From NCBI GenBank assembly GCA_963793635.1, contig CAWCAX010000004.1, positions 1,276,004 through 1,340,003 on the forward strand: a DNA stretch of 64,000 bases, in the 5' to 3' direction. Both the position numbers and the translations under genes were made by a program. Positions 1 to 64,000 of the stretch are shown in pieces. How positions within the stretch are numbered: the first letter of the stretch is position 1; each line of letters starts with the position of its first letter. The notes under the pieces are model-generated. The model was not told the origin of the DNA and did not search any database. It saw nothing but the letters and a program-made list of their open reading frames with translations. Source of the DNA: an uncultured Planctomycetaceae bacterium (lineage in GTDB: Bacteria; Planctomycetota; Planctomycetia; Pirellulales; PALSA-1355).

Positions 1-335
1 GGGGGAACTCGGAACGGGGAAAACAGAGGACGGCCGGGCGATGTCGAGGGCTTGCTCGCATCACCGGCGGTCGCGGTGCACAAACCTGCGGGGCGCCGGT
101 CCTGGATTATCGATTCCCGCTGGTTCGGCTGGCAATCCGAAATGCCGGCCGAGATCCCTGGATGCCAGCATGACCGTTCAGCTTTCCGAGCTGATCCCAA
201 ACGTTCGCCCTTTTTCCGAAGCGACGACCGATCGGTCTCAAATCGGCCTTGACTCCGCGGCAATGGTCCTGCTAAAAGCCCCCCGCTAATCTTTTCTGGC
301 TCGTCTCCCATCTCTCTTCTCGCGTCACATCTCGC

Positions 336-2121
336 ATGACAACAAAAATGTATTGCCGCGCCATGCTCGCGGCTGCGCTGGTCTTTTGCGGCTCACTGCA
401 CAGTTCGCGCGTTCGAGCAGCCGACGAGGCGGCCGAGGCGGCGAACACTCCGCCGGCGCGACGCCAGTCGGCCGACCGAGAAGGTGGGCTGGCTCAAGCC
501 GAACGATTCACATCGCAACATCGATGCTCCGTTTGCGCTGGTGGACAGCTCGGGGCGAATTCGCTACTACGTGCGACCGGCCGAGGGCATCAGCCTCAAC
601 GAGTTCGTGCATCAGAAGGTACGCGTCCGGGGCGAAAACTTGTCTCCTCCCGGCACTTCGAACCAAATCTTGGAAGTGGCCGAGATCGGCACGCCCAATA
701 TGTCGGCCCGCCGTTCGGCCGCGCCGAATCGTCAAGCGACCGCCGAGCAGCAACCGGTTCAACAGGCCGCTTACGAACAGATTGCGCCGTGCGCCGCCGC
801 TGAGGAAATTCCGGCCGGCAGTGGCCGGGCCGAAGCCGACGCCATGGGGCCGATGTCGGTCCCCGGCGGCCCCGGCAATATGAGTCCAGGCCCACTCTGG
901 GGCGAAGACTACAACGGCTACAACGGCGCCGATTGGGGCCAGCCGGGCTACGGCTCGCCGGCCTGCGGCTGCGGGCAACGTTCGTGCAACACGTGCTGTG
1001 GCCGAGGTTGCTGCTTTCCGCCAGGCAGAATGTGGGTCCGCGCCGAATACCTGTTCTGGTGGACCGAAGGCATGCGCGTGCCGGCGCTGGTGACCACCGG
1101 ACCCAATGCGGCAAATCCCGGATATCTCGATACGCCGGGAACCACCATTCTCAATGGCAACGACCGGGTCGACGGCTACGGACGCTCTGGCGGCCGCATC
1201 ACGCTGGGCACTTGGCTCAATCCGTGCCAGACCGTGGGCATCGAAGGGGACTTTTTCCAACTCGCCAACGCCACTTCAAGCTATAACGCCAGCGGCAGCG
1301 GAAACGACATCTTGTCGCGGCCGTTTTTCGATACTCGACCCAGCCTGGCTAACCAGAACGTCGAGCAGGTCGCGTTTCCCAACAGCATCGAAGGCTCTGT
1401 GGCCGTGAACACCTATACGCAGTTCCTGGGCGCCGGCGCCCGTCTGCGGTTCAATCTCTGTTGCGGGCAAAGCTGCTATCCCAATCCGTGCAACCCCTGT
1501 TCCAGCATTCCCGGCGGATACCGGTTCGATTTTCTGCTGGGATACCGTTACTTGCGCCTCGGCGACGGGGTATCGGTCAACGAGAATCTGACCTCGCTGC
1601 AAACCAGCCTGCCCGGCACCTTCCTGGTCAACGATAGCTTCCGCACCTTGAATCAATTCAACGGCATCGATTTCGGAACGATGGCCACGATCTACCGCGG
1701 CCGCTGGTCGTTGGAATTGATCTATCGACTCGCGCTCGGCAACACCAACCAATTCGTGAGCATCAACGGCTCGACCGTCACAACGCAAAACGGCACGAGC
1801 ACGACCAGCCCGGGCGGACTCTTGGCCCTGCCATCGAACATCGGCAATTACGACCGCAACACCTTCGGCGTCGTTCCCGAGCTCGCCGCCAATATCGGTT
1901 ACGCATTGACGCCACGGCTGCGGATCATTGCCGGGTACACGTTTATCTATTGGAGCAGCGTGGCGCGGGCCGGCGAGCAGATCGACCTGAACGTCAACAG
2001 CACGATGCTACCCAATAGCCCGAACCCGCCCACCGGCGACCTGCGACATCCGCAGTTCGTTTTTGTCGACACGCCGTTTTGGGCTCAGGGCATCAGCGCC
2101 GGCATCGATTACCGCTGGTGA
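336..2121 (+). pseudogene. BBP7-like outer-membrane beta-barrel protein, disrupted as sequenced. The signal peptide is in one frame and the body in ORF 484..2121.
   Basis: ORF 336.. starts MTTKMYCRAMLAAALVFCGSLHSSRVRAADE, a signal peptide. The body ORF 484..2121 has no signal peptide but shows Cys/Gly-rich and barrel-like segments (WVRAEYLFWWTEGMRVPALVTTG ... GIDYRW C-terminus). The two frames can be joined by a 1-nt indel near 470-484. Confidence 0.6.
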
Positions 2122-2417
2122 GCGCCGGCTGAAGATTCAGGGCACCTCGAAATGTGCGCTGCGCTCGGCATTGTCAGCCCTTTGTCCGTGCTAGCAACTG
2201 CCCGCGTCACGTCTCTTGGCAGCACTCTTTCTGCCAGCGAGTCGGCTTCCGATTACGCCGACTTTTCCGGTCGCACCACAAAGGCTGGTAGTGACGAACC
2301 GGCCTGCCGATCATCAAACTAGCGTCCACTCCCTGCGCCGCCGTTTCGGACCGGGGCCACATCGCCGAGCAATCCATCCACGGTCGCCTGCCGGGCTGGT
2401 AGCCACCAACGCTGAAA

Positions 2418-5400
2418 GTGAAAGACATGTCTCGCAAATCATCGACTCGCGCCGGTTCCTCGATATTCGGCTCTGTAGCGGATTGGTTCTCCCAACCGAG
2501 GTCGCATTCGGCGGCGCCGCAACGTGGGAAAAGTCGGCGGCGGCTGGGTTACGAGTCGCTCGAAGGGCGCATCGTGCTCACGGCGATTCCGGGGGGCGTG
2601 ATCGAAGGAACCATTACCAACCAGCAGACCAGCGTAGGAATGGCGAACGTCACGGTCGACCTGACGCCCAGCGGCGGATCGACCATTTCGACCACCACCA
2701 ACGGCTCCGGTTTTTACAGCTTCAACGGTTTGGCCGCGGGAACCTACTCGGTCCAGGAGATCCCCCCCTCGGGATTCACCGGCCCGATCAACAACCCGGC
2801 GACGGTTGTCATCAGCACGGCCGCGGCGAATAACGGTGTGGTCGCTTCGAATATCGATTCGTTTTCAACTCCCGAAACGGTGACGGCCTCGTCCAACGGT
2901 CCCACATCGGCGGCAACGTCCGTTGCGGCGTCCGAGGCGCTGGGTGGAAACCGCGACCTGATCGCAAATCTCACTTCCGGACCCGGCAGCATCACCTTGA
3001 CCTCCAACGGATTCGGCACCGACGTATTGGAGTTCGACTCCAGTGCCACCGGGGCCGGCAGATCGCATCGTCACCTGGGACGGACCGAACAGTTCCACGC
3101 CTGCGGTGCTGAATCCCACGGGGCTCGATCACGACGACTTGACCGACGGCGGCACCGCCACCGGAATCTCGCTCACCCTGGGAGGCGATCATGCAGGCGG
3201 CTCGATTACGCTGAATGTTTACAAAGACGCCGGCGACTGGTCGACGGCCACCGCCACCATACCGCTCACGGGAGGCGCGGCCAGCTCGACGGTCTTCATT
3301 CCATTCTCCTCGTTCACCACCGGGGCCGGCACGGGGGCCGGTGATTTCACCGACGTCGGCGCCGTCCAAATGTCGATCAACGGCGGCGTGGATGCCGCCA
3401 ACGGACAGATCTCACTGGTCCAGCAGGTGGGCCCCACCGTCTTTGCCACGAATTTCGCCAATACGGCCCAGGCCGACTTGCAGATCACCAAGGTCGACAA
3501 CGTCGGCGGTTCGAGCATCACCGCCGCCCACGGCAACGTGTCGCCGGGAAATTCGTTGATCTATACGATCGTCGTCACCAATGCGGGCCCGGGCGCCGTG
3601 ACCGGCGCCAGCGTGGCCGACCCCTTCCCCGCGGCTCTGACCGCCGTCACTTACACCGCCGTGACGAGCGGCGGGGCCAGCGGTTTCACGATCAACGGCT
3701 CCGGCAACATCAACGACACCGCGGTCAATATGCCCGTCGGCAGCACGATCACCTATACCGTGCATGCCACGGTCAACCCGGCGGCGACGGGCACCTTGAC
3801 AAACGTGGCCACCGTGACCGATCCGGCCGGCACGACCGACCCGACCCCCGCCAACAACACGGCCACCGACATCGACAACCTGACTCCGACCGCGGATCTG
3901 TCGATCACCAAAGTCGACAACGTGGGCGGATCGAGCATCACGGCCGCACACGGCACGATCGTGTCCGGCAACTCGCTCACCTACACGATCGTGGTCAGCA
4001 ACTCCGGACCCAGCGCCGTGACCGACGCCAGCGTGGCCGACCCGTTCCCGGCGGCGCTCACGGCCGTCACCTATACGGCCGTTCCAACAGGCGGAGCCAG
4101 CGGCTTTACGGCCAGCGGCTCGGGAAACATCAATGACACCGCGGTCGACATGCCCGTCGGTAGCACGATCACTTACACCGTCCATGCCACCCTCAACCCA
4201 GCGGCCACAGGCACGTTGACCAACACGACGACGGTCACCGATCCGGAGGGCACGACCGACCCGACCCCCGCCAACAACACGGCCACCGACATCGACAACA
4301 TCACGCCGGTGGCCGACCTGTCGATCACCAAGGTCGACAATGTGGGCGGATCGAGCATCACGGCCGCTCACGGCACGGTCACGCCTGGCGGCTCGCTTAT
4401 CTATACGATCGTCGTCAGTAACTCCGGCCCCAGTTCCGTAACCGGCGCAACCGTGACCGACACCTTGCCCGCCAATCTCACCAGCGTCACCTACACGGCC
4501 GTTTCAACGGGCGGAGCCAGCGGATTCACGGCCAGCGGCTCGGGAAACATCCACGACGCCGCCGTCGCCATGCCCGTCGGCAGCACGATTACCTACACGG
4601 TCCACGCCACGGTCAATCCGGCGGCGACAGGCACCTTGACCAACACGTCCACGGTGACTGACCCGGAGGGCACGACCGACCCGAGCCCCGCCAACAATAC
4701 CGCCACCGACATCGACAACATCACGGCGACCGCCGACCTGTCGATCACCAAAGTCGACAACGTGGGCGGCTCGAGTGTCACGGGTGCCCAGGGGTCTGTG
4801 GTGCCCGGCAACACGCTCGTCTATACGATCGTGGTCACCAACTCCGGCCCCAGCGCGGTGACCGGCGCAAGCGTGGCCGATACCATGCCCACTGCACTGA
4901 CCGGCGTCACCTACACGGCCACGGCGACGGGCGGAGCCAGCGGATTCACGGCCAACGGCTCGGGCAACATCAATGACACTGCGGTGTCAATGCCGGTCGG
5001 CAGCACGATCACCTACACCGTCCAGGCCACGGTCAATCCGGCCACGACAGGCGCATTGACCAACACGGCGACCGTGGCCGACCCGGCCGGCACGACCGAC
5101 CCGTCCCCGGCCAACAACACGGCCGTCGATATCGACAGCGTGGCGCCCGCGGCCGACCTGTCGATCACCAAAGTCGACAACGTGGGCGGCTCGAGCATTA
5201 CCCCCAGCACGGGCACGGCCTTCCGCGGCAGCACGATCACTTACACGATCGTGGTCACCAATGCCGGCCCCAGCGCCGCGACGGGCGCCACGGTGGCCGA
5301 CACGCCGCCGGTCGGCCTGACGAATGTCACTTTCACGGCCGCCGCCACGGGTGGGGCCACCGGCTTTACCGCCAGCGGCACGGGCGACATCGACGACACG

Positions 5401-5601
5401 GCGGTCAATCTGCCGGCTGGCAGCAAAATAACCTACACGGTGCATGCGTCGGTGCTCTCGACCGCGACGGGCACGTTGACCAATACGGCCACCGTGACGC
5501 CGCCGGGCAACTCGCCCGACCCGACCCCCGCCAACAACACGGCCAGCGACCCCGACACCGTCGCCACTCGGCTCTCGAAGGCCTTCTTCCTAGGCAGATA
5601 G
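2418..5601 (+). pseudogene. Giant surface protein with an N-terminal LExLExR motif, a Cna-B/SdrD-like domain and six DUF11-type repeats. Frameshift near 3050 as sequenced (ORFs 2418..3344 and 3043..5601).
   Basis: N-terminus RRLGYESLEGRIVLTA, then GFYSFNGLAAGTYSVQE. Sensible sequence continues from ...EFDSSATGAG in frame 0 into DRIVTWDGPNSSTPAVLNPTG in frame 1, at a GGGG/CCGG run. Repeats read ADLSITKVDNVGGSS...YTIVV.N.GPS.V.GA.V.D..P..LT.V. Confidence 0.7.
3472..5571 (+). repeat. Six tandem in-frame 420-bp (140-aa) coding repeats within the adhesin.
   Basis: Repeat units begin GC(C/G)GA(C/T)(T/C)TG at 3472, 3892, 4312, 4732 and 5152, an exact 420-nt spacing. The sixth unit ends near 5571. 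Confidence 0.9.
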
Positions 5602-5829
5602 CGTCTTGGGTGGCATTGACAGGTCGGTTTGGACCAAGCCGCGAGCCGGGTCAGGCGCAGCGGACTTTAGCGGCTCGACCCGCGGCCGGTCGGCCGAACC
5701 AGGCTCGCCAAAGGGCCTGGCCGGCTTCCTGCAGTGGCAAGTCGTCGTTGGCCTGGAGCGAAAAAACAGGGCCGCGTCTAACTTGACAGTCAGACGCAGC
5801 CCCGACCCCCGCTTGTCGAGTCGACCGGC

Positions 5830-6714
5830 CTAGACCGATCGATTCGCGGTCGACAAGCGAGATTCCATTATTGGCCATCTCGCGCGGGCGCCGTAGTCGT
5901 GGATCCCCTGATTCTGATCCTCCGGCTGCGACTGGTAGTACCAACTATTGTCGCCGTTGCCCTGGGAGCCAACATTGCCCCGATAGGCCGACGTTTGTTG
6001 CGCCGAGCGATTGGCGCGCAGATCGTCGACCTCTTGTTCCAGCCGAAGAACCTGCTGCTGGAGTGCTCGCAGTTGACGGGCCATGCGATCGCGCTGTTGA
6101 GCGACCATTTGGTCTTCGTCGTAGGAGGCCGAGCGGCCACGGTTGTTGGTCCAGGTTGGGCGACTGGTGCGGCTCATGTTCTCGGTCGTGTCGTTGTCAG
6201 AGCGATTGCGTTCGGCCGCGTTATTGCGGCTGCGCAGCATGTCAAGGCTGACTAGCTTTGCCCGCAAGGTTTGCCGATCGCCATTGCGGCGGATGCCCAA
6301 CGAAACCTGGTCACCGGGCTGCTTTTCGCCGATCTCGTCGGCTAATTGTTGTGCCGTGCGGACGCGTTCGCCGTCAGCACTGGTGATTTCGTCGCCGTTG
6401 CGAATGCCGGCCAGCGCCGCCGGACTGCCGGGTAGCACGGCTATCACGTGCAGTCGCCCGTCGTCGTCTTGCAGCGAAACACCGAGCGCGGCATGGTGTT
6501 TGGCGTCCGCGGGCTTGTCGTTTTGATCAGTGGCTTCGTCTTTCGCCGATTTCTGGTTGTCCTGCGTTCGGCCGCTCGAATCGTCGCTGCTGGCGGAGTT
6601 CGACTTCGACGAGTCATCGCTGCGGTCTTTGGCCAGCGACGGCGCTCCGCAGGCCAGGATCGATACGGCACTCAGTGCCAGCGCACTCCAAAAATACGTT
6701 CGACTCATGTCCAT
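5830..6714 (-). CDS. Secreted PDZ-domain protein with a C-terminal coiled-coil/low-complexity tail.
   Basis: Signal peptide MDMSRTYFWSALALSAVSILACGAPSLA. PDZ-like core LGVSLQDDDGRLHVIAVLPGSPAALAGIRNGDEITSADGERV. Start is ATG 6714 or 6708. The ORF-track start at 6795 looks too long. Confidence 0.6.
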   Translation of the reverse strand: MDMSRTYFWSALALSAVSILACGAPSLAKDRSDDSSKSNSASSDDSSGRTQDNQKSAKDEATDQNDKPADAKHHAALGVSLQDDDGRLHVIAVLPGSPAALAGIRNGDEITSADGERVRTAQQLADEIGEKQPGDQVSLGIRRNGDRQTLRAKLVSLDMLRSRNNAAERNRSDNDTTENMSRTSRPTWTNNRGRSASYDEDQMVAQQRDRMARQLRALQQQVLRLEQEVDDLRANRSAQQTSAYRGNVGSQGNGDNSWYYQSQPEDQNQGIHDYGARARWPIMESRLSTANRSV

Positions 6715-6945
6715 TTCCTTTCCTAGCTTTCCCTGGGAGACAAAAAAAGCCCTGGCCGCCAGGCACATGCATGCGACAAAGGCTTTCACAACCACATCCG
6801 GCCCGTATCCGACAGGCTGTGTAAGTTATATTCGGCAGCGGAACTTTGTCAAAAAATTGCGCAGCGCTGCAATCGGTTACAAAGCAAAACAATTCATTAT
6901 GGTTTATGCGTTCGTGCCACGGGGCTGGCGTCGGCGGCAAAATCG

Positions 6946-8607
6946 TCAATGCACGGCCGCCGTTTGCACGCTCTCGAACAGACCCGGATTGTCCCGGTAA
7001 TCGACCGGCACATCAACGATCACCGGCCCCGGGGTCTCGAATGCTTTGCGGAGCGTGGGCACGATTTCGGCGGGAGCGTTGATCCGCATGCCGGCGGCCC
7101 CGAAGGCCTCGGCATACTTGACGACGTCCACCGGGCCCAACGCCACGTCGGCGTACCGGCCGTATTTGGGCTGCTGCTGAATCTTGACCATGTCGTAAAA
7201 ACCATCGGTCCAAACCAAATGCACGAAATCGCACTTCAGCCGGACAGCCGTCTCCAGTTCTTGGGCGGAGAACAGAAAACCCCCGTCGCCGGACATCGAG
7301 AGCACCTGCGTCCGCGGCCGCACCAGGCAGGCGGCAATCGCCCACGGCAGGGCGACGCCCAGTGTCTGCTGCCCGTTGCTGGTCAGAAAGTGCCTCGGCT
7401 GGAACGAGAAGAAATAGCGGCTCATCCACATGTAGATCGAGCCGACGTCGCATAGCACGGTCGCATGGTCGTCCAACAGATTTTGCAACTCGTAAATCAA
7501 TCGGAGCGGATGGACCGGCGAGCCGCTACGACTTGATCCCTGCTGTTTCAATTCGGCCAGCGCCCGAGAGGCCGCGCCCAGTTCGGCAATGTCTGCCAGA
7601 ACAGCGGCCGGCGCCAGTTGTCCGGCCAATGTGCTCAAGGTTAGCGCCGCATCGCCGATCAGTTCGATCGAGGGCCAATAGTCGGAATCCATCTCGGCCG
7701 GCGTGCTGTCGATGTGGACGATCGGCCGCCGCTTGCCTTGATTCCACATCACGGGGTCGTACTCGATCGGGTCGAAACCGACTGTGAGAATGACGTCGGC
7801 CGCGTCAAGCAGTTGATCGCCCGGCTGATTATGCGAAAGTCCAACGCGCCCGGCGAAGCAGGGGAGTAGTTCTCGCGAGACCACGCCCGCCCCTTGATAG
7901 GTGCAAACTACCGGCAGCGGCGTTTGCTGAAGCAGTTTGCGCACCGCCTCGGCGACTCGCGGTGTGCTGGCCAGCATGCCCAGCATCAACACCGGTCGCC
8001 GCGCCCGATTGACCAACACGGCGGCCGCGGCGATGGCGGCACCGTCGGCCGGTCCGAGGCGCGGCTGCGGCGCGCGCCGCGGCGGCTGGACCAGGGCCGG
8101 CGCTTCCATGATGTCCTTGGGCAGCGCGACGAAAGCGGCGCCGGGACGTCCGCACTCGGCGGCGCGAAAGGCCGACGCGATGGCCTCGGGAATGGCATGC
8201 CCCGTGGTGATTTCGGCCGCGTACTTGGTCACCGGCCGAAACAGGCTGACCGTGTCCAGCGATTGATGAGCCAACTTGAGCCGGTCGCCCAGCGGTACGG
8301 CCCCACCCAGCGCGACTACCGGATCCCCCTCATAGTCGGCGGTCGCCAGGCCGGTGGTCAGATTGGTGCAGCCCGGCCCCGACGTGACCAGGCACACGCC
8401 AGCCTGACCCGTCATTCGGCCGATGCCTTGGGCAATGAAGGCCGCATTCTGCTCGTGGCGGCAGACGATGGTCTTGATCTTCGAATCGACCAGGCAGTCC
8501 AGGACCTTATCGACCTTGGCGCCCGGGATGCAGAAAATGTATTGCACGCCCTGGGCTTCCAGGCTCCGGACCAAAAGCTCGGCTCCGCTGGGTGTCGCTT
8601 CGCCCAT
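6946..8607 (-). CDS. alsS: Catabolic acetolactate synthase (ThDP enzyme).
   Basis: MGEATPSGAELLVRSLEAQGVQYIFCIPGAKVDKVLD...RHEQNAAFIAQGIGRMTGQAGVCLVTSGPGCTNLTTGLATA matches the AlsS/BudB N-terminal signature. ATG at 8607 is preceded by GGAGAA. The upstream 152 codons of the ORF are Arg/Pro-rich junk. Confidence 0.85.
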   Translation of the reverse strand: MGEATPSGAELLVRSLEAQGVQYIFCIPGAKVDKVLDCLVDSKIKTIVCRHEQNAAFIAQGIGRMTGQAGVCLVTSGPGCTNLTTGLATADYEGDPVVALGGAVPLGDRLKLAHQSLDTVSLFRPVTKYAAEITTGHAIPEAIASAFRAAECGRPGAAFVALPKDIMEAPALVQPPRRAPQPRLGPADGAAIAAAAVLVNRARRPVLMLGMLASTPRVAEAVRKLLQQTPLPVVCTYQGAGVVSRELLPCFAGRVGLSHNQPGDQLLDAADVILTVGFDPIEYDPVMWNQGKRRPIVHIDSTPAEMDSDYWPSIELIGDAALTLSTLAGQLAPAAVLADIAELGAASRALAELKQQGSSRSGSPVHPLRLIYELQNLLDDHATVLCDVGSIYMWMSRYFFSFQPRHFLTSNGQQTLGVALPWAIAACLVRPRTQVLSMSGDGGFLFSAQELETAVRLKCDFVHLVWTDGFYDMVKIQQQPKYGRYADVALGPVDVVKYAEAFGAAGMRINAPAEIVPTLRKAFETPGPVIVDVPVDYRDNPGLFESVQTAAVH

Positions 8608-8618
8608 TACCGGTTCTC

Positions 8619-9482
8619 CTAGTGTGTTTGCTTCTCGGCCCGTTCGATATCTTCGGCCGGGTTGCGCGTGAGATCGGCCTGCAGGAACGAAGCCGACTCC
8701 GGCAAACTGACACGAAAATCCGCCACGCGGCTGAGCCGGGCACGCAGTCCGCGTCCGGCGCAACCGAGCAGATGGCCGCCCGATTGCCGGTCGTCGGCCA
8801 AGAAGTGCAAATGATAGCCGGCCACCAGGACCGATTTCAAAAAACCTGGCGACCAGAATCCGACGAGCGTGCCCCGAACATTGCGCAGGTGAAACTCGGT
8901 CTGTTGCCCGGCCGCCGCGACCAGGGGCACACCTTCGGGCGTCGCCCGGACCGAGCGCGTGACGATCGAATCGAACTGGCCGTCGATGCGGATCGCGTAG
9001 AAAACATTTTGCGAATCGCGAAGCGGATCGAGCTGAGCGCAGAGCGCGGCCAGGTCCGCACAATCGGAAAGCTGGTTGGCGGCAGCGGCGGCCGGAAAAT
9101 GCGTGATCATCGCATACGGACTGCGAGTGCCGTCATCCGCTTCGCGCACGGTGCCGTCGCCGCGAACCTGATAGAATTGGCCGTCCACAACCACCATCTC
9201 GCCGTCGAGCCCGGCGAACGTTCCCAGGCCAAAGTCACCGTGTTCGCGCAGGGCACCGACGGTGACCTCACCCCGGTAGAGCCCCTCAACCAGTGCGCCG
9301 ACGGTCGACACCTGGAACAACGTGCCGTGATCGACCTGCAGATAGTCGGCCAGCGCCGTGCGGACCAGGTGATCGACCGATTCGCCGGTCGTCCTGCAGT
9401 GCTCGCGAATCGCGCTGCACAGCGCGGCCGAGATTCGGCAGGATAGCGCCATCGAAGCAGCGGTCGGTGGCTCAGACGACAT
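8619..9482 (-). CDS. alsD: Alpha-acetolactate decarboxylase.
   Basis: LFQVSTVGALVEGLYRGEVTVGALREHGDFGLGTFAGLDGEMVVVDGQFYQV ... VAGYHLHFLADDRQSGGHLL ... SFLQADL matches the BudA/AlsD family pattern. It ends 12 nt before the alsS start. Alternative start is ATG 9452. Confidence 0.85.
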   Translation of the reverse strand: MSSEPPTAASMALSCRISAALCSAIREHCRTTGESVDHLVRTALADYLQVDHGTLFQVSTVGALVEGLYRGEVTVGALREHGDFGLGTFAGLDGEMVVVDGQFYQVRGDGTVREADDGTRSPYAMITHFPAAAAANQLSDCADLAALCAQLDPLRDSQNVFYAIRIDGQFDSIVTRSVRATPEGVPLVAAAGQQTEFHLRNVRGTLVGFWSPGFLKSVLVAGYHLHFLADDRQSGGHLLGCAGRGLRARLSRVADFRVSLPESASFLQADLTRNPAEDIERAEKQTH

Positions 9483-11118
9483 TTGGATACTCAGGTCGAT
9501 AGACCTGGCCGCGGATGAACTGGCCGATGTCGGCCGGGCGTGGCACGCCGGCCAGATTGCGATCGAAAACGAGCGTGGCGACTTTCCCGGCCACGTGCAG
9601 CGAGGCGTTGAGAATGTCGGACTGTGGCGGATAGATCAGCCCCATGTCCAGGCTGGACTGCGTGACTTGTTCGGCCACGCCCAGGGCGGCGCAGTAAAAC
9701 ATCTCGTCGGTGACGCGTTCGGCCCCGGTGGCATAGATCGCCATTCCCATGGCCGGAAAAATGTAGACGTTGTTCCCCTGGCCCGGCACGAAGGTCCGGC
9801 CGCCGAAATGCACCGGCCCGAACGGACTACCGCTGGCAAAAATCGCCCGGCCTTGCGACCACTTGTAGGCCTCTTCCGCGGTGCATTCCGAGCGCGACGT
9901 CGGGTTGGAATACGGAAAAATAATCGGCCGAGCGTTGATCCGCGCCATCGCCTCGATGACCGGCTGGTTGAATAGCTTGGGCACGGTGCTGACACCGATG
10001 ATCGCGGTCGGCTTGATCGACTCGACCGCCGCGAGAAAGTCTTTGAGCGGCGCGTGCCGATGGGCGTAGGGCTTTTGAAAATCGGCCAGGTCGGTCCGCG
10101 TGGTTTCCAACAACCCATTGACGTCCGTCAGCCAACAGCGCTTCCGCGCGTCTTCGATCGACAATCCGTCCTTGGTCATGGCCAGGCAGAGCAGGTCGGC
10201 GATGCCGGTGCCCGCCGAGCCGGCGCCCAGGAACAAGAAGGTCTGGTCCTTCATTTTGCTCTTGAGAATTCGCAGAGCGCCGAAAATTCCCGCCACCGCC
10301 ACGGCGGCGGTGCCCTGGATATCGTCGTTATAGCAACAGACGTGATCTCGGTAGCGGGCCAACAGCGGCACGGCGTGGAAGTTGGCAAAATCCTCGAACT
10401 GGATGCAGCATTGCGGAAAGACTTCCTGCATAGCCATGACGAACTCTTCCAGGAACGAATCGTACTCATCCCCCCGCACGCGCGGCTGCCGGAGCCCCAG
10501 GTAAAGCGGATCGGCCAGCAGACTCTCGTTGTTGGTCCCCACGTCGAGCGTGATCGGCAACGTCACCCGCGGGGGCACGCCGGCGCAGGCGGTGTATAAA
10601 GCCAACTTGCCGACTGGAATGCCCATCCCGTTGACGCCCAGATCGCCCAGGCCCAGAATCCGCTCGCCGTCGGTGACGACCGTGAAGCGGACCCCTTTCT
10701 CCGGCCAGTTGCGCAAGATTTCTTTGAGGCGGCCGCGACGCTTAACCGACAGATAAAGCCCGCGCGGTCGGCGGAGGATGTGTCCGAACTTCTGGCAAGC
10801 CTCGCCGACGGTGGGCGTGTAGACCAGCGGCATGAAATGCGCCGGGTCCGACATCAGGGTCTTGTAATACAGCGTTTCGTCGTTGTCTTGCAACGACGAA
10901 AGATAGATATACCGCTCCAGGTCGGTCGTCTTGTTGCTCAACTGCAATAAGACCCGGCGAAGCTGGTTTTCCTCAGTATCAACCCCTTCGGGCACCAGAC
11001 CAATCAGGCCCAGCGATTCGCGTTCGGTCTCGGTGAATGCGGTCGACTTGTTCCAGCGCGGGTCGTGCAGCAATTGCATGCCGCGAGGCGGGTCGGAACA
11101 GAGATCGTCACTGGCCAT
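9472..11118 (-). CDS. NAD(P)-dependent malic enzyme (large, SfcA/MaeA type).
   Basis: LLHDPRWNKSTAFTETERESLGLIGLVP, YTPTVGEAC, NDDIQGTAAVAVAGIFGALR, FLFLGAGSAGTGIADLL. The probable start is ATG 11118 (MASDD...). Confidence 0.85.
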   Translation of the reverse strand: MASDDLCSDPPRGMQLLHDPRWNKSTAFTETERESLGLIGLVPEGVDTEENQLRRVLLQLSNKTTDLERYIYLSSLQDNDETLYYKTLMSDPAHFMPLVYTPTVGEACQKFGHILRRPRGLYLSVKRRGRLKEILRNWPEKGVRFTVVTDGERILGLGDLGVNGMGIPVGKLALYTACAGVPPRVTLPITLDVGTNNESLLADPLYLGLRQPRVRGDEYDSFLEEFVMAMQEVFPQCCIQFEDFANFHAVPLLARYRDHVCCYNDDIQGTAAVAVAGIFGALRILKSKMKDQTFLFLGAGSAGTGIADLLCLAMTKDGLSIEDARKRCWLTDVNGLLETTRTDLADFQKPYAHRHAPLKDFLAAVESIKPTAIIGVSTVPKLFNQPVIEAMARINARPIIFPYSNPTSRSECTAEEAYKWSQGRAIFASGSPFGPVHFGGRTFVPGQGNNVYIFPAMGMAIYATGAERVTDEMFYCAALGVAEQVTQSSLDMGLIYPPQSDILNASLHVAGKVATLVFDRNLAGVPRPADIGQFIRGQVYRPEYPNVV

Positions 11119-11251
11119 GATCGGAAGATCCTTTTTTCGATCTGCTGCTTGAGACGCCGACACAGCGTACCATAGCAGGCGGGACGCGGATTGCACACTC
11201 CCTGCACATCGAGCGGCATTAAGCTACTTCGCGGCGCGGACCGAATTTTGG

Positions 11252-12626
11252 TCACAGGCAGCCGCCGAGCGATTCGTCGAGACAATCGACCAGGAAGTCG
11301 GCATCGTCGATCGACAGGCACATCGGCGGTTTGATGCGCAGCACGTTGCCGTACAGTCCGCCTTTGCCCAAGAGCAGGCCGCGCTGTTTGCAGCGCTCGA
11401 GCACGGCGGCCGTCTCGGCGCCCGCCGGCTCTTTGCTGGCCCGGTCGCGCACCAGTTCGACCCCCAGCATCAACCCCATGCCGCGCACCTCGCCGATCAG
11501 CGGTTGGCGCTGCTGGAGATCGAGCAGGCGATTTTTCAGATGCGTGCCGACCACCAGAGCGTTCTGCTGGATGTTCTCGCGATCGATGACTTCGAGCGTG
11601 GCCAGGCCTTGTGTCATCGAGACCGGATTGCCGCCAAAGGTGTTGAAGTGGATGCGATTGGCCATCGTGGCCGCGATCTCGCCGCGCGTGGTCATCGCTC
11701 CCAAGGGCGTGCCGTTGCCGATGCCTTTGGCCATGGTGACGATGTCGGGAGTCACGCCCCAATTCTCAAAACCCCAAAATTTGGTGCCCGTGCGGCCGAA
11801 GCCGGTTTGCACCTCGTCGGCCACGCACAGGCCGCCATGCCGGCGGACGATGTCGTACAAGATGCCGAAATATTCCGGCGGCGGCACGACCGCGCCACCC
11901 ACGCCCTGGATCGGCTCGCCGATAAAGCAGGCGATCTCGCCCGGCGTCTCGTAGCGGATGAGCTGCTCCAAATCGTGGGCGCACTTCAATTCGCAACTCG
12001 GATATTCCAAGCCATAGGGACAGCGGTAGCAATAGCCGGGCGTGGCATGCTTGACGTTATGCACCGGCGCCGACTTGAACTTCCAAGTGCCATGGGCCGT
12101 GAGCCCCATCGTGGCTTGCGTGCCGCCATGGTAGCTGTTGCGCAAGGAAACCACTTCCTGGTTGCCCGTAAACTCGCGGGCCGAAAGCACCGCCAGTTCG
12201 TTCGCCTCGCTGCCGGAGTTGGTGAAGTAGCTCACGGTCAAGCCCGAGTCGGCCGGCATGTGCTCTGCCAGCAGCTTGCCGAACTGCCCGATCGTAGGAT
12301 GCAGATAAATGGTGGTGGCGTGTTGCAGCCGGCCGACCTGCTGGCGCACTTTTTCCACGACGTAAGGATGGCAATGTCCGACCGAGACGGTGACGATGCC
12401 TGCGAAGCCGTCGAGATAGCGCTTGCCCTGTTCGTCCCACAGGTATTGCATGTGCCCTTCGACGACCAGCAGCGGATCTTGGTAATAGGTGATCAGACCC
12501 GGCGTCAGATATTGTCGGCGGAGTGCGACGACTTCCTGCTTCGATGGCCCGGCATACTTCTGGGGCGTATGCGCAGATCGGCAACTGGGGGCCCGCAGGG
12601 CGGGTGGGTGGCACGTCGCTTTTCAC
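11252..12626 (-). pseudogene. Class-III (AGXT2-like) aminotransferase. The 5' end is in another frame as sequenced (main ORF 11252..12451).
   Basis: HMQYLWDEQGKRYLDGFAGIVTVSVGHCHP, NSGSEANE, DEVQTGFGRTG, TMAKGIGNG. Conserved N-terminal sequence QKYAGPSKQEVVALRRQYLTPGLITYYQDPLLVVEG continues upstream of Met12451 with no start codon in frame. GTG 12626, with AAGGAG 10 nt upstream, lies in the neighbouring frame. The frames join at the GGGG run 12562-12565. Confidence 0.8.
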
Positions 12627-12694
12627 GGATACCTGGCTCCTTAAGATGGATCGCTGGATTGGATTCTACCCGGCCGGCGGTGGCACACCAGAGA

Positions 12695-13060
12695 TTACAT
12701 CAGAAGGTCCGGGTTGCAGAAGCATGAAGGGATCGACCTTCTGAGGGCCTCAAGCCATTCCTCGCGCAGGGTTCGTTCCTTGGCGGCAATCGACGGATCC
12801 GCTGAAAGCGTTGTCGCTTCGGCATACCACAACGCGGCGATCAAATTGACATTTTCGGGCGATATCTCCTCGAATAGCTTTTGGCCCTTGACGGAGGAAC
12901 GAAGCACTTCGGCGGCCGACTCCAACAAGCCCGAACTGAATTCAGCGTCGCCGGCCAGCGGATGTGTCCACTGCTTCAACAGCAGGCTCACCAGCACTTC
13001 TGCTTCGAAACATCCCGTGAGTCGAAGAGACTGCTTCGCGATGGACATTTTTTGGTTCAT
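12695..13060 (-). CDS. Hypothetical 121-aa helical protein, the third gene of the MTase/GIY-YIG operon.
   Basis: ATG 13060 lies 18 nt after the GIY-YIG gene stop on the same strand. Composition is protein-like and no family was recognised. Confidence 0.45.
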   Translation of the reverse strand: MNQKMSIAKQSLRLTGCFEAEVLVSLLLKQWTHPLAGDAEFSSGLLESAAEVLRSSVKGQKLFEEISPENVNLIAALWYAEATTLSADPSIAAKERTLREEWLEALRRSIPSCFCNPDLLM

Positions 13061-13078
13061 GCAAACAGCCGCACATCG

Positions 13079-13834
13079 CTATCGCTTGACGTTGAACAAA
13101 GGCTCTCGCGAACGAATCAATTCTGACTCGAGCGCGCGTCGAACGCGAGTGGAGGTGTCCGTTGGAAGTAGCTGAATTTCCACGTGGAGCGATTCGGTTC
13201 CCTGTTCCCAAAGCCACCTCGCCAAGCCCTTGTTGTCCGAATGGTCGAGGTGCTTGCGGAGCCTGTTGTTCAAGTTCTCGGCCTCTCCAGCGTAGAGTGG
13301 GCGATCCGAAGTAAAAAACAGATAGAGGCCCTGATGCGACGGTACCCGGGTGAGGTCGACACTCGATATGTCGAGCACGCGCACGTCCTCGGCGCGAACG
13401 ACCCTGGCAAGAAGTTCCGGTGCGAGCCGCTTCGTCTTGCGTAAGGAAAGCGCCGCCCAACGGTATTCGACCGGTGTAAAGCCCGGCGAGATGCGAGCCG
13501 CAAGCTGATCGAACTCTTCGGCAAGCGCTGGATCAGAGATGACCGCGTCCAGGCTCACGCCATCGCGCCGTTCGATAAATCGAGCGGCCATTTCCGCCGC
13601 GAATCGATACTGATCGAGTCTTGGAAAGGTGGATTTCCTTGAATGAAGCCCCCGCAGACCGCCTTGCTTGCGCAAATTCAGCAGCGAGCGATTGAGCGTT
13701 GCCGCGGAAGCGCCGAGGCCGAGACGGGCGCACTCCTCAAGAAAAACTCGATTCAAGTGCGGGTCGGCCACAACACGGTCCGGAGAATACCCCGAGCAGG
13801 TCGCGTCAAATGCCGCCCGCAGATTCGGCTTCAT
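13079..13834 (-). CDS. Stand-alone GIY-YIG nuclease-domain protein with two N-terminal helical repeat modules.
   Basis: UvrC-type motif set GLYLFFTSDRPLYAGEAENLNNRLRKHL ... ALESELIRSREPLFN (G169-L-Y, Y181-A-G, R191, E236, N248). ATG 13834 sits 2 nt after the MTase stop (TAAgtATG). Confidence 0.7.
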   Translation of the reverse strand: MKPNLRAAFDATCSGYSPDRVVADPHLNRVFLEECARLGLGASAATLNRSLLNLRKQGGLRGLHSRKSTFPRLDQYRFAAEMAARFIERRDGVSLDAVISDPALAEEFDQLAARISPGFTPVEYRWAALSLRKTKRLAPELLARVVRAEDVRVLDISSVDLTRVPSHQGLYLFFTSDRPLYAGEAENLNNRLRKHLDHSDNKGLARWLWEQGTESLHVEIQLLPTDTSTRVRRALESELIRSREPLFNVKR

Positions 13835-13836
13835 AC

Positions 13837-15525
13837 TTATCGGTGATCTGGGAGATTGAAGCGCGGGCGATGCCGTTTGACGACGCGCAGTTGATAAGCC
13901 AACCGGTCGCCGAAAAGGCAAGAAGTTGGAAAAAACCGCGCGGTCAGCCGATTCACTTCCTTCTCGCCCAGCGGACATTTCGGGGCAAACTGTTTTTGCA
14001 ATCTGTGCCGCAGATTGCTCGCTTCTCCTGCATACAGAGCTTGTTTGTCCGAATTGGCCACGATGTAAACCCCCGCCTGCTCAGCAAATTTACTCGCACC
14101 AATGGACTCAAGCGAAAAGGCTTTGCTGAGGTGAGCATCGGTCAGTACTTCGGCTCTGCCACGAACTTCTTTGGCCTTCTTGCGCAGTCGCATCGCAGCC
14201 CAACGGTACTCAAGTTCTGAGTAACCGGGGGCCCAACGCTTGGCGATCGCGTCGAACTCGGCCGCCAAAAATGGATCGCAAAGTATGCTGTCCAAACTCT
14301 CAGAACCCGCATCGATCATCTGCCGCCAGGCAATTTCGCTGGCAAACAAGTATTCTTCACAGTCCGTCCAACTGAATTCCGTGCGGCGTGTCGTCGGCGT
14401 GTCGACCAAAAGGCCCGCTTTGCGCATGCCAAACAAAACCCAGTTCCAAGTGCGCGCTTCGCCCGGCAGCCCTAATTGTCGGCAAGCGTCGGCAAGTCGT
14501 TGGTTCAACTGCGGATCAGCGACCACGCGATCCAGTGAAAAGCCATCGTGCGTTTGCCGAAACGCTTCGAGCAGACCGTCGTGCAGCATTCGCGTTTGTG
14601 CCGGCGCTTGCGACGGGGCCTCGTCTGGCTTTATGGCCCGTTGCGCCGCCCGGCGTTTGCCGGTCTTCGGCGTGGCCGGCGCGCTCATCGTCGGTTCGGC
14701 CGCTCCGTCCAAGGGGTCGCCGACACGGATCGACTCCAGCCGGGAATTCCCGCGAAGGACATACTCCGCCGACAAATCGAAGGCCAGATAGCGGCGCCCC
14801 AGCTTCTTGGCCACCGCCACCGTGGTGGCGCTGCCGCTGAAAGGATCGAGCACCAACTCTCCCTCGTCAGAACACGAGCGAATAATCCGGCCCAGCAACT
14901 GCTCGGGCATCTGGCAGCCGTGAAACCCGGCCCGCTCCTTGAAGGTGCCCGCCACACGCGGGAAGTACCAGGTGTCTTCCTCGGGCGTGAAGCAATCGGC
15001 CAGGTCCTGCGGACGCAGCACCCAAGTGTCGTCCGGCAAGCGGCCGTCCGGATTGGCGCGTGAATCGCCATAGACCAACTGTCGGGCCGACGGAATCCGA
15101 TTTTCCAACTCCGCCGAGCGGAACGTGAATTTCTTCGGATCCTTGACGAAATAAAACAAATGCACGTGCGAGCGGCTGAATTTGTGTTTGCAATTCACCC
15201 CGAACGTGTAATACCAGATCACCCAACTTCGCGGGTGGAAGCCGATCTCCTGGCTGGCCAGCTTCAGCTCGGCCGCATAGTCGTCGCCGATCGCCAGCCA
15301 AAACGTGCCTGACGGCTTGAGCACGCGATGCACCGCCTTGATCCAGCGCTTCGACCAATCGAGATAATGCTGACGATCTTTCTTGTCATGATAGACGTCG
15401 TACTCGTAGCCGATGTTGAACGGGGGATCGGCAAAGGCCAGGTCGACGCAGCCCTCGGGCAGCGCGCTGATGGCGTCGATGCAATCCGCGTGGCAAATCT
15501 CATTGAAAGGCTGGCCGGATTTCAC
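13837..15525 (-). CDS. Beta-class N6A/N4C DNA methyltransferase fused to a C-terminal paralog of the downstream GIY-YIG protein.
   Basis: Motif IV is DLAFADPPFN near the N-terminus. Then HGCQMPEQLLGRIIR and motif I VLDPFSGSATT give the beta-class order. GTG 15525 is preceded by AGGAGG with an 8-nt spacer. Residues from about 305 to 562 align by eye with the whole of 13079..13834, including GVYIVANSDKQALYAGEASNLRHRLQKQF and PRFN. Confidence 0.85.
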   Translation of the reverse strand: MKSGQPFNEICHADCIDAISALPEGCVDLAFADPPFNIGYEYDVYHDKKDRQHYLDWSKRWIKAVHRVLKPSGTFWLAIGDDYAAELKLASQEIGFHPRSWVIWYYTFGVNCKHKFSRSHVHLFYFVKDPKKFTFRSAELENRIPSARQLVYGDSRANPDGRLPDDTWVLRPQDLADCFTPEEDTWYFPRVAGTFKERAGFHGCQMPEQLLGRIIRSCSDEGELVLDPFSGSATTVAVAKKLGRRYLAFDLSAEYVLRGNSRLESIRVGDPLDGAAEPTMSAPATPKTGKRRAAQRAIKPDEAPSQAPAQTRMLHDGLLEAFRQTHDGFSLDRVVADPQLNQRLADACRQLGLPGEARTWNWVLFGMRKAGLLVDTPTTRRTEFSWTDCEEYLFASEIAWRQMIDAGSESLDSILCDPFLAAEFDAIAKRWAPGYSELEYRWAAMRLRKKAKEVRGRAEVLTDAHLSKAFSLESIGASKFAEQAGVYIVANSDKQALYAGEASNLRHRLQKQFAPKCPLGEKEVNRLTARFFPTSCLFGDRLAYQLRVVKRHRPRFNLPDHR

Positions 15526-15893
15526 GCCGCTATCCTCCTGGGCTGTGACGGTAGTAAGCGCACCGAAGCTAGCGCAAGTTGGGCGTCAAACGCGGGCGTC
15601 AAACGCTAAAGGCCCGAGTTGCCGACCCGCATCCATCCATGCCCCCGGCAGTGGACATCCGATCATAATCCATCGGGGGCCGGCGAAGCAATCGGCGGCT
15701 TCGACTGCGGAACGTCGCAAACTGCGTAAACGCGGCGGCCACATCTCGATCGACGTGGCGCACCACCGCCGACCGCGGATTTCTCGGGCCGATCGCGCCT
15801 CGATGCCTTGCTGTTCAGCCATTTCTCGGCGTGCTAAACTAAAGCCGATCCAAAGCCTTTCTTGCTGCCGAATTGGGAAATAAGGAGCTTGCC

Positions 15894-16724
15894 GTGTTCC
15901 GCGTCCGGGAACTTCTGTTGGCCGGGCCGCTCTGCGCCGCCGCGGCCGGCCTGGCCTTGGCGCAGCCTCCCGAGCGGCGCGAGAACCGTCCGGGCGAAGG
16001 GGCGCCTGCCGATGGATCCGGCGCGGGGCCAGCCTTTCGCGTGCTGCCGCCGTTTGCCCAAAGAGAACTGCGCCTGTCGCCCGAACAGCAACAACAGATC
16101 GATGCGCTCGAGGCGGAAGTGCAGGCCAAGATGCAAAAAATCTTGACGCCCGAGCAACTCAAACAGTGGGCCGAGCGCCGGTCGGCTCGCGGTCCACGCG
16201 GCGACCAGGCTTCGCCGGATCGCCCCCGCTCGAGCCGCCGCGATTCGACGGCGGATCCCCGAGCCGATCGTCCGACGGGCGCCGACGATGCGCGTCCGGC
16301 CGGGGCCGGCGAGCGTGCCCCCGACGAAACCGATTCGCGCCGCTCGCGGCAGGGTCGCGGGTCTGAAGATCGGCGCGAAGGATCGCCGCGCGGCGATCGT
16401 GCGGAAGGGCCGCTCGAGCGGGTCGTCAAACAGCTCGACCTGACTCCGGAGCAGCAAACCAAAGTCGACGCGACGCTCAAAGAGCACCACGAGAAAGTGC
16501 GCGGTCTTTTCCGCCAGGCGCAGGCCGACCTGCTCGCGCGCATGAAAGAAGTGCTCACCGATGAGCAGTTTCAACAGTTCACCAAGGCGCCGAGAACGGT
16601 CCGCCAGGTTTTCGCCGCAGAGACCGGCAGGACGAGGGTTCCCGCTCCAGCCGCCGCGAGACGCAACCCTGACGCCCTGTGCATTGGACTCGACGCCGGA
16701 ATCGAAAATTCGTCACGCGGCTGA
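15894..16724 (+). CDS. Secreted protein with LTxxQ (Spy/CpxP-like) motifs and a charged low-complexity linker.
   Basis: GTG 15894 lies 6 nt after AAGGAG. Signal peptide VFRVRELLLAGPLCAAAAGLALA. Motifs LSPEQQQQIDALE, ILTPEQLKQW, LDLTPEQQTKVD, VLTDEQFQQF. Confidence 0.55.
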   Translation: MFRVRELLLAGPLCAAAAGLALAQPPERRENRPGEGAPADGSGAGPAFRVLPPFAQRELRLSPEQQQQIDALEAEVQAKMQKILTPEQLKQWAERRSARGPRGDQASPDRPRSSRRDSTADPRADRPTGADDARPAGAGERAPDETDSRRSRQGRGSEDRREGSPRGDRAEGPLERVVKQLDLTPEQQTKVDATLKEHHEKVRGLFRQAQADLLARMKEVLTDEQFQQFTKAPRTVRQVFAAETGRTRVPAPAAARRNPDALCIGLDAGIENSSRG

Positions 16725-16875
16725 CAGCTGGCGCTAGATTATCGCCCCCGGCGCGAGTACGCTGGGAGTGCGCCCGGCAACCCGGCTAGATTCTCACCGG
16801 CCTATTGCATGCCATCCCGCATGCTGCTGCAAATCAACGCGTGCACCCCATAAATCCATTCCAAGCGAGAATCGA

Positions 16876-18306
16876 ATGCTGATGCGAACTGCCTGCCGCG
16901 CGGCGAGTGCGGTGCTGATCGGATTGTCGAGCGTCGTTTGCTCGCCGGCCGCGGCGTGCGCCGACGTCCGGCTGCCGGCGATCTTCTCAAGTCATCTGCT
17001 GCTCCAGCGCGACGTCGAAAATCCTCTCTGGGGCACGGCCGATCCCGACGAGAAACTCAGCGTCAAACTGGATGACCTATCCATCGCGGCCCAAGCCGGC
17101 CCCGACGGGCACTGGGCGGTCAAGCTGCCTGCCACGGCGGCCGGCGGCCCACACAAGATCGTGATCGAGGATTCCGCGGGCGACAACAAGATCACGCTGG
17201 GCGACGTGCTGTTTGGCGAGCTGTGGGTTTGCTCCGGCCAATCCAACATGGAGATGAATCTGAACTCGACCGATCAGGCCCAGCAGGACGTGGCCGCGGC
17301 CGATCATCCGCAGATCCGCTTGTTCACCACACCGCATCTCCGCGCCGACCAACCTCAAGACGATTGCCAGGGCCGCTGGACGCATTGCACGCCCACAAGC
17401 GCCGCAGGCTTTAGCGCCACGGCTTATTATTTCGGCGTCGACGTGCAGAAAGCGCTCGGCGTGCCGGTCGGCCTGGTGCATACTTCGTGGGGCGGAACGC
17501 CAGCCGAAAGCTGGACGCCCCGGCCAGCGCTCGAAGCTCAGCCCACGCTCAAGTACATGGCCGGCGGCGGATCGCAGCTCTACAACGGCATGATTCATCC
17601 CTTGACCCGATTGCCGATCGCGGGCTGTATCTGGTACCAGGGCGAGGCCAACGTCGGCCGAGCGGCTCAGTATCACAAGCTGTTTCCCGTGATGATCGAG
17701 GCCTGGCGGCAGGCCTGGCACCAGCCCAAGCTGCCTTTCTACTTCGTACAGATCGCGCCCTTTCGATACAACGCCGATAGCGGCTTAGCGTGCGCCGAAC
17801 TGTGGGACGCGCAGTTTCAGACCATGCAAACGGTGCCCGACACCGGCATGGCCGTGGTCACCGATTCTTTGAGTCTCGACGATATCCATCCGCGCAACAA
17901 GCGAATTTGCGGCCAGCGATTGGCGCTCTGGGCACTGGCCAAGACCTACGGCAAAACCGGCCTGGTTTACTCCGGTCCGATCTTCAAGCAAGCCCAGGCG
18001 GAGCTGCAGGTCGACGCCGACACGATCCGTCTTTCGTTCGACTCGGTGGGGAGCGGTCTGGCGAGTCGCGACGGAAAGCCGCTCAGCGATTTCACCATTG
18101 CCGGCACCGATCAGCGATTCGTGCGGGCCACGGCCGTGATCGACGGCGACACGATCGTGGTTCACGCCGACGGGCTCTCCAAGCCGGCCGCGGTGCGGTT
18201 CGGCTGGAATGAGGCGGCCGAGCCGAACCTGATCAACAAGGAGGGCTTGCCCGCATCTCCGTTTCGGACGGATGATTGGAAGCTGGTCACGGAAGGCCGC
18301 AAGTGA
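16876..18306 (+). CDS. Sialate O-acetylesterase-like SGNH hydrolase.
   Basis: Signal peptide MLMRTACRAASAVLIGLSSVVCSPAAACA. Then LPAIFSSHLLLQRD and the catalytic block GELWVCSGQSNME. WYQGEAN is further on. Confidence 0.8.
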   Translation: MLMRTACRAASAVLIGLSSVVCSPAAACADVRLPAIFSSHLLLQRDVENPLWGTADPDEKLSVKLDDLSIAAQAGPDGHWAVKLPATAAGGPHKIVIEDSAGDNKITLGDVLFGELWVCSGQSNMEMNLNSTDQAQQDVAAADHPQIRLFTTPHLRADQPQDDCQGRWTHCTPTSAAGFSATAYYFGVDVQKALGVPVGLVHTSWGGTPAESWTPRPALEAQPTLKYMAGGGSQLYNGMIHPLTRLPIAGCIWYQGEANVGRAAQYHKLFPVMIEAWRQAWHQPKLPFYFVQIAPFRYNADSGLACAELWDAQFQTMQTVPDTGMAVVTDSLSLDDIHPRNKRICGQRLALWALAKTYGKTGLVYSGPIFKQAQAELQVDADTIRLSFDSVGSGLASRDGKPLSDFTIAGTDQRFVRATAVIDGDTIVVHADGLSKPAAVRFGWNEAAEPNLINKEGLPASPFRTDDWKLVTEGRK

Positions 18307-18417
18307 AGGCCCCTCCGAGAGCCGCCGGGCCGGTTCCCGGATAGGCTCTAGCACGATTCTCTTCCGGTCTTGACGGCCTTTGCGAATCGTCGGACACTTG
18401 CAGTTGGATCAGCCCAA

Positions 18418-18499
<82 letters not shown>

Positions 18500-18513
18500 T
18501 CTGATTCAACACA

Positions 18514-18550
18514 AAGGGCTTGCGGCAAATCGCTGCAAGCCCTTCTTCGT
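18514..18550 (+). terminator. Hairpin downstream of tRNA-Leu, a possible intrinsic terminator.
   Basis: AAGGGCTTGC...GCAAGCCCTT is a 10-bp stem followed by CTTCGTT. The U-tract is weak. Confidence 0.4.
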
Positions 18551-18569
18551 TGGCAAAATCGAATCTCCC

Positions 18570-19080
18570 TCAATTCTCCCCACTTTTTGAATCCGCAGGA
18601 TTTCCTTCGGGCTTCGATTTGGCGTTTTGCTGGGGGTGGCCATTCTGGTTTTGAATGGCGTCCATCACTTGGTCCGAGATCAAGGTCTCATTGAGATTAA
18701 CGTAGTGCTGCCGCATCGTTTCAGGGTGGCAGCCAAAGGCGATGGAAGCGGCGTCGTAACCAATCCCGGCTTGCACGGCCCTGGACATCGCCGTGCCACG
18801 CAGATTGTGGAGTTTGAATCGCTTCAATTCGGGATGGGTCCGCAGATACAAGCTGAGTTCGTCTTGGAGCCATTGCTTCAACTGCTGCGGCGTGAAGCGC
18901 TTAATCGTGGCCGCATGGTGCGGCATACCCCCTCATGGGTCTGCTGGACGTTGCGTGCAGGGAAGAAGAATCGGTCGATCATGACCCAAGTGGCCGCTGA
19001 CTTACCTTTGCCAGACGATTTTGATGATGCCGCTTTCTGCCGCTTGGGAATTGGACGCTTCTTTATTGGCGGGAGACTTT
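18570..19080 (-). pseudogene. Decayed tyrosine-recombinase (integrase) gene adjacent to the tRNA.
   Basis: ORF 18570..18926 has the C-terminal catalytic region LHNLRGTAMSRAVQAG...GCHPETMRQHYV. Upstream integrase-like pieces (KIVWQR, GKSAATWVMIDRFFFPARN) lie in other frames, with stops between them. Confidence 0.6.
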
Positions 19081-19112
19081 GAGGATTCCCGTGGGCGGAT
19101 CATCGCCGCAAC

Positions 19113-19346
19113 TTGTACCCGGACTCGTACTCGATCCAGGCGCACGCGGGTATTCCGAAGGCCCGGCAGTACACTTTCAAGGACTGCCGCAGCACGTGCG
19201 CGACGCAGTGGTTCGCGGATGGAGAGTCAAGGCTGGTGGTCAAGGACTGGCTGGGGCACGCTTCGGTGACGACGCTCGAACCCTTCTACGCTCGGATAGA
19301 GGCTGCTCGCCGTGCTGCCGCTGGTCGGCGAAAGGTGGTGGGCTGA
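19113..19346 (+). pseudogene. C-terminal remnant of a second integrase family (copy A).
   Basis: YTFKDCRSTCATQWFADGESRLVVKDWLGHASVTTLEPFYA. There is no N-terminal or core domain. Homology to copies B and C stops about 45 nt after the stop codon. Confidence 0.6.
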
Positions 19347-19451
19347 ATCTCAGGCGGCCTCGCGAAGTCTTCCGGCGTGATGCAACCCATTTCCATCAGC
19401 TGTGCCGCCCGGGCCGGCGAGCAGGCGCAGCCTCGTTGATAGCGCGCCGTG

Positions 19452-19913
19452 CTAGGACGAGCGGTTTCTGGAAAGCAGCGGAAAATCGATTTGGACTTCG
19501 CAGCCCGGCGAGTTTTGCGGCACGATAATTCGGGGCAGATCTTCTGGTGCCAACTCGGGCACGTAGCTCTCGCCTGGCGAGCGGGTGTAGGCCGAGGGGG
19601 GCGACTTCCAGCACTCGATATTCACCCGGTATTCTCCGGGATACAAGCCGTCGCCAGGGCGGAACGTGCTCGCCTTGAAGCGGCCATCCGTGCCGAAGGC
19701 TGCTCGACCAGGGCGCCGCGGCACGCCGGCCTCCCCCGCAATCGTGGCGAAATACAGCTCGCCCACCGCCGGCCAGTCGCCGCCACCATACGTGACCCGA
19801 CCCGAGACGGGCGTCAACTCGGGGTGCCGCGGGCGACAGCCGGCAACGAGCGCGCCGCACACGACCGCCAGACAGCCCGACAGACGTTGCCAAGCGGCGA
19901 GCCGGCCGGACAT
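19452..19913 (-). CDS. Small lipoprotein, a typical partner gene downstream of DUF1559 proteins.
   Basis: MSGRLAAWQRLSGCLAVVCGALVAGC carries a lipobox. Then a beta-sandwich-like VSGRVTYGG...GEYRVNIE. Confidence 0.6.
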   Translation of the reverse strand: MSGRLAAWQRLSGCLAVVCGALVAGCRPRHPELTPVSGRVTYGGGDWPAVGELYFATIAGEAGVPRRPGRAAFGTDGRFKASTFRPGDGLYPGEYRVNIECWKSPPSAYTRSPGESYVPELAPEDLPRIIVPQNSPGCEVQIDFPLLSRNRSS

Positions 19914-20004
19914 GGGCTGTCTCCGTTCCCGGTTGCGAATAGCTGTCATGGCTGGTCCCGTGGCAAGCCAAGCGGCATCTTGTTTGCGCTGCGCGAAGGT
20001 GCGC

Positions 20005-20982
20005 TTAGTCGGGCAGGTGGCAGATTTCGCCGCCGCTGCGCGTGCCCAGTTGGTTGTAAAGTTGATAGTTGATCGCCTCGTCAACGAAGTGTACGCTGCC
20101 GTCGCCGGTCACGAAGTTGGCGCCGCCTGGATGCCAGCTCTTGAAGCCGCAATCGCTGGCCCAGCTGCCCCAGACGGTCGACACGCTGCCGCCATCCGAC
20201 TCGAAGACGTTAAGCGGAGTGCCGGTGCCCGACAGGGGATTGTTGTTCGAATAGGCTCCCATCCAGACGCAGTCGCCAGGCAGCGATTCGCCCACCATCC
20301 AGGTGTTCGCCAAGCCGTCAGTCACGTCGCGAAACCGGACGATCGGCTTGGCGTCCCGACCGAACATGCCGACGGAGCTTCCTTCAGGATAGCCGTAACC
20401 CGGATCGGAACCATAGTTGTTCCCCTGGCAGCAGTAGTTGCCCGGGCTGGGCGTCGAGACCTCGCAAAAGAAACACGAATCCATTTGCGTCGGCCCGATC
20501 GATGCCGGATACCACAGCCCCAGCGCCAGCGGGGGGTTGTTTTGTGCGGCCCGGTCCATGATCGGATTGGGTACCGTCGAGTCGCTGGGACAGACATAAG
20601 TCGAGATCACGGTCTGGACCGCGCAGGTTGACTGGATCGCTCAGCGCGTAGTGAAAGTCGAATAATTCGTACGTGGATTGCTCCTCCAAAAAGGGCAAGA
20701 TCATCGCCGGCCACGTGCCGGTGCGCCCTTCTGCACGGTTGAATCCCAATAACCGGTGGCAAACGGCAACTGCTTGTGCACGTCGTGATAGTGGTGCATT
20801 GCCAAGCCGATCTGCTTGAGATGATTGCTGCATTGGGCGCGCCGGGCCGCCTCGCGCGTCGCTTGCACGGCCGGCAGCAACAGCGCTATCAGGATGCCGA
20901 TGATGGCCATCGCCACCAAGAGCTCCACCAGGGTGAAGCCCGCGGGGTGCAGTGCAGTTGTAGCAATCTGTCGTGCGCACAT
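20005..20982 (-). pseudogene. DUF1559 protein with a prepilin-type N-terminus and two compensating frameshifts as sequenced.
   Basis: N-terminus [53 protein letters not shown] (ORF 20701..20982). The middle [29 protein letters not shown] is readable only in the frame of ORF 20384..21175. The C-terminus VISTYVCPSD...HPGGANFVTGDGSVHF is back in the first frame (ORF 20005..20610). Confidence 0.7.
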
Positions 20983-20988
20983 GGTAAG

Positions 20989-22083
20989 TCAGTAGGAGTT
21001 GGGATCCAGAATGGCGCCATCCGTCGACAAATTCAGTTGGTCCCAGACGCCCAGATTGTTCCAACTCGTGCCCAGATTGATCGCGTCGCTCAGGAAACGC
21101 ACACTGCCATCGGCCAGGCAGACGTTCACTCCGCCGGCGTGCATGCTCCGCGCCGTCTGTTGCCAATTGGGCCAACTAGAGATGCCGTGATCGTCGGAAC
21201 AAGGCATCCCCAACTGGATCATGGTCGCCTCGGCCGGGCTGTCCTGCTGCGGTGCCAGGCCGGTGATTTGCGACTCGATCAACTCGCAGTTGGCGACGTC
21301 GTCGGCCTTGGGTGAGAGACAGTTTGGCCCGTTGTCGTCGCCTTGATAACCATGTTTATACAGCGCACTGGGACAAGCGCCGCTCATGGCCCAAACGCCG
21401 CGCGAGTCGATCGGAATCAGCCCGGCCCGCAGTTCGCCCAACAGGATCGTGCGGCTGGTGCCGTCGCTGATTTGCTTGATTCCGATCGAGATATCGGGAC
21501 CCATGATTCCGCGACACAGCGGATTGATCCAGGAGCTGTAAGCCAAATCTTCCTGGTCCAGGCTCCCGTTGGCGCCGTAATTGCCCCGGGCCCAATTGGC
21601 TCCGACTCCGAATTGCGTGCCGTCGAACGGCACTTGATTGTACACGTCGCTCGGACAGAGCATGAAGTCGAGCACCGTCCCCCTGGCGTTGGCGTTGGCC
21701 GGATCAGAGACATATTTCGACAAGTCGAACAGGTTGCTGACGTTCTGCCCCTCGATGTACGGCAGCACCATGACGACCCAGTTCTCGCTCAAGTTCGGCG
21801 TGTTGGTCGTATCGATGTCGCCCAGGCTCCTCCATTTGGACGAGGGTGGAAAAATGCGCCACACATCGTGATAGTTGTGCAGCGCCAGCCCCAACTGCTT
21901 GAGGTTGTTCGCGCACTGCGCACGGCGCACCGCCTCGCGCGCTGCCTGCACGGCCGGCAACAGCAGTGCGATCAAGATGCCGATAATGGCAATCACGACC
22001 AGCATCTCGATCAGGCTGAGTCCTCGCCTTCCGGCGTGCCGGGGCACATCGGGCGCGTCGAGCGAGGATTTCGAAAAAGACAT
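20989..22083 (-). CDS. DUF1559 protein with a prepilin-type N-terminal methylation motif.
   Basis: [53 protein letters not shown] ... MLCPSD ... HAGGVNVCLADGSVRFL. ATG 22083 is preceded by GGAAGGAG. Confidence 0.85.
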   Translation of the reverse strand: MSFSKSSLDAPDVPRHAGRRGLSLIEMLVVIAIIGILIALLLPAVQAAREAVRRAQCANNLKQLGLALHNYHDVWRIFPPSSKWRSLGDIDTTNTPNLSENWVVMVLPYIEGQNVSNLFDLSKYVSDPANANARGTVLDFMLCPSDVYNQVPFDGTQFGVGANWARGNYGANGSLDQEDLAYSSWINPLCRGIMGPDISIGIKQISDGTSRTILLGELRAGLIPIDSRGVWAMSGACPSALYKHGYQGDDNGPNCLSPKADDVANCELIESQITGLAPQQDSPAEATMIQLGMPCSDDHGISSWPNWQQTARSMHAGGVNVCLADGSVRFLSDAINLGTSWNNLGVWDQLNLSTDGAILDPNSY

Positions 22084-22227
22084 TACGACACTCCTTCCGC
22101 CCTTGCACGCAGGCACACGCACAGCTGTCGTCGCGGTTGGAGCCGCTGCCGGCAATGACCACGTCGGGATGCTGCGGGGCCTGGGCGCGCTGGAAGTGCA
22201 AAAACGCTCAAGTTTTGGTTGCCACGT

Positions 22228-23013
22228 TCAATCATTCCGCAGCACGCGGCGACGCCGCACCACGGCGAGCAATCCTAGCCCAGCCAGTCCACCAAGCACC
22301 AGCGACGACGGCTCGGGCACTACCTGCACCAATTGGATACCGTTGAAGTCGGCTTCTTGATAAAGATTATTGATCGCCTCCGAAGTGTTCGGATTGGGGG
22401 CGTAGGTTCCGCTGATCGTTCCGCCGCCAGACCCCACGGTGACACCGCGGAACAGGACGTAATTGTCTCCTTCACTGTAGGTGCTGTCCGTGGTATTCAC
22501 CGTGCGGTCGATGCCGCCGTCCGCCGTGCCACCGGTTACGGTGACGATCGTTCCCACATCGTGGAAGTCCCCGTTGACGGCATAGACGTAGACATCGTAG
22601 TTGCCCGCGGGAACATTGGTCAACGAAAAGTTTCCCACGTGGCTTGCAGCCTGCGTGGCCCAGTCGTCGAGCATGGCGTTGTTCGTCCCTGAGGCGTACC
22701 CGTAGCCGTTGTCTACCGAAAGGCCGACGGTCGTTGTTGTACTGCCATCCGATAGGTAGATCGTACCGCTGCTCGTAATCGGGTTCGTCGATCCAGAAGT
22801 GCCGCCATTGGCGGAATTCCAATAGGTTCCCGTGTCGGGGGCCGCCCCGACGCCGCTATAGGTTCCAGGGTTGTTGCCGCCGGCGGAGACGGCATTAATG
22901 TCGACGTCGAAATTCACGACAAACGGGGCGGCGCTCAGCGAACTCGGCGCGAACGAGAGGAGCAAGCTCGCAACGGCGGCGGAAATCAGATTCAGATGAA
23001 TGGTGCGTGTCAT
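22228..23013 (-). CDS. PEP-CTERM sorting-domain protein.
   Basis: Signal peptide MTRTIHLNLISAAVASLLLSFAPSSLSA. C-terminus VPEPSSLVLGGLAGLGLLAVVRRRR. Confidence 0.85.
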   Translation of the reverse strand: MTRTIHLNLISAAVASLLLSFAPSSLSAAPFVVNFDVDINAVSAGGNNPGTYSGVGAAPDTGTYWNSANGGTSGSTNPITSSGTIYLSDGSTTTTVGLSVDNGYGYASGTNNAMLDDWATQAASHVGNFSLTNVPAGNYDVYVYAVNGDFHDVGTIVTVTGGTADGGIDRTVNTTDSTYSEGDNYVLFRGVTVGSGGGTISGTYAPNPNTSEAINNLYQEADFNGIQLVQVVPEPSSLVLGGLAGLGLLAVVRRRRVLRND

Positions 23014-23513
23014 GGTTTGGTCCTAACTGGGGTTTTGTTGATCCGAGATTCTCGAAATGGATTGAGCCGGGAACCGATCCAGGCTCACAACACCTCACCG
23101 CTTTACATTGCGCTTGCGCGGAATCATTGGCCAAATAAGGAGCACCGCTCCACCGCAAGCTCGCACCGCGAAGACGGCGGCGCTAGGCAAGCAGTCGAAC
23201 GTCGAACGGCCTTGCAGAACCGATTTGAGGGTGATTGGGAAACGGATGGATTTGTGTTTCCGACACTCAACTACCCCGACCCCGGTGCCACTTTTTTGGG
23301 GGGATTCCCCCAAAATTCTCGTTGCCGGCACGCGTGGCCGCAAGCCTAAGGACCGTGCGACATTCTTACCGAACTTCGCGGCGAAATGATCCGCGAGCAG
23401 GATTTGTCACTAGCCCTCTCCGGCCAAGGTAGTTGAAAACTCACGCCAAGACTTGAAAACTTCGCGGCCCGAGCCGCCTGAAAATGTGAAGCTCAATCTA
23501 ATTCGGTCCGGGG

Positions 23514-25185
23514 TCATGGATCGCGCAGCTCCAGCACAGGGTCGCCCAGGCCGATCCAGTCCCCGCCGCTGCGGTCGCCGCCGTCGCTGGAGGCCAGCGT
23601 CAAGAATCCGTCGGAGCGATCCAGCGGCACATAGACGCCAAACGGCGTGTCCTTAATCGTGAAGCTGCGCCGCTCGAAGCGCGCTTTGCCGTCGACGATG
23701 ACGAAGAAGTCGGCCCTGGGAGCCCGATCGACGACGTCCGAGTTACCGACAATCGCCCGAAAGCCGCTAATGCGCTGTTTCCGGCCGCGCTGGAGACTAG
23801 CCAGATCGAGCGTCAGGCCGGCGTTGGGCAGCAACAACAAGAAACCGTGCGGGGGCTCGCCAAAATCCACATCCCCCAACTTGCTGGCGATCTGCCCCGG
23901 TTGGGTGCCGAACAATTCGCCCCCGGCACGAATGTGGTCCCAGGCATAGGCCGAGGTCTGCGGAAACTCGAACCGATGGCCGGCCGAGTCGATTTGCGTC
24001 GGGCCATCGGGCATGAAGCAGCCGTCCAGCACGCGGTGGTTGGGCGTGGGATGGTACTTCCCGTCGGAAGTGCGATTGGAAAAAGGGAGCGTGCCGAATT
24101 GCCCGGTCGCCGGATCGATCGCCAGGCCGCGGTTGCGGCCGGTGCCGTCGCCGCCGCAGAGCAAATCGACAACATCCAGTCGGTGCTCGTTTCCCAGCGC
24201 TGCCGGCTTGGGCTTATTGTCCGCGGCGCTAGCAAATCGCCCTGGGTCGGAATCGATGCTGCTCATCACGCCGGCTTCGCTGACGCGGATGGCCTGGCCG
24301 GCAGTCAAACGCACCGCCTTGCCGACCGGCCGGCGCGCCGGAGATAAATTGCCGACGGCGTTCCGCGGGCGCACCTCGGCGGCCCCCTCAATCAGATGCA
24401 CCTCGGCCTGACCGCGTTCGTCCACCTCGACGCCGAATTCGGTTCCCAGGTCGACGACTTCGATCCGCTCGGCCTCGACGGTAAAGCCAATCGCCTGCCG
24501 GGGCACTCGGGCCACTAGTTTGCCGTGTTCCATCCGCAACCGGCCTGGGGAGATAAATTCGAGCGCGCAGGGACCGACCGCGGTCACGTCGACACCGTTG
24601 TCGAAGCGGAATTTAGCCACGCCTCTAACCAACTCGAGCGCCTGGCCGGCGACGACTTTCGGGTCAGGCTGGGCGGCAGCGGTCTTCCAGACGCAGCCCA
24701 CGGGCTCCAGCAACTGCGCAATCGGCGCGCCGGCCTCGACGCCGCGCTCGGCCTCGTGCGGCGCCTGGAAGGCTCGATGGAATGCGACGGCGATCAGCAG
24801 ACTGACGAAGTACAACGAGAGCGCCGTCGCCACGACCACCGCCCGCATCTGCGGTGAGCTGCCCCCCCAGGCTGCCGTGCAGCTCGACCACAACCGAGCT
24901 GCCAAGGCCACTGCGCCGACCACGCCCGGCGGCAGCGCCCATCGTCGGCCAGGGGCAGTTCGAGCGGTGGCGCCGCAGCGCGCGGCGATTCCGGCGGCAG
25001 CCGATCGAGCCGGGCGCGCTCGCGCAATTCCTGGTGCAAGTCGAGGTAGTGGACGTAACGGCGGCGAGCAGCCGGATCGCGCGTCAGGATCGACTCGAGC
25101 GCACGATCTCGTCAGTCGTGGCCCGCTGATCCACCAGCCTGGCCAGCAGCCTGTCGAGCGGCAAGTCGGCAAGTCGCTCAGCCAT
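23514..25185 (-). pseudogene. FecR-like anti-sigma factor with a large extracytoplasmic C-terminal domain. Two frameshifts as sequenced.
   Basis: ATG 25185 (MAERLADLPLDRLLARLVDQRATTDEIVR), then LESILTRDPAARRRYVHYLDLHQELRERA in a second frame, then the TM segment MRAVVVATALSLYFVSLLIAVAF and the FecR region in ORF 23514..25223. The shifts are near 25100 and 24945. Confidence 0.7.
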
Positions 25186-25732
25186 GGTCCCATCCTTCCC
25201 GGGCCAGCGCCGCTTCGATGCAACCCAGCAATCGGCCGCGCAATTTCTCGACTATGTAGTACAACCGCCGCACATCGAGGCCGGCTCGGACTGCGTGCTG
25301 CTGCACGGCGCCGTGCTGGCCGTAACGATCCAGCAGCAGCGCGCGGTCGCCGTCGCTCAGCTTGCTGAGGCAGCTATCCAGCGCCCGCCGGCGCACTTCG
25401 AGCAGCGGCGATTCCTCCGCGATCGTAGCGTTGAGCTGCGCCACCAGCTCCTCGGAAAACAATACCCGTTCGCGGGCTTGGCGCTGCCGCGACTTCAGGA
25501 TCTCAAGATAGGCGAAGCGAATCGCCCAGGGGACGAAAGGCTGCTCGGGGTCAAACTCGTCCAGCTTCCGCCAGAGCTGGATCGACACCTCTTGCATGAC
25601 GTCTTCGGCATCCGCCTGGCGCGGCAACAGGAAGAAGACGTAGCGGCGAACCTGCGGCTCGGCTTGGAGCCACAATTCCTGAAATACTGCGTTGACTTGT
25701 TGCACGGCCTGGGCTCTCAAATGAACTAACAT
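25178..25732 (-). CDS. ECF-type RNA polymerase sigma-70 factor.
   Basis: Region 2: DAEDVMQEVSIQLWRKLDEFDPEQPFVPWAIRFAYLEILKSRQ. Region 4: LSDGDRALLLDRY...RRLYYIVEKLRGRL. It overlaps the anti-sigma start by 8 nt. Confidence 0.85.
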   Translation of the reverse strand: MLVHLRAQAVQQVNAVFQELWLQAEPQVRRYVFFLLPRQADAEDVMQEVSIQLWRKLDEFDPEQPFVPWAIRFAYLEILKSRQRQARERVLFSEELVAQLNATIAEESPLLEVRRRALDSCLSKLSDGDRALLLDRYGQHGAVQQHAVRAGLDVRRLYYIVEKLRGRLLGCIEAALAREGWDHG

Positions 25733-28341
25733 CCCCTCTACCAGATACTCCGCACAACGCTACAAATTTACAGAAGAAATTTCAAAAATGTGCCCATTCC
25801 AGGCGCCCAAGTGCGAAATTACGGGGCCAGCGGGGCACGACCTGGCGAAATCGGTCGTTCGGCGGCCCCAATCGGTTTGGAAGCTAAGTAAGTCGGCCTA
25901 TTGAGGCGCGACACTCCGGTTCGTACGGCCCCACTTGCCGGCCGCGCCGTTCGTGGCCCAGGAGCAGGTCGCTGCCAGACCGGCCGCGCTGGGTGCGCGG
26001 CGCTCGATTGGGGCATGCGCACTTGCTCGTGGCGGCAGGGGTGCTCGGAAAAAAATATCGCGCTCATCAACGGAATTTGTTGAAATCTTGCGGACATATT
26101 TGGGCGGCCCTGTTGTTGATGGTTAGCGGACCGGTCGTGGTCCGTTCTGGACGCTCGATTGCGCAGACATAAAGAATTCAAGGCACAGGGAATTGCCGCG
26201 GTGGGCAATGGCGAGCAGCTCGTGCTGTCGGCCGAAGTGGCTTTTGGCTCCAGCGGAGCCGGCCGCGGGGTTTCTGGCCGATCAGCGCGGGCCAAACCGC
26301 TAATTCGCAGCTCAGCTGGGCGGAGGCCCAGCCGTGGACTTCATGCTGTGGCGGAATCCTCTGACAACACCCCAAGCCAGGAAGTAAATCCTTATGATTA
26401 AGCTCTTTGCCATGTTCGGAAAGCGGTTCGCGAAAAAGTCTTCGGCCCGGCGGCGGCCCGCAATGGCTGCCAGTCGCCTGGCGCTCGCCCGCAACATGCG
26501 CCTGGAGCCGCTCGAAGACCGCCACCTGTTGTCGATCAACATTCCCATCTTAAATGGCAATTTCGAGTCGCCGACTTGGGTTCGAAAGTGGTAGCAGCTG
26601 GGTGCAACAGGCCGTGGCCCCCGGTACTCAAGCCCCGAACTACAACGAGCTCGATCCGCGCTTTGGCGTGCCCGGTTTTGCCAAGACGGCGCAGGGCTAT
26701 GGGGGACCCGGCCCGAACGGCGAAGGGATGTACAGCGAGCGCAACGATCCCACCTGGTTCAACTACGTGAACGGGCAGTTGCCGGCGCCGGCCAATGGCA
26801 CCAATTTCTTTTCCCTGATTCCGGCCCCGGGCGGCACCTACCACTTCATGGTTGACCAGCAACCCAACACCACGGGCGATGCCGGGAACCACGGCGACAT
26901 CAACTATCCGCCGATGATTGCAGCCACAGTCGCCCGTGCCGGCGAAACGTACCAGGCAACGGTGGCGCTGGGCAATCCGCTCGTGAACGCAAGCAACGTA
27001 GCGTTCCCCGATGTCGAGCTCGACCTGACTCTGGGCGCAGGCACTTATTACACGCCCAGTTATACGAATAGTTACAACTACACGACTGGCACCACGAACC
27101 CGCCTCAGTCGGGTGACACCGGGCTGGATTACCAGGGTTACGGTACGGCGGTCGCGTCGGCGTTTTCGAACACCAGCGTCGATCCGACCTGGCAACTTGC
27201 ACCGGGAACCTTCAAGGATCTGACGGTCACCTGGACCTGCCCGACCCAGGACGATGGCATGCCGCTAGACATCCAGATTGTCTACAACGGCGTGTCGGTG
27301 CCGACGGCCATGGACAACATCCGGCTGGTCGACATCACCACGCCGCCGACGGCTCCCACCGCCGTGGTGGCCGCGGGCGCCAACACGAGCCAGATCAACG
27401 TCAACTGGACCGACGCTGCGACCAACGTGACGGGGTATCAGATCGACCAGTCCACGACCTCGGATTTCAGTTCGGGCGTGACCACCACGACGGTGGGCGC
27501 CGCCACGCCCTTTTACACCGCTACGGGATTGTCGGCCAGCACCACCTACTACTTCCGCGTACGGGCTTATAACGGCGCCGGCGTCTCGGTGAACACCGCC
27601 ACGGTGAACGCAACGACCGGCTCGGGTGGCACGCCTGTTTCCGTCAACGTGCCCGACGGCAATTTTGCGAACGATTCGCCGGGCAACGCCATCAACTCGA
27701 ATTCCGGCGGCGGCGTGACATTCACTCAGCCCATGACGGGCACGCTCGCGGGTTGGGCCCTCAGTGCCACTCCGAGCACGGCCCAGGGCGGTTTCTACGC
27801 CGACTGGCAGCCGTTTGGCGTGGTCGACAATGTCACCAGCGGCAACGGAGCGGGTCCGCTCTCCAACAACGCCCCGTGGCTCGCCAATCAACCCGCGTCG
27901 ACGTATAACGCATTCATCTATTATCCCGGCGAACAGTACAGCGACGGTACGGTCGTGACGGGGGCCCAACCGGGCGCGAGCCTGACCATGACCTCGACCG
28001 GCATCAATGCATCCGCCGTGGCGGGGACGACCTACACCGCGTCGATTCAGTACGGCAACGTGAGCTGGGCCAGTGCCAATGTCAACCCTTCGGCAAACGT
28101 GGCGTTCAACATTCTGGCCAATGGCGTCGTGGTCAGCTCGAGTCATTACACCGGGTTGGCTCAAGGTGCGCCTTGGACTCCGATTACGGTGGGCTGGGTG
28201 GCCGATGCGGCGCACGCCGGCCAGACAATCCAGCTCCAGGTCGTGGCGAAGAATTTCCTCGAAGGGCCCGTCAATCAATGGGAGGTTCCGACCTTCGGGT
28301 TTGCCAGCACCACGCTGACGGCCGCCGCGGCCCAAGGCAAT

Positions 28342-29196
28342 CCCCCGGCAGCTCCCAGCGGTTTGGCGGCCAATGTCGCCTCGTCGAGCCAGATCAATCT
28401 AAGCTGGACCGACAACTCGAACAACGAGACCGGTTTTGCCATCGACCAGGCCACCAGTGCCGACTTCTCGCAGAACCTGACCACGGTCTCCGTGGGCGCC
28501 AACATCACCACATACAGCGCAAGCGGCCTGTCGGCCAGTACCACCTACTACTACCGCGTGCGGGCCATCAACGCCGTCGGCAACTCGGCCAATTCCAACT
28601 CCGCCAGCGCCACCACCCAGGCCGCCGTACCGGCACCTCCCAGCGGTTTGACGGCCACCGCCGGCTCGTCGAGCCAGATCAACCTGAGCTGGACCGACAA
28701 CTCGAACAACGAGACCGGTTTCAAGATCGACCAGTCTACCGGCTCTGATTTCTCGCAGAACCTGACCACCGTGACCGTGGCCGCCAATACCACCTCGTAC
28801 AGTGCCACCGGCCTGGCCGCCAGCACCACCTATTATTACCGCGTGCGGGCGACCAATGCCGTCGGCGACTCGGCCAATTCCAACACCGCCAACGCCACCA
28901 CACAGGTAGGCATCCCGGCGGCTCCCAGCAGTTTGACGGCTACCGCGGCTTCGTCCAGCCAGATCAACCTGATCTGGACCGACAACTCCAACAACGAGAC
29001 CGGTTTTGCCATCGACCAGGCCACCAACAGCTCATTCACCGCCGGACTGACCACTTACAACGTGGGGGCCAACGTCACCAGCTACAGCGCCTCCGGACTG
29101 GCCGCCAGCACCACTTACTACTACCGCGTGCGGGCGGTCAACAGCAGCGGCAGCTCCGCCAACACCGCCAGCGCCAGCGCCAGCACCATGGCAGCC
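28342..29196 (+). repeat. Three tandem 285-bp FN3-coding repeats.
   Basis: The block TGGACCGACAACTC(G/C)AACAACGAGACCGGTTT recurs at 28401, 28686 and 28971, a 285-nt period. Confidence 0.85.
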
Positions 29197-30202
29197 GGCA
29201 CCATCACCGTTCCCGACGGTGACTTCTCCGCCGACTTGGCCGGCTACGTGATCAACTCGAATACCGGCGGCGGACTGACTTTCACCTCGCCCATGAACGG
29301 CACGCTCTCGGGCTGGTCGATCTCGGCCAATCCTAGCAGCGCAAACGGTGGTACCTACTCGGGCTGGGAGCCCTACGGCCTGGTTGACAACATCACCAGT
29401 GGCAATAGCGCCAGCCCGTTCAATTCAAACGCGACCCTGATTGGCAATCAGCCGGCCTCGAACTACAACGCATTCGTCTATTACCCTGGCGAGCTCTACA
29501 ACAACGGCAGCGTAGTGGGCGGAGCCCAGCCGCATGCCAAGCTGACCATGACCACCACCGGCATCAGTGCCAATGCGATCGCCGGCAACACCTATACCGC
29601 GACGATCCTCGTCGCCAATGCCAGTTGGAGCAGCGCCGCCACGAATCCCGGTGCCAATGTCGTCTTGAATATCCTGGCGGGCGGCGTAGTGGTAGGCACC
29701 GGCACGCTCTCGGGCCTGGCCCAGAATTCGCCCTGGACGCCCGTCACGGCCACGTGGACTGCCGGCTCCGCTACGCGCCGGCCAGTCGATCCAGTTGCAG
29801 GTGGCGGCCAGCAACTTCCTCGAAGGGCCGGGTACCAGCCAGCAGTGGCAGGTACCCACGCTCGGCCTGGCCAAGGCCACGCTCTCGACCGCCGTGCTGA
29901 GTGGCCTGCCCAATGCTCCCGGCAATCTCACGGCAACGGCCGCTTCGGCCAGCCAGATCAACCTGAGCTGGAGCGACAACTCGAACAACGAGACCGGGTT
30001 CGCCATCGATCAGTCTACCAACGCCAACTTCTCTGCAGGACTGACTACCTACAATGTGGCCGCCAACACAACTGCCTATCAGGTGACGGGCCTGGCGGCC
30101 AATACCACGTACTACTATCGCGTGCGGGCGGTCAACAGTAGCGGCAGCTCGGCCACTACCACGACGGCCAGCACCACCACCACCACGGGCGGCGTGATTA
30201 CG

Positions 30203-31588
30203 GTTCCGGACGGCGACTTTAGCAACGACTCGCCCAGCTACGTGATCAACTCGAACACCGGCGGGGGTCAGACCTTCGCTTCCCCCATGAGCGGCACGCT
30301 TTCGGGCTGGTCGATCACGGGCAACCCAAGCACCGCAAATGGAGGTACCTACGCCGGTTGGGAACCGTATGGCCTTGTCGACAACATCGTCAGTGGCAGC
30401 AGCGCCAGCCCGTTCAGCACCAACGCGATCTTCATCGGCAATCAGCCAGCTTCCAACTACAACGCGTTCGTGTACTACCCTGGTGAGCTCTACAACAGCG
30501 GCAGCGTAGTGAGCGGCGCCCAGCCCAGCGCCAAGCTGACCATGAACACTACCGGCATCAGTGCCAATGCGATCGCCGGCAACACCTATACTGCCACGAT
30601 CCTGGTCGCCAACTCCAGTTGGAGCAACGCCGGCACGAATCCCGGCCCCAACGTCGTGCTGAACATCCTGGCGGGCGGCGTGGTGGTGGGCATCGGCACG
30701 CTCTCGGGCCTGGCACAGAATTCGCCCTGGACACCGCTGACGACGACCTGGACGGCCACCTCGGCCAATGCCGGCCAAGCGATCCAGTTGCAAGTGGTCG
30801 CCAGCAACTTCCTCGAAGGACCGACTCAATGGCAAGTTCCCACGCTCGGCCTGGCCCACGCCACGCTGACGTACGCCGCGCCGGTTGCGATTCCCGTGCC
30901 CGATGGCAACTTCGCCGCGGACTCGGCCAGCTACGTGATCAACTCGAACACAGGCGGCGGTCAGACCTTCACTTCGCCGATGAACGGCACGCTCTCGGGC
31001 TGGTCGATCACGGCCACGCCCAGCACCGCCCACGGCGGCACGTACTCGGGCTGGGAGCCGTACGGCCTGGTCGACAACATCACCAGTGGCAACAGCGGCA
31101 GCCCGTTCAATTCGAACGCGACTCTAATCGGCAATCAGCCGGCCTCGAACTACAACGCGTTCGTCTACTACCCGGGCGAACTCTACAACAGTGGCAGCGT
31201 GGTAGGCGGAGCCCAGCCGATTGCCAAGTTGACGATGACCACGACCGGCATCAGTGCCAACGCCGTGGCGGGCAACACCTATACCGCCACGATCCTGGTC
31301 GCCAACGCAAGCTGGAGCAACGCCGCCACCAATCCGGGCGCCAATGTCGTGTTGAACATCCTGGCCGGCGGCGTGGTCGTCGGCACCGGCACGCTCTCGG
31401 GGCTGGCACAGAATTCGCCCTGGACCCCGGTCACGGCCACCTGGACGGCCACCTCGGCGAACGCCGGCCAGGCGCTCCAGCTTCAGGTGGTGGCCAATAA
31501 CTTCCTCGAAGGGCCGGGCGCCAACCAGCAGTGGCAAGTCCCGACCCTCGGGCTCGCCAATGCCACGCTGACAATGCAACCCAGCGGT
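30203..31588 (+). repeat. Two tandem 693-bp module repeats (A3, A4). Paralogous copies A1 and A2 start at 27649 and 29209.
   Basis: The module starts GT(G/T)CC(C/G)GA(C/T)GG lie at 27649, 29209, 30203 and 30896. A2, A3 and A4 are near-identical at the protein level. Confidence 0.8.
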
Positions 31589-32053
31589 CTGCCGGCCGCT
31601 CCCAGCGGTCTGACGGCGACCACCGTTTCGGCAAATCAAGTTAACCTGAGTTGGACCGATAATTCCAACAACGAGACTGGCTTCGTCATCGACGTGGCGA
31701 CGAACAGTTCGTTTACCACAGGCCTGACCACGTACAGCGTGGGTGTGAACACGACTGCGTACCAGGTGACGGGATTGAGCACGCACACCACGTACTATTT
31801 CCGGGTGCGGGCCGTCAACGGCAGCGGCAACTCGGCCGAAAGTGCCACTGCCAGCGCCACGACCAACTGACCTGAGCTGTTTGACTGATAGATCAGGGCT
31901 GAAGTTTTGATCTTGGGCCGGATCCATTTTTTTGATTCAGACTACTTCAGGTCCCGTCAGGGCCGGCGGCGTGTCTTTCGGCGCGAAGGTGTTGCGGCTC
32001 TGAGCGGCGCGTAGCGGTCCGTTTAGAAAAGGCTTCGGGTTAGTCGGCAGTCG

Positions 32054-32340
32054 GTGGTCAACGTCCCCAAAAGGCAGCGCTTGATGCTCGTGCGAATCCA
32101 GTCCTGGTCTGGACCTGCCCCCAGTGACGACACCCAGGTTAAATTTAGGATTTCCAGGTTCTGTAGCTCGGCCTTGAACGGGACTATCTGCACAATAAAA
32201 ATAGCTACGTCGTTCTGTCGGCCGATCGCGGCGGGGAAGCCGACACTGGTCGTGAAGGACTGATTTGACCATCCGTCCGTGACGACGCTGGAACGGTTTT
32301 ATGCTCGGACGGAGGGCCTCCACGGGGATGCCGTAGGTCG
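32054..32340 (+). pseudogene. Integrase C-terminal remnant (copy B), with an internal stop.
   Basis: GKPTLVVKD*FDHPSVTTLERFYARTEG is homologous to copies A and C and has an in-frame TGA. Confidence 0.45.
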
Positions 32341-32450
32341 GTGGAGAGTGTCGGCTGAATCTCAGGAGGTCTCTCGAAGTCTTCCGCCGTGATGCAACCG
32401 GAGGTACAACAGCGGGTGATGAGTCGGGCGCCGCCGGAATTTTCGGCGGT

Positions 32451-32502
32451 CTTAGGATCCAGAACCCGAAAGGGTGTGAGGGTTCGACTCCCTCCTCTCG
32501 CA
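32451..32502 (+). repeat. att-like copy of a tRNA-Leu 3' half (variant variable arm and T stem).
   Basis: CTTAGGATCCAG-AACCCGAAAGGGTGT-GAGGGTTCGACTCCCTC-CTCTCGCA. It has the same anticodon-loop start and acceptor 3' strand as the tRNA at 18418. It is preceded by the hairpin GCCGCCGGAATTTTCGGCGGT. Confidence 0.6.
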
Positions 32503-32664
32503 CTTACCCGCAACTTCCCTCCGCTGCCCTCCAAAGCCCGACAAAAACGGGCTCGGAGCGGCAAGAGGGTTCGCCGCAAGAACAGCCAGCCGGAGGGAAG
32601 GCGAGGGAAGCGGAAAGAGCCTGCGGGAGCCTTCGCGGTACTGCGGCAGGTACTGCAAGACCTG

Positions 32665-32892
32665 TCAAGAGCCGCCCCCGAGCCGCGCCTCCAAGCCTGC
32701 CCGCAGAGCGTCCGGACTCGGGCTCGCGTAGAACTTCTCGGTGGTGGCCACCGTGCTATGGCCCAGAAAGTTGCGGACCGTCAGCGTCGGCGTGCCCGCG
32801 TTAATCATCGACGAGCCGGTCGACGATCGACAGTCCTTCAACCGGAAACTGACCTTAGCCAGCGTCTGGATCGCGGCCCAGTCCTCGTACAT
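32665..32892 (-). pseudogene. Integrase C-terminal remnant in inverted orientation.
   Basis: FRLKDCRSSTGSSMINAGTPTLTVRNFLGHSTVATTEKFYA. The frame stays open upstream (RAARTTNLRAAIRDQ...), but no complete N-terminal domain is present. Confidence 0.55.
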
Positions 32893-33330
32893 CCTACGGA
32901 TGTCGACACCCAGTTGTAGACATTGTTGATCGCGTATCGCCGCCCGAAGATTGGTAGTTCTCGCGGCTCGGGAGAACGAGTGCCGAGAAACGAACCATTT
33001 CCGAGACCGAGTTAGAAATCCTACCCGACGGCCAACCCTGCCTAATGTCGGCTATTGATTGCTTTCGGCGCTGATTCTCAGCTCAGGAGCGGAGTTAGCA
33101 AGTGCCATTGCATGCTCGCGCACCGCTCAGTCCCGCAAATGCAATCCCAACGAGGGGATTCTCACGGCACAACCTTTGCTTGTTCTACGGGTCGCATGAT
33201 TTGATGGCGGAAAACCCACAGATAGTCAGTTTGGGTTGACTGTTGGCCCATCACCTTGGCCGCTACGGATTCAGATTGGGGCATGCCGCTCCATGCCGAA
33301 GCGGGCCATTTTCTTTAGGAGAACATTCAC

Positions 33331-33552
33331 ATGGCGATTCAAATGGCGGAAAAAAAGAAGCACGCTGCAAGCGAGCACCATCATGCTGCCGCTGCACACC
33401 ATACGGCAGCCGCGCATCATCATCTTGAAGCGGCACACCATCACGAGATTGGTGAGCATGAAGAGGCGAAAGTACATGCTGCGTCGGCGCAAGAGCATTG
33501 CGACCACGCCGACAAGCACACAAAGACCGCCCATCAGCATTCGCAAAAGTAG
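33331..33552 (+). CDS. Small histidine-rich protein (19 His in 73 aa).
   Basis: AGGAGA lies 8 nt upstream of the ATG. Sequence EHHHAAAAHHTAAAHHHLEAAHHHEIGEH. The local DNA is visibly less GC-rich. Confidence 0.6.
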   Translation: MAIQMAEKKKHAASEHHHAAAAHHTAAAHHHLEAAHHHEIGEHEEAKVHAASAQEHCDHADKHTKTAHQHSQK

Positions 33553-33618
33553 CTGCGTCTGCTCACGATAAGCGGTATTTGCGTCGGGTCCTGATTTAAC
33601 CAAAGGAAGCGGAAGACC

Positions 33619-33714
33619 ATGGATACTCAACTAATCATCTTGATCGTTGTACTGTTCCTGCTATTTGGCGGAGGTGGCGGATACTATTGGAGCCGCGGCC
33701 GCGGGCGCGGGTGA
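33619..33714 (+). CDS. 31-aa DUF3309-like small membrane protein. It is not in the ORF track because it is under 60 aa.
   Basis: MDTQLIILIVVLFLLFGGGGGYYWSRGRGRG, a single TM followed by a Gly run and a basic tail. Confidence 0.45.
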   Translation: MDTQLIILIVVLFLLFGGGGGYYWSRGRGRG

Positions 33715-33860
33715 GGCAGTCAAGCGTCGAGACTTGGCAGGATGTCCACCAAGGAGCCCAGTCAGCCTAGGCCGAAATGGCAATAGTCTGTAAGGACGCG
33801 TCGCGCCAGTTTTAGTGGATAGGCTTTACGAGAACAATCTCTAGAAAAGGTGTCGCCATC

Positions 33861-34040
33861 ATGGGTGGCAAGACAGACGAGGTGAAAGGCAGAATCAAGG
33901 AAGCTGCCGGCGTATTGACCGGCAACGAAAAACTTCGCGCAGCGGGTAAGACTGACCAGGCAGTCGGCGAGGTCAAGCAAGTCGCAGAGAGGGTCGTTGA
34001 CAACGTCAAGAAAGCCGTCCAGAAGACCGTCGACGGCTAA
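33861..34040 (+). CDS. CsbD-family stress protein (59 aa, not in the ORF track).
   Basis: MGGKTDEVKGRIKEAAGVLTGNEKLRAAGKTDQAVGEVKQ matches the CsbD pattern KGK.KE..G..TG...L..EGK.DQ..G. Confidence 0.7.
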   Translation: MGGKTDEVKGRIKEAAGVLTGNEKLRAAGKTDQAVGEVKQVAERVVDNVKKAVQKTVDG

Positions 34041-34332
34041 GAAGGACCAAGGGGCCGACGAGCGAGATTGTCCGCACGCAGACTAAGCAGGCCGATAAGC
34101 ATTCCGACAAACTCGTGCGAACATGTGTCGTCGACTCCCGGTTTGCCCCGATGAACGCAATCAAGGCCGTCCGGTGCCCAATCAGCGCTTGGCGGTCATT
34201 TTTCTTGCGTTCGTTGCGTCGTCGCACCGGCACACAACGGGTTGCGTAGCTGCACTTCGCAATTCGGAGAAGCGAAAGGGTTGCCCGCCGGTCAAACGGT
34301 TACAAGGCCACGCATTTTTGGAAGGTTCTCAC

Positions 34333-34542
34333 ATGAGCAAGAAACTACTAAACCGGGGCTCGCGGTTCGCGGTACTGCTGCTCGGGGCGGTCGCGGTCTT
34401 TGCCGGCTGCGAAGCCAAGGGGCCTGCCCAGCGTGCGGGCGAGAATGTCGATAAAGGCGTCCAGAACGCGAAGGACGCGATCAATCCTCCCGGCCCTGTG
34501 GAGAAGGCGGGGCGGAGCGTCGACAAGGCCCTCGACCGCTGA
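34333..34542 (+). CDS. Small lipoprotein.
   Basis: MSKKLLNRGSRFAVLLLGAVAVFAGC carries a lipobox. It is an internal ATG of ORF 34123..34542. Confidence 0.55.
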   Translation: MSKKLLNRGSRFAVLLLGAVAVFAGCEAKGPAQRAGENVDKGVQNAKDAINPPGPVEKAGRSVDKALDR

Positions 34543-34743
34543 GGCATGTCTTGTTGCTGCGGGTGCTATAGATCATTCTTGGCAAGTACGCGGCATTCGG
34601 TGGAACGGTGTGATCTGAAACTGTTTCTTAAGAATTCGTCCGCGTTGCTGCACTCCCGAAAAACCACCCGTTTGCGTGACCGAGTCCATATCCAATAGCT
34701 CCAGTCATCAGTTCTCCCAACTTACCTAGCTCGAAACGGCGAG

Positions 34744-35121
34744 CTAATCAGCCGTTTTAGGTTCGCCCGCCAACTCGCAAATCCGCTCAACGAGCTTGTC
34801 GAAACCGATCGTCCCTTTGACAAGAAAGTCTACCGCGCCCAGCCGCTTGGCTTCGGTCATAGTTTTGTGCTGGATATCTGTCGAATACATCACGACCGGC
34901 ACGTCTTTCAGTTCTGTGTGCTCCTTGATCGATTTCAGAACAGTTAGACCGTCCATTTCGGGCATGTTGACGTCGAGCACCACCAGCGCCGGCTTGCGGA
35001 TGTGGAGCATCGCCAACGCCTCGGCGCCGCCCGTGACGGAAACGGCTTCGTGACCGGCGTAGCGGAGAAGGCGTTCGAGGCCGGTGCCGATGTCTTTCTG
35101 GTCGTCGACAATCAGGATCAT
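34744..35121 (-). CDS. Single-domain CheY-like response regulator.
   Basis: MILIVDDQ ... LVVLDVNMPEMDG ... PVVMYST ... FLVKG. Confidence 0.85.
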   Translation of the reverse strand: MILIVDDQKDIGTGLERLLRYAGHEAVSVTGGAEALAMLHIRKPALVVLDVNMPEMDGLTVLKSIKEHTELKDVPVVMYSTDIQHKTMTEAKRLGAVDFLVKGTIGFDKLVERICELAGEPKTAD

Positions 35122-35127
35122 GTTCTT

Positions 35128-36310
35128 TCACATGCTCTCGATGTGTTCCGCATCTAATATAGGCTGCCCGACTCTCGGCGCGGCTTCGCGCGGCAGATCA
35201 ATAGTGAACAAGGTGCCCTCTGCCGCAGTGGAAGTCACATCGATTCGTCCGCCGTGCGACTTGGCAACTTCGCGGGCGATGTAGAGCCCCATGCCGATGC
35301 TGCCGGGGCGATTTTTCGTCGGATGTTCCGCGCTGGAGCCGCGAATCAGCGGGTCAAAGATTTTCGGCAACTCGCCCGGTGGAATGGGCTCGCCGCCGTT
35401 GTGAACGTCGATGAAGACGTTCGACGTTTCGCCACGGAGTGAAAGCGTGACCGGGAAATCCGCCGAGCCGTGTTGAATGGCGTTGCCCAGGAGGTTGGAG
35501 ATGGCCTGGCGGATGCGGTCGGAATCCCACAGGCCGTTCAAGTCGCCATGCGTGCGATATTGAATGTCCCGCTTGGGGTGACCGGTGCGGAATTCTTCGA
35601 ACAGTTCTCCTGCGAGGCTTCCGAGGTCTAATGGCGCGGGTTTGACGGGCATCCCTGCGCCGAGCCGAGTGCGGGTATAGTCGAGAAGGTCAGCGATCAT
35701 GCGTTCCATGACCGACACGTTGCGGGTGATCTGGTGGCTACAGGCAATGGCCTCGGCGGGATCTTTGCAGACGAGCGGCACCATGTGCGCCGTCATGCCG
35801 ATGGAGTTGAGCGGATTGCGCAAATCGTGACTGAGGATGGCCAGGAACATGTCCCGCGCCTGATCAACGCGCCTGGTGTAACTGGCAACGGCTTTCGCGA
35901 TAGACTGGTCGATCGATTCATTGAAGCGAGTGAGGTCATCGACATCGCGCTCGTCGGCACCAGGCGAACTGATCGTGCCAAAGTCGAAGCACGCTAGCGC
36001 GCAGGGCGCGGTATTCGCTCATCACCTCCAGCAAGTCAAACCCCAGGCCCAGGCGATCGACAGCGTGCGATTTGGAGGCTCCGTCGAGGGCGTCATTTTC
36101 GTGGTGATCCAGTCCCTTGGATTTCTTCACCCGCTCTGCGGCGGTTTGAGGCGACTTCATGTCCCGCGCGGTGGCTTTCAGGATTTGCCCGGCGTGGTCG
36201 CGCAGCGCGAGTTGGTCCAGATGTTCACCCGCGCCGATGCTCCGCGCGAAGGTTTCCCACTCGGCCAGGATAGGCTCGACGTTTGACAGGATAAAGTCAG
36301 CAAGACGCAT
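35128..36310 (-). pseudogene. Sensor histidine kinase (RsbRD-N-like sensor + HisKA + HATPase). One frameshift as sequenced.
   Basis: N-terminal ORF 35936..36310 reads ILAEWETFARS...LRDHAGQILKA...EYRALRASVLRLW. C-terminal ORF 35128..35850 reads FLAILSHDLRNPLNSI ... GNAIQHG ... GMGLYIAREV. The linker SSPGADERDVDDLTRFNESIDQSIAKAV is readable upstream of Met35850. The join is near 35965-35980. Confidence 0.75.
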
Positions 36311-36654
36311 CTGTAACTCTGGGACAGTTTGATTTTGTGTCGACAGGGCCGATCCGCCTCATTTGAGGAACGCCAATGTATTGTAGGTCGCGCGGACAAT
36401 ACTTAACAGGCACATTTGCAGAGGACGGCACCCCCTGAACACGAACGACAGAGAGACGCACGTCTTCCAACCCGCAGTGCGCTACGTTCTACGTTTTGAG
36501 CCTTGCCCCGAAAAACGACCCCGCTCTTAAGACAGCATCACGTGCCGGGAACTAAATCGCATTTGATGGAGCGGCTCGGTGCAGACCAGCCGCTCTCGCG
36601 AGACTAGAATTATGATGTCATTCGTCCCAAATAAGCGATCTGCGGAAGTCTCGC

Positions 36655-37069
36655 ATGAACCTGAAGTGGCTCGAATCGTTCTCGTCATCGGCCACTCGCT
36701 TCGTGAGTAGCAGCTGGGGGATGCTGTCAGGAGTTTTGGTCTTCGTCTATTGGCTGGTCGCTGGTCCGCTGATCGACTGGGGCAACGCTTGGTTCTATTT
36801 TGACGCAGTCGCCTCGGCCGCGGCGTTCTTTCTGCTGTTTTTGCTGCAACGATCGCAGACCAAAAGACAGCATGGCGCTTCATCTTAAAATCAATGAACT
36901 GCTCGCAGCTTTGAACAAAGCAAGTCCCGTTCTCATCAATGTCGAAGATCTCGGTGAAGATGAGCTTATGCAAATGCATGACGACTTTCAGGAGCTACAG
37001 AAAAACGACACAGCCTCGCATTCAATCGAAGAAGTCACTAAGCCGCCGGTTGAGTCCAAGAATCCTTGA
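36655..37069 (+). pseudogene. Low-affinity iron permease family protein, frameshifted at an AAAA run.
   Basis: WGMLSGVLVFVYWLVAGPL...AAFFLLFLLQRSQTK in one frame, then DSMALHLKINELLAALNKA...DLGEDELMQM in the next. The junction is the homopolymer 36862-36865. Confidence 0.6.
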
Positions 37070-37117
37070 TTCCCCGCCGATGGCCAGCTTGGTGCTTCAG
37101 AGCAAGACCGGCTCTAG

Positions 37118-37293
37118 TATACGTTCAAGGATTGTCGGTCCACTTGGCCACGCAGATTGTCGCATTGGGGGAGCCAACACTGGTCGTGAAGGACTGGCTT
37201 GGCCATGCATCCGTGACGACGCTGGAACGGCTTTATGCTCGCACGGAGGGGGCTTGTCGGGATGTTGCCGGTCGGCGGAAGGTGGTGGGCTGA
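37118..37293 (+). pseudogene. Integrase C-terminal remnant (copy C), internally frameshifted.
   Basis: YTFKDCRST in one frame, then ATQIVALGEPTLVVKDWLGHASVTTLERLYARTEG...RRKVVG* in ORF 37066..37293. Confidence 0.55.
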
Positions 37294-37385
37294 GTCTCAG
37301 GCGGTCTCACGAAGTCTTCCGCCGTGATGCAACCGGAGGTACAACAGCGGGCGATGAGTCGGGCACCGCCGGAATTTTCGGCGGT

Positions 37386-37435
37386 CTTAGGATCCAATGG
37401 GGCAACCCGTCCGGGTTCGACTCCCGGCTCTCGCA
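37386..37435 (+). repeat. attR-like direct repeat of the tRNA-Leu 3' half.
   Basis: It is 50 nt long and identical to 18450..18499 except for one position (CCAATGG versus CCAGTGG). The two sequences diverge immediately after CTCTCGCA. Confidence 0.85.
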
Positions 37436-37671
37436 CTCCACGTCTCAAGCGGTCTCGAAAGGGCTCAGAACCCCGAAACGCGAGCTTCCGGAGCCCTTTG
37501 CGCTCCAAGCCTTCCCCAGCCCCCTGAGTCTGACGGAGTCTCTCGAAAGCCCATCCGGCATCTCGCCGTGGTGCAACCGGTGGTGCAACGGCACCAGACC
37601 ATTCAAGTGGGCTCGAATGGCGGAAAATCGATATTGACGAGGTGCCACGTAACGAACGAGAGATTTGCTCG

Positions 37672-38715
37672 CTAGGTCGTCAGGGCTGGCGCTGTACTGC
37701 AAGGATCGCTCCCGCTACAGGTCCGATTGCGGCCGCTGACTTTGGCTCGATACAGGGCGGCGTCAGCCCGAGCGATCAGGGCTGCGCGATCCAGCGTACT
37801 GTCAATCATCGTGGCAGTGCCGATGCTAACGGTGACGGGCCGTAGGTCCCACGGTCCCGTTTCCACGGCCCGACGCACGCGCTCCGCAACTCCCGCGGCG
37901 CCTTCGTATCCGCAGTCGGGCAGTATGACTGTAAACTCTTCGCCGCCATAGCGCGCGACCAGTGCGTCGGAGCGGTTTGCGCCGACGAGAATCCGGGCGA
38001 CTTGCTTTAACGCTTCATCACCCGCAAGGTGCCCGAATTGATCGTTGAATTGCTTAAAATGGTCAACATCTATCAACAACATTGAAAGCGGGGAGCCGTT
38101 TCGCGTGGAGCGGGCGTACTCTCGTTCGAGCGCTTCCTGAAACCCACGCTGATTGGTCACACCGGTCAGACCGTCGGTCATTGCCAGCGACTCTAGCCGC
38201 GCGTTTGCGTCCGCCAAATCGGAGTTACGGCGTGCCACTATGCGCTGAGTGTTGACCAGCTCATTATTTAAGCGAGTGAATTCGTCCAGCATCGCTTGTT
38301 CGCGCTGACGGTACGCTGCCGCCTCAATCTGTTCCTTTTTTAACGTCATCCTTAGCGCGTTCAGTTGTTCGTTCTGGATCTTCATCATCTCGTCGAAACA
38401 CTTGTTCAAACCCTCGCGGGACGGGGAGCCGCAGATAATGATGCCTTCGTCCGTGACTCCTCCGGTGAGTACCAGGCCCATCAATTGGCCATCGCGGTGC
38501 ATGTTCAATTCCCAGCCGAACGTGGCACGCGATTCGATGGCCGCCTGCAGAAAGTTCTGAGCCTTCTCTCGGCTCTGTTGATCTACGATTCCGAAGAGCG
38601 TCGATGATGAGCCATTTCCTGCGACGATTCCTAGATCGTCTCGGATGACCCGTAGGATCCCGCCGGACGCATCGCATTGCAGTACGATGCCGGACTCGCC
38701 GTCCTGGGCATTCAT
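37672..38715 (-). CDS. Diguanylate cyclase (N-terminal sensory domain, coiled coil, GGDEF).
   Basis: DGLTGVTNQRGF, LLIDVDHFKQFND, RYGGEEFTVIL, YRAKVSGRN. ATG 38715 overlaps the upstream stop (ATGA). The ORF-track start at 39171 is an Arg-rich overextension. Confidence 0.85.
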   Translation of the reverse strand: MNAQDGESGIVLQCDASGGILRVIRDDLGIVAGNGSSSTLFGIVDQQSREKAQNFLQAAIESRATFGWELNMHRDGQLMGLVLTGGVTDEGIIICGSPSREGLNKCFDEMMKIQNEQLNALRMTLKKEQIEAAAYRQREQAMLDEFTRLNNELVNTQRIVARRNSDLADANARLESLAMTDGLTGVTNQRGFQEALEREYARSTRNGSPLSMLLIDVDHFKQFNDQFGHLAGDEALKQVARILVGANRSDALVARYGGEEFTVILPDCGYEGAAGVAERVRRAVETGPWDLRPVTVSIGTATMIDSTLDRAALIARADAALYRAKVSGRNRTCSGSDPCSTAPALTT

Positions 38716-39785
38716 AATACAGCCTCTTGGAGCAGGAGTTGTTCGGCAAGGTCGACCGTTCGTATGGCGTCGGGCGCATATCCATCCGCCCCGACTGCAC
38801 GCCATAGATCGGCCGCCACATTGAACGGATGGCCGCCCACGAGGATGATCAGCTCCCCGCAGGCAGGGTTCAGCCGTACTGCCGCAATCAATTCGGCGAC
38901 TGACCTCACGTGAGTCAGCAGCGTCGCCGACACAGCAAGAACGTGAGCTTGACGGTCGATCACAGTTTGCACGATGCTGGCACACGGGACGTCGGCCCCA
39001 AGATAAAATGAATCCCAGCCGGCCATTTCGAAGAGATCGGCAACCATGCGGATTCCGATTTCGTGCAGGTCGCCGCCGGCGCAAGCCGCCACGATTCGCC
39101 GGTTCTTGCGCTCCGCTTTGAAGATGAGCGGATAGAATTGCGACATAATGAGCTGGGTGGCAGCCGTGCAAAGATGCTCTTGAGCCACGCTAATCTGATT
39201 GGACTGCCACAGTCGGCCGATCTCGTATTGCGACCGTTGGAAGACGTGCAAATAGAGGTCTCGAACCGAAGTGCCTCGCTCAACCGCGTCCATCACCAGC
39301 TGGGTAGCTTCGCGACGGTCTGCCCTTAATAGAGCGTCCAGGTATCGTCGGGCCAGGTCAGCCAGCGGTCGATCTGCGCTCATATAGCTAGGCGCAGTAG
39401 TCGGTAGCGAGGGCAGCCAACTCAGGCTATCCTGAATATACGGTTCGGCGACAGCGGCTTGATCATGGGACAGGACTTCTGCGAGCGAGCGGCCGCACGC
39501 TTCCAGGTTCTCCGCTAGATCTTGAGCGGGAATCCCACGGGAGCTAAGTACGATTTTCGCCCAGGCCACGTAGTCCAAGAAGAGCGCAGATCGCCCCACG
39601 GCAATGGCCTGCGACAAAGCGTCCAGATGGCGCTTCGCGTCCGCAACACACCTGGAGCGGCCAGCATCACCATAGCGGGCGGCTAAATCGGGCCGCAGCG
39701 TGTAGTGCCAGGCAACCAGTTTCTCGGCCAACAAGTCTCGTTGACCAACGATCGCCTGGCAGGTTTTCAAATTCTCGGACTGCAT
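38712..39785 (-). CDS. Cobalamin-binding sensor protein: unknown helical N-domain, a B12-binding_2 cap and a Rossmann B12-binding domain.
   Basis: GRLW-QSNQISVAQ-EH is a Wx9EH motif (W193, E203, H204). GGDLHEIG is DxHxxG (H241). VSATL and ILVGGHPF follow. No DNA-binding domain was seen. Confidence 0.8.
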   Translation of the reverse strand: MQSENLKTCQAIVGQRDLLAEKLVAWHYTLRPDLAARYGDAGRSRCVADAKRHLDALSQAIAVGRSALFLDYVAWAKIVLSSRGIPAQDLAENLEACGRSLAEVLSHDQAAVAEPYIQDSLSWLPSLPTTAPSYMSADRPLADLARRYLDALLRADRREATQLVMDAVERGTSVRDLYLHVFQRSQYEIGRLWQSNQISVAQEHLCTAATQLIMSQFYPLIFKAERKNRRIVAACAGGDLHEIGIRMVADLFEMAGWDSFYLGADVPCASIVQTVIDRQAHVLAVSATLLTHVRSVAELIAAVRLNPACGELIILVGGHPFNVAADLWRAVGADGYAPDAIRTVDLAEQLLLQEAVL

Positions 39786-39798
39786 GGAGATCCGCCTG

Positions 39799-40257
39799 CT
39801 AGGAGCCTACATGCTCAAAGAAACGTATCGAGACGCTTTTGGGAACGAGCCGCAATCCTTTGGGAATGCCTTGATGAGATTCTTTGTAGAGATGGCTGTG
39901 ATGCCAGGCACGGTAACTTGGCTCGTCTTTCCAATAGGTGAATAGCCAAATCTCGTCAGGCGCATCGCACGGACTGAGAACTTCCATACGTAAGAAACCA
40001 GTCGCGTCATCGACTCGATGTGGCCGCATCTGAAAGGCTTGCTTGACTTGATCGCTCATGTGAGCGACGGTGAACCGACTTAGCGCCACAAAAGCGGCTG
40101 CGGCTGCATGCGGACAATGATCGCGAACGTCATGGTGGCCGGACGGGAGCTGGGAGCCAAGCAAAGGAGATGATGCGGTCGCCCGCCGCAGGTTCGTGCC
40201 GGAATCCGTCGTGGCACCATGGTTTTTGGCAGCATCGGCAATGGCACTGGAATTCAT
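39799..40257 (-). CDS. ABM-fold (antibiotic-biosynthesis-monooxygenase-like) protein with a 55-aa N-terminal extension.
   Basis: FVALSRFTVAHMSDQVKQAFQMRPHRVDDATGFLRMEVLSP...WLFTYWKDEPSYRAWHHS. GAGGGG lies about 8 nt upstream of the ATG. It ends 13 nt before the B12 gene. Confidence 0.65.
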   Translation of the reverse strand: MNSSAIADAAKNHGATTDSGTNLRRATASSPLLGSQLPSGHHDVRDHCPHAAAAAFVALSRFTVAHMSDQVKQAFQMRPHRVDDATGFLRMEVLSPCDAPDEIWLFTYWKDEPSYRAWHHSHLYKESHQGIPKGLRLVPKSVSIRFFEHVGS

Positions 40258-40599
40258 TTGTATGTCCCCTCGATTCCTTCACATGGGTGTTGAGCGTCCG
40301 CCCCTATCCTGGGTTCACTCGCAGTCGAGCAAATCGGGTAGCCACGGTAAGGGTAGGCCAGATACGGGTCCCCACACCATCGCGGGCATCGATCCGCCGC
40401 TGAACGTAAATCCTTTGTGCGGACAATAACGGTCGTAGCAATTACGCCCTGACCGAGAATGGGAATGAGATGCCTGCTCCCCAAAACTTGCTCCATGTCG
40501 GATGCCAGGGTTTTTGATTTCTTGCATTTTGAGCAGGAGAGCCTCTACCACCGAAGCTCTCCTGCTGCTTTGCGAACAGTGATCCCAGAGACCCCACCG

Positions 40600-41061
40600 C
40601 TACGGCCCCGCTTGGACCAGGTTGATTACGACATCGACGTTGCCGCGTATCGCTTTGGAATACGGACAGGTCTGGTCCGCGGCGTCCACTAGAGCCTGGG
40701 CGACCTCATGCTTCAAACCTGGCAGGTTGACGTTGAGGCGAGCTTGCAGAGAATAAGCGCCGTCGGTCAGACAAAGATCCACTTCCGCGTCGATCGCGAA
40801 GTCGGGCGGGAGAGCAATTTTCATCTTCCTGGCCGCAAGCCCCATCGCGCCCTCAAAGCATGCTGACCAACCGGCTGCGAACAGTTGCTCCGGGTTGGTG
40901 CCAGTGCCCGGAGTGCCGGGGACCGAATGCTTGATGTCCAGACGACCATCCGAACTGCGCGAGGCGCCGCCATCGCGGCCACCCGTGGTGTGCACTTTCG
41001 CGGTGTAGATGACTTTCTCCAGACCAGTTGTCGTGGCGGGCTTCGTTTCGAGGGTAGTCAT
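40600..41061 (-). CDS. ohr: Organic hydroperoxide resistance protein (OsmC/Ohr family).
   Basis: YTAKVHTTGGRDGGASRSSDGRLDIK...NPEQLFAAGWSACFEGAM...QTCPYSKAIRGNVDV, with both conserved Cys contexts. Confidence 0.85.
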   Translation of the reverse strand: MTTLETKPATTTGLEKVIYTAKVHTTGGRDGGASRSSDGRLDIKHSVPGTPGTGTNPEQLFAAGWSACFEGAMGLAARKMKIALPPDFAIDAEVDLCLTDGAYSLQARLNVNLPGLKHEVAQALVDAADQTCPYSKAIRGNVDVVINLVQAGP

Positions 41062-41791
41062 GGCCAGCTCCTTTCCAAAAGCGGACTGTTTCGCGGATCC
41101 GATTCGATCGGACCGAACACATCAACCTACCGAACAAGCGGCTCGATCTTACAACAGAACCGGGAATTGTTTTTCCAGCAGCAAATTGTTGCGCAATCGA
41201 GAATCGGATTATTCCACCGATTGATGACGCTCGCTTCCCGCGTCAAAAAGGCATCCGTATGACGGGATAACGCTGGCGTGCCGGAAAGCCATTCGTATTT
41301 TCAGTCTGTTCGGCTACTGGCAATTATGGGCGTTCTCGCCCTTCTGCGAGCCGCGGAAAACGAAGGTTAGCCTCGACCGCCGCTGAGTCTCAGACGGTCT
41401 GGCTCGTCAAGCTGTCAGGACATTGGCCGCCCGCGGCTGCGGCGCTACTGGCCGACGTTTCCGGAAGCTCGTCGGTGATGGCTGAGGTAGCGGGGCTGCC
41501 ATGTGCTGCAAAATCGAAAATCTCCGATATTAGGCGGTACGGCGCTTTTGAATTCCGAGACGAGTTTCCAGGAATTGCTGCCCGAAGATTAGTAGTTCTC
41601 GCGACTTGCAGCAACGAGCCCCAAGAATCGAACGTTTTCTGGCAGCGCTGACTCCTGCGCTTGGAACTCCGTGCGGGTGGCGATCAGGTACGGTAGAATC
41701 GCGGCTGGCGGTAATCTGCCTGGTGCGCTTCCCTAAGAACCGAACTGTTTGACAGAGCATGCTCAGCGCCAACGCCGCAAACGGGCTCAAG

Positions 41792-42469
41792 ATGTTCAAG
41801 CGACTACTAATCGCTTTGTTGCCCTGCGTGTTACCTTTGTGCGGACGCCAAGCCAAGCCGGAGGGCGATATTCGCATGGTTTACCCTAACGACATTCTTT
41901 TCTCCTTGCCGACGCTAAGCGACCCGGCACCAGCAGTTGAGGTCGAAGTGCTACCAAACGGTGCGAAGTCACTTCACGAGGACGACTGGCGACAGGTCGA
42001 GTTTGTCGCAGGCACGAATCTCGCTCTTATTAAGCAGGAACTTACGAGTTTGGCAGCTTTCAAGCAGAAACATCATCGCGGTGAAGGTTGGACGCAGGTT
42101 GATATTCGCAACGAGCATCCGACGCCGTTTGCCACGGTTCGGCTGCAATTCGGGAGCTTGCCGTCCTTTCCCATCTCGGCACTTGCTATTGGCGGTGGGC
42201 CGCCGTGGGGGGGCACCGTTCGGGGTGGCTTCGCGCTTACGGATGCCACTGACTGGTTTATCTACGGACAGCGCACTGACGGTGGTCAAGTTGTCCAGTT
42301 GGCCGTTTCACCGGGCGGCTCGGCTCCGTCTGAACAGTTTGCTCTTGCGTTGTCGCAATTTGCTCAAACCGCGGAATTGCTCCTCGTTGATTGGTATGCC
42401 GGTTTGGTTGTCGAAACGACATCAGCAGAGTCGGTTCTCGCTTGGACTCGCCGTTTTCAGAGGCAGTGA
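41792..42469 (+). CDS. Hypothetical protein, possibly a lipoprotein.
   Basis: MFKRLLIALLPCVLPLCG is signal or lipobox-like. The body is protein-like and no family was recognised. The start is uncertain (41759, 41792 or 41876). Confidence 0.45.
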   Translation: MFKRLLIALLPCVLPLCGRQAKPEGDIRMVYPNDILFSLPTLSDPAPAVEVEVLPNGAKSLHEDDWRQVEFVAGTNLALIKQELTSLAAFKQKHHRGEGWTQVDIRNEHPTPFATVRLQFGSLPSFPISALAIGGGPPWGGTVRGGFALTDATDWFIYGQRTDGGQVVQLAVSPGGSAPSEQFALALSQFAQTAELLLVDWYAGLVVETTSAESVLAWTRRFQRQ

Positions 42470-42633
42470 TCATGTGACGTGGTCACCGGTGAACTGAACG
42501 GCTTCACCGGTGTCGTGAAAAACCACCCATTCCCGGGACCGAGGTTGAATGAATGACGTCCATCGCTCAGTCAGAAATCAAGGTCACGTCGAGGCTGTCG
42601 CCCACGGCGTTCTGGTTAGGAGTTCCTTCAGTG

Positions 42634-45600
42634 ATGCGAACCATTACACGGCCGGCCCTGGTGCGCAACTGGATTCTGGGGCTCGGCTTCGTCCTCGGGG
42701 CGGGTGCCGCGGCACACGCCCGACTGCTGGACAGCGCGGCTACCAAGGCCGATATCGATCTTCAGGCCAGCCAGTCGCTGCGAGATGGTAAGGCACAGGC
42801 GGTCGACCCCAACGAGCTCCTGGATGTGTTGGGGCTCGGCGCGAAAACCAATCCGCGCACCTGGTCTGCCGGAGCCGTTTCGGCGGAAGGAGAGCTGGCC
42901 TCATTTCGGTACGTCGTGGCCTTGAAGCGGTCCGTCGCAATTGGGTCGATCTTCGTTCAAGCCTCCGGCCAGCGGCTGGGGTTATTGAAATCCGATGCGG
43001 CGTATCCGCCCGACGCTCAGGACAGGTCCGCGTGGATCTTTCCACGTCCGGCGGCCGGTCAGTCGGGCGCCGTGCTGTACACCGTCCCCGAGGGCACTAC
43101 GACGCGCGCGCTGCTAATCGTCGACGATCGCGAGGCCGGCGGTTCGAGTGTAGCGGGGCTGACCGTTTTCAAGCAGCGCTGGCAGAATCTCACGCCGGCG
43201 GCTCTCGCCTATGCCGGGCACGAGTACACGGCTCCCAGGTCCCCGAATACCTTTTTTGCTTCCCATGTGACCGAAGGCAGCGGTGACTGGGCCAGCTCGG
43301 GACCGGACAGCACCGGGCGGGTCAGCACTCCGGATATCAACGACATCAACCCGGAGTGGTTCATGCTCGCCTGGAACCAACCGCAAGTGATCCACGGCCT
43401 GTGGCTGGATAGCAATCTACAGACGGTGACGATCGACTCTTATGCCGGCCCCGATTCGCTGAATCCCCGCGTGGGCACTCCCCGCGAATGGCGGCCTCTG
43501 AAAAAACTTGTCCAGCACGTCGACCGCGGACGCTGGATTGTTTTTGACGAGCCGATTCGCACGCGGGGATTGCGGCTGAACATCCTCAAGACCGAGAAGA
43601 CCCCGCGAGTTGCCACGATCCACGGTCTGCAAGTGTTCGGCGACCTGGCCGATCGGCCTCCGACCGACGAGACGGCCGGCAGCCTCGCCGCCGATCGGCC
43701 GCCATTCCGCTTTCCCTATCGGCTGGGGGCCGGCAGCGAAATGACGCTGGTCGTAAATGACGTCCAGGGCAGGCGTGCCAGAAATCTCCTGGCGCGCCAG
43801 CCGGCGGCCGCCGGGCGCAACAGCAAGCCTGGGACCTCAGAGATGAAGACGGCAACTACGTCAGTGCCGGCGATTATCAGTGGCAGGCCATCACCTGGCC
43901 GCAGCTGCAGACGACCTATGAATTCACCGTCTATCCCAATGTCTCGCAGCACTGCGCCGGAAAATCCTCCCTGGTTGACCGGCATCAACGGGCCCGGCGG
44001 ATGGATGGCCGATCACACCGCGCCGATCGCAGTTTGTGCCGCCGGAGACCGGGTTTACTTTGGATCGCTGGTTGCGGAGAGCGGCGTCTCGTTTATCGAG
44101 TGCGATCTGACGGGCAAGAAACTCTGGGCTCACCAATCTTTTGCCGCCTGGACCGGCCCACGTTATCTCGCCTCCGACGGCAAAACCGTCTTTGTCGGTA
44201 GCCAGGTCTTGGGGGAAACGCCCGACACCGTCTGGGGCGTGGACATCGCCACCAGGCAGGTGCGCCAGTTCCTGGCCGTCGCGCCGACTTCCGAACGCAA
44301 ACGCGGCATGAAAGGACTCAGCACCCACGGTGGAAAACTGGCAATGTCGATCGATGCCGCGGAGAACTGGCTCACCAACGCGACGGTTGCCGAGGACGTC
44401 GACCTAGCCGCCTGCTATCCGCTGTATCGCCCGGCAGCAAGCCTCGAGTGGCCTACGAGATCGTTCCTAAGCCGCAAGAGGATTTTTTGCGGCTGTTTCG
44501 CCTGATGGGCGCGCCGCCGGGCATGGGCATCCAGGGTGGCCTGACCTGGCTGCAATCGCAACAGAGTGCGTCGCCCAGGCAGCACATCCTGTTGGCCTTT
44601 CGCCGGCCGGTGCCGCTGGGCAGCGTCGTCTTCCCGGCGCCGACCGCCAAAGATGTGCGCGTCGAGTTGAGTGTGCTCAAGCCGGAACGCGCCCTACCCA
44701 CCCAACCTCGACGACGCCCGGCAGTGGATCCCGTTTCCGGACCAGGCCGACAAAGCCTGGGGTGCCTTGCCGGCTCCGCCAAATACCTTGACGCGCGCGC
44801 TGCGAATCACGCTCGTCAAAGGCAAGCAAAAAGACGATTTGTTGTCCGAAACGGTCAAAGGCACGGCCGCGCCCGCCATCGACTTGGATGTCGCCAAATC
44901 GGCGGGCGAAAAGCCCTCGCTCACCGAGTTCGGCGTGAGCCGCGAAAGTTGGCTGGGACAATTGGAGGGAATGAAGCTGCTCCGCCGCAGATTTTCCAAT
45001 GTCCCTGCCGATGCCGAAATTCGAGTCAACTCGGGCACCGTGACCCGCGACGGGGAATGGGACGCCGAGCGCACGCGGCCGCTCACCGAAGCCGATCCGG
45101 GCATCTACGTCATGCAGTGGAAGTCGGCCCAGCGGATCCGTGGTCTGGCGATCAAGGAGATCGACGGCAAGACGACCAAGATCGACGTGTACACTGGCGC
45201 TGCCGAAGGACCGATCGACATCTCCGCGGCGGCGGACTGGCTGGCGGTCGGAGAGCACCAACCGGTACGCCGGAATCATCACGGCAATACAGAGGCCGAC
45301 AATCACTTCGCGCGCTACATGGACGACTACGTCGACTTTGGACGCGAAATCGCGACCCGCGCCGTTCGACTGCGCGTGATCGAACAATGGTCCGACAACG
45401 GCACGTACGGCGAACTCGGCATGCGCACCGATTTGGGCGGGATGAAGGTCGATCCGACGCGGTGCCGCGTCTTCGGCGTGGCCCCGCTCGCGTATATCGG
45501 CGGCGAGCCCCCGACCGACCCCTTGACCACCCGGCGAATCGAAATCTACGACGTCGCCAGCGGCAAGCTCGAGCAGCAACTACCGATCGATCGACCGGGG

Positions 45601-47937
45601 CAAATAGCCTACCACCCGGCCGGCGATCTGCTGGCCATTTCCGGCAAGGATGTGGTCAAAGTCGGGCCGGGCGGAGGCAAGCCCGAGATTTTCATTAGCG
45701 ATCTCGAGGCGCCCGTGGATCTGGCTTTTGACGCCGACGGACAGTTATACGTCTTCGATGCCGGCCAGGATCGGCAGAATGTCCGGGTCTACGACGCTGC
45801 CGCGCACCTGGTGCGGTCGATCGGCGAGCCTGGCGGCTTACAGATCGGCGCCTGGAACCCGCGACGAATGGGTCAAGTCACCGACATCGACATCGATCAC
45901 ACCGGGCAACTGTGGGTGGTCGAAAATCAATATTTTCCGAAAAGAATCACGCTCTGGTCCAAGGACGGCAAATTCAAGAAGGAGTTCTTCGGGAACACGG
46001 CCTATGGGGGCGGCGGGGTGCTCGATCCGTGGGACAAGACGCGGGCTTTCTACGGGCCGCTGGAATTCAAAATCGATTGGAAGACCGGTCAGTCGCGGCT
46101 GAAGAACCTGACCTGGCAAGGCGCCACGCCCGCCGGCGTGGTGCCGATTCGCATCGATTCGCGAACCTACCTGGTCACGCGGCCCGCGGATAGCCAGGTC
46201 GCCATGTCGTGCGGGATCGTTTACCTGTACGAGCACGATCACCTCAAGCTCGTCGCGGCCGTCGGGCCGGCGGCCAACTTTGAGCCGCTCAAAAATCCGG
46301 AACTGATCTCGCGATTCTCCGGCAAGGCGCTGACGGAACTGCACTTTTGTTGGTCCGATCTCAACGGCAACGGCACGGTGGACTTCGAAGAGTTGGTCCT
46401 GTCGCCGAAAATGGTCGGCCACTTGACCAACTTCAACCGCGACCTGGGCATTCAGTCGGGCCGGTTCCGATTCCAAGTCAAGGAGTTCTTACCCAATGGT
46501 GTGCCGGTCTACGAGGAACGGCGATTGCCCGGCCTGACCGAGGGAGACTTTTACCGTCTGGATGACGGCAACTTTTATCGCTTTGGTTACGGACTCAAAG
46601 AAGCCGTGCTCACCCCCGAGGGGCAGGTTCGCTGGACCTATCCGAGCGAAGGCAACGGCGTGCTGGCCTTCGATCAATTTCGTTCCTGGAACCCCGGACA
46701 GGTGGTTTCGCAGTTCGGTTTTGTCGGCCACGAAACGGCCCCGCAGGGCGACCTCGGCGAGTTTGTGGTCATCAACACCAACTTGGGCGATTGGAACATC
46801 TGGACCCGTGACGGCCTGCTGGTCGGCCCCTTGTTTCGCGATCTGCGCGACCCCCAGGTCCGGCCTTGGAGCATGGCCGAGCACGAGCGCGGAATGCTGC
46901 TCAAGGACATTACCGTGGGGCAGGAGCACTTTTCCGGTTATCTCTGTCGCTCGATGCAGGACGACAAGTATTACGCGGTCGCCGGGCACAATCACTTCAG
47001 CGTGCTCGAAGTACATGGGCTCGAAAAGTTTCAGCGCACCAGCGGCAAGTTTGAGGTCACCGCGGACGATTTACGGCGGGCGCAGAACTGGACCGAGCAG
47101 CACGAACAGCGGAGCGTCTACGAGCGCACCCGGTCCTGGACGCTTTTCGCCTTGCAAAGCCGCCTCAGATCGACGGCAAGCTGGACGATTGGGAGTCCCC
47201 GGCCGCCAGCATCGACGGTTCGGCCAGGTTCTACCTTGGCTATGACGACACGCGTCTGTTTGTCGCCTATGCGACTTCGGGCATGGGGCCGCTGAAGAAC
47301 ACCGGAAGTCAATGGGACCGGATGTTCAAGAGCGGCGCCTGCGTCGATCTGCAATTGGCCACCGATCCCCAGGCCAGTCCGGACCGCGCGGCGCCGGAAC
47401 AAGGCGACCTGCGCTTGCTGATGAGCTACCTGCACGACAAACCCATCGCCGTGCTCTACCGCGCCGTCGTGCCCGACGCATCGAAAGAGCAGCAATGGCG
47501 CGTCGTGTCGCCGACCGGCGAGGTGACTTTTGACGAGGTCGTTCGACTGGAGGACGTGCAAATGGCTCGTTCGGAAACGCCCTCGGGCTATATTGTCGAG
47601 GCGTCCGTTCCGCTGCAAGCGGCTCGGGCTCGAGCCGGCGCCGGGCATGCGACTCAAGCTCGACTGGGGCGTGCTGGTTTCGGGCCCCGACGGAAACGAG
47701 GTCTTGCGGCGCGTGTATTGGGCCAACAAGGCGACAAATATCGTCGCCGATGCGCCTTCCGAGGCGCGATTGTCCCCGCATCTCTGGGGGCATGTTCGAC
47801 TGCTGAATCAGAATCAGAAGTCTTCAGAGAACCGTCTCGACTCGGTCGAGATCAATCCTCGGGCTGGGAAAAAAGGGAAGGATTTGGCCAAAGACGTCGA
47901 CGACATTCTCGAAACGCTCGACGACGAGAAGCGCTAG
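42634..47937 (+). pseudogene. About 1,770-aa secreted protein (beta-propeller/NHL-like repeats, C-terminal CBM9/DOMON-like domain). About six frameshifts as sequenced.
   Basis: AGGAG lies upstream of GTG 42631 / ATG 42634. Signal peptide MRTITRPALVRNWILGLGFVLGAGAAAHA. Readable sequence leaves frame 1 for frame 0 three times, at about 43805-43955, 44445-44690 and 47125-47620. NHL-like DLAFDADGQLYVFDAG. The C-terminus reads PPQIDGKLDDWESP...RLKLDWGVLVSGPDG...YWANKATNIVADAPSEARL.PHLWG. Confidence 0.65.
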
Positions 47938-48204
47938 TCGGCCGCCGGCCATTCGTCGCGGTGCGACACTCGAGCACTCTTCGGAAAGGACCCTGGCGGC
48001 GCGGAACCAGAAGATCCCTGGGCCGGACACGGTAAGACCCGACGTCAAACGCAGCAGAGGCCGAAGGTGTTTTGTCTTCGCCTGGCGGCTACAATGCGTA
48101 AAGCCGTCCGGCCATGTCGTGCTGCCTTGCCGCGCAACCTACCTTGGTCTGTCCTGCACGGCCCACGCCCCAAACTTAGCGCTCAGCATGAAATGGGAAA
48201 TCCG

Positions 48205-49140
48205 ATGACTGCCTGCAAACTCAAGCTCTGCCCGATCGTGCTTCTGGGAATTGGTTTATCGACGTTTTCGTTCGGCGCCGAGGAGCCGATTCCGGCCACA
48301 CCCGTGGCAAAAACTGAGCAGCCGATCAAGATCGACGGAGTGCTCGACGAACCGGCCTGGCTGGCGGCGGCCCCGATCCGCGTGAACTACGTTTGGGGCA
48401 AGACGGGCCAGGCCAACGATCAGCCCACGATGGTGGTCAAGTACACCTGGGACGACAACTATCTCTATATTGGATACGAGACATTCGACCGCAACCTGGT
48501 GGCCCTGGGCACCGACGAAACTCAGGGTCCGCCCAAGAATCAGCGGACCGGGGCCCGGATCGCCGATGCCAAGGAGAAGGTCGACGTGGTCGAGTTCTTT
48601 GTGTCGTTCGGCGACGAGCGATTTTTTTGGGAACTGCACCACAACGCGGCGAATCAATTCAACGATTTGTGGTGCGCAGTGGTCGACGAGGCGTCGCCGA
48701 TCAGCAAACAAACGATCGCCCGCTTCGGCATCTACTTCGGAAATCGCGAGATTGTGGATGACGACACCGAGGCCGGAATCACCCTGGCCAGCGCAGCACG
48801 CCCGAAACCCAAGGCCGACGGCAGCCCATCGACCGTCAACGACAGTTCCGACACCGACACCGGCTACACCGCCGAATTGCGTTTGCCCTGGCTGGGGTTG
48901 GGGGCGCCCACCGAGCGCGAAACCCGGGTCAACGCTCCACCGCTTGCGGCCGGGGAGCCCGAGCGAAACATTCACGGCCCGTGGAAAATGGAAGGCCAGG
49001 AGATGCTGGTGTTGGCCGTTTTTCAGGACGGCGATCTGGCGGACCATTATCACCACTCCAGCCCCACGTTTCCGGGAAGCTGGTTCCACAAGGGGGCGGC
49101 GCACTACCCGCACTATCGGCTGGTCGCGCCGGCCAAATAA
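48205..49140 (+). CDS. Secreted CBM9-like (carbohydrate-binding family 9 / DOMON-like) protein.
   Basis: Signal peptide MTACKLKLCPIVLLGIGLSTFSFGA. Then EQPIKIDGVLDEPAWLAAAPI and YLYIGYETFD. Alternative start is 48193. Confidence 0.65.
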   Translation: MTACKLKLCPIVLLGIGLSTFSFGAEEPIPATPVAKTEQPIKIDGVLDEPAWLAAAPIRVNYVWGKTGQANDQPTMVVKYTWDDNYLYIGYETFDRNLVALGTDETQGPPKNQRTGARIADAKEKVDVVEFFVSFGDERFFWELHHNAANQFNDLWCAVVDEASPISKQTIARFGIYFGNREIVDDDTEAGITLASAARPKPKADGSPSTVNDSSDTDTGYTAELRLPWLGLGAPTERETRVNAPPLAAGEPERNIHGPWKMEGQEMLVLAVFQDGDLADHYHHSSPTFPGSWFHKGAAHYPHYRLVAPAK

Positions 49141-49204
49141 GCGGCGAAGGAAAGCCTGTGCCGCGGGCCGCTTGGACGGAATCATTTCACCGCACCTCAC
49201 GGTT

Positions 49205-50371
49205 TTACAAACCGAGCCGTTGAATCGTCCAGTAAAATCCGATCAAGGCAATCAGGCAGGAAGCCGGAATCGACACCCGCTGGCGGTACCAGGTGCGCTC
49301 GCGGAACCAGCCGACCGTCAACATTGCCAGCGCGATCACCGCCAACTGACCCAGTTCGACACCGACGTTGAACGACAGCAGCGCCGTGAGGAACGCGCTG
49401 GCGGGCAGTTGCGCTTCTTCGAGCACGCCGGCAAAGCCCAGTCCGTGCAAAAGCCCACAGCCGAATACGACCAGCACCCGCCAGGGCCCCAGTCCGCTAG
49501 TGAAAACATTCTCCAGCGCGATGAGCGAAATCGAAACGGCAATCAGCGGCTCGACCACCGAAGCCGGCAACGAAATTTTCTGATAGCTGGAAAGGATCAG
49601 CGTGATCGAATGCGCCACGGTAAAAGCCGTCACCTGCCATAACAGCGGCTTCAATCGCGGGCTGAGCAGAAACAGTCCCAAGACGAACAGCACATGGTCC
49701 GGGCCCTCGGGCAGGATGTGCAAAAATCCCAGGGCCAGATACTCCCAGGCCGTGGTCAGCCAACTCGTCGAATGATCGGAGCGATCGGCCTCGTCGCCAA
49801 TTGGGATCGGGTCGCTCGTGGCACCGTCACGCAATAATTGATGTTCTGGCGGCGCACCGGATCTGTCCACAACCAGCGCCACCGATTCGAGGTCTGCCGG
49901 AAATGTGACGGTGAAATGTCTGGCTCCCGGCGGGACGGTTCCCGCGGCGGCGACGACAAACAGTTGAACGGCGTCGGGTTTGAATTCCGTACGCAATTGA
50001 TCGGCTGCGGGCAGCACAATGGTTTCAGGTCCGCTGACCTGGCCGCCGAAATCGAGCCGGATTCGTTGCCGCAGCGATTGGCGCGCGTCGGCGAGCGCTC
50101 CCTCCAAATCGGCATCCGGCAGGGTGCGAAACTCTTCGGCCAACTCCCGATCCAAATGGCCCGGCCTGGCCTGCATGAGGTAGGCCGGCAGGTCGCAGTC
50201 GATCGTCAGTCGATACGCGCCGTCGGCGGCGATGATCAGCCTGGCTCGCGTCAAGACGACCGTATGGGCAAAGGCGCTCGATGCCGCGCCGACGATGATG
50301 GTCAACAGCAGCCAGCCGATCAGGCGAGGGCGACGGCGGATCAGGCATCGAAATCGGAGTGACGTTGCCAT
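49205..50371 (-). CDS. HupE/UreJ-family membrane protein with a periplasmic N-terminal domain of about 190 aa.
   Basis: Signal cleavage SSAFA|HT gives an N-terminal His. The C-terminal half reads GFLHILPEGPDHVLFVLGLFLL...FTVAHSITL...GLLHGLGFAG...NVGVELGQL. Confidence 0.8.
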   Translation of the reverse strand: MATSLRFRCLIRRRPRLIGWLLLTIIVGAASSAFAHTVVLTRARLIIAADGAYRLTIDCDLPAYLMQARPGHLDRELAEEFRTLPDADLEGALADARQSLRQRIRLDFGGQVSGPETIVLPAADQLRTEFKPDAVQLFVVAAAGTVPPGARHFTVTFPADLESVALVVDRSGAPPEHQLLRDGATSDPIPIGDEADRSDHSTSWLTTAWEYLALGFLHILPEGPDHVLFVLGLFLLSPRLKPLLWQVTAFTVAHSITLILSSYQKISLPASVVEPLIAVSISLIALENVFTSGLGPWRVLVVFGCGLLHGLGFAGVLEEAQLPASAFLTALLSFNVGVELGQLAVIALAMLTVGWFRERTWYRQRVSIPASCLIALIGFYWTIQRLGL

Positions 50372-50532
50372 TGTCTCAAAATGATTTCAGGGGTGAATGT
50401 TTCGAGTGGAATGCACTTTGCAGCCCCACCCAAATCCGCTGTTTTGATGGATCGTGTCCATCTTCACGCGGCCCGATCGCTTTACCTGTGACCTATCTCG
50501 AATATATCCTGAAGTGGGGAGCCCGAGCACGT

Positions 50533-52420
50533 ATGATCCTGAAGCAAATGCTTTTAATCGTGTTATTGACGCTTGCGGCGCAGGGCGGCGCACCGGCGGC
50601 CGACTCGATCGATTCGGCCGAATCGGAGCATCTGCTTCAATATCTGGCCCAACTGCAGGCCGGACAACCGGGTCGAGCCGCCAGCGTCGAAGAGCTGGCG
50701 GATGTTTCGTTTGCCGGATTGCGGCAAATCATCGAAGCCTACGTCGATCTGGAGCAGCCCGTCGAACCGCAGACGCACCGCGCTTTTCAGGCGCTGATCG
50801 AGCGCAGTAGCCGCATGGCGCTTGCACCCTGGCCGCTGGTCACGATGTACTCCGCAGAACTTTCCCAGTTCCTGATTGCACGCCCGGGCGAGAATCCGCT
50901 TGCCGAGCGCCTGCTCCAACGGCTACTGCAAAGCGGCAAGGAGCGGCGCGCGTCGGATTTGGCGGTGCGGCTCGTGCCGCAGGCGACGCTCCGTTATCTA
51001 CTCAGCGGCCAGACCGAGGCACGAGTCGCGCTCTTGGAGGCTTGGAACCGGCAGCTCGCACGCGCGGTCGAGCGCCGGCCCATCGATTCGCTCGATCAAC
51101 TTGTGGCCGAGATTTGCGGCTCGCTAGGCCCCGTTCCGTCGGCGGGCGAACTGGTGGCCGGCTTGCAGTTCCTGGGATCTTGGCCGAAGCAGCACGACGC
51201 CTATCTGGCTGCCTTGCGGGCATGTCTGAAAAGCGCCGACGCGGCCGTGGTGTCGGCCGCGCTCACGGTGCAGCAGCGCATGCCGGCCGGACTCGAGTGG
51301 AACGAAGCGGTCGTTTCGCGATTTTCCGATCACCCCACGATCGTCGAAGCGGCGCTCAAGAACTATGCCTTCGATTCGGCCCACGACCATTCGGCCGTTT
51401 TCGCGCCGCTTGTGGGCGGGGCTGAAGAGCGATGACGAGCGCGGCCGCTATAGTTGCCTGTTTGCGATGGGGGTCCATCCACAGGGGAATGACGCGATTG
51501 CGCTGGAGGCGGTCCTCGACAGGCCCTATGCTTTTGTCGACGTCGCCATGCCGGTGCTCGAGCACGGCGACCCGCAGCGCGCCCGGCAAGCCGTGTCGCA
51601 TGTGCTGGGCAACTCGAAGCGGGGCTGCGAGGAAGCCTTGCGATTGGCGCGCGGCATGAAGCTCGAGGGCTTCGACGAGCAGGCCTTGCAGATTGCCCTC
51701 GACAAGAATCGAGATCAAATCTTGCGGCAATCGGCAATGTTCTATCTGCAATTGGCCGACGGCAAGTGGCGGCGGCAACTGCTCTGGATGTTGACCGCTC
51801 CCAACGCCGATCTGCGGCTGACCGCGATCCAGATGTTCGGCCCCGTGAGTGGACTAAGTCAGCAGGACCGGGACGAGATCGGGCCGGCCCTGATCCGGGT
51901 GGCGCTCGACGATCCGTCGATGGGGCATCGGCAAGAAGCCATTTACGTCTTGGGTAATTGGCGCCAGGCCATGGCGGCCAAGTTTTTTCGCACGGTGCTG
52001 GCCGACCATCCGCCGGCGCCGCTTGAGCCCCAGCAGCAAATCGACCAGCGCTATTGGGACTATCGGCTGCGTTTGGTCGCCCTGCTGGGGTTGGCCAAGC
52101 TCGATGATCATGCGGCGCACGACGAGCTGCTCGAACTGCATCGCCAAGGCGGACCGGTCGAACGCATGGACGTCCTGCTCGCTTTTCGCGATCTGGGCGA
52201 AGTGCCGGCCGGCGCTTGGGACGACCTGGATTCGATCGAACCCAAACTTGTGGCCACGGCCCAGCAGCTCATCGCCGCCCACGCCGACGCCGCCGCAGGC
52301 CAGCGCTTAAGGAAATTCTTTCGCCGCTCGCCATTGTGGCTCGAGTTCGAGGGCTCTGGCCTGGACGATCACAACATTCTCGAGTCCGCGGGACTGGGGG
52401 GGCACGATGACCCGCACTAG
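50533..52420 (+). pseudogene. Secreted HEAT/ARM-like repeat protein, one frameshift as sequenced (ORFs 50359..51435 and 51365..52420).
   Basis: Signal peptide MILKQMLLIVLLTLAAQGGAPAA. Helical-repeat composition throughout. The join is near 51400 (DHSAVFA | LWAGLKSDDERGRY). Confidence 0.6.
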
Positions 52421-52988
52421 CAGCCCGCTGAAACCGAGGACCCCCGCCCTGCGAGCCTTTCGTTTCCTCGTTTGTCTGGCCGTGCTATCGCTGCTGACGG
52501 AGCCTCTGGCCGAGGCCCATGACACGGGCTTCGGCCACTCGCGACGGACGCTGCGGGTGTCCTCCACCGCAACTGAACTGACGCTCGAATATCGCATGGC
52601 GCTTTCCGCCGACGAAGCCTTGATCGAAGCCACTCAAATCGACGCCGACGGCGATGGGCGCATCACGTCGGCGGAACAGGACGCGCACTTTATGGGCGTC
52701 GCCGGCCGGCTCATGGCCGGGTTTGACCTGCGAACCGCCGACGGCCGTGCCCTGCAACCGACGCTGGTGCGCTACGGGCTGCAAAATTCGCTGACACAAA
52801 CGTTTTGTTTCCGCATCGAAACCGACAGCGACGTGATTTTTTTGGAGGATCGAAACTTCGCCCATAAACCGGGGCAAGTCCGCATCCTTACCGGCCAGGG
52901 CGTCAACGTCGCGACGAACGCAGAGCCCGATCTTTCGCACGTCGACCGGCTGAGCTTCAAGGTCATGCGCACGAATGCCGCGCCCTGA
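52407..52988 (+). CDS. Secreted protein with a mature N-terminal His and an EF-hand-like DADGDGRITSAEQD loop.
   Basis: Signal peptide FRFLVCLAVLSLLTEPLAEA|HDTGFGHS. It overlaps the upstream gene by 14 nt. Confidence 0.5.
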   Translation: MTRTSSPLKPRTPALRAFRFLVCLAVLSLLTEPLAEAHDTGFGHSRRTLRVSSTATELTLEYRMALSADEALIEATQIDADGDGRITSAEQDAHFMGVAGRLMAGFDLRTADGRALQPTLVRYGLQNSLTQTFCFRIETDSDVIFLEDRNFAHKPGQVRILTGQGVNVATNAEPDLSHVDRLSFKVMRTNAAP

Positions 52989-53439
52989 ATTGTCAGATAA
53001 TTACCGCGCTGCTTTTCGAAATCCGCCCGACCTTGGGAGATTTAACAGTGGAATTGGGGGTCGCGCCTGGTTTAAATGGTAAGTGAGTCCGGTCGTGTGA
53101 GCCGACCCCAACGCATAGCACCCTCCGGCGTGATTTTCCCGCCCCGGCTGCGATCTGGGAGCGGTTTGCTGTCCTGGCGGTCGAAATCACACCAACCGCG
53201 ATCTCCCTGCCCGGCGAACACAGGTTTCGTCCCACCGTTTGCTTTAATTGATGCTTTGCCTGAACATGCAGCAGCGAGCGCCCTGTACGCGGTAAAACAG
53301 CGTTCGGCCCTTGCCACTGCCAGGCTGAGCCTCAATCAGCCGTCGACAATACCCGCCCTCAACCCGCCGGTCATCCCGCCGCGGGCAGTTGATATCTGCA
53401 ATGACTCCGAAAGAATTCCTCATTTAGGAGGTGGCGACC

Positions 53440-54462
<1,023 letters not shown>

Positions 54463-54470
54463 GGATGACC

Positions 54471-55391
54471 ATGGCATTGATACGCACGGGCGATGTCCCG
54501 CTCAAGGTCGATCCGGCGCTCTTGCAGCGACTCAAGGGCATCGAGCTCAAGTCGAAGTTCCTGGTCCGTGGGCTGTATAGCAACCGCCATCGTACGGCCG
54601 ATCACGGTCTGTCGACCGAGTTCGTCGAGCATCGCGAATACCGTCGCGGCGACGAGTTGCGGACCATCGATTGGCGCGTGCTCGCGCGCACCGACCGGTT
54701 GTACGTCAAAGTCCACGAGATGGAATCGAACATGCGGGTCCATCTGCTTTTGGATACCTCGGCGTCGATGCGCGTCCCCCCGCCCGACGGATTGCCCAGC
54801 AAACTCGAATTGGCCGCCGCGATCGCCGGGGCCGTGGCCATGATGGTCGAAACCCAGCAGGATTCGGTCGGCCTGCTCTGCCTGGGCCAGCAAATCGAAG
54901 AGCACATTCCGGCCCGGCAGGGCAAAACGCAGCTCCGTCTGCTCTACCAGCATCTGGCCAACCCGCCCGGTGACGGCGGCGGTCGCTTCGGCGATCTGCT
55001 TCGCGAAGCCACGGGTCGATTGGGAGCCCGGGGCATGGTGTTTCTGTTTACCGACGGCTTGGACGACCCGGAGGTCCTGTTTTCGGCGCTCAAGAATCTG
55101 GCGGTCCGCAACCAGGACGTCACGCTCATTCAAGTGCTCGACCGCAATGAAGTGGATTTTCCTTTCGACCGCATGACCGAGTTCCGGCATCCCGAGACCG
55201 GACAGCGAATTGTCGGTGATCCGTCGGCTCTGCGTGCCAAGTACCAGTCGCGGCTCGGGGCCCATCTCGACAAGATCAGCGATTACTGCCGGCGGGCTCG
55301 GGCGGACTACGTGCGGCTGCACAACGGCGAAGACTTGACCAAGCTCCTGGCGCTGCACTTCGTCCGCCGCGCGATGCAAGGAGCCCGGTGA
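54471..55391 (+). CDS. DUF58 protein (vWA-like, MoxR partner).
   Basis: HGLSTEFVEHREYRRGDELRTIDWRVLARTDRLYVKVHE, the DUF58 signature. Alternative start is ATG 54465. Confidence 0.85.
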   Translation: MALIRTGDVPLKVDPALLQRLKGIELKSKFLVRGLYSNRHRTADHGLSTEFVEHREYRRGDELRTIDWRVLARTDRLYVKVHEMESNMRVHLLLDTSASMRVPPPDGLPSKLELAAAIAGAVAMMVETQQDSVGLLCLGQQIEEHIPARQGKTQLRLLYQHLANPPGDGGGRFGDLLREATGRLGARGMVFLFTDGLDDPEVLFSALKNLAVRNQDVTLIQVLDRNEVDFPFDRMTEFRHPETGQRIVGDPSALRAKYQSRLGAHLDKISDYCRRARADYVRLHNGEDLTKLLALHFVRRAMQGAR

Positions 55392-57568
55392 TGCTTTACC
55401 CGTTGATGCTGGCCGGTCTGGTGGGATTGAGCGTGCCGGTCATTATCCACTTGATCCAACGCCAGCGGCTCAAGCCGCAGCTGTTGGCGACCTCGCAGTT
55501 TTTGGACGAGCACGACCTGGCCAACGCGTTCGCGCCGGTCCCGCGAGATCTGTTGCAGTTGCTGTTGCGACTTTTGCTTTTGACGCTATTTGTGCTGCTG
55601 ATGTCGCGGCTCGTGCTCAACGGCAGCGGCGTGGGCCCGCGGACGATGGCCGTGGTGCTCGATCAATCGATGAGCATGCAACAGAAGACCGGCGAGAAAG
55701 GCAATTTGTTTGACACCGCCAAGCGGCAGATCCTCGACTTGATTGACAGCCTGGCGCCGGAGGATCGCCTGGCTCTAGTGCTGGTCGGCGATCGGGTGAC
55801 CGTCGAAACCGGTTATTTGCAGGACAAGTCGGAACTGCGCCGGGTGGCCGAGCGGTTCGACGTCAGCGACAGCGGCGCCGCGGCGCTGCTGCCGGCGGTT
55901 CGCGACGCGGCCGATCAACTTCGCAGCCGTCGCGAAGAAAACGCCTGCGTGCTCGTGTTTTCGGACCACCAGCGATTGAACTATCTGCCGATCGGGCAGC
56001 ACGATTCTTCCGCGGCCGACGACCCGGCATTGGCCGGCCTGGCTGACGCGCTAACCGCCAGCGGCGTGCGCGTGCTGCTGGTCGACGATACGCCGCCGGC
56101 CGAAGTGAATCTGACGATCGAGCAAGCGCGGTTCAATCCCCAGCGCGTTCAGGTGGGCGCCAGCAGCCGCTTGACCGCCGTCATTCACAATCGCAGCGAC
56201 AAAGAGCAGACAACCCGAGTGCGCATCCAAGAAGGGGAGCAGGCAGGCCTGGAGAGATCCGTGACGCTCGAAGCGGGCGAAGCCGCGCACCTGGACCTGG
56301 TGCATCGCTTCGAGGCGCCGACCGATTCCGCCTGTCGAGTCGAGATCGACGACGATTTCCTGCCCGGCGATAACCGGTTTCAATTGCCGATGCGGATGAA
56401 AGAGCGTCAGCAGGTGCTGCTGGTGGGCGCGGCCGGGTCGCGCGACGACGAAGACCGTGACTTGGAAGTCAGTTATCGAGGCCTCGATCTGTTGGGCTAT
56501 GCCTTGAATCCGGGCGAATCACTGGGGCAGCCGGGAACGTACATCAACATCAAACGGGTGACCCCGCAGTTGCTGTCGCGAGTTTCACTGCCGCTCTACT
56601 CGCTGATCGTGCTGTACGGCGTGACCGAGCTGCCCGAGCAGTCGCTGAAGGACCTGGCGGTGTTCGTCAAGAACGGCGGGGGCCTGTGGTTGATTCCCGA
56701 TCACGAGATGTCACCGCTCCGCTTCAACAACGCGTACGGCTCGCTGTTGCAAGGCTTCGAGATCGGCCAGCTCAAAGAGTCCGAACAGACTCAAGGCATC
56801 AACCGCAGCGAATCGCAGTTGGCGCATCCGCTGCTTTTGCCCCTGGTGCGCGAAGAGTGGGGCAGCTTGCGCGAGGTCTTCGTCAATCACTATTTTGGGG
56901 TCGAAAACGGGGGTGCCGGCAAAGTCGCCTTGCGGGCCGAAAATGGCGACCCGCTGGCGGTCGTGATCCGGCAAGACCGCGGGCAAGTGCTGGTGCAATT
57001 GTTCGATGATGAGTTGGAAAGCAGCACGCTGCCGCGCACCACGGCCTTCGTGCCGCTGGTGCAACACGTGGTCGCCATGCTCGGCGAGCGGGGCGAACCG
57101 ACCTCGACCGACACGGTTCGTGTGGGGGACGTTTTGCGGATGCGGCTGCCTGAATTCCGCAATCTCAAGGGCGATGCCCAGCTGGCCGGCCCGGAAACCC
57201 GATCGTTCGCCCTGACGGGTCCAGAAGGAGACGAAATCCGGGTCGAAGGCCTGCTCACCGCGGGCGACTATGAGGTGTCGCATCCGGCCAAGAAGAGCGG
57301 GCGGAAGCGCTACCTGACCGTCAATCCCGTGCGCGGCGAATCGGATTTGTCGCCGCTTTCCACCCCGGAGCAGGAATCGATTTTCGGCGCCGGCAACGTG
57401 GCGCGGCTGAAATATGCCGAACTGGCCGGACAATTCTCGCGCCGGCATGAAATCGTCGGCACGCTCGGCGCCCTGGTGCTGCTGGCGTTCATCGCCGAGG
57501 CCCTGTGCGGCGCATGGCAGTCGCGGCGCAGCGCCAAACATGGCCCTGCGCAAGGAGCCGGGCGATGA
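55388..57568 (+). CDS. BatA-N-terminal-domain / vWA membrane protein.
   Basis: MLYPLMLAGLVGLSVPVIIHLIQRQR is BatA_N-like. MIDAS-like VVLDQSMSM. A C-terminal TM is present. The start overlaps the DUF58 stop (GTGATG). Confidence 0.8.
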   Translation: MMLYPLMLAGLVGLSVPVIIHLIQRQRLKPQLLATSQFLDEHDLANAFAPVPRDLLQLLLRLLLLTLFVLLMSRLVLNGSGVGPRTMAVVLDQSMSMQQKTGEKGNLFDTAKRQILDLIDSLAPEDRLALVLVGDRVTVETGYLQDKSELRRVAERFDVSDSGAAALLPAVRDAADQLRSRREENACVLVFSDHQRLNYLPIGQHDSSAADDPALAGLADALTASGVRVLLVDDTPPAEVNLTIEQARFNPQRVQVGASSRLTAVIHNRSDKEQTTRVRIQEGEQAGLERSVTLEAGEAAHLDLVHRFEAPTDSACRVEIDDDFLPGDNRFQLPMRMKERQQVLLVGAAGSRDDEDRDLEVSYRGLDLLGYALNPGESLGQPGTYINIKRVTPQLLSRVSLPLYSLIVLYGVTELPEQSLKDLAVFVKNGGGLWLIPDHEMSPLRFNNAYGSLLQGFEIGQLKESEQTQGINRSESQLAHPLLLPLVREEWGSLREVFVNHYFGVENGGAGKVALRAENGDPLAVVIRQDRGQVLVQLFDDELESSTLPRTTAFVPLVQHVVAMLGERGEPTSTDTVRVGDVLRMRLPEFRNLKGDAQLAGPETRSFALTGPEGDEIRVEGLLTAGDYEVSHPAKKSGRKRYLTVNPVRGESDLSPLSTPEQESIFGAGNVARLKYAELAGQFSRRHEIVGTLGALVLLAFIAEALCGAWQSRRSAKHGPAQGAGR

Positions 57569-59843
57569 ATTTCCTGCTAAAACTGCTGGGGCTCGAGCCG
57601 GGCGCGGACGTCCATCGCTTGATCGACGGCACGTGGAGCGCGGAGCGCCCGATGCCCTGGCAATTTTTGGCGCTGATCGGCTTTGTCGGCCTGACTTTGG
57701 CGCGCTCAATCTCCTGCCGTGGATCTCGATGCGGTTGCGAGTGCGGCTGTCGACCTTCCTGCTGCGGCTGGGCATGTTGCTGGTCTTGATCGCCGTGCTG
57801 GTCGGACTCGAGTGGCACGTGCGCCTCGAACTCAACCAACCGCAACAGTGGACCGTGTTGGTCGACGACTCCGGCTCGATGGCGGCCGCCGACGTTGACG
57901 GCCATACTCGCTATCAAGCCGCGCTGGCGGACCTGGACAAAATTCGTAAGTCGCTGGGGACCCGGGCCCGATTGTCCATCGCGACGTTCAGCGGCGATCC
58001 GCTGGGCGATTCCACCGCGCAGACGGTCGAGCCGGGCAATGGTCCCACGCTGTTCCACGACGTGCTGGCCCGGGTGGCCCTATCGCGCGCAAAAGTCGAT
58101 CGGCTGGTGGTGTTGACCGACGGGCGCGACAGCGAATCGCGCGATCTGACGCGTTTGGGAGAGGACCTCAAGGCTCGTGATATTCGGCTCAGCGTGGCGC
58201 TCTATGGTTCTGCCAATCTACCGCAAGATCGAGGCATCGCGGCGGAGCCGGAACGCAGCGTGATTCGCCTGGGAGACGAGTTGATTATTCGCGGCGCCGT
58301 CCAGGGCGGTTCGGCGCAGGTCGAGTCGACGATAACCTTGAAGGAAGACGGCAAAGAGGTGAGAGCATTTCCGGTTGCGGCCGCCGCCAACGGCCGGTTC
58401 GAGGTGCGTTACCGACCCAAGCGCAAAGGATCGCACACCTGCACGCTCGAACTCCCGGCCGGCGACATCGTGGCGCAAAATAATTCGATCAGTTTCACCG
58501 TGAACGTGATCGAAGAAAAAATCAACGTGCTGCTGATCGAAGGTTTTCCGCGGTTCGAATTCAAGCTCGTCAAGACCGTGCTCGAAGTCGATCCGCTGGT
58601 GAATCTGGTCAGCGTCAGTCACGTGCCGGGGGGCGGCGTCTACGTGCAAGGAGCCCCGCTGCACCGAAATCCGGAGCAAGGCCTGATCAGTTCGCAGGCG
58701 GAACTGTTCAAATACGACGTCGTCGTGCTGCGCGACCTGCCGCGCAGCTACTTCCGCGCCGACGGCGACACCTCCGAGAGCCGGCTCCGTCTGCTTGCCG
58801 ATTTCGTCACCAAGCGCGGCGGTGGGTTGGTGGTGCTGGGCGGGCAAGACGTCTATCGGGCCGGCGGTTATCAAGACAGCCAACTGGTCGACGTGCTGCC
58901 GTTCGACCTAAGCGACCAGATCAGCGGCGACGACCAGTTCGACGGCCCGTTTTACGCCTCGATCCCCAAACCGGCGTTCGACCATCCGATCCTGCAACTG
59001 TTGCCCGAAGCGGCCGAAAACCACGAGCGCCTGGTCGGCTTGCCGCAACTCGACGGGTCGAACAACGTCGGCCGGTTCAAGCCGCTGGCCGTGCCCCTGC
59101 TGACGCGCACGGTCAAGCTCAAAGGCAAGGGCGCCGAACCGGTCGAGAAGGAAGTGCCGATCCTGGGGTACATCGCGGTGGGCGACGGAAAAGTAGTCGG
59201 CGCCGCGGTCGACACGCTCTGGCAGTGGCAGTTGCAGAGCGAGTTCGAAGACCCTCCGTTGACCATGCTGATGGCGAACATCGTGCGTTACCTGGCGCCG
59301 CCGCCGGGCCGCCGGCCCGACACGCCGCAGGTTTCCTTGGCCGACGGTACGCCGCAGGTCGGTCAGGAACTCGTCCTGACCACCGATCTGAAAGACCGCA
59401 ATTACGACCCGATCCGCAATGCCGAACTGGTGGTCACCGTCACCGGGCCGGACGGACGGTCCTATCGGCAATACCCCCGCGACCTGCCCGAAGAGCCGGG
59501 TTACTACGAGTCGCGAATCCTGATCGAGCAACCAGGGTCTTACAAGGTTTCGGCCAAGCATGGCAAGTTCGAGTCGCAGCGCGAGTTTCTGGCCGGCGCA
59601 TCGGCCGGCGAATTCGTCGATCTTTCGGTCGATCGCCCGGGCATGCAGCGGCTAGTCAAAGCGGCCGGCGGCGAGTTGGTCGAGGGGGGCGCGAGTTCCT
59701 GGATCGAGACGCTCGGCGCTGTGCCCTCGCGAAAAATCGTCGAGCGCGACCTGGAAGTCTGGAACAGCCCGCTGGTGCTCGTGGCGTTTCTGCTACTGGT
59801 CAGCATCGATTGCTGGATCCGCAAACGGCAAGGAATGGCGTGA
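57565..59843 (+). pseudogene. Membrane-anchored vWA protein, one frameshift near 57700 as sequenced.
   Basis: ATG 57565 overlaps the upstream stop (ATGA). MNFLLKLLGLEPG...FLALIGFVGLTL is in one frame. Then LNLLPWISMRLRVRLSTFLL...WTVLVDDSGSM is in ORF 57414..59843. C-terminal TM VLVAFLLLVSIDCW. Confidence 0.7.
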
Positions 59844-59844
59844 G

Positions 59845-61689
59845 ATGACCAACCAGCGGCAACAATTCGAACAGCGCTTGCGCCGCTTCTCCGCGGTGCG
59901 GCGCAGACTGCTCAACGCGGCGCTCGGCTATCACCTGGCCGCATGGGTGCTGATGGCTGGCGTCGTGGGGTTGCTGTCGCTCGGTGGCTGGCTGCCCGGC
60001 GCCTTGTTGAACCTGGGCTTGTTTGCGGCGCTGCTGCTGACGGCGCTGGGGCTGGCCGGCTTCTATCCGCTGAAGCACGCGCGTTTTCGCCGTCCCTTGG
60101 ACGAAGCGTTTGTCATGGAGGGATTGCACGGCGACCTGAACAGTCGGGTGGTCAGCGCGTGGGATTTTCTGCATCACGACCACCCCTCGCCGTTGGCCGC
60201 ACAGGTGATCGAGCGGGCACAGGCCGATTTGCAGTTCGGCTTTGAGTCGGTGCTCGACCGGCGCGAGCGCGACCGACGGCGAAAGCAGTTCGCGGCATGG
60301 CTCGTGGTCTGGATCGTGCTGGGCTGCACGCCGTGGTTTGCCTTCGGCCGAGTGGCCGAGAATATCCACCGCTCGTGGCTGGCCGCCCAGGATTATTTTT
60401 TTCCCGTCGCATTCAGTGTCGAGCCGGAGCCGGGGACTCACATTCACCGCTTGAACGATCAGGTGGAACTCGGAGTTCATTTCGCGCAGCGCGGCTACTC
60501 GTCGGTGAAACTCGTCAGTCAAATTGACGATCAGCCGCCGACAGAAACGGAACTCCGCGCCGACGACGACGGCCGGGTTCGCTCGACGGTTACCAGTTCC
60601 GTCGAGGCCGAACACCGATTCCTTTTCCAATTCGGCCAGCGCGAAACTCCACCGATCCACCTGGTGTTCACCACATCGCCCACGCTCGTGAACATGCAAA
60701 CCGAATTGGCGTATCCCGGTTATACCGGGCTGTTGCCGCGGCCCATGGAAGGCATTCAACAGCGGTTGTTGGGGTTGCCGGGCACGCGCATGACCCTCGG
60801 ATTCACGTTCTCCAAGGACTTGGAGTCGGCCACGATCACCTGGGACGACGGCCAGGAACTGCCGCTGGAGACCGTGGGCCGGTTTGCCTCGACCAACCTG
60901 GTGCATAACCAATCGCGGCAAGGCCGGCTGCAGGTGCGCGACGTTCATGGACTTGCGATGGACGATCCGCTGGTCATCGATTTCGAATTGCAGAACGACG
61001 AAAAGCCCCAGGTGCTGCTCCCCCGGCATCTCAAGGAAGACATGCCGCTGTTGGAAACGGCGGTCGAGCTGTTCGGATTCGGCGCCCGGGCCCAGGACGA
61101 TTACGGCGTAACGCGGCTGGTCCTGCGCTGGCAAAAGAGCACCGTCGACAATCCGGCCTCGGTCACCGATCAGGGCGAGGTGGAGCGGCTCATCTCGCCG
61201 TCGCAGCGCAATGCGGTCGTCAGTTTCGAAAAAATGTTCGCCGGGCTGAACCTCAAACCGGGCGACAAGATCAGCTTCGATGTCGAGGCCTTCGACAATC
61301 GAACGCCGGAAAAGCAGCGCACGCGCTCCCGCAGGTTGTCGTTGTTCGTCTATCAACCCGAACTATCGGGCCTGACCATCAACCAGCTTGGCTTTGGCGG
61401 CGCGCCGGATTTGCGCGAGTCGCGCATTGCCAAGTCGGTCCGGGCAACCTCGGTCAAGGCGCCCGAAGGACTTCGCAGCCGGGAACTGGTGCGCAACGAG
61501 CATGAGGCGGTCGTCGTCACCGGCGCGCGGGCACCCTCGGCGCGCGGCGAGCACGGCCAGGCGACCGGCGATTATTTCCGTTTGCTGTCCAAAGTTCCCT
61601 ATCAAGACGAAGAATCGCACCCGTCGCCCGTTCGGCGGCCGATCGCCGCGGACGATTCCTCCTCAGAAACCCCAGACTCCGACCCATGA
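59845..61689 (+). CDS. Bat-operon-associated membrane protein (DUF4175-like; family assignment tentative).
   Basis: Three predicted TM segments lie in the first 170 aa, followed by a large soluble region. ATG sits 1 nt after the upstream stop. Confidence 0.65.
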   Translation: MTNQRQQFEQRLRRFSAVRRRLLNAALGYHLAAWVLMAGVVGLLSLGGWLPGALLNLGLFAALLLTALGLAGFYPLKHARFRRPLDEAFVMEGLHGDLNSRVVSAWDFLHHDHPSPLAAQVIERAQADLQFGFESVLDRRERDRRRKQFAAWLVVWIVLGCTPWFAFGRVAENIHRSWLAAQDYFFPVAFSVEPEPGTHIHRLNDQVELGVHFAQRGYSSVKLVSQIDDQPPTETELRADDDGRVRSTVTSSVEAEHRFLFQFGQRETPPIHLVFTTSPTLVNMQTELAYPGYTGLLPRPMEGIQQRLLGLPGTRMTLGFTFSKDLESATITWDDGQELPLETVGRFASTNLVHNQSRQGRLQVRDVHGLAMDDPLVIDFELQNDEKPQVLLPRHLKEDMPLLETAVELFGFGARAQDDYGVTRLVLRWQKSTVDNPASVTDQGEVERLISPSQRNAVVSFEKMFAGLNLKPGDKISFDVEAFDNRTPEKQRTRSRRLSLFVYQPELSGLTINQLGFGGAPDLRESRIAKSVRATSVKAPEGLRSRELVRNEHEAVVVTGARAPSARGEHGQATGDYFRLLSKVPYQDEESHPSPVRRPIAADDSSSETPDSDP

Positions 61690-64000
61690 TTGAACGCTTA
61701 TTCTGCCATCCTGTCTGGTTGTCGGCGCCACGGGAGTTCACACTCGGCGCGGCCCTGACGCTGGCGCTTTTCGCCGCTGCGTCGGTCCGCGGGCAGGAAC
61801 AACCGGCCGGCGATGCCGCGAAAGCGCGCGTGATCGTCAAACTGGTCACCGATTTCGAAAGCGGAAAGCTGGTCAGCGATCTGGAAGAGATCCAGGAAAT
61901 CACGAGCACGGTGTTCGATGCCCATGGCAGCCACGAGCAATTGCTCGGCGAGAGCTGTGTGCTGTGGGTGCGCAATGCGCATGTCGATGGTAAGTTCTTC
62001 TTCGAGCGATTCTATCAAGGCAAATATATCGGCCGCGGCGCCGAACTCGAAATCGAGCGCGACCAACTGGCGCCCGGCGAACATCTGATTCAGCCGGGCG
62101 ATCACAAGTTCACGTTGTCGGCCGAGGGGCAACTCGCTTCGTCGGACCCTTCGATCCGCATCGCCGGCAACACGCTGCTGTTGCAAATGTACAAAGTCAC
62201 GCTACACGCGGTCGACAGCGCACAGCGCGGCCCGGACGAGTTTCGACTGGTTGCGGCCGAACTCGGCCTGCTGAGCATGGACGCGGCGCTGCGGATCGAT
62301 CCCGCGCACCTGCCGGACCCGGCCGTCACGCTCGATCCGCAGTCGCCCCCCGTACCCGATCGGCCGATTCCTCCGCTGACCAACGTGCTCAGTCATCAGA
62401 AAGCGTACTATCCGCTCAGCGTGTGGCTGCCCGCCAACCAGGTCGGACAAGGTTACTTGCTCTACCCGAGCTGGCAGGCATTTCATCTGCGCCCCGACGG
62501 CCAGGTCGATCTGTCGGGGCCCAAAGCGCCTCGGGTGGCCGGAATCAAAGCCCATGACGCGACGATTGTCATTCCTTACCGCACCTTTCGCGGCCAGATC
62601 AATTCGATGACGGGACTCACGGCAGGGGTCGGCAACGTGCCGCTCAAGAAGAAAATGAATTTCGGCGCGTCGCTTTCCGACAGTCACTTCGTCGCCAGCC
62701 ACGAGAAACCGGCCGCTGACTTTTTCTTGCCCGTCGACAGCGACTTTTCGCGCCAACCGTACAAATATTTCCTGGCCGACAACTCGACCGCGGACAAACA
62801 GGCGGTGCGGCTGCTGGCACTGGAATGGTCGGAGCCGATTTACCCAAGTGGTACGCAGGCGACGGTCCGGCTGCGATTGCTCGAAACCCCCGACAAGGGG
62901 CTGAAAAAACCGCAGGCTCGCATGAGCTACTCGCCCTACCGTCCATCCAACCCGGCTTGGCGCGATTGGCGGCCGCTGGCAGTATCGAGCTGGAAAAACG
63001 GTTGCGACGAGGGGGAGCTGCAATTTCAGATTCCCGACAGGGCACTCGGATACGTCGTGTTTCGCGCGGAGATCATCGAGTCGGACGATCCCGCGCGGAG
63101 CACGTCGCTCGTGGGCGAGATCGAGGGTTGCATTATCGACCCCCATCAGACCGGCACGGCCAGTTTCGTCTCGAACCGCGGCCGGACGGCATTCGTTTCC
63201 GGCGAAGACATCGAACTGCAATTGGTCCTGCGTTCGGAGAAAGACCGGCCGGCGGGGGACAGAACCCTCGCACTGGTCCATCCGGACGGCCAGGAAGAAA
63301 CGCTGTCGTTCAAAGACTCCGGCCAGGCCTGGTTATCGCAGAGTCTGCGCCTGCCGGGCCCGCGAACGGCAAACTTGTCTCCCGGCACGTATCAACTGAG
63401 CGTTCGCAATCTGCCGCCGGAAATCGCTTCGGTCGGCTTCCAACTGGAACTGTGCCCGCGGCAGAAGCCAAGTCTGTTTCACGTCGTCAAGCCCTCGAAG
63501 TACACCGGCGCCATGAACACGCTGGAGACGGGCCTGCTCGAAGGTCACCCGATCGACCTGGACCGGGCCATGCACACGCTGGCCGAGCTGGGCTACACGC
63601 GCGTCGATCTGATGAGCTATATCACCAATCACCACCTGCGGGGTGCGACTTGGCGCGAAGAGCTCGCCGCCGGCGACGCGCGGCTGCCGCCCCCCGAGAG
63701 CGTGTATGCCCCCACGCCGCGCGAGCAGATTTTGAACGCCTGCGTCCGCAACCAGTTGCAATACGCCGACGTCTGGCTGAGTTACGGCGATTTTCACCTG
63801 CCACGCTACATCGAGAGCTACATCCACGCTTCCGAGCGCTGGATGGCGCGAGAGATCCAGGCCATGCGCCATTCGCCCGCAATGGACGGCATGATCCTGT
63901 ATGACGAAATGTATCCAAGCGCGGTGGTCGGCTTGGTGCCCGGCCATCAGAAGTTTTTCAGCAACGAGCGGGCACGGTTGGCGGAAGCCAAGTTGGGGCT
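61686..64000 (+). CDS. Large hypothetical secreted protein, 3'-partial (runs off the window). It is absent from the supplied ORF track.
   Basis: ATG 61686 overlaps the upstream stop (ATGA). I read the frame by hand through 64000 and found no stop. Signal-like FTLGAALTLALFAAASVRG. The frame was verified at 63948 onward (QKFFSNERARLAEAKLG). Confidence 0.6.
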   Translation, partial: MIERLFCHPVWLSAPREFTLGAALTLALFAAASVRGQEQPAGDAAKARVIVKLVTDFESGKLVSDLEEIQEITSTVFDAHGSHEQLLGESCVLWVRNAHVDGKFFFERFYQGKYIGRGAELEIERDQLAPGEHLIQPGDHKFTLSAEGQLASSDPSIRIAGNTLLLQMYKVTLHAVDSAQRGPDEFRLVAAELGLLSMDAALRIDPAHLPDPAVTLDPQSPPVPDRPIPPLTNVLSHQKAYYPLSVWLPANQVGQGYLLYPSWQAFHLRPDGQVDLSGPKAPRVAGIKAHDATIVIPYRTFRGQINSMTGLTAGVGNVPLKKKMNFGASLSDSHFVASHEKPAADFFLPVDSDFSRQPYKYFLADNSTADKQAVRLLALEWSEPIYPSGTQATVRLRLLETPDKGLKKPQARMSYSPYRPSNPAWRDWRPLAVSSWKNGCDEGELQFQIPDRALGYVVFRAEIIESDDPARSTSLVGEIEGCIIDPHQTGTASFVSNRGRTAFVSGEDIELQLVLRSEKDRPAGDRTLALVHPDGQEETLSFKDSGQAWLSQSLRLPGPRTANLSPGTYQLSVRNLPPEIASVGFQLELCPRQKPSLFHVVKPSKYTGAMNTLETGLLEGHPIDLDRAMHTLAELGYTRVDLMSYITNHHLRGATWREELAAGDARLPPPESVYAPTPREQILNACVRNQLQYADVWLSYGDFHLPRYIESYIHASERWMAREIQAMRHSPAMDGMILYDEMYPSAVVGLVPGHQKFFSNERARLAEAKLG

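Follow-up and report, generated by a model that had tools for sequence, protein, structure and literature searches.

The locus described here lies within a 64-kb window, by which we mean the whole stretch of DNA that was analysed, and consists of a long plus-strand gene built from repeated domains, with an ECF sigma factor and a FecR-type anti-sigma factor encoded on the opposite strand beside it. Two ORFs (26554..30141 and 29795..31870) and an ATG at 26394, with a Shine-Dalgarno-like AGGAAG 9 nt upstream, join into one reading frame once two single inserted bases are dropped, and the corrected CDS (26394-26582 + 26584-29772 + 29774-31870) translates with no internal stop in 1824 codons. The features are as follows.

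within 23514-25223, minus strand: FecR-type anti-sigma factor with an NPCBM-like C-terminus (Pfam FecR, E 1e-4; NPCBM, E 2e-5)
25178-25732, minus strand: ECF sigma factor, divergently oriented (Pfam Sigma70_r2, E 6e-14)
26394..31870, plus strand: whole gene, 1824 codons and a stop after correction
26394..26534, plus strand: non-canonical N-terminal leader, residues 1-47, ending in RLEPLEDRHLLS, a motif of planctomycete-extracellular type (PF07595, 13 bits, E 0.085, below the cut-off of 25.5 bits)
26535..27330, plus strand: N-terminal beta-sandwich domain (ILNGNFESPTWV...MDNIRLV), distantly paralogous to the modules, HpiC1-like below threshold
about 26583, plus strand: frame break 1, from comparison with homologues
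27331..27624, plus strand: FN3 unit 1 (repeat family D1; FN3 consensus YYFRVRA)
27640..28329, plus strand: module A1, a divergent first copy (61% amino acid identity to A2-A4)
28345..29199, plus strand: FN3 units 2-4 in exact 285-nt tandem (74-84% nucleotide identity; TRF, Pfam fn3)
29200..29896, plus strand: module A2, bearing frame break 2 (repeat search, alignment of modules)
29773-29777, plus strand: frame break 2, from the four-module DNA alignment and three-frame translation
29909..30193, plus strand: FN3 unit 5 (repeat search)
30194..30880, plus strand: module A3, the copy used for modelling (AlphaFold2, Foldseek)
30887..31582, plus strand: module A4, directly 3' of A3 at 693-nt spacing (repeat search, alignment)
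31592..31870, plus strand: FN3 unit 6 and stop codon, the last element of the gene

The domain order is thus leader, N-terminal domain, FN3, A1, three FN3 units, A2, FN3, A3-A4 and a final FN3. A repeat search returned the four module copies (starts 27642, 29202, 30196 and 30889, the last two exactly 693 nt apart) and six FN3-sized copies of 285 nt (starts 27346, 28345, 28630, 28915, 29909 and 31592), and TRF reported 28345-29196 as a tandem array of period 285 nt with 3.0 copies. An earlier note on this DNA had described a single gene of modular architecture, which the ORFs, repeat search, TRF and corrected frame all bear out; the motifs it quoted were all found, with module A1 departing in two of them (DWQPFGVVDN and QWEVPTFGFASTTL).

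The six FN3 units align with one another, and unit 2 passes the gathering cut-off of Pfam fn3 (PF00041; 40.7 bits, E 2.8e-10, cut-off 25 bits). The leader motif, RLEPLE(D/Q/A)R(H/Q)LLS, is kept at the same place in the related proteins P0094, P0095, P0096 and those of locus L003, and sits where single-domain PEP-CTERM relatives have a classical signal peptide. All 1824 residues fall to the leader, the jelly-roll domains or the FN3 units, leaving no catalytic domain in the protein. After FN3 unit 6 no C-terminal anchor, discoidin or dockerin domain was found, tblastn gave no match downstream of the gene to the C-terminal domains of homologues, and the Pfam results for the protein held no anchor model (PEP-CTERM, LPXTG, autotransporter barrel or dockerin). 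Cell-anchored bacterial adhesins combine an anchor with their repeats, whereas this protein has repeats and no recognisable anchor; with neither a catalytic domain nor such an anchor, it is no more than a putative adhesin.

The window carries planctomycete markers (DUF1559 with N_methyl, BBP7 and the LEPLEDRxLLS motif). From its position, the sigma/anti-sigma pair (23514..25732, minus strand) is a possible regulator of the modular gene and may control its expression. No homologues of the pair were found beside related genes, an observation that runs against that idea.

Origin of the two frame breaks

The earlier note had reported two indels in this gene, and each could be diagnosed as a 1-nt frame break, the first from intact homologues and the second from the sister modules. 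Break 1 is a surplus base (gtt[c]gaa) that separates the codons for V63 and E64, and lies in unique sequence: PTWV is encoded in one frame of the window and ESGSSWVQQAVAPGTQA in the following one, where an intact homologue has PTWVESGSSWVQQAVAPGTQA; the uninterrupted readings of intact homologues at this position are TWVESGSSWVQQ and VWVQSGNSWVQQ. Break 2, previously placed at about 29775, was confirmed by the alignment of modules as a 1-nt insertion in GCT-ACGCG-CC, within the conserved SA(N)AGQxIQLQV segment of A2, which reads GCTACGCGCC against GCGA-ACGCC in A4.

The window contains three or more frame breaks besides these two. The five that were found all fall in three genes (this gene, a DUF1559 paralogue and, at about 3061, a second large gene for a secreted protein), and about 20 housekeeping genes show full-length Pfam matches. 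P0034, the called fragment, is from a long-read contig of 3.2 Mb. Because of this source and the additional breaks, we regard long-read consensus indel errors as a slightly likelier cause of the two breaks than real inactivating mutations. There is nevertheless a considerable chance, somewhat short of even, that the breaks are real and the gene a recently inactivated pseudogene of a once functional modular surface protein, within a wider decay of expendable surface or multi-copy genes. The clustering of all five breaks in three expendable, multi-copy or surface-type genes would fit such decay, as would the intact domain matches of the other 20 or so genes and the fact that both breaks of this gene fall outside homopolymers longer than 3, but the gene has decayed no further, with no stops and with the composition and conservation of all its units intact, and it comes from a long-read contig. 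About five indels in 64 kb would, we judge, be compatible with the consensus quality of Nanopore-only assemblies. The same kind of break is present at much higher density in sister assemblies: the closest relatives come from Microflora Danica assemblies, which are Nanopore-only, were polished once (PMC12313526) and are riddled with frame breaks. The C-terminal part of the present gene is recorded publicly as a 595-aa protein.

Fold and relatives of the module

Searches with the module (about 225 aa) gave no sequence match in Pfam, NCBIfam or the PDB, the last tried by single sequence and by profile. No hit to Pfam PF22825 (HpiC1-like) was obtained with modules A1 and A3 at E<=1, and no CBM model (CBM_4_9 or similar) was among the Pfam hits at that level. 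Four of the 11 rows of alignment A3 did match the Pfam HpiC1-like model below threshold (best E 2.7e-5), in rows that include flanks and with the position of the hit unplaced. The family is small, with 79 cluster representatives among 1.84 billion proteins.

An AlphaFold2 model of module A3 (md615b6fe9302; pLDDT 79, pTM 0.84) is an all-beta jelly-roll. In a Foldseek search of the PDB its best matches were the Stig cyclases HpiC1/FamC1 (E 1e-7, probability 1.00, TM 0.65-0.70 by target length), followed by CBM4-2 (1K42; E 3e-5, TM 0.67 on target) and CBM22 (4XUP, 4XUO and 2WYS; E about 1e-3), with a PL7 alginate lyase far lower in the list (E 1.5e-3). HpiC1 has itself been described with a CBM4-2-like fold, a catalytic Asp214, a Tyr101/Phe138 pocket and two structural Ca2+ sites (bioRxiv 10.1101/173674). 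The cyclases (PF22825; 5WPR, 5YVK) share the fold of module A3 and of the N-terminal domain by Foldseek, yet are only 15-18% identical to the module in sequence and about 200 aa long, and are free dimeric enzymes of the hapalindole cluster, whereas four of the modules share one secreted multi-domain protein. With CBM4-2 (of Rhodothermus marinus Xyn10A) and CBM22 (of xylanases) the module has in common the jelly-roll fold, a motif in the N-terminal strand (x-N/D-G-x-F) and a tandem arrangement in modular extracellular proteins; it differs in having about 60 residues more and long loops that are conserved, and in matching no CBM Pfam model. CBM4 and CBM22 are usually appended to a CAZyme catalytic domain, unlike the modules of this protein.

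By profile comparison the N-terminal domain is distantly paralogous to the modules: hhalign aligned it to their profile over the full length and in register, with 85% probability (E about 1e-6). Against the Pfam HpiC1-like model it scored 23.7 bits, under the gathering cut-off of 27 bits, and its structural model, of low confidence (pLDDT 53), again had HpiC1 as the top Foldseek match. The earlier note did not recognise the module family. This stands in so far as the module belongs to no named sequence family, but it is not an unknown kind of domain, being a CBM-like jelly-roll by predicted fold; that fold comes near the well-known CBM families which the note had set against its own reading, and no family with a defined ligand was matched.

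Relatives of the gene show how these domains are used elsewhere. An intact homologue of 1762 aa (L003:14541-19829, JGI contig Ga0683294_0000752; neighbours P0036 and P0035) comes nearest to being an orthologue. As in the window protein, its order is a leader with LEQRQLLS, N-terminal domain, FN3, M1, FN3 units, M2, FN3 and M3-M4, at 73% identity in the N-terminal domain and 60-70% in the rest. It differs in having two middle FN3 units rather than three, an F5/8 type C (discoidin) domain at the C-terminus in place of FN3, and no frame breaks where the window gene has two. Homologue P0036 carries true PF22825 domains (132 bits) at equivalent positions. Partner domains among the relatives are F5/8 type C (discoidin), dockerin, GDSL esterase (P0039) and PEP-CTERM, all of which have to do with glycans or with anchoring. 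In the simplest cases the whole protein is a single domain between a classical signal peptide and a PEP-CTERM tail, with no FN3 units and no repeats; the domain, alignable over its full length, is the module in P0013 and P0015 and of the N-terminal type in P0097, P0098 and P0102.

Possible function of the protein

Taken as one explanation, we think it probable that 26394-31870 encodes a single exported modular planctomycete protein of about 1824 aa (export being predicted), that the module represents an uncommon branch, as yet unnamed, of the HpiC1-like / CBM4-CBM22-type fold and so of a kind of domain already known, and that the protein is a multivalent glycan-binding surface or secreted protein. 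Five jelly-rolls (the N-terminal domain and the four modules) would be strung between six FN3 spacers and would use their conserved loops to bind a glycan or some other polymer outside the cell; with the FN3 units holding them apart, several weak sites may act together by avidity, so that polysaccharide would be captured, or the cell attached to it. Across 21 modules, loops matched strands in conservation (0.73 against 0.74). The top structural neighbours of the module are enzymes (the Stig cyclases) rather than lectins, an observation that speaks against binding.

More tentatively, the module may found a new, narrowly distributed ligand-binding family (one that, with a glycan as its ligand, would be a new CAZy CBM family), with a site built from unusually conserved loops (NSNTGGG.TF, PSTANGG.Y..W.P.G, YYPGE and NFLEGP..QW.VP), in-gene copies kept alike by concerted evolution and a domain order kept between species; we hold this combined proposal to be possible, at odds clearly below even.

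A purely structural role of the protein at the surface or in the matrix, in which the jelly-rolls self-associate by protein-protein contacts and bind no external ligand, is improbable. PEP-CTERM, carried by the stand-alone versions, is linked to exopolysaccharide and the biofilm matrix. The window protein is rich in T, S, A, G and N with a single Cys, and HpiC1-type domains dimerise and oligomerise with calcium (bioRxiv 10.1101/173674); the discoidin and GDSL esterase domains that co-occur in relatives nonetheless point to carbohydrate. A little less probable still is that the modules are catalytic, as Stig-cyclase-like enzymes or as jelly-roll polysaccharide lyases or hydrolases. The cyclases are the best structural neighbours, the PL7 alginate lyase does appear in the Foldseek list, and acidic and polar residues are strongly conserved in the loops (YYPGE, NFLEG), but identity to the cyclases is low (see above), TM-scores to lyases are only 0.25-0.3, and four tandem copies interleaved with FN3 are the pattern of binding modules, not of enzymes. 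The partner domains in relatives are, moreover, themselves binding or anchoring. No hapalindole-type biosynthetic genes were present among the window genes scanned (about half of the window's genes), which comprise sigma/anti-sigma, PEP-CTERM, DUF1559, an esterase and housekeeping genes.

History of the copies

Modules A2-A4 are 82-85% identical in DNA, with dS of 0.57-0.68 and dN/dS of 0.13-0.18. They differ mostly at synonymous sites (pS 0.40-0.45 against pN 0.07-0.10), as had been judged by eye in the earlier note, and the low dN/dS agrees with its proposal of purifying selection. The duplication is not recent, as that note had supposed: dS is about 0.6, the longest identical runs between modules are only 25-41 nt, and the same order recurs in the 60-73%-identical homologue of another assembly. 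Such runs are at the level given by shuffling, and by this comparison no conversion tracts were found among A2-A4. A2-A4 form a lineage-specific clade with 100% bootstrap support, A1 falls with M1 of the L003 homologue, and M2-M4 of that homologue cluster together, apart from A2-A4. Of the suggested duplication or gene conversion, then, duplication or homogenisation fits this clade, but neither recency nor conversion tracts were borne out. We suggest that the module copies arose by old duplications and have been held under purifying selection, A2-A4 having undergone duplication or homogenisation in the present lineage.

Long genes with repeats are notoriously prone to mis-assembly, and one break lies inside a repeat copy. 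Even so, it is very improbable that the array is an assembly artefact in which copies were collapsed, expanded or joined into chimeras, because they differ too much to be collapsed and are unambiguous for any assembler (modules 82-85% and FN3 units 2-4 74-84% identical, longest identical module run 41 nt), and in addition an independent JGI assembly holds the homologue in the same order and the first break is in unique sequence.

These results have no bearing on any long-standing open question. They provide a case of within-gene repeat evolution in which the first module is shared with a homologue and the later modules group by lineage, and illustrate how public databases come to list a large, repetitive gene for a surface protein as several 'hypothetical proteins' when long-read consensus indels break it up. 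Should binding be confirmed, the CBM-like / HpiC1-like jelly-roll superfamily would gain the module as a small new family, and a domain that is now unannotated in the MAGs of soil planctomycetes and possibly of acidobacteria would receive a name.

Reading frame, domains and fold

On the plus strand the modular gene is read in two long ORFs of differing frame, 26554..30141 and 29795..31870, and a third frame starts with ATG at 26394 and gives MIKLF...RLEPLEDRHLLSINIPILNGNFESPTWV before a stop. Removal of one base at ~26583 and of another in 29773-29777 yields 1824 codons with no internal stop. The first break was placed at ~26583, where PTWV stands in one window frame and ESGSSWVQQAVAPGTQA in the next, because homologues read through intact, with PTWVESGSSWVQQAVAPGTQA in one relative and VWVQSGNSWVQQ in another. 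The second was placed by comparison with the sister modules, the DNA reading GCTACGCGCC in A2 and GCGA-ACGCC in A4.

26394-31870 (+): modular gene, in the order leader, N-terminal domain, FN3, A1, three FN3, A2, FN3, A3-A4, FN3
28345-29199 (+): three FN3-sized units in exact tandem, from a total of six of 285 nt each
27640, 29200, 30194 and 30887 (+): the four modules A1-A4, ~690 nt each, the last pair 693 nt apart

These positions agree exactly with the repeat architecture described in an earlier note on this DNA (six FN3 units, 285-nt tandem, four modules, 693-nt spacing). The module motifs that it quoted are present, two of them deviating in A1, the divergent copy among the four. Its two indels, one of them a frameshift at about 29775 in A2 diagnosed from the sister modules, both proved to be single-base insertions, neither in a long homopolymer, and its observations are borne out as a whole.

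The module has no match in Pfam or NCBIfam, and none in the PDB, by single sequence or by profile. An AlphaFold2 model of A3, built from an 11-sequence family alignment, is all-beta and confident (pLDDT 79, pTM 0.84), and in a Foldseek search of the PDB its top 26 matches are all Stig cyclases (HpiC1, FamC1, FilC1, HpiU5; E 1e-7 to 4e-6, TM mostly 0.65-0.70 on target length), followed by the CBM4-2 of a Rhodothermus marinus xylanase (E 3e-5, TM 0.67), with the CBM-like domains of EngBF and CBM22 as further neighbours. HpiC1 itself has the same R. marinus CBM4-2 as its closest structural relative, and the two have the CBM scaffold and a structural calcium in common (10.1101/173674). PF22825, the Pfam HpiC1-like family, is matched below threshold by 4 of the 11 alignment rows, which include flanks (best E 2.7e-5). 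The fold prediction for which the earlier note had called thus gave a confident answer, and its statement that the module family was not recognised holds for the sequence, which belongs to no named family, and not for the fold, which is a known jelly-roll of the HpiC1/CBM4-2/CBM22 kind. By sequence the module forms a new and rare family; its fold is well known, and the protein around it is of a familiar modular extracellular type.

The N-terminal domain scores 23.7 bits against PF22825, below the cut-off of 27, and aligns with the module profile full length and in register (85%, E ~1e-6, hhalign) when trimmed alignments are used, untrimmed ones having matched only through their FN3 flanks. Its own model, of low confidence (pLDDT 53), has HpiC1 as its top neighbour, ahead of CBM22, CBM4-2 and CBM16 (Foldseek), and serves as supporting evidence only; close relatives of this domain were absent from the metagenome scan. 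Because the N-terminal domain also resembles the module and HpiC1, the modular protein is made up entirely of five CBM-like jelly-rolls and six FN3 units.

Relatives and history of the module copies

The module family is rare. A word-indexed search of 5.8 billion proteins returned 33 matches, and an exhaustive search with the profile gave 79 among 1.84 billion cluster representatives; the module is carried by one MAG among 185,579 species-representative genomes, and a module-profile scan of JGI metagenome contigs added only one further locus, of 1.65 kb. Most of the matches are to short pieces in ENA assemblies whose contigs are named 'contig_N'. The sole match with a genome record, MAG MFD09286.bin.2.138, bears a Microflora Danica sample code, and we assume the same origin for the sister ENA assemblies, since their accession numbers are adjacent and their contig naming identical. 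Microflora Danica terrestrial MAGs derive from Nanopore-only metagenomes assembled with Flye and given one round of Medaka polishing (PMC12313526). The homologous genes in the sister ENA assemblies are broken into many frames; those on JGI contig Ga0683294_0000752 (locus L003) are intact.

At L003 (10001-24428) three large module genes stand in tandem. The first product, P0036 (1475 aa), combines two modules and FN3 units with a dockerin and with two bona fide PF22825 domains (132 bits); the second, L003:14541-19829 (1762 aa), has a leader, an N-terminal domain with 73% identity to its window counterpart, FN3, M1, two FN3, M2, FN3, M3-M4 and a discoidin domain; and the third, P0035 (1503 aa), a large N-terminal domain and FN3, a tandem pair of modules and a discoidin domain. 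The single-module PEP-CTERM proteins P0013 and P0015 are encoded on the same 94-kb contig, with an NPCBM-melibiase gene nearby. The family forms a local cluster of several genes in the L003 organism. A further relative, P0039, has a GDSL esterase. Downstream of the last FN3 of the window gene there is no discoidin or dockerin remnant, and a lost C-terminal domain was rejected on this empty search.

In the small relatives P0013, P0015, P0097, P0098 and P0102, which have a single domain between a signal peptide and a PEP-CTERM tail, a classical signal peptide occupies the place where the large proteins have the motif (R)LEPLExRxLLS, and this equivalence of position supports a putative role of the motif in export. 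The leader of the modular protein scores just 13 bits against the Pfam family Planc_extracel. MAG MFD09286.bin.2.138 (loci L002, L004, L005; contig_58787) is labelled 'uncultured Acidobacteriaceae bacterium', and its homologue nonetheless opens with a planctomycete-type leader, LRLEPLEARQLLS; the motif may occur outside planctomycetes as well, or else the label or bin is in doubt.

The earlier note had ascribed A2-A4, on differences that seemed mostly synonymous, to recent duplication or gene conversion under purifying selection, an interpretation supported in part. Pairwise identity among A2-A4 is 82-85% in DNA and 83-88% in protein, and by the Nei-Gojobori method pS of 0.40-0.45 against pN of 0.07-0.10 (dN/dS 0.13-0.18) upholds both the synonymous excess and purifying selection. 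Recency is not sustained: dS is 0.57-0.68 (and above 1 between A1 and the other modules), and the differences are evenly distributed, the longest identical runs, only 25-41 nt, being those expected from shuffling. Recent gene conversion was rejected as there are no long identical tracts, and the same absence makes assembly collapse of the array implausible.

In a neighbour-joining tree of 22 modules, with bootstraps from 18 of these, A1 falls with M1 of the L003 homologue and one further sequence (66% support), A2-A4 form a separate clade (100%), and M2-M4 of the L003 homologue cluster with the modules of the adjoining P0035 (62%). The domain order is common to the two species, and the later modules nevertheless cluster by lineage, so that either each lineage duplicated them separately into the same arrangement or an older gene conversion homogenised them, with a dS of ~0.6 accumulated since, a comparison that rests on two lineages.

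Frame breaks in the modular gene and its window

Frame breaks in the window were surveyed by the Pfam completeness of about 30 ORFs and by tblastn with paralogues, and two genes besides the modular gene were found broken:

2418-5601, approximate (+): large secreted-protein gene with leader RRLGYESLEGRIVLTA, an SdrD_B/CarboxypepD_reg-like domain and five DUF11 repeats; frame change at ~3061, an apparent 1-nt insertion ('..LEFDSSATGAG' in one frame, then 'DRIVTWDGPNSS..')
20041-20940 (-): DUF1559 (planctomycete prepilin-like) paralogue in frames -2, -1, -2, with two breaks in about 1 kb
20989-22155: intact DUF1559 copy, the broken paralogue lying just downstream

About 20 other window genes have full-length Pfam matches, among them malic enzyme, aminotransferase, acetolactate synthase and decarboxylase, MoxR, DUF58, BatA, a DUF1559 protein and BBP7. 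GC3-phase and self-trained codon-usage scans confirm the switches at 29.7 kb and 3 kb and are too noisy elsewhere.

In NCBI and ENA the C-terminal part of the modular gene is entered as a 595-aa protein on a contig of 3,210,292 bp, a length that identifies the source as a long-read assembly. We lean slightly towards consensus errors as the explanation of the two breaks in the modular gene. A real inactivation, leaving a pseudogene, keeps a substantial if smaller probability: all five window breaks are concentrated in three expendable genes, which fits real pseudogenes equally, whereas five indels in 64 kb is a level that Nanopore-only consensus can leave. The public collections scanned held no same-strain sequence for comparison of the breaks. 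Programmed frameshifting was rejected, the three +1 sites compared having no common slippery motif.

At each of the +1 sites, 26583, 29773-29777 and 3061, there is an overlapping short palindrome (TTCGAA, CGCG/GCGC and GATC), all typical methylation motifs; in a genome of 62% G+C this could be coincidence, or it could point to basecalling errors linked to methylation. At 13079-15525 (-) an N6/N4 DNA methylase ORF terminates in the beginning of a GIY-YIG nuclease domain, of which a second, overlapping ORF in another frame has a fuller version; either a further frame break or a fused restriction-modification gene could account for this. At 37672-39785 (-) ~460 nt are shared, in different frames, by an ORF with a B12-binding domain and one for a GGDEF diguanylate cyclase; these may represent a single light/B12-sensing cyclase gene broken by a shift of frame, or two genes of which one has its start set too far upstream.

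Genomic surroundings and proposed function

The markers that place the window in a planctomycete are DUF1559 with an N-terminal methylation motif, a BBP7 porin and the extracellular leader motif. The modular gene is flanked by the following features:

22228-23013 (-): small secreted protein with a C-terminal PEP-CTERM signal, the anchor class of the single-module relatives elsewhere, and a weak match to fn3_3 (polysaccharide lyase 4 domain II)
23514-25732 (-): ECF sigma factor and overlapping FecR-type anti-sigma gene, upstream of and divergent from the modular gene across a 660-bp spacer
31871-34740: ~2.8 kb 3' of the modular gene, of lower G+C (0.58), with no Pfam-matching ORF, Rfam match or repeats
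34744-35121 (-): response regulator
35128-35850 (-): sensor-less HisKA/HATPase kinase ORF

The C-terminus of the FecR-type anti-sigma factor resembles NPCBM, a glycan-binding domain. Regulation of the modular gene by the sigma/anti-sigma pair is possible, and it is only position that suggests the link, because the pair was not found adjoining homologues in other loci. Promoter and terminator predictions for 25.6-32.6 kb gave nothing informative, and the Rfam scan gave a tRNA as its sole match.

The domain composition and fold class are established, as are the purifying selection and the joint occurrence with glycan-related and anchoring domains. We suggest that the modular protein would be exported, with the FN3 units as probable spacers, and that its five jelly-rolls would together act as a multivalent binder of an extracellular polymer, most likely a glycan. 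The module loops are probably used in the binding site, since these are conserved like the beta-strands (0.73 vs 0.74 in 21 modules). Rival readings are that the modules are catalytic instead, as their Stig cyclase structural neighbours suggest, that the modular protein is a self-associating matrix protein, or that the gene is dead. The modular gene would be of use mainly for the naming of an unannotated domain and as a caution on fragmented repetitive genes in long-read MAGs.
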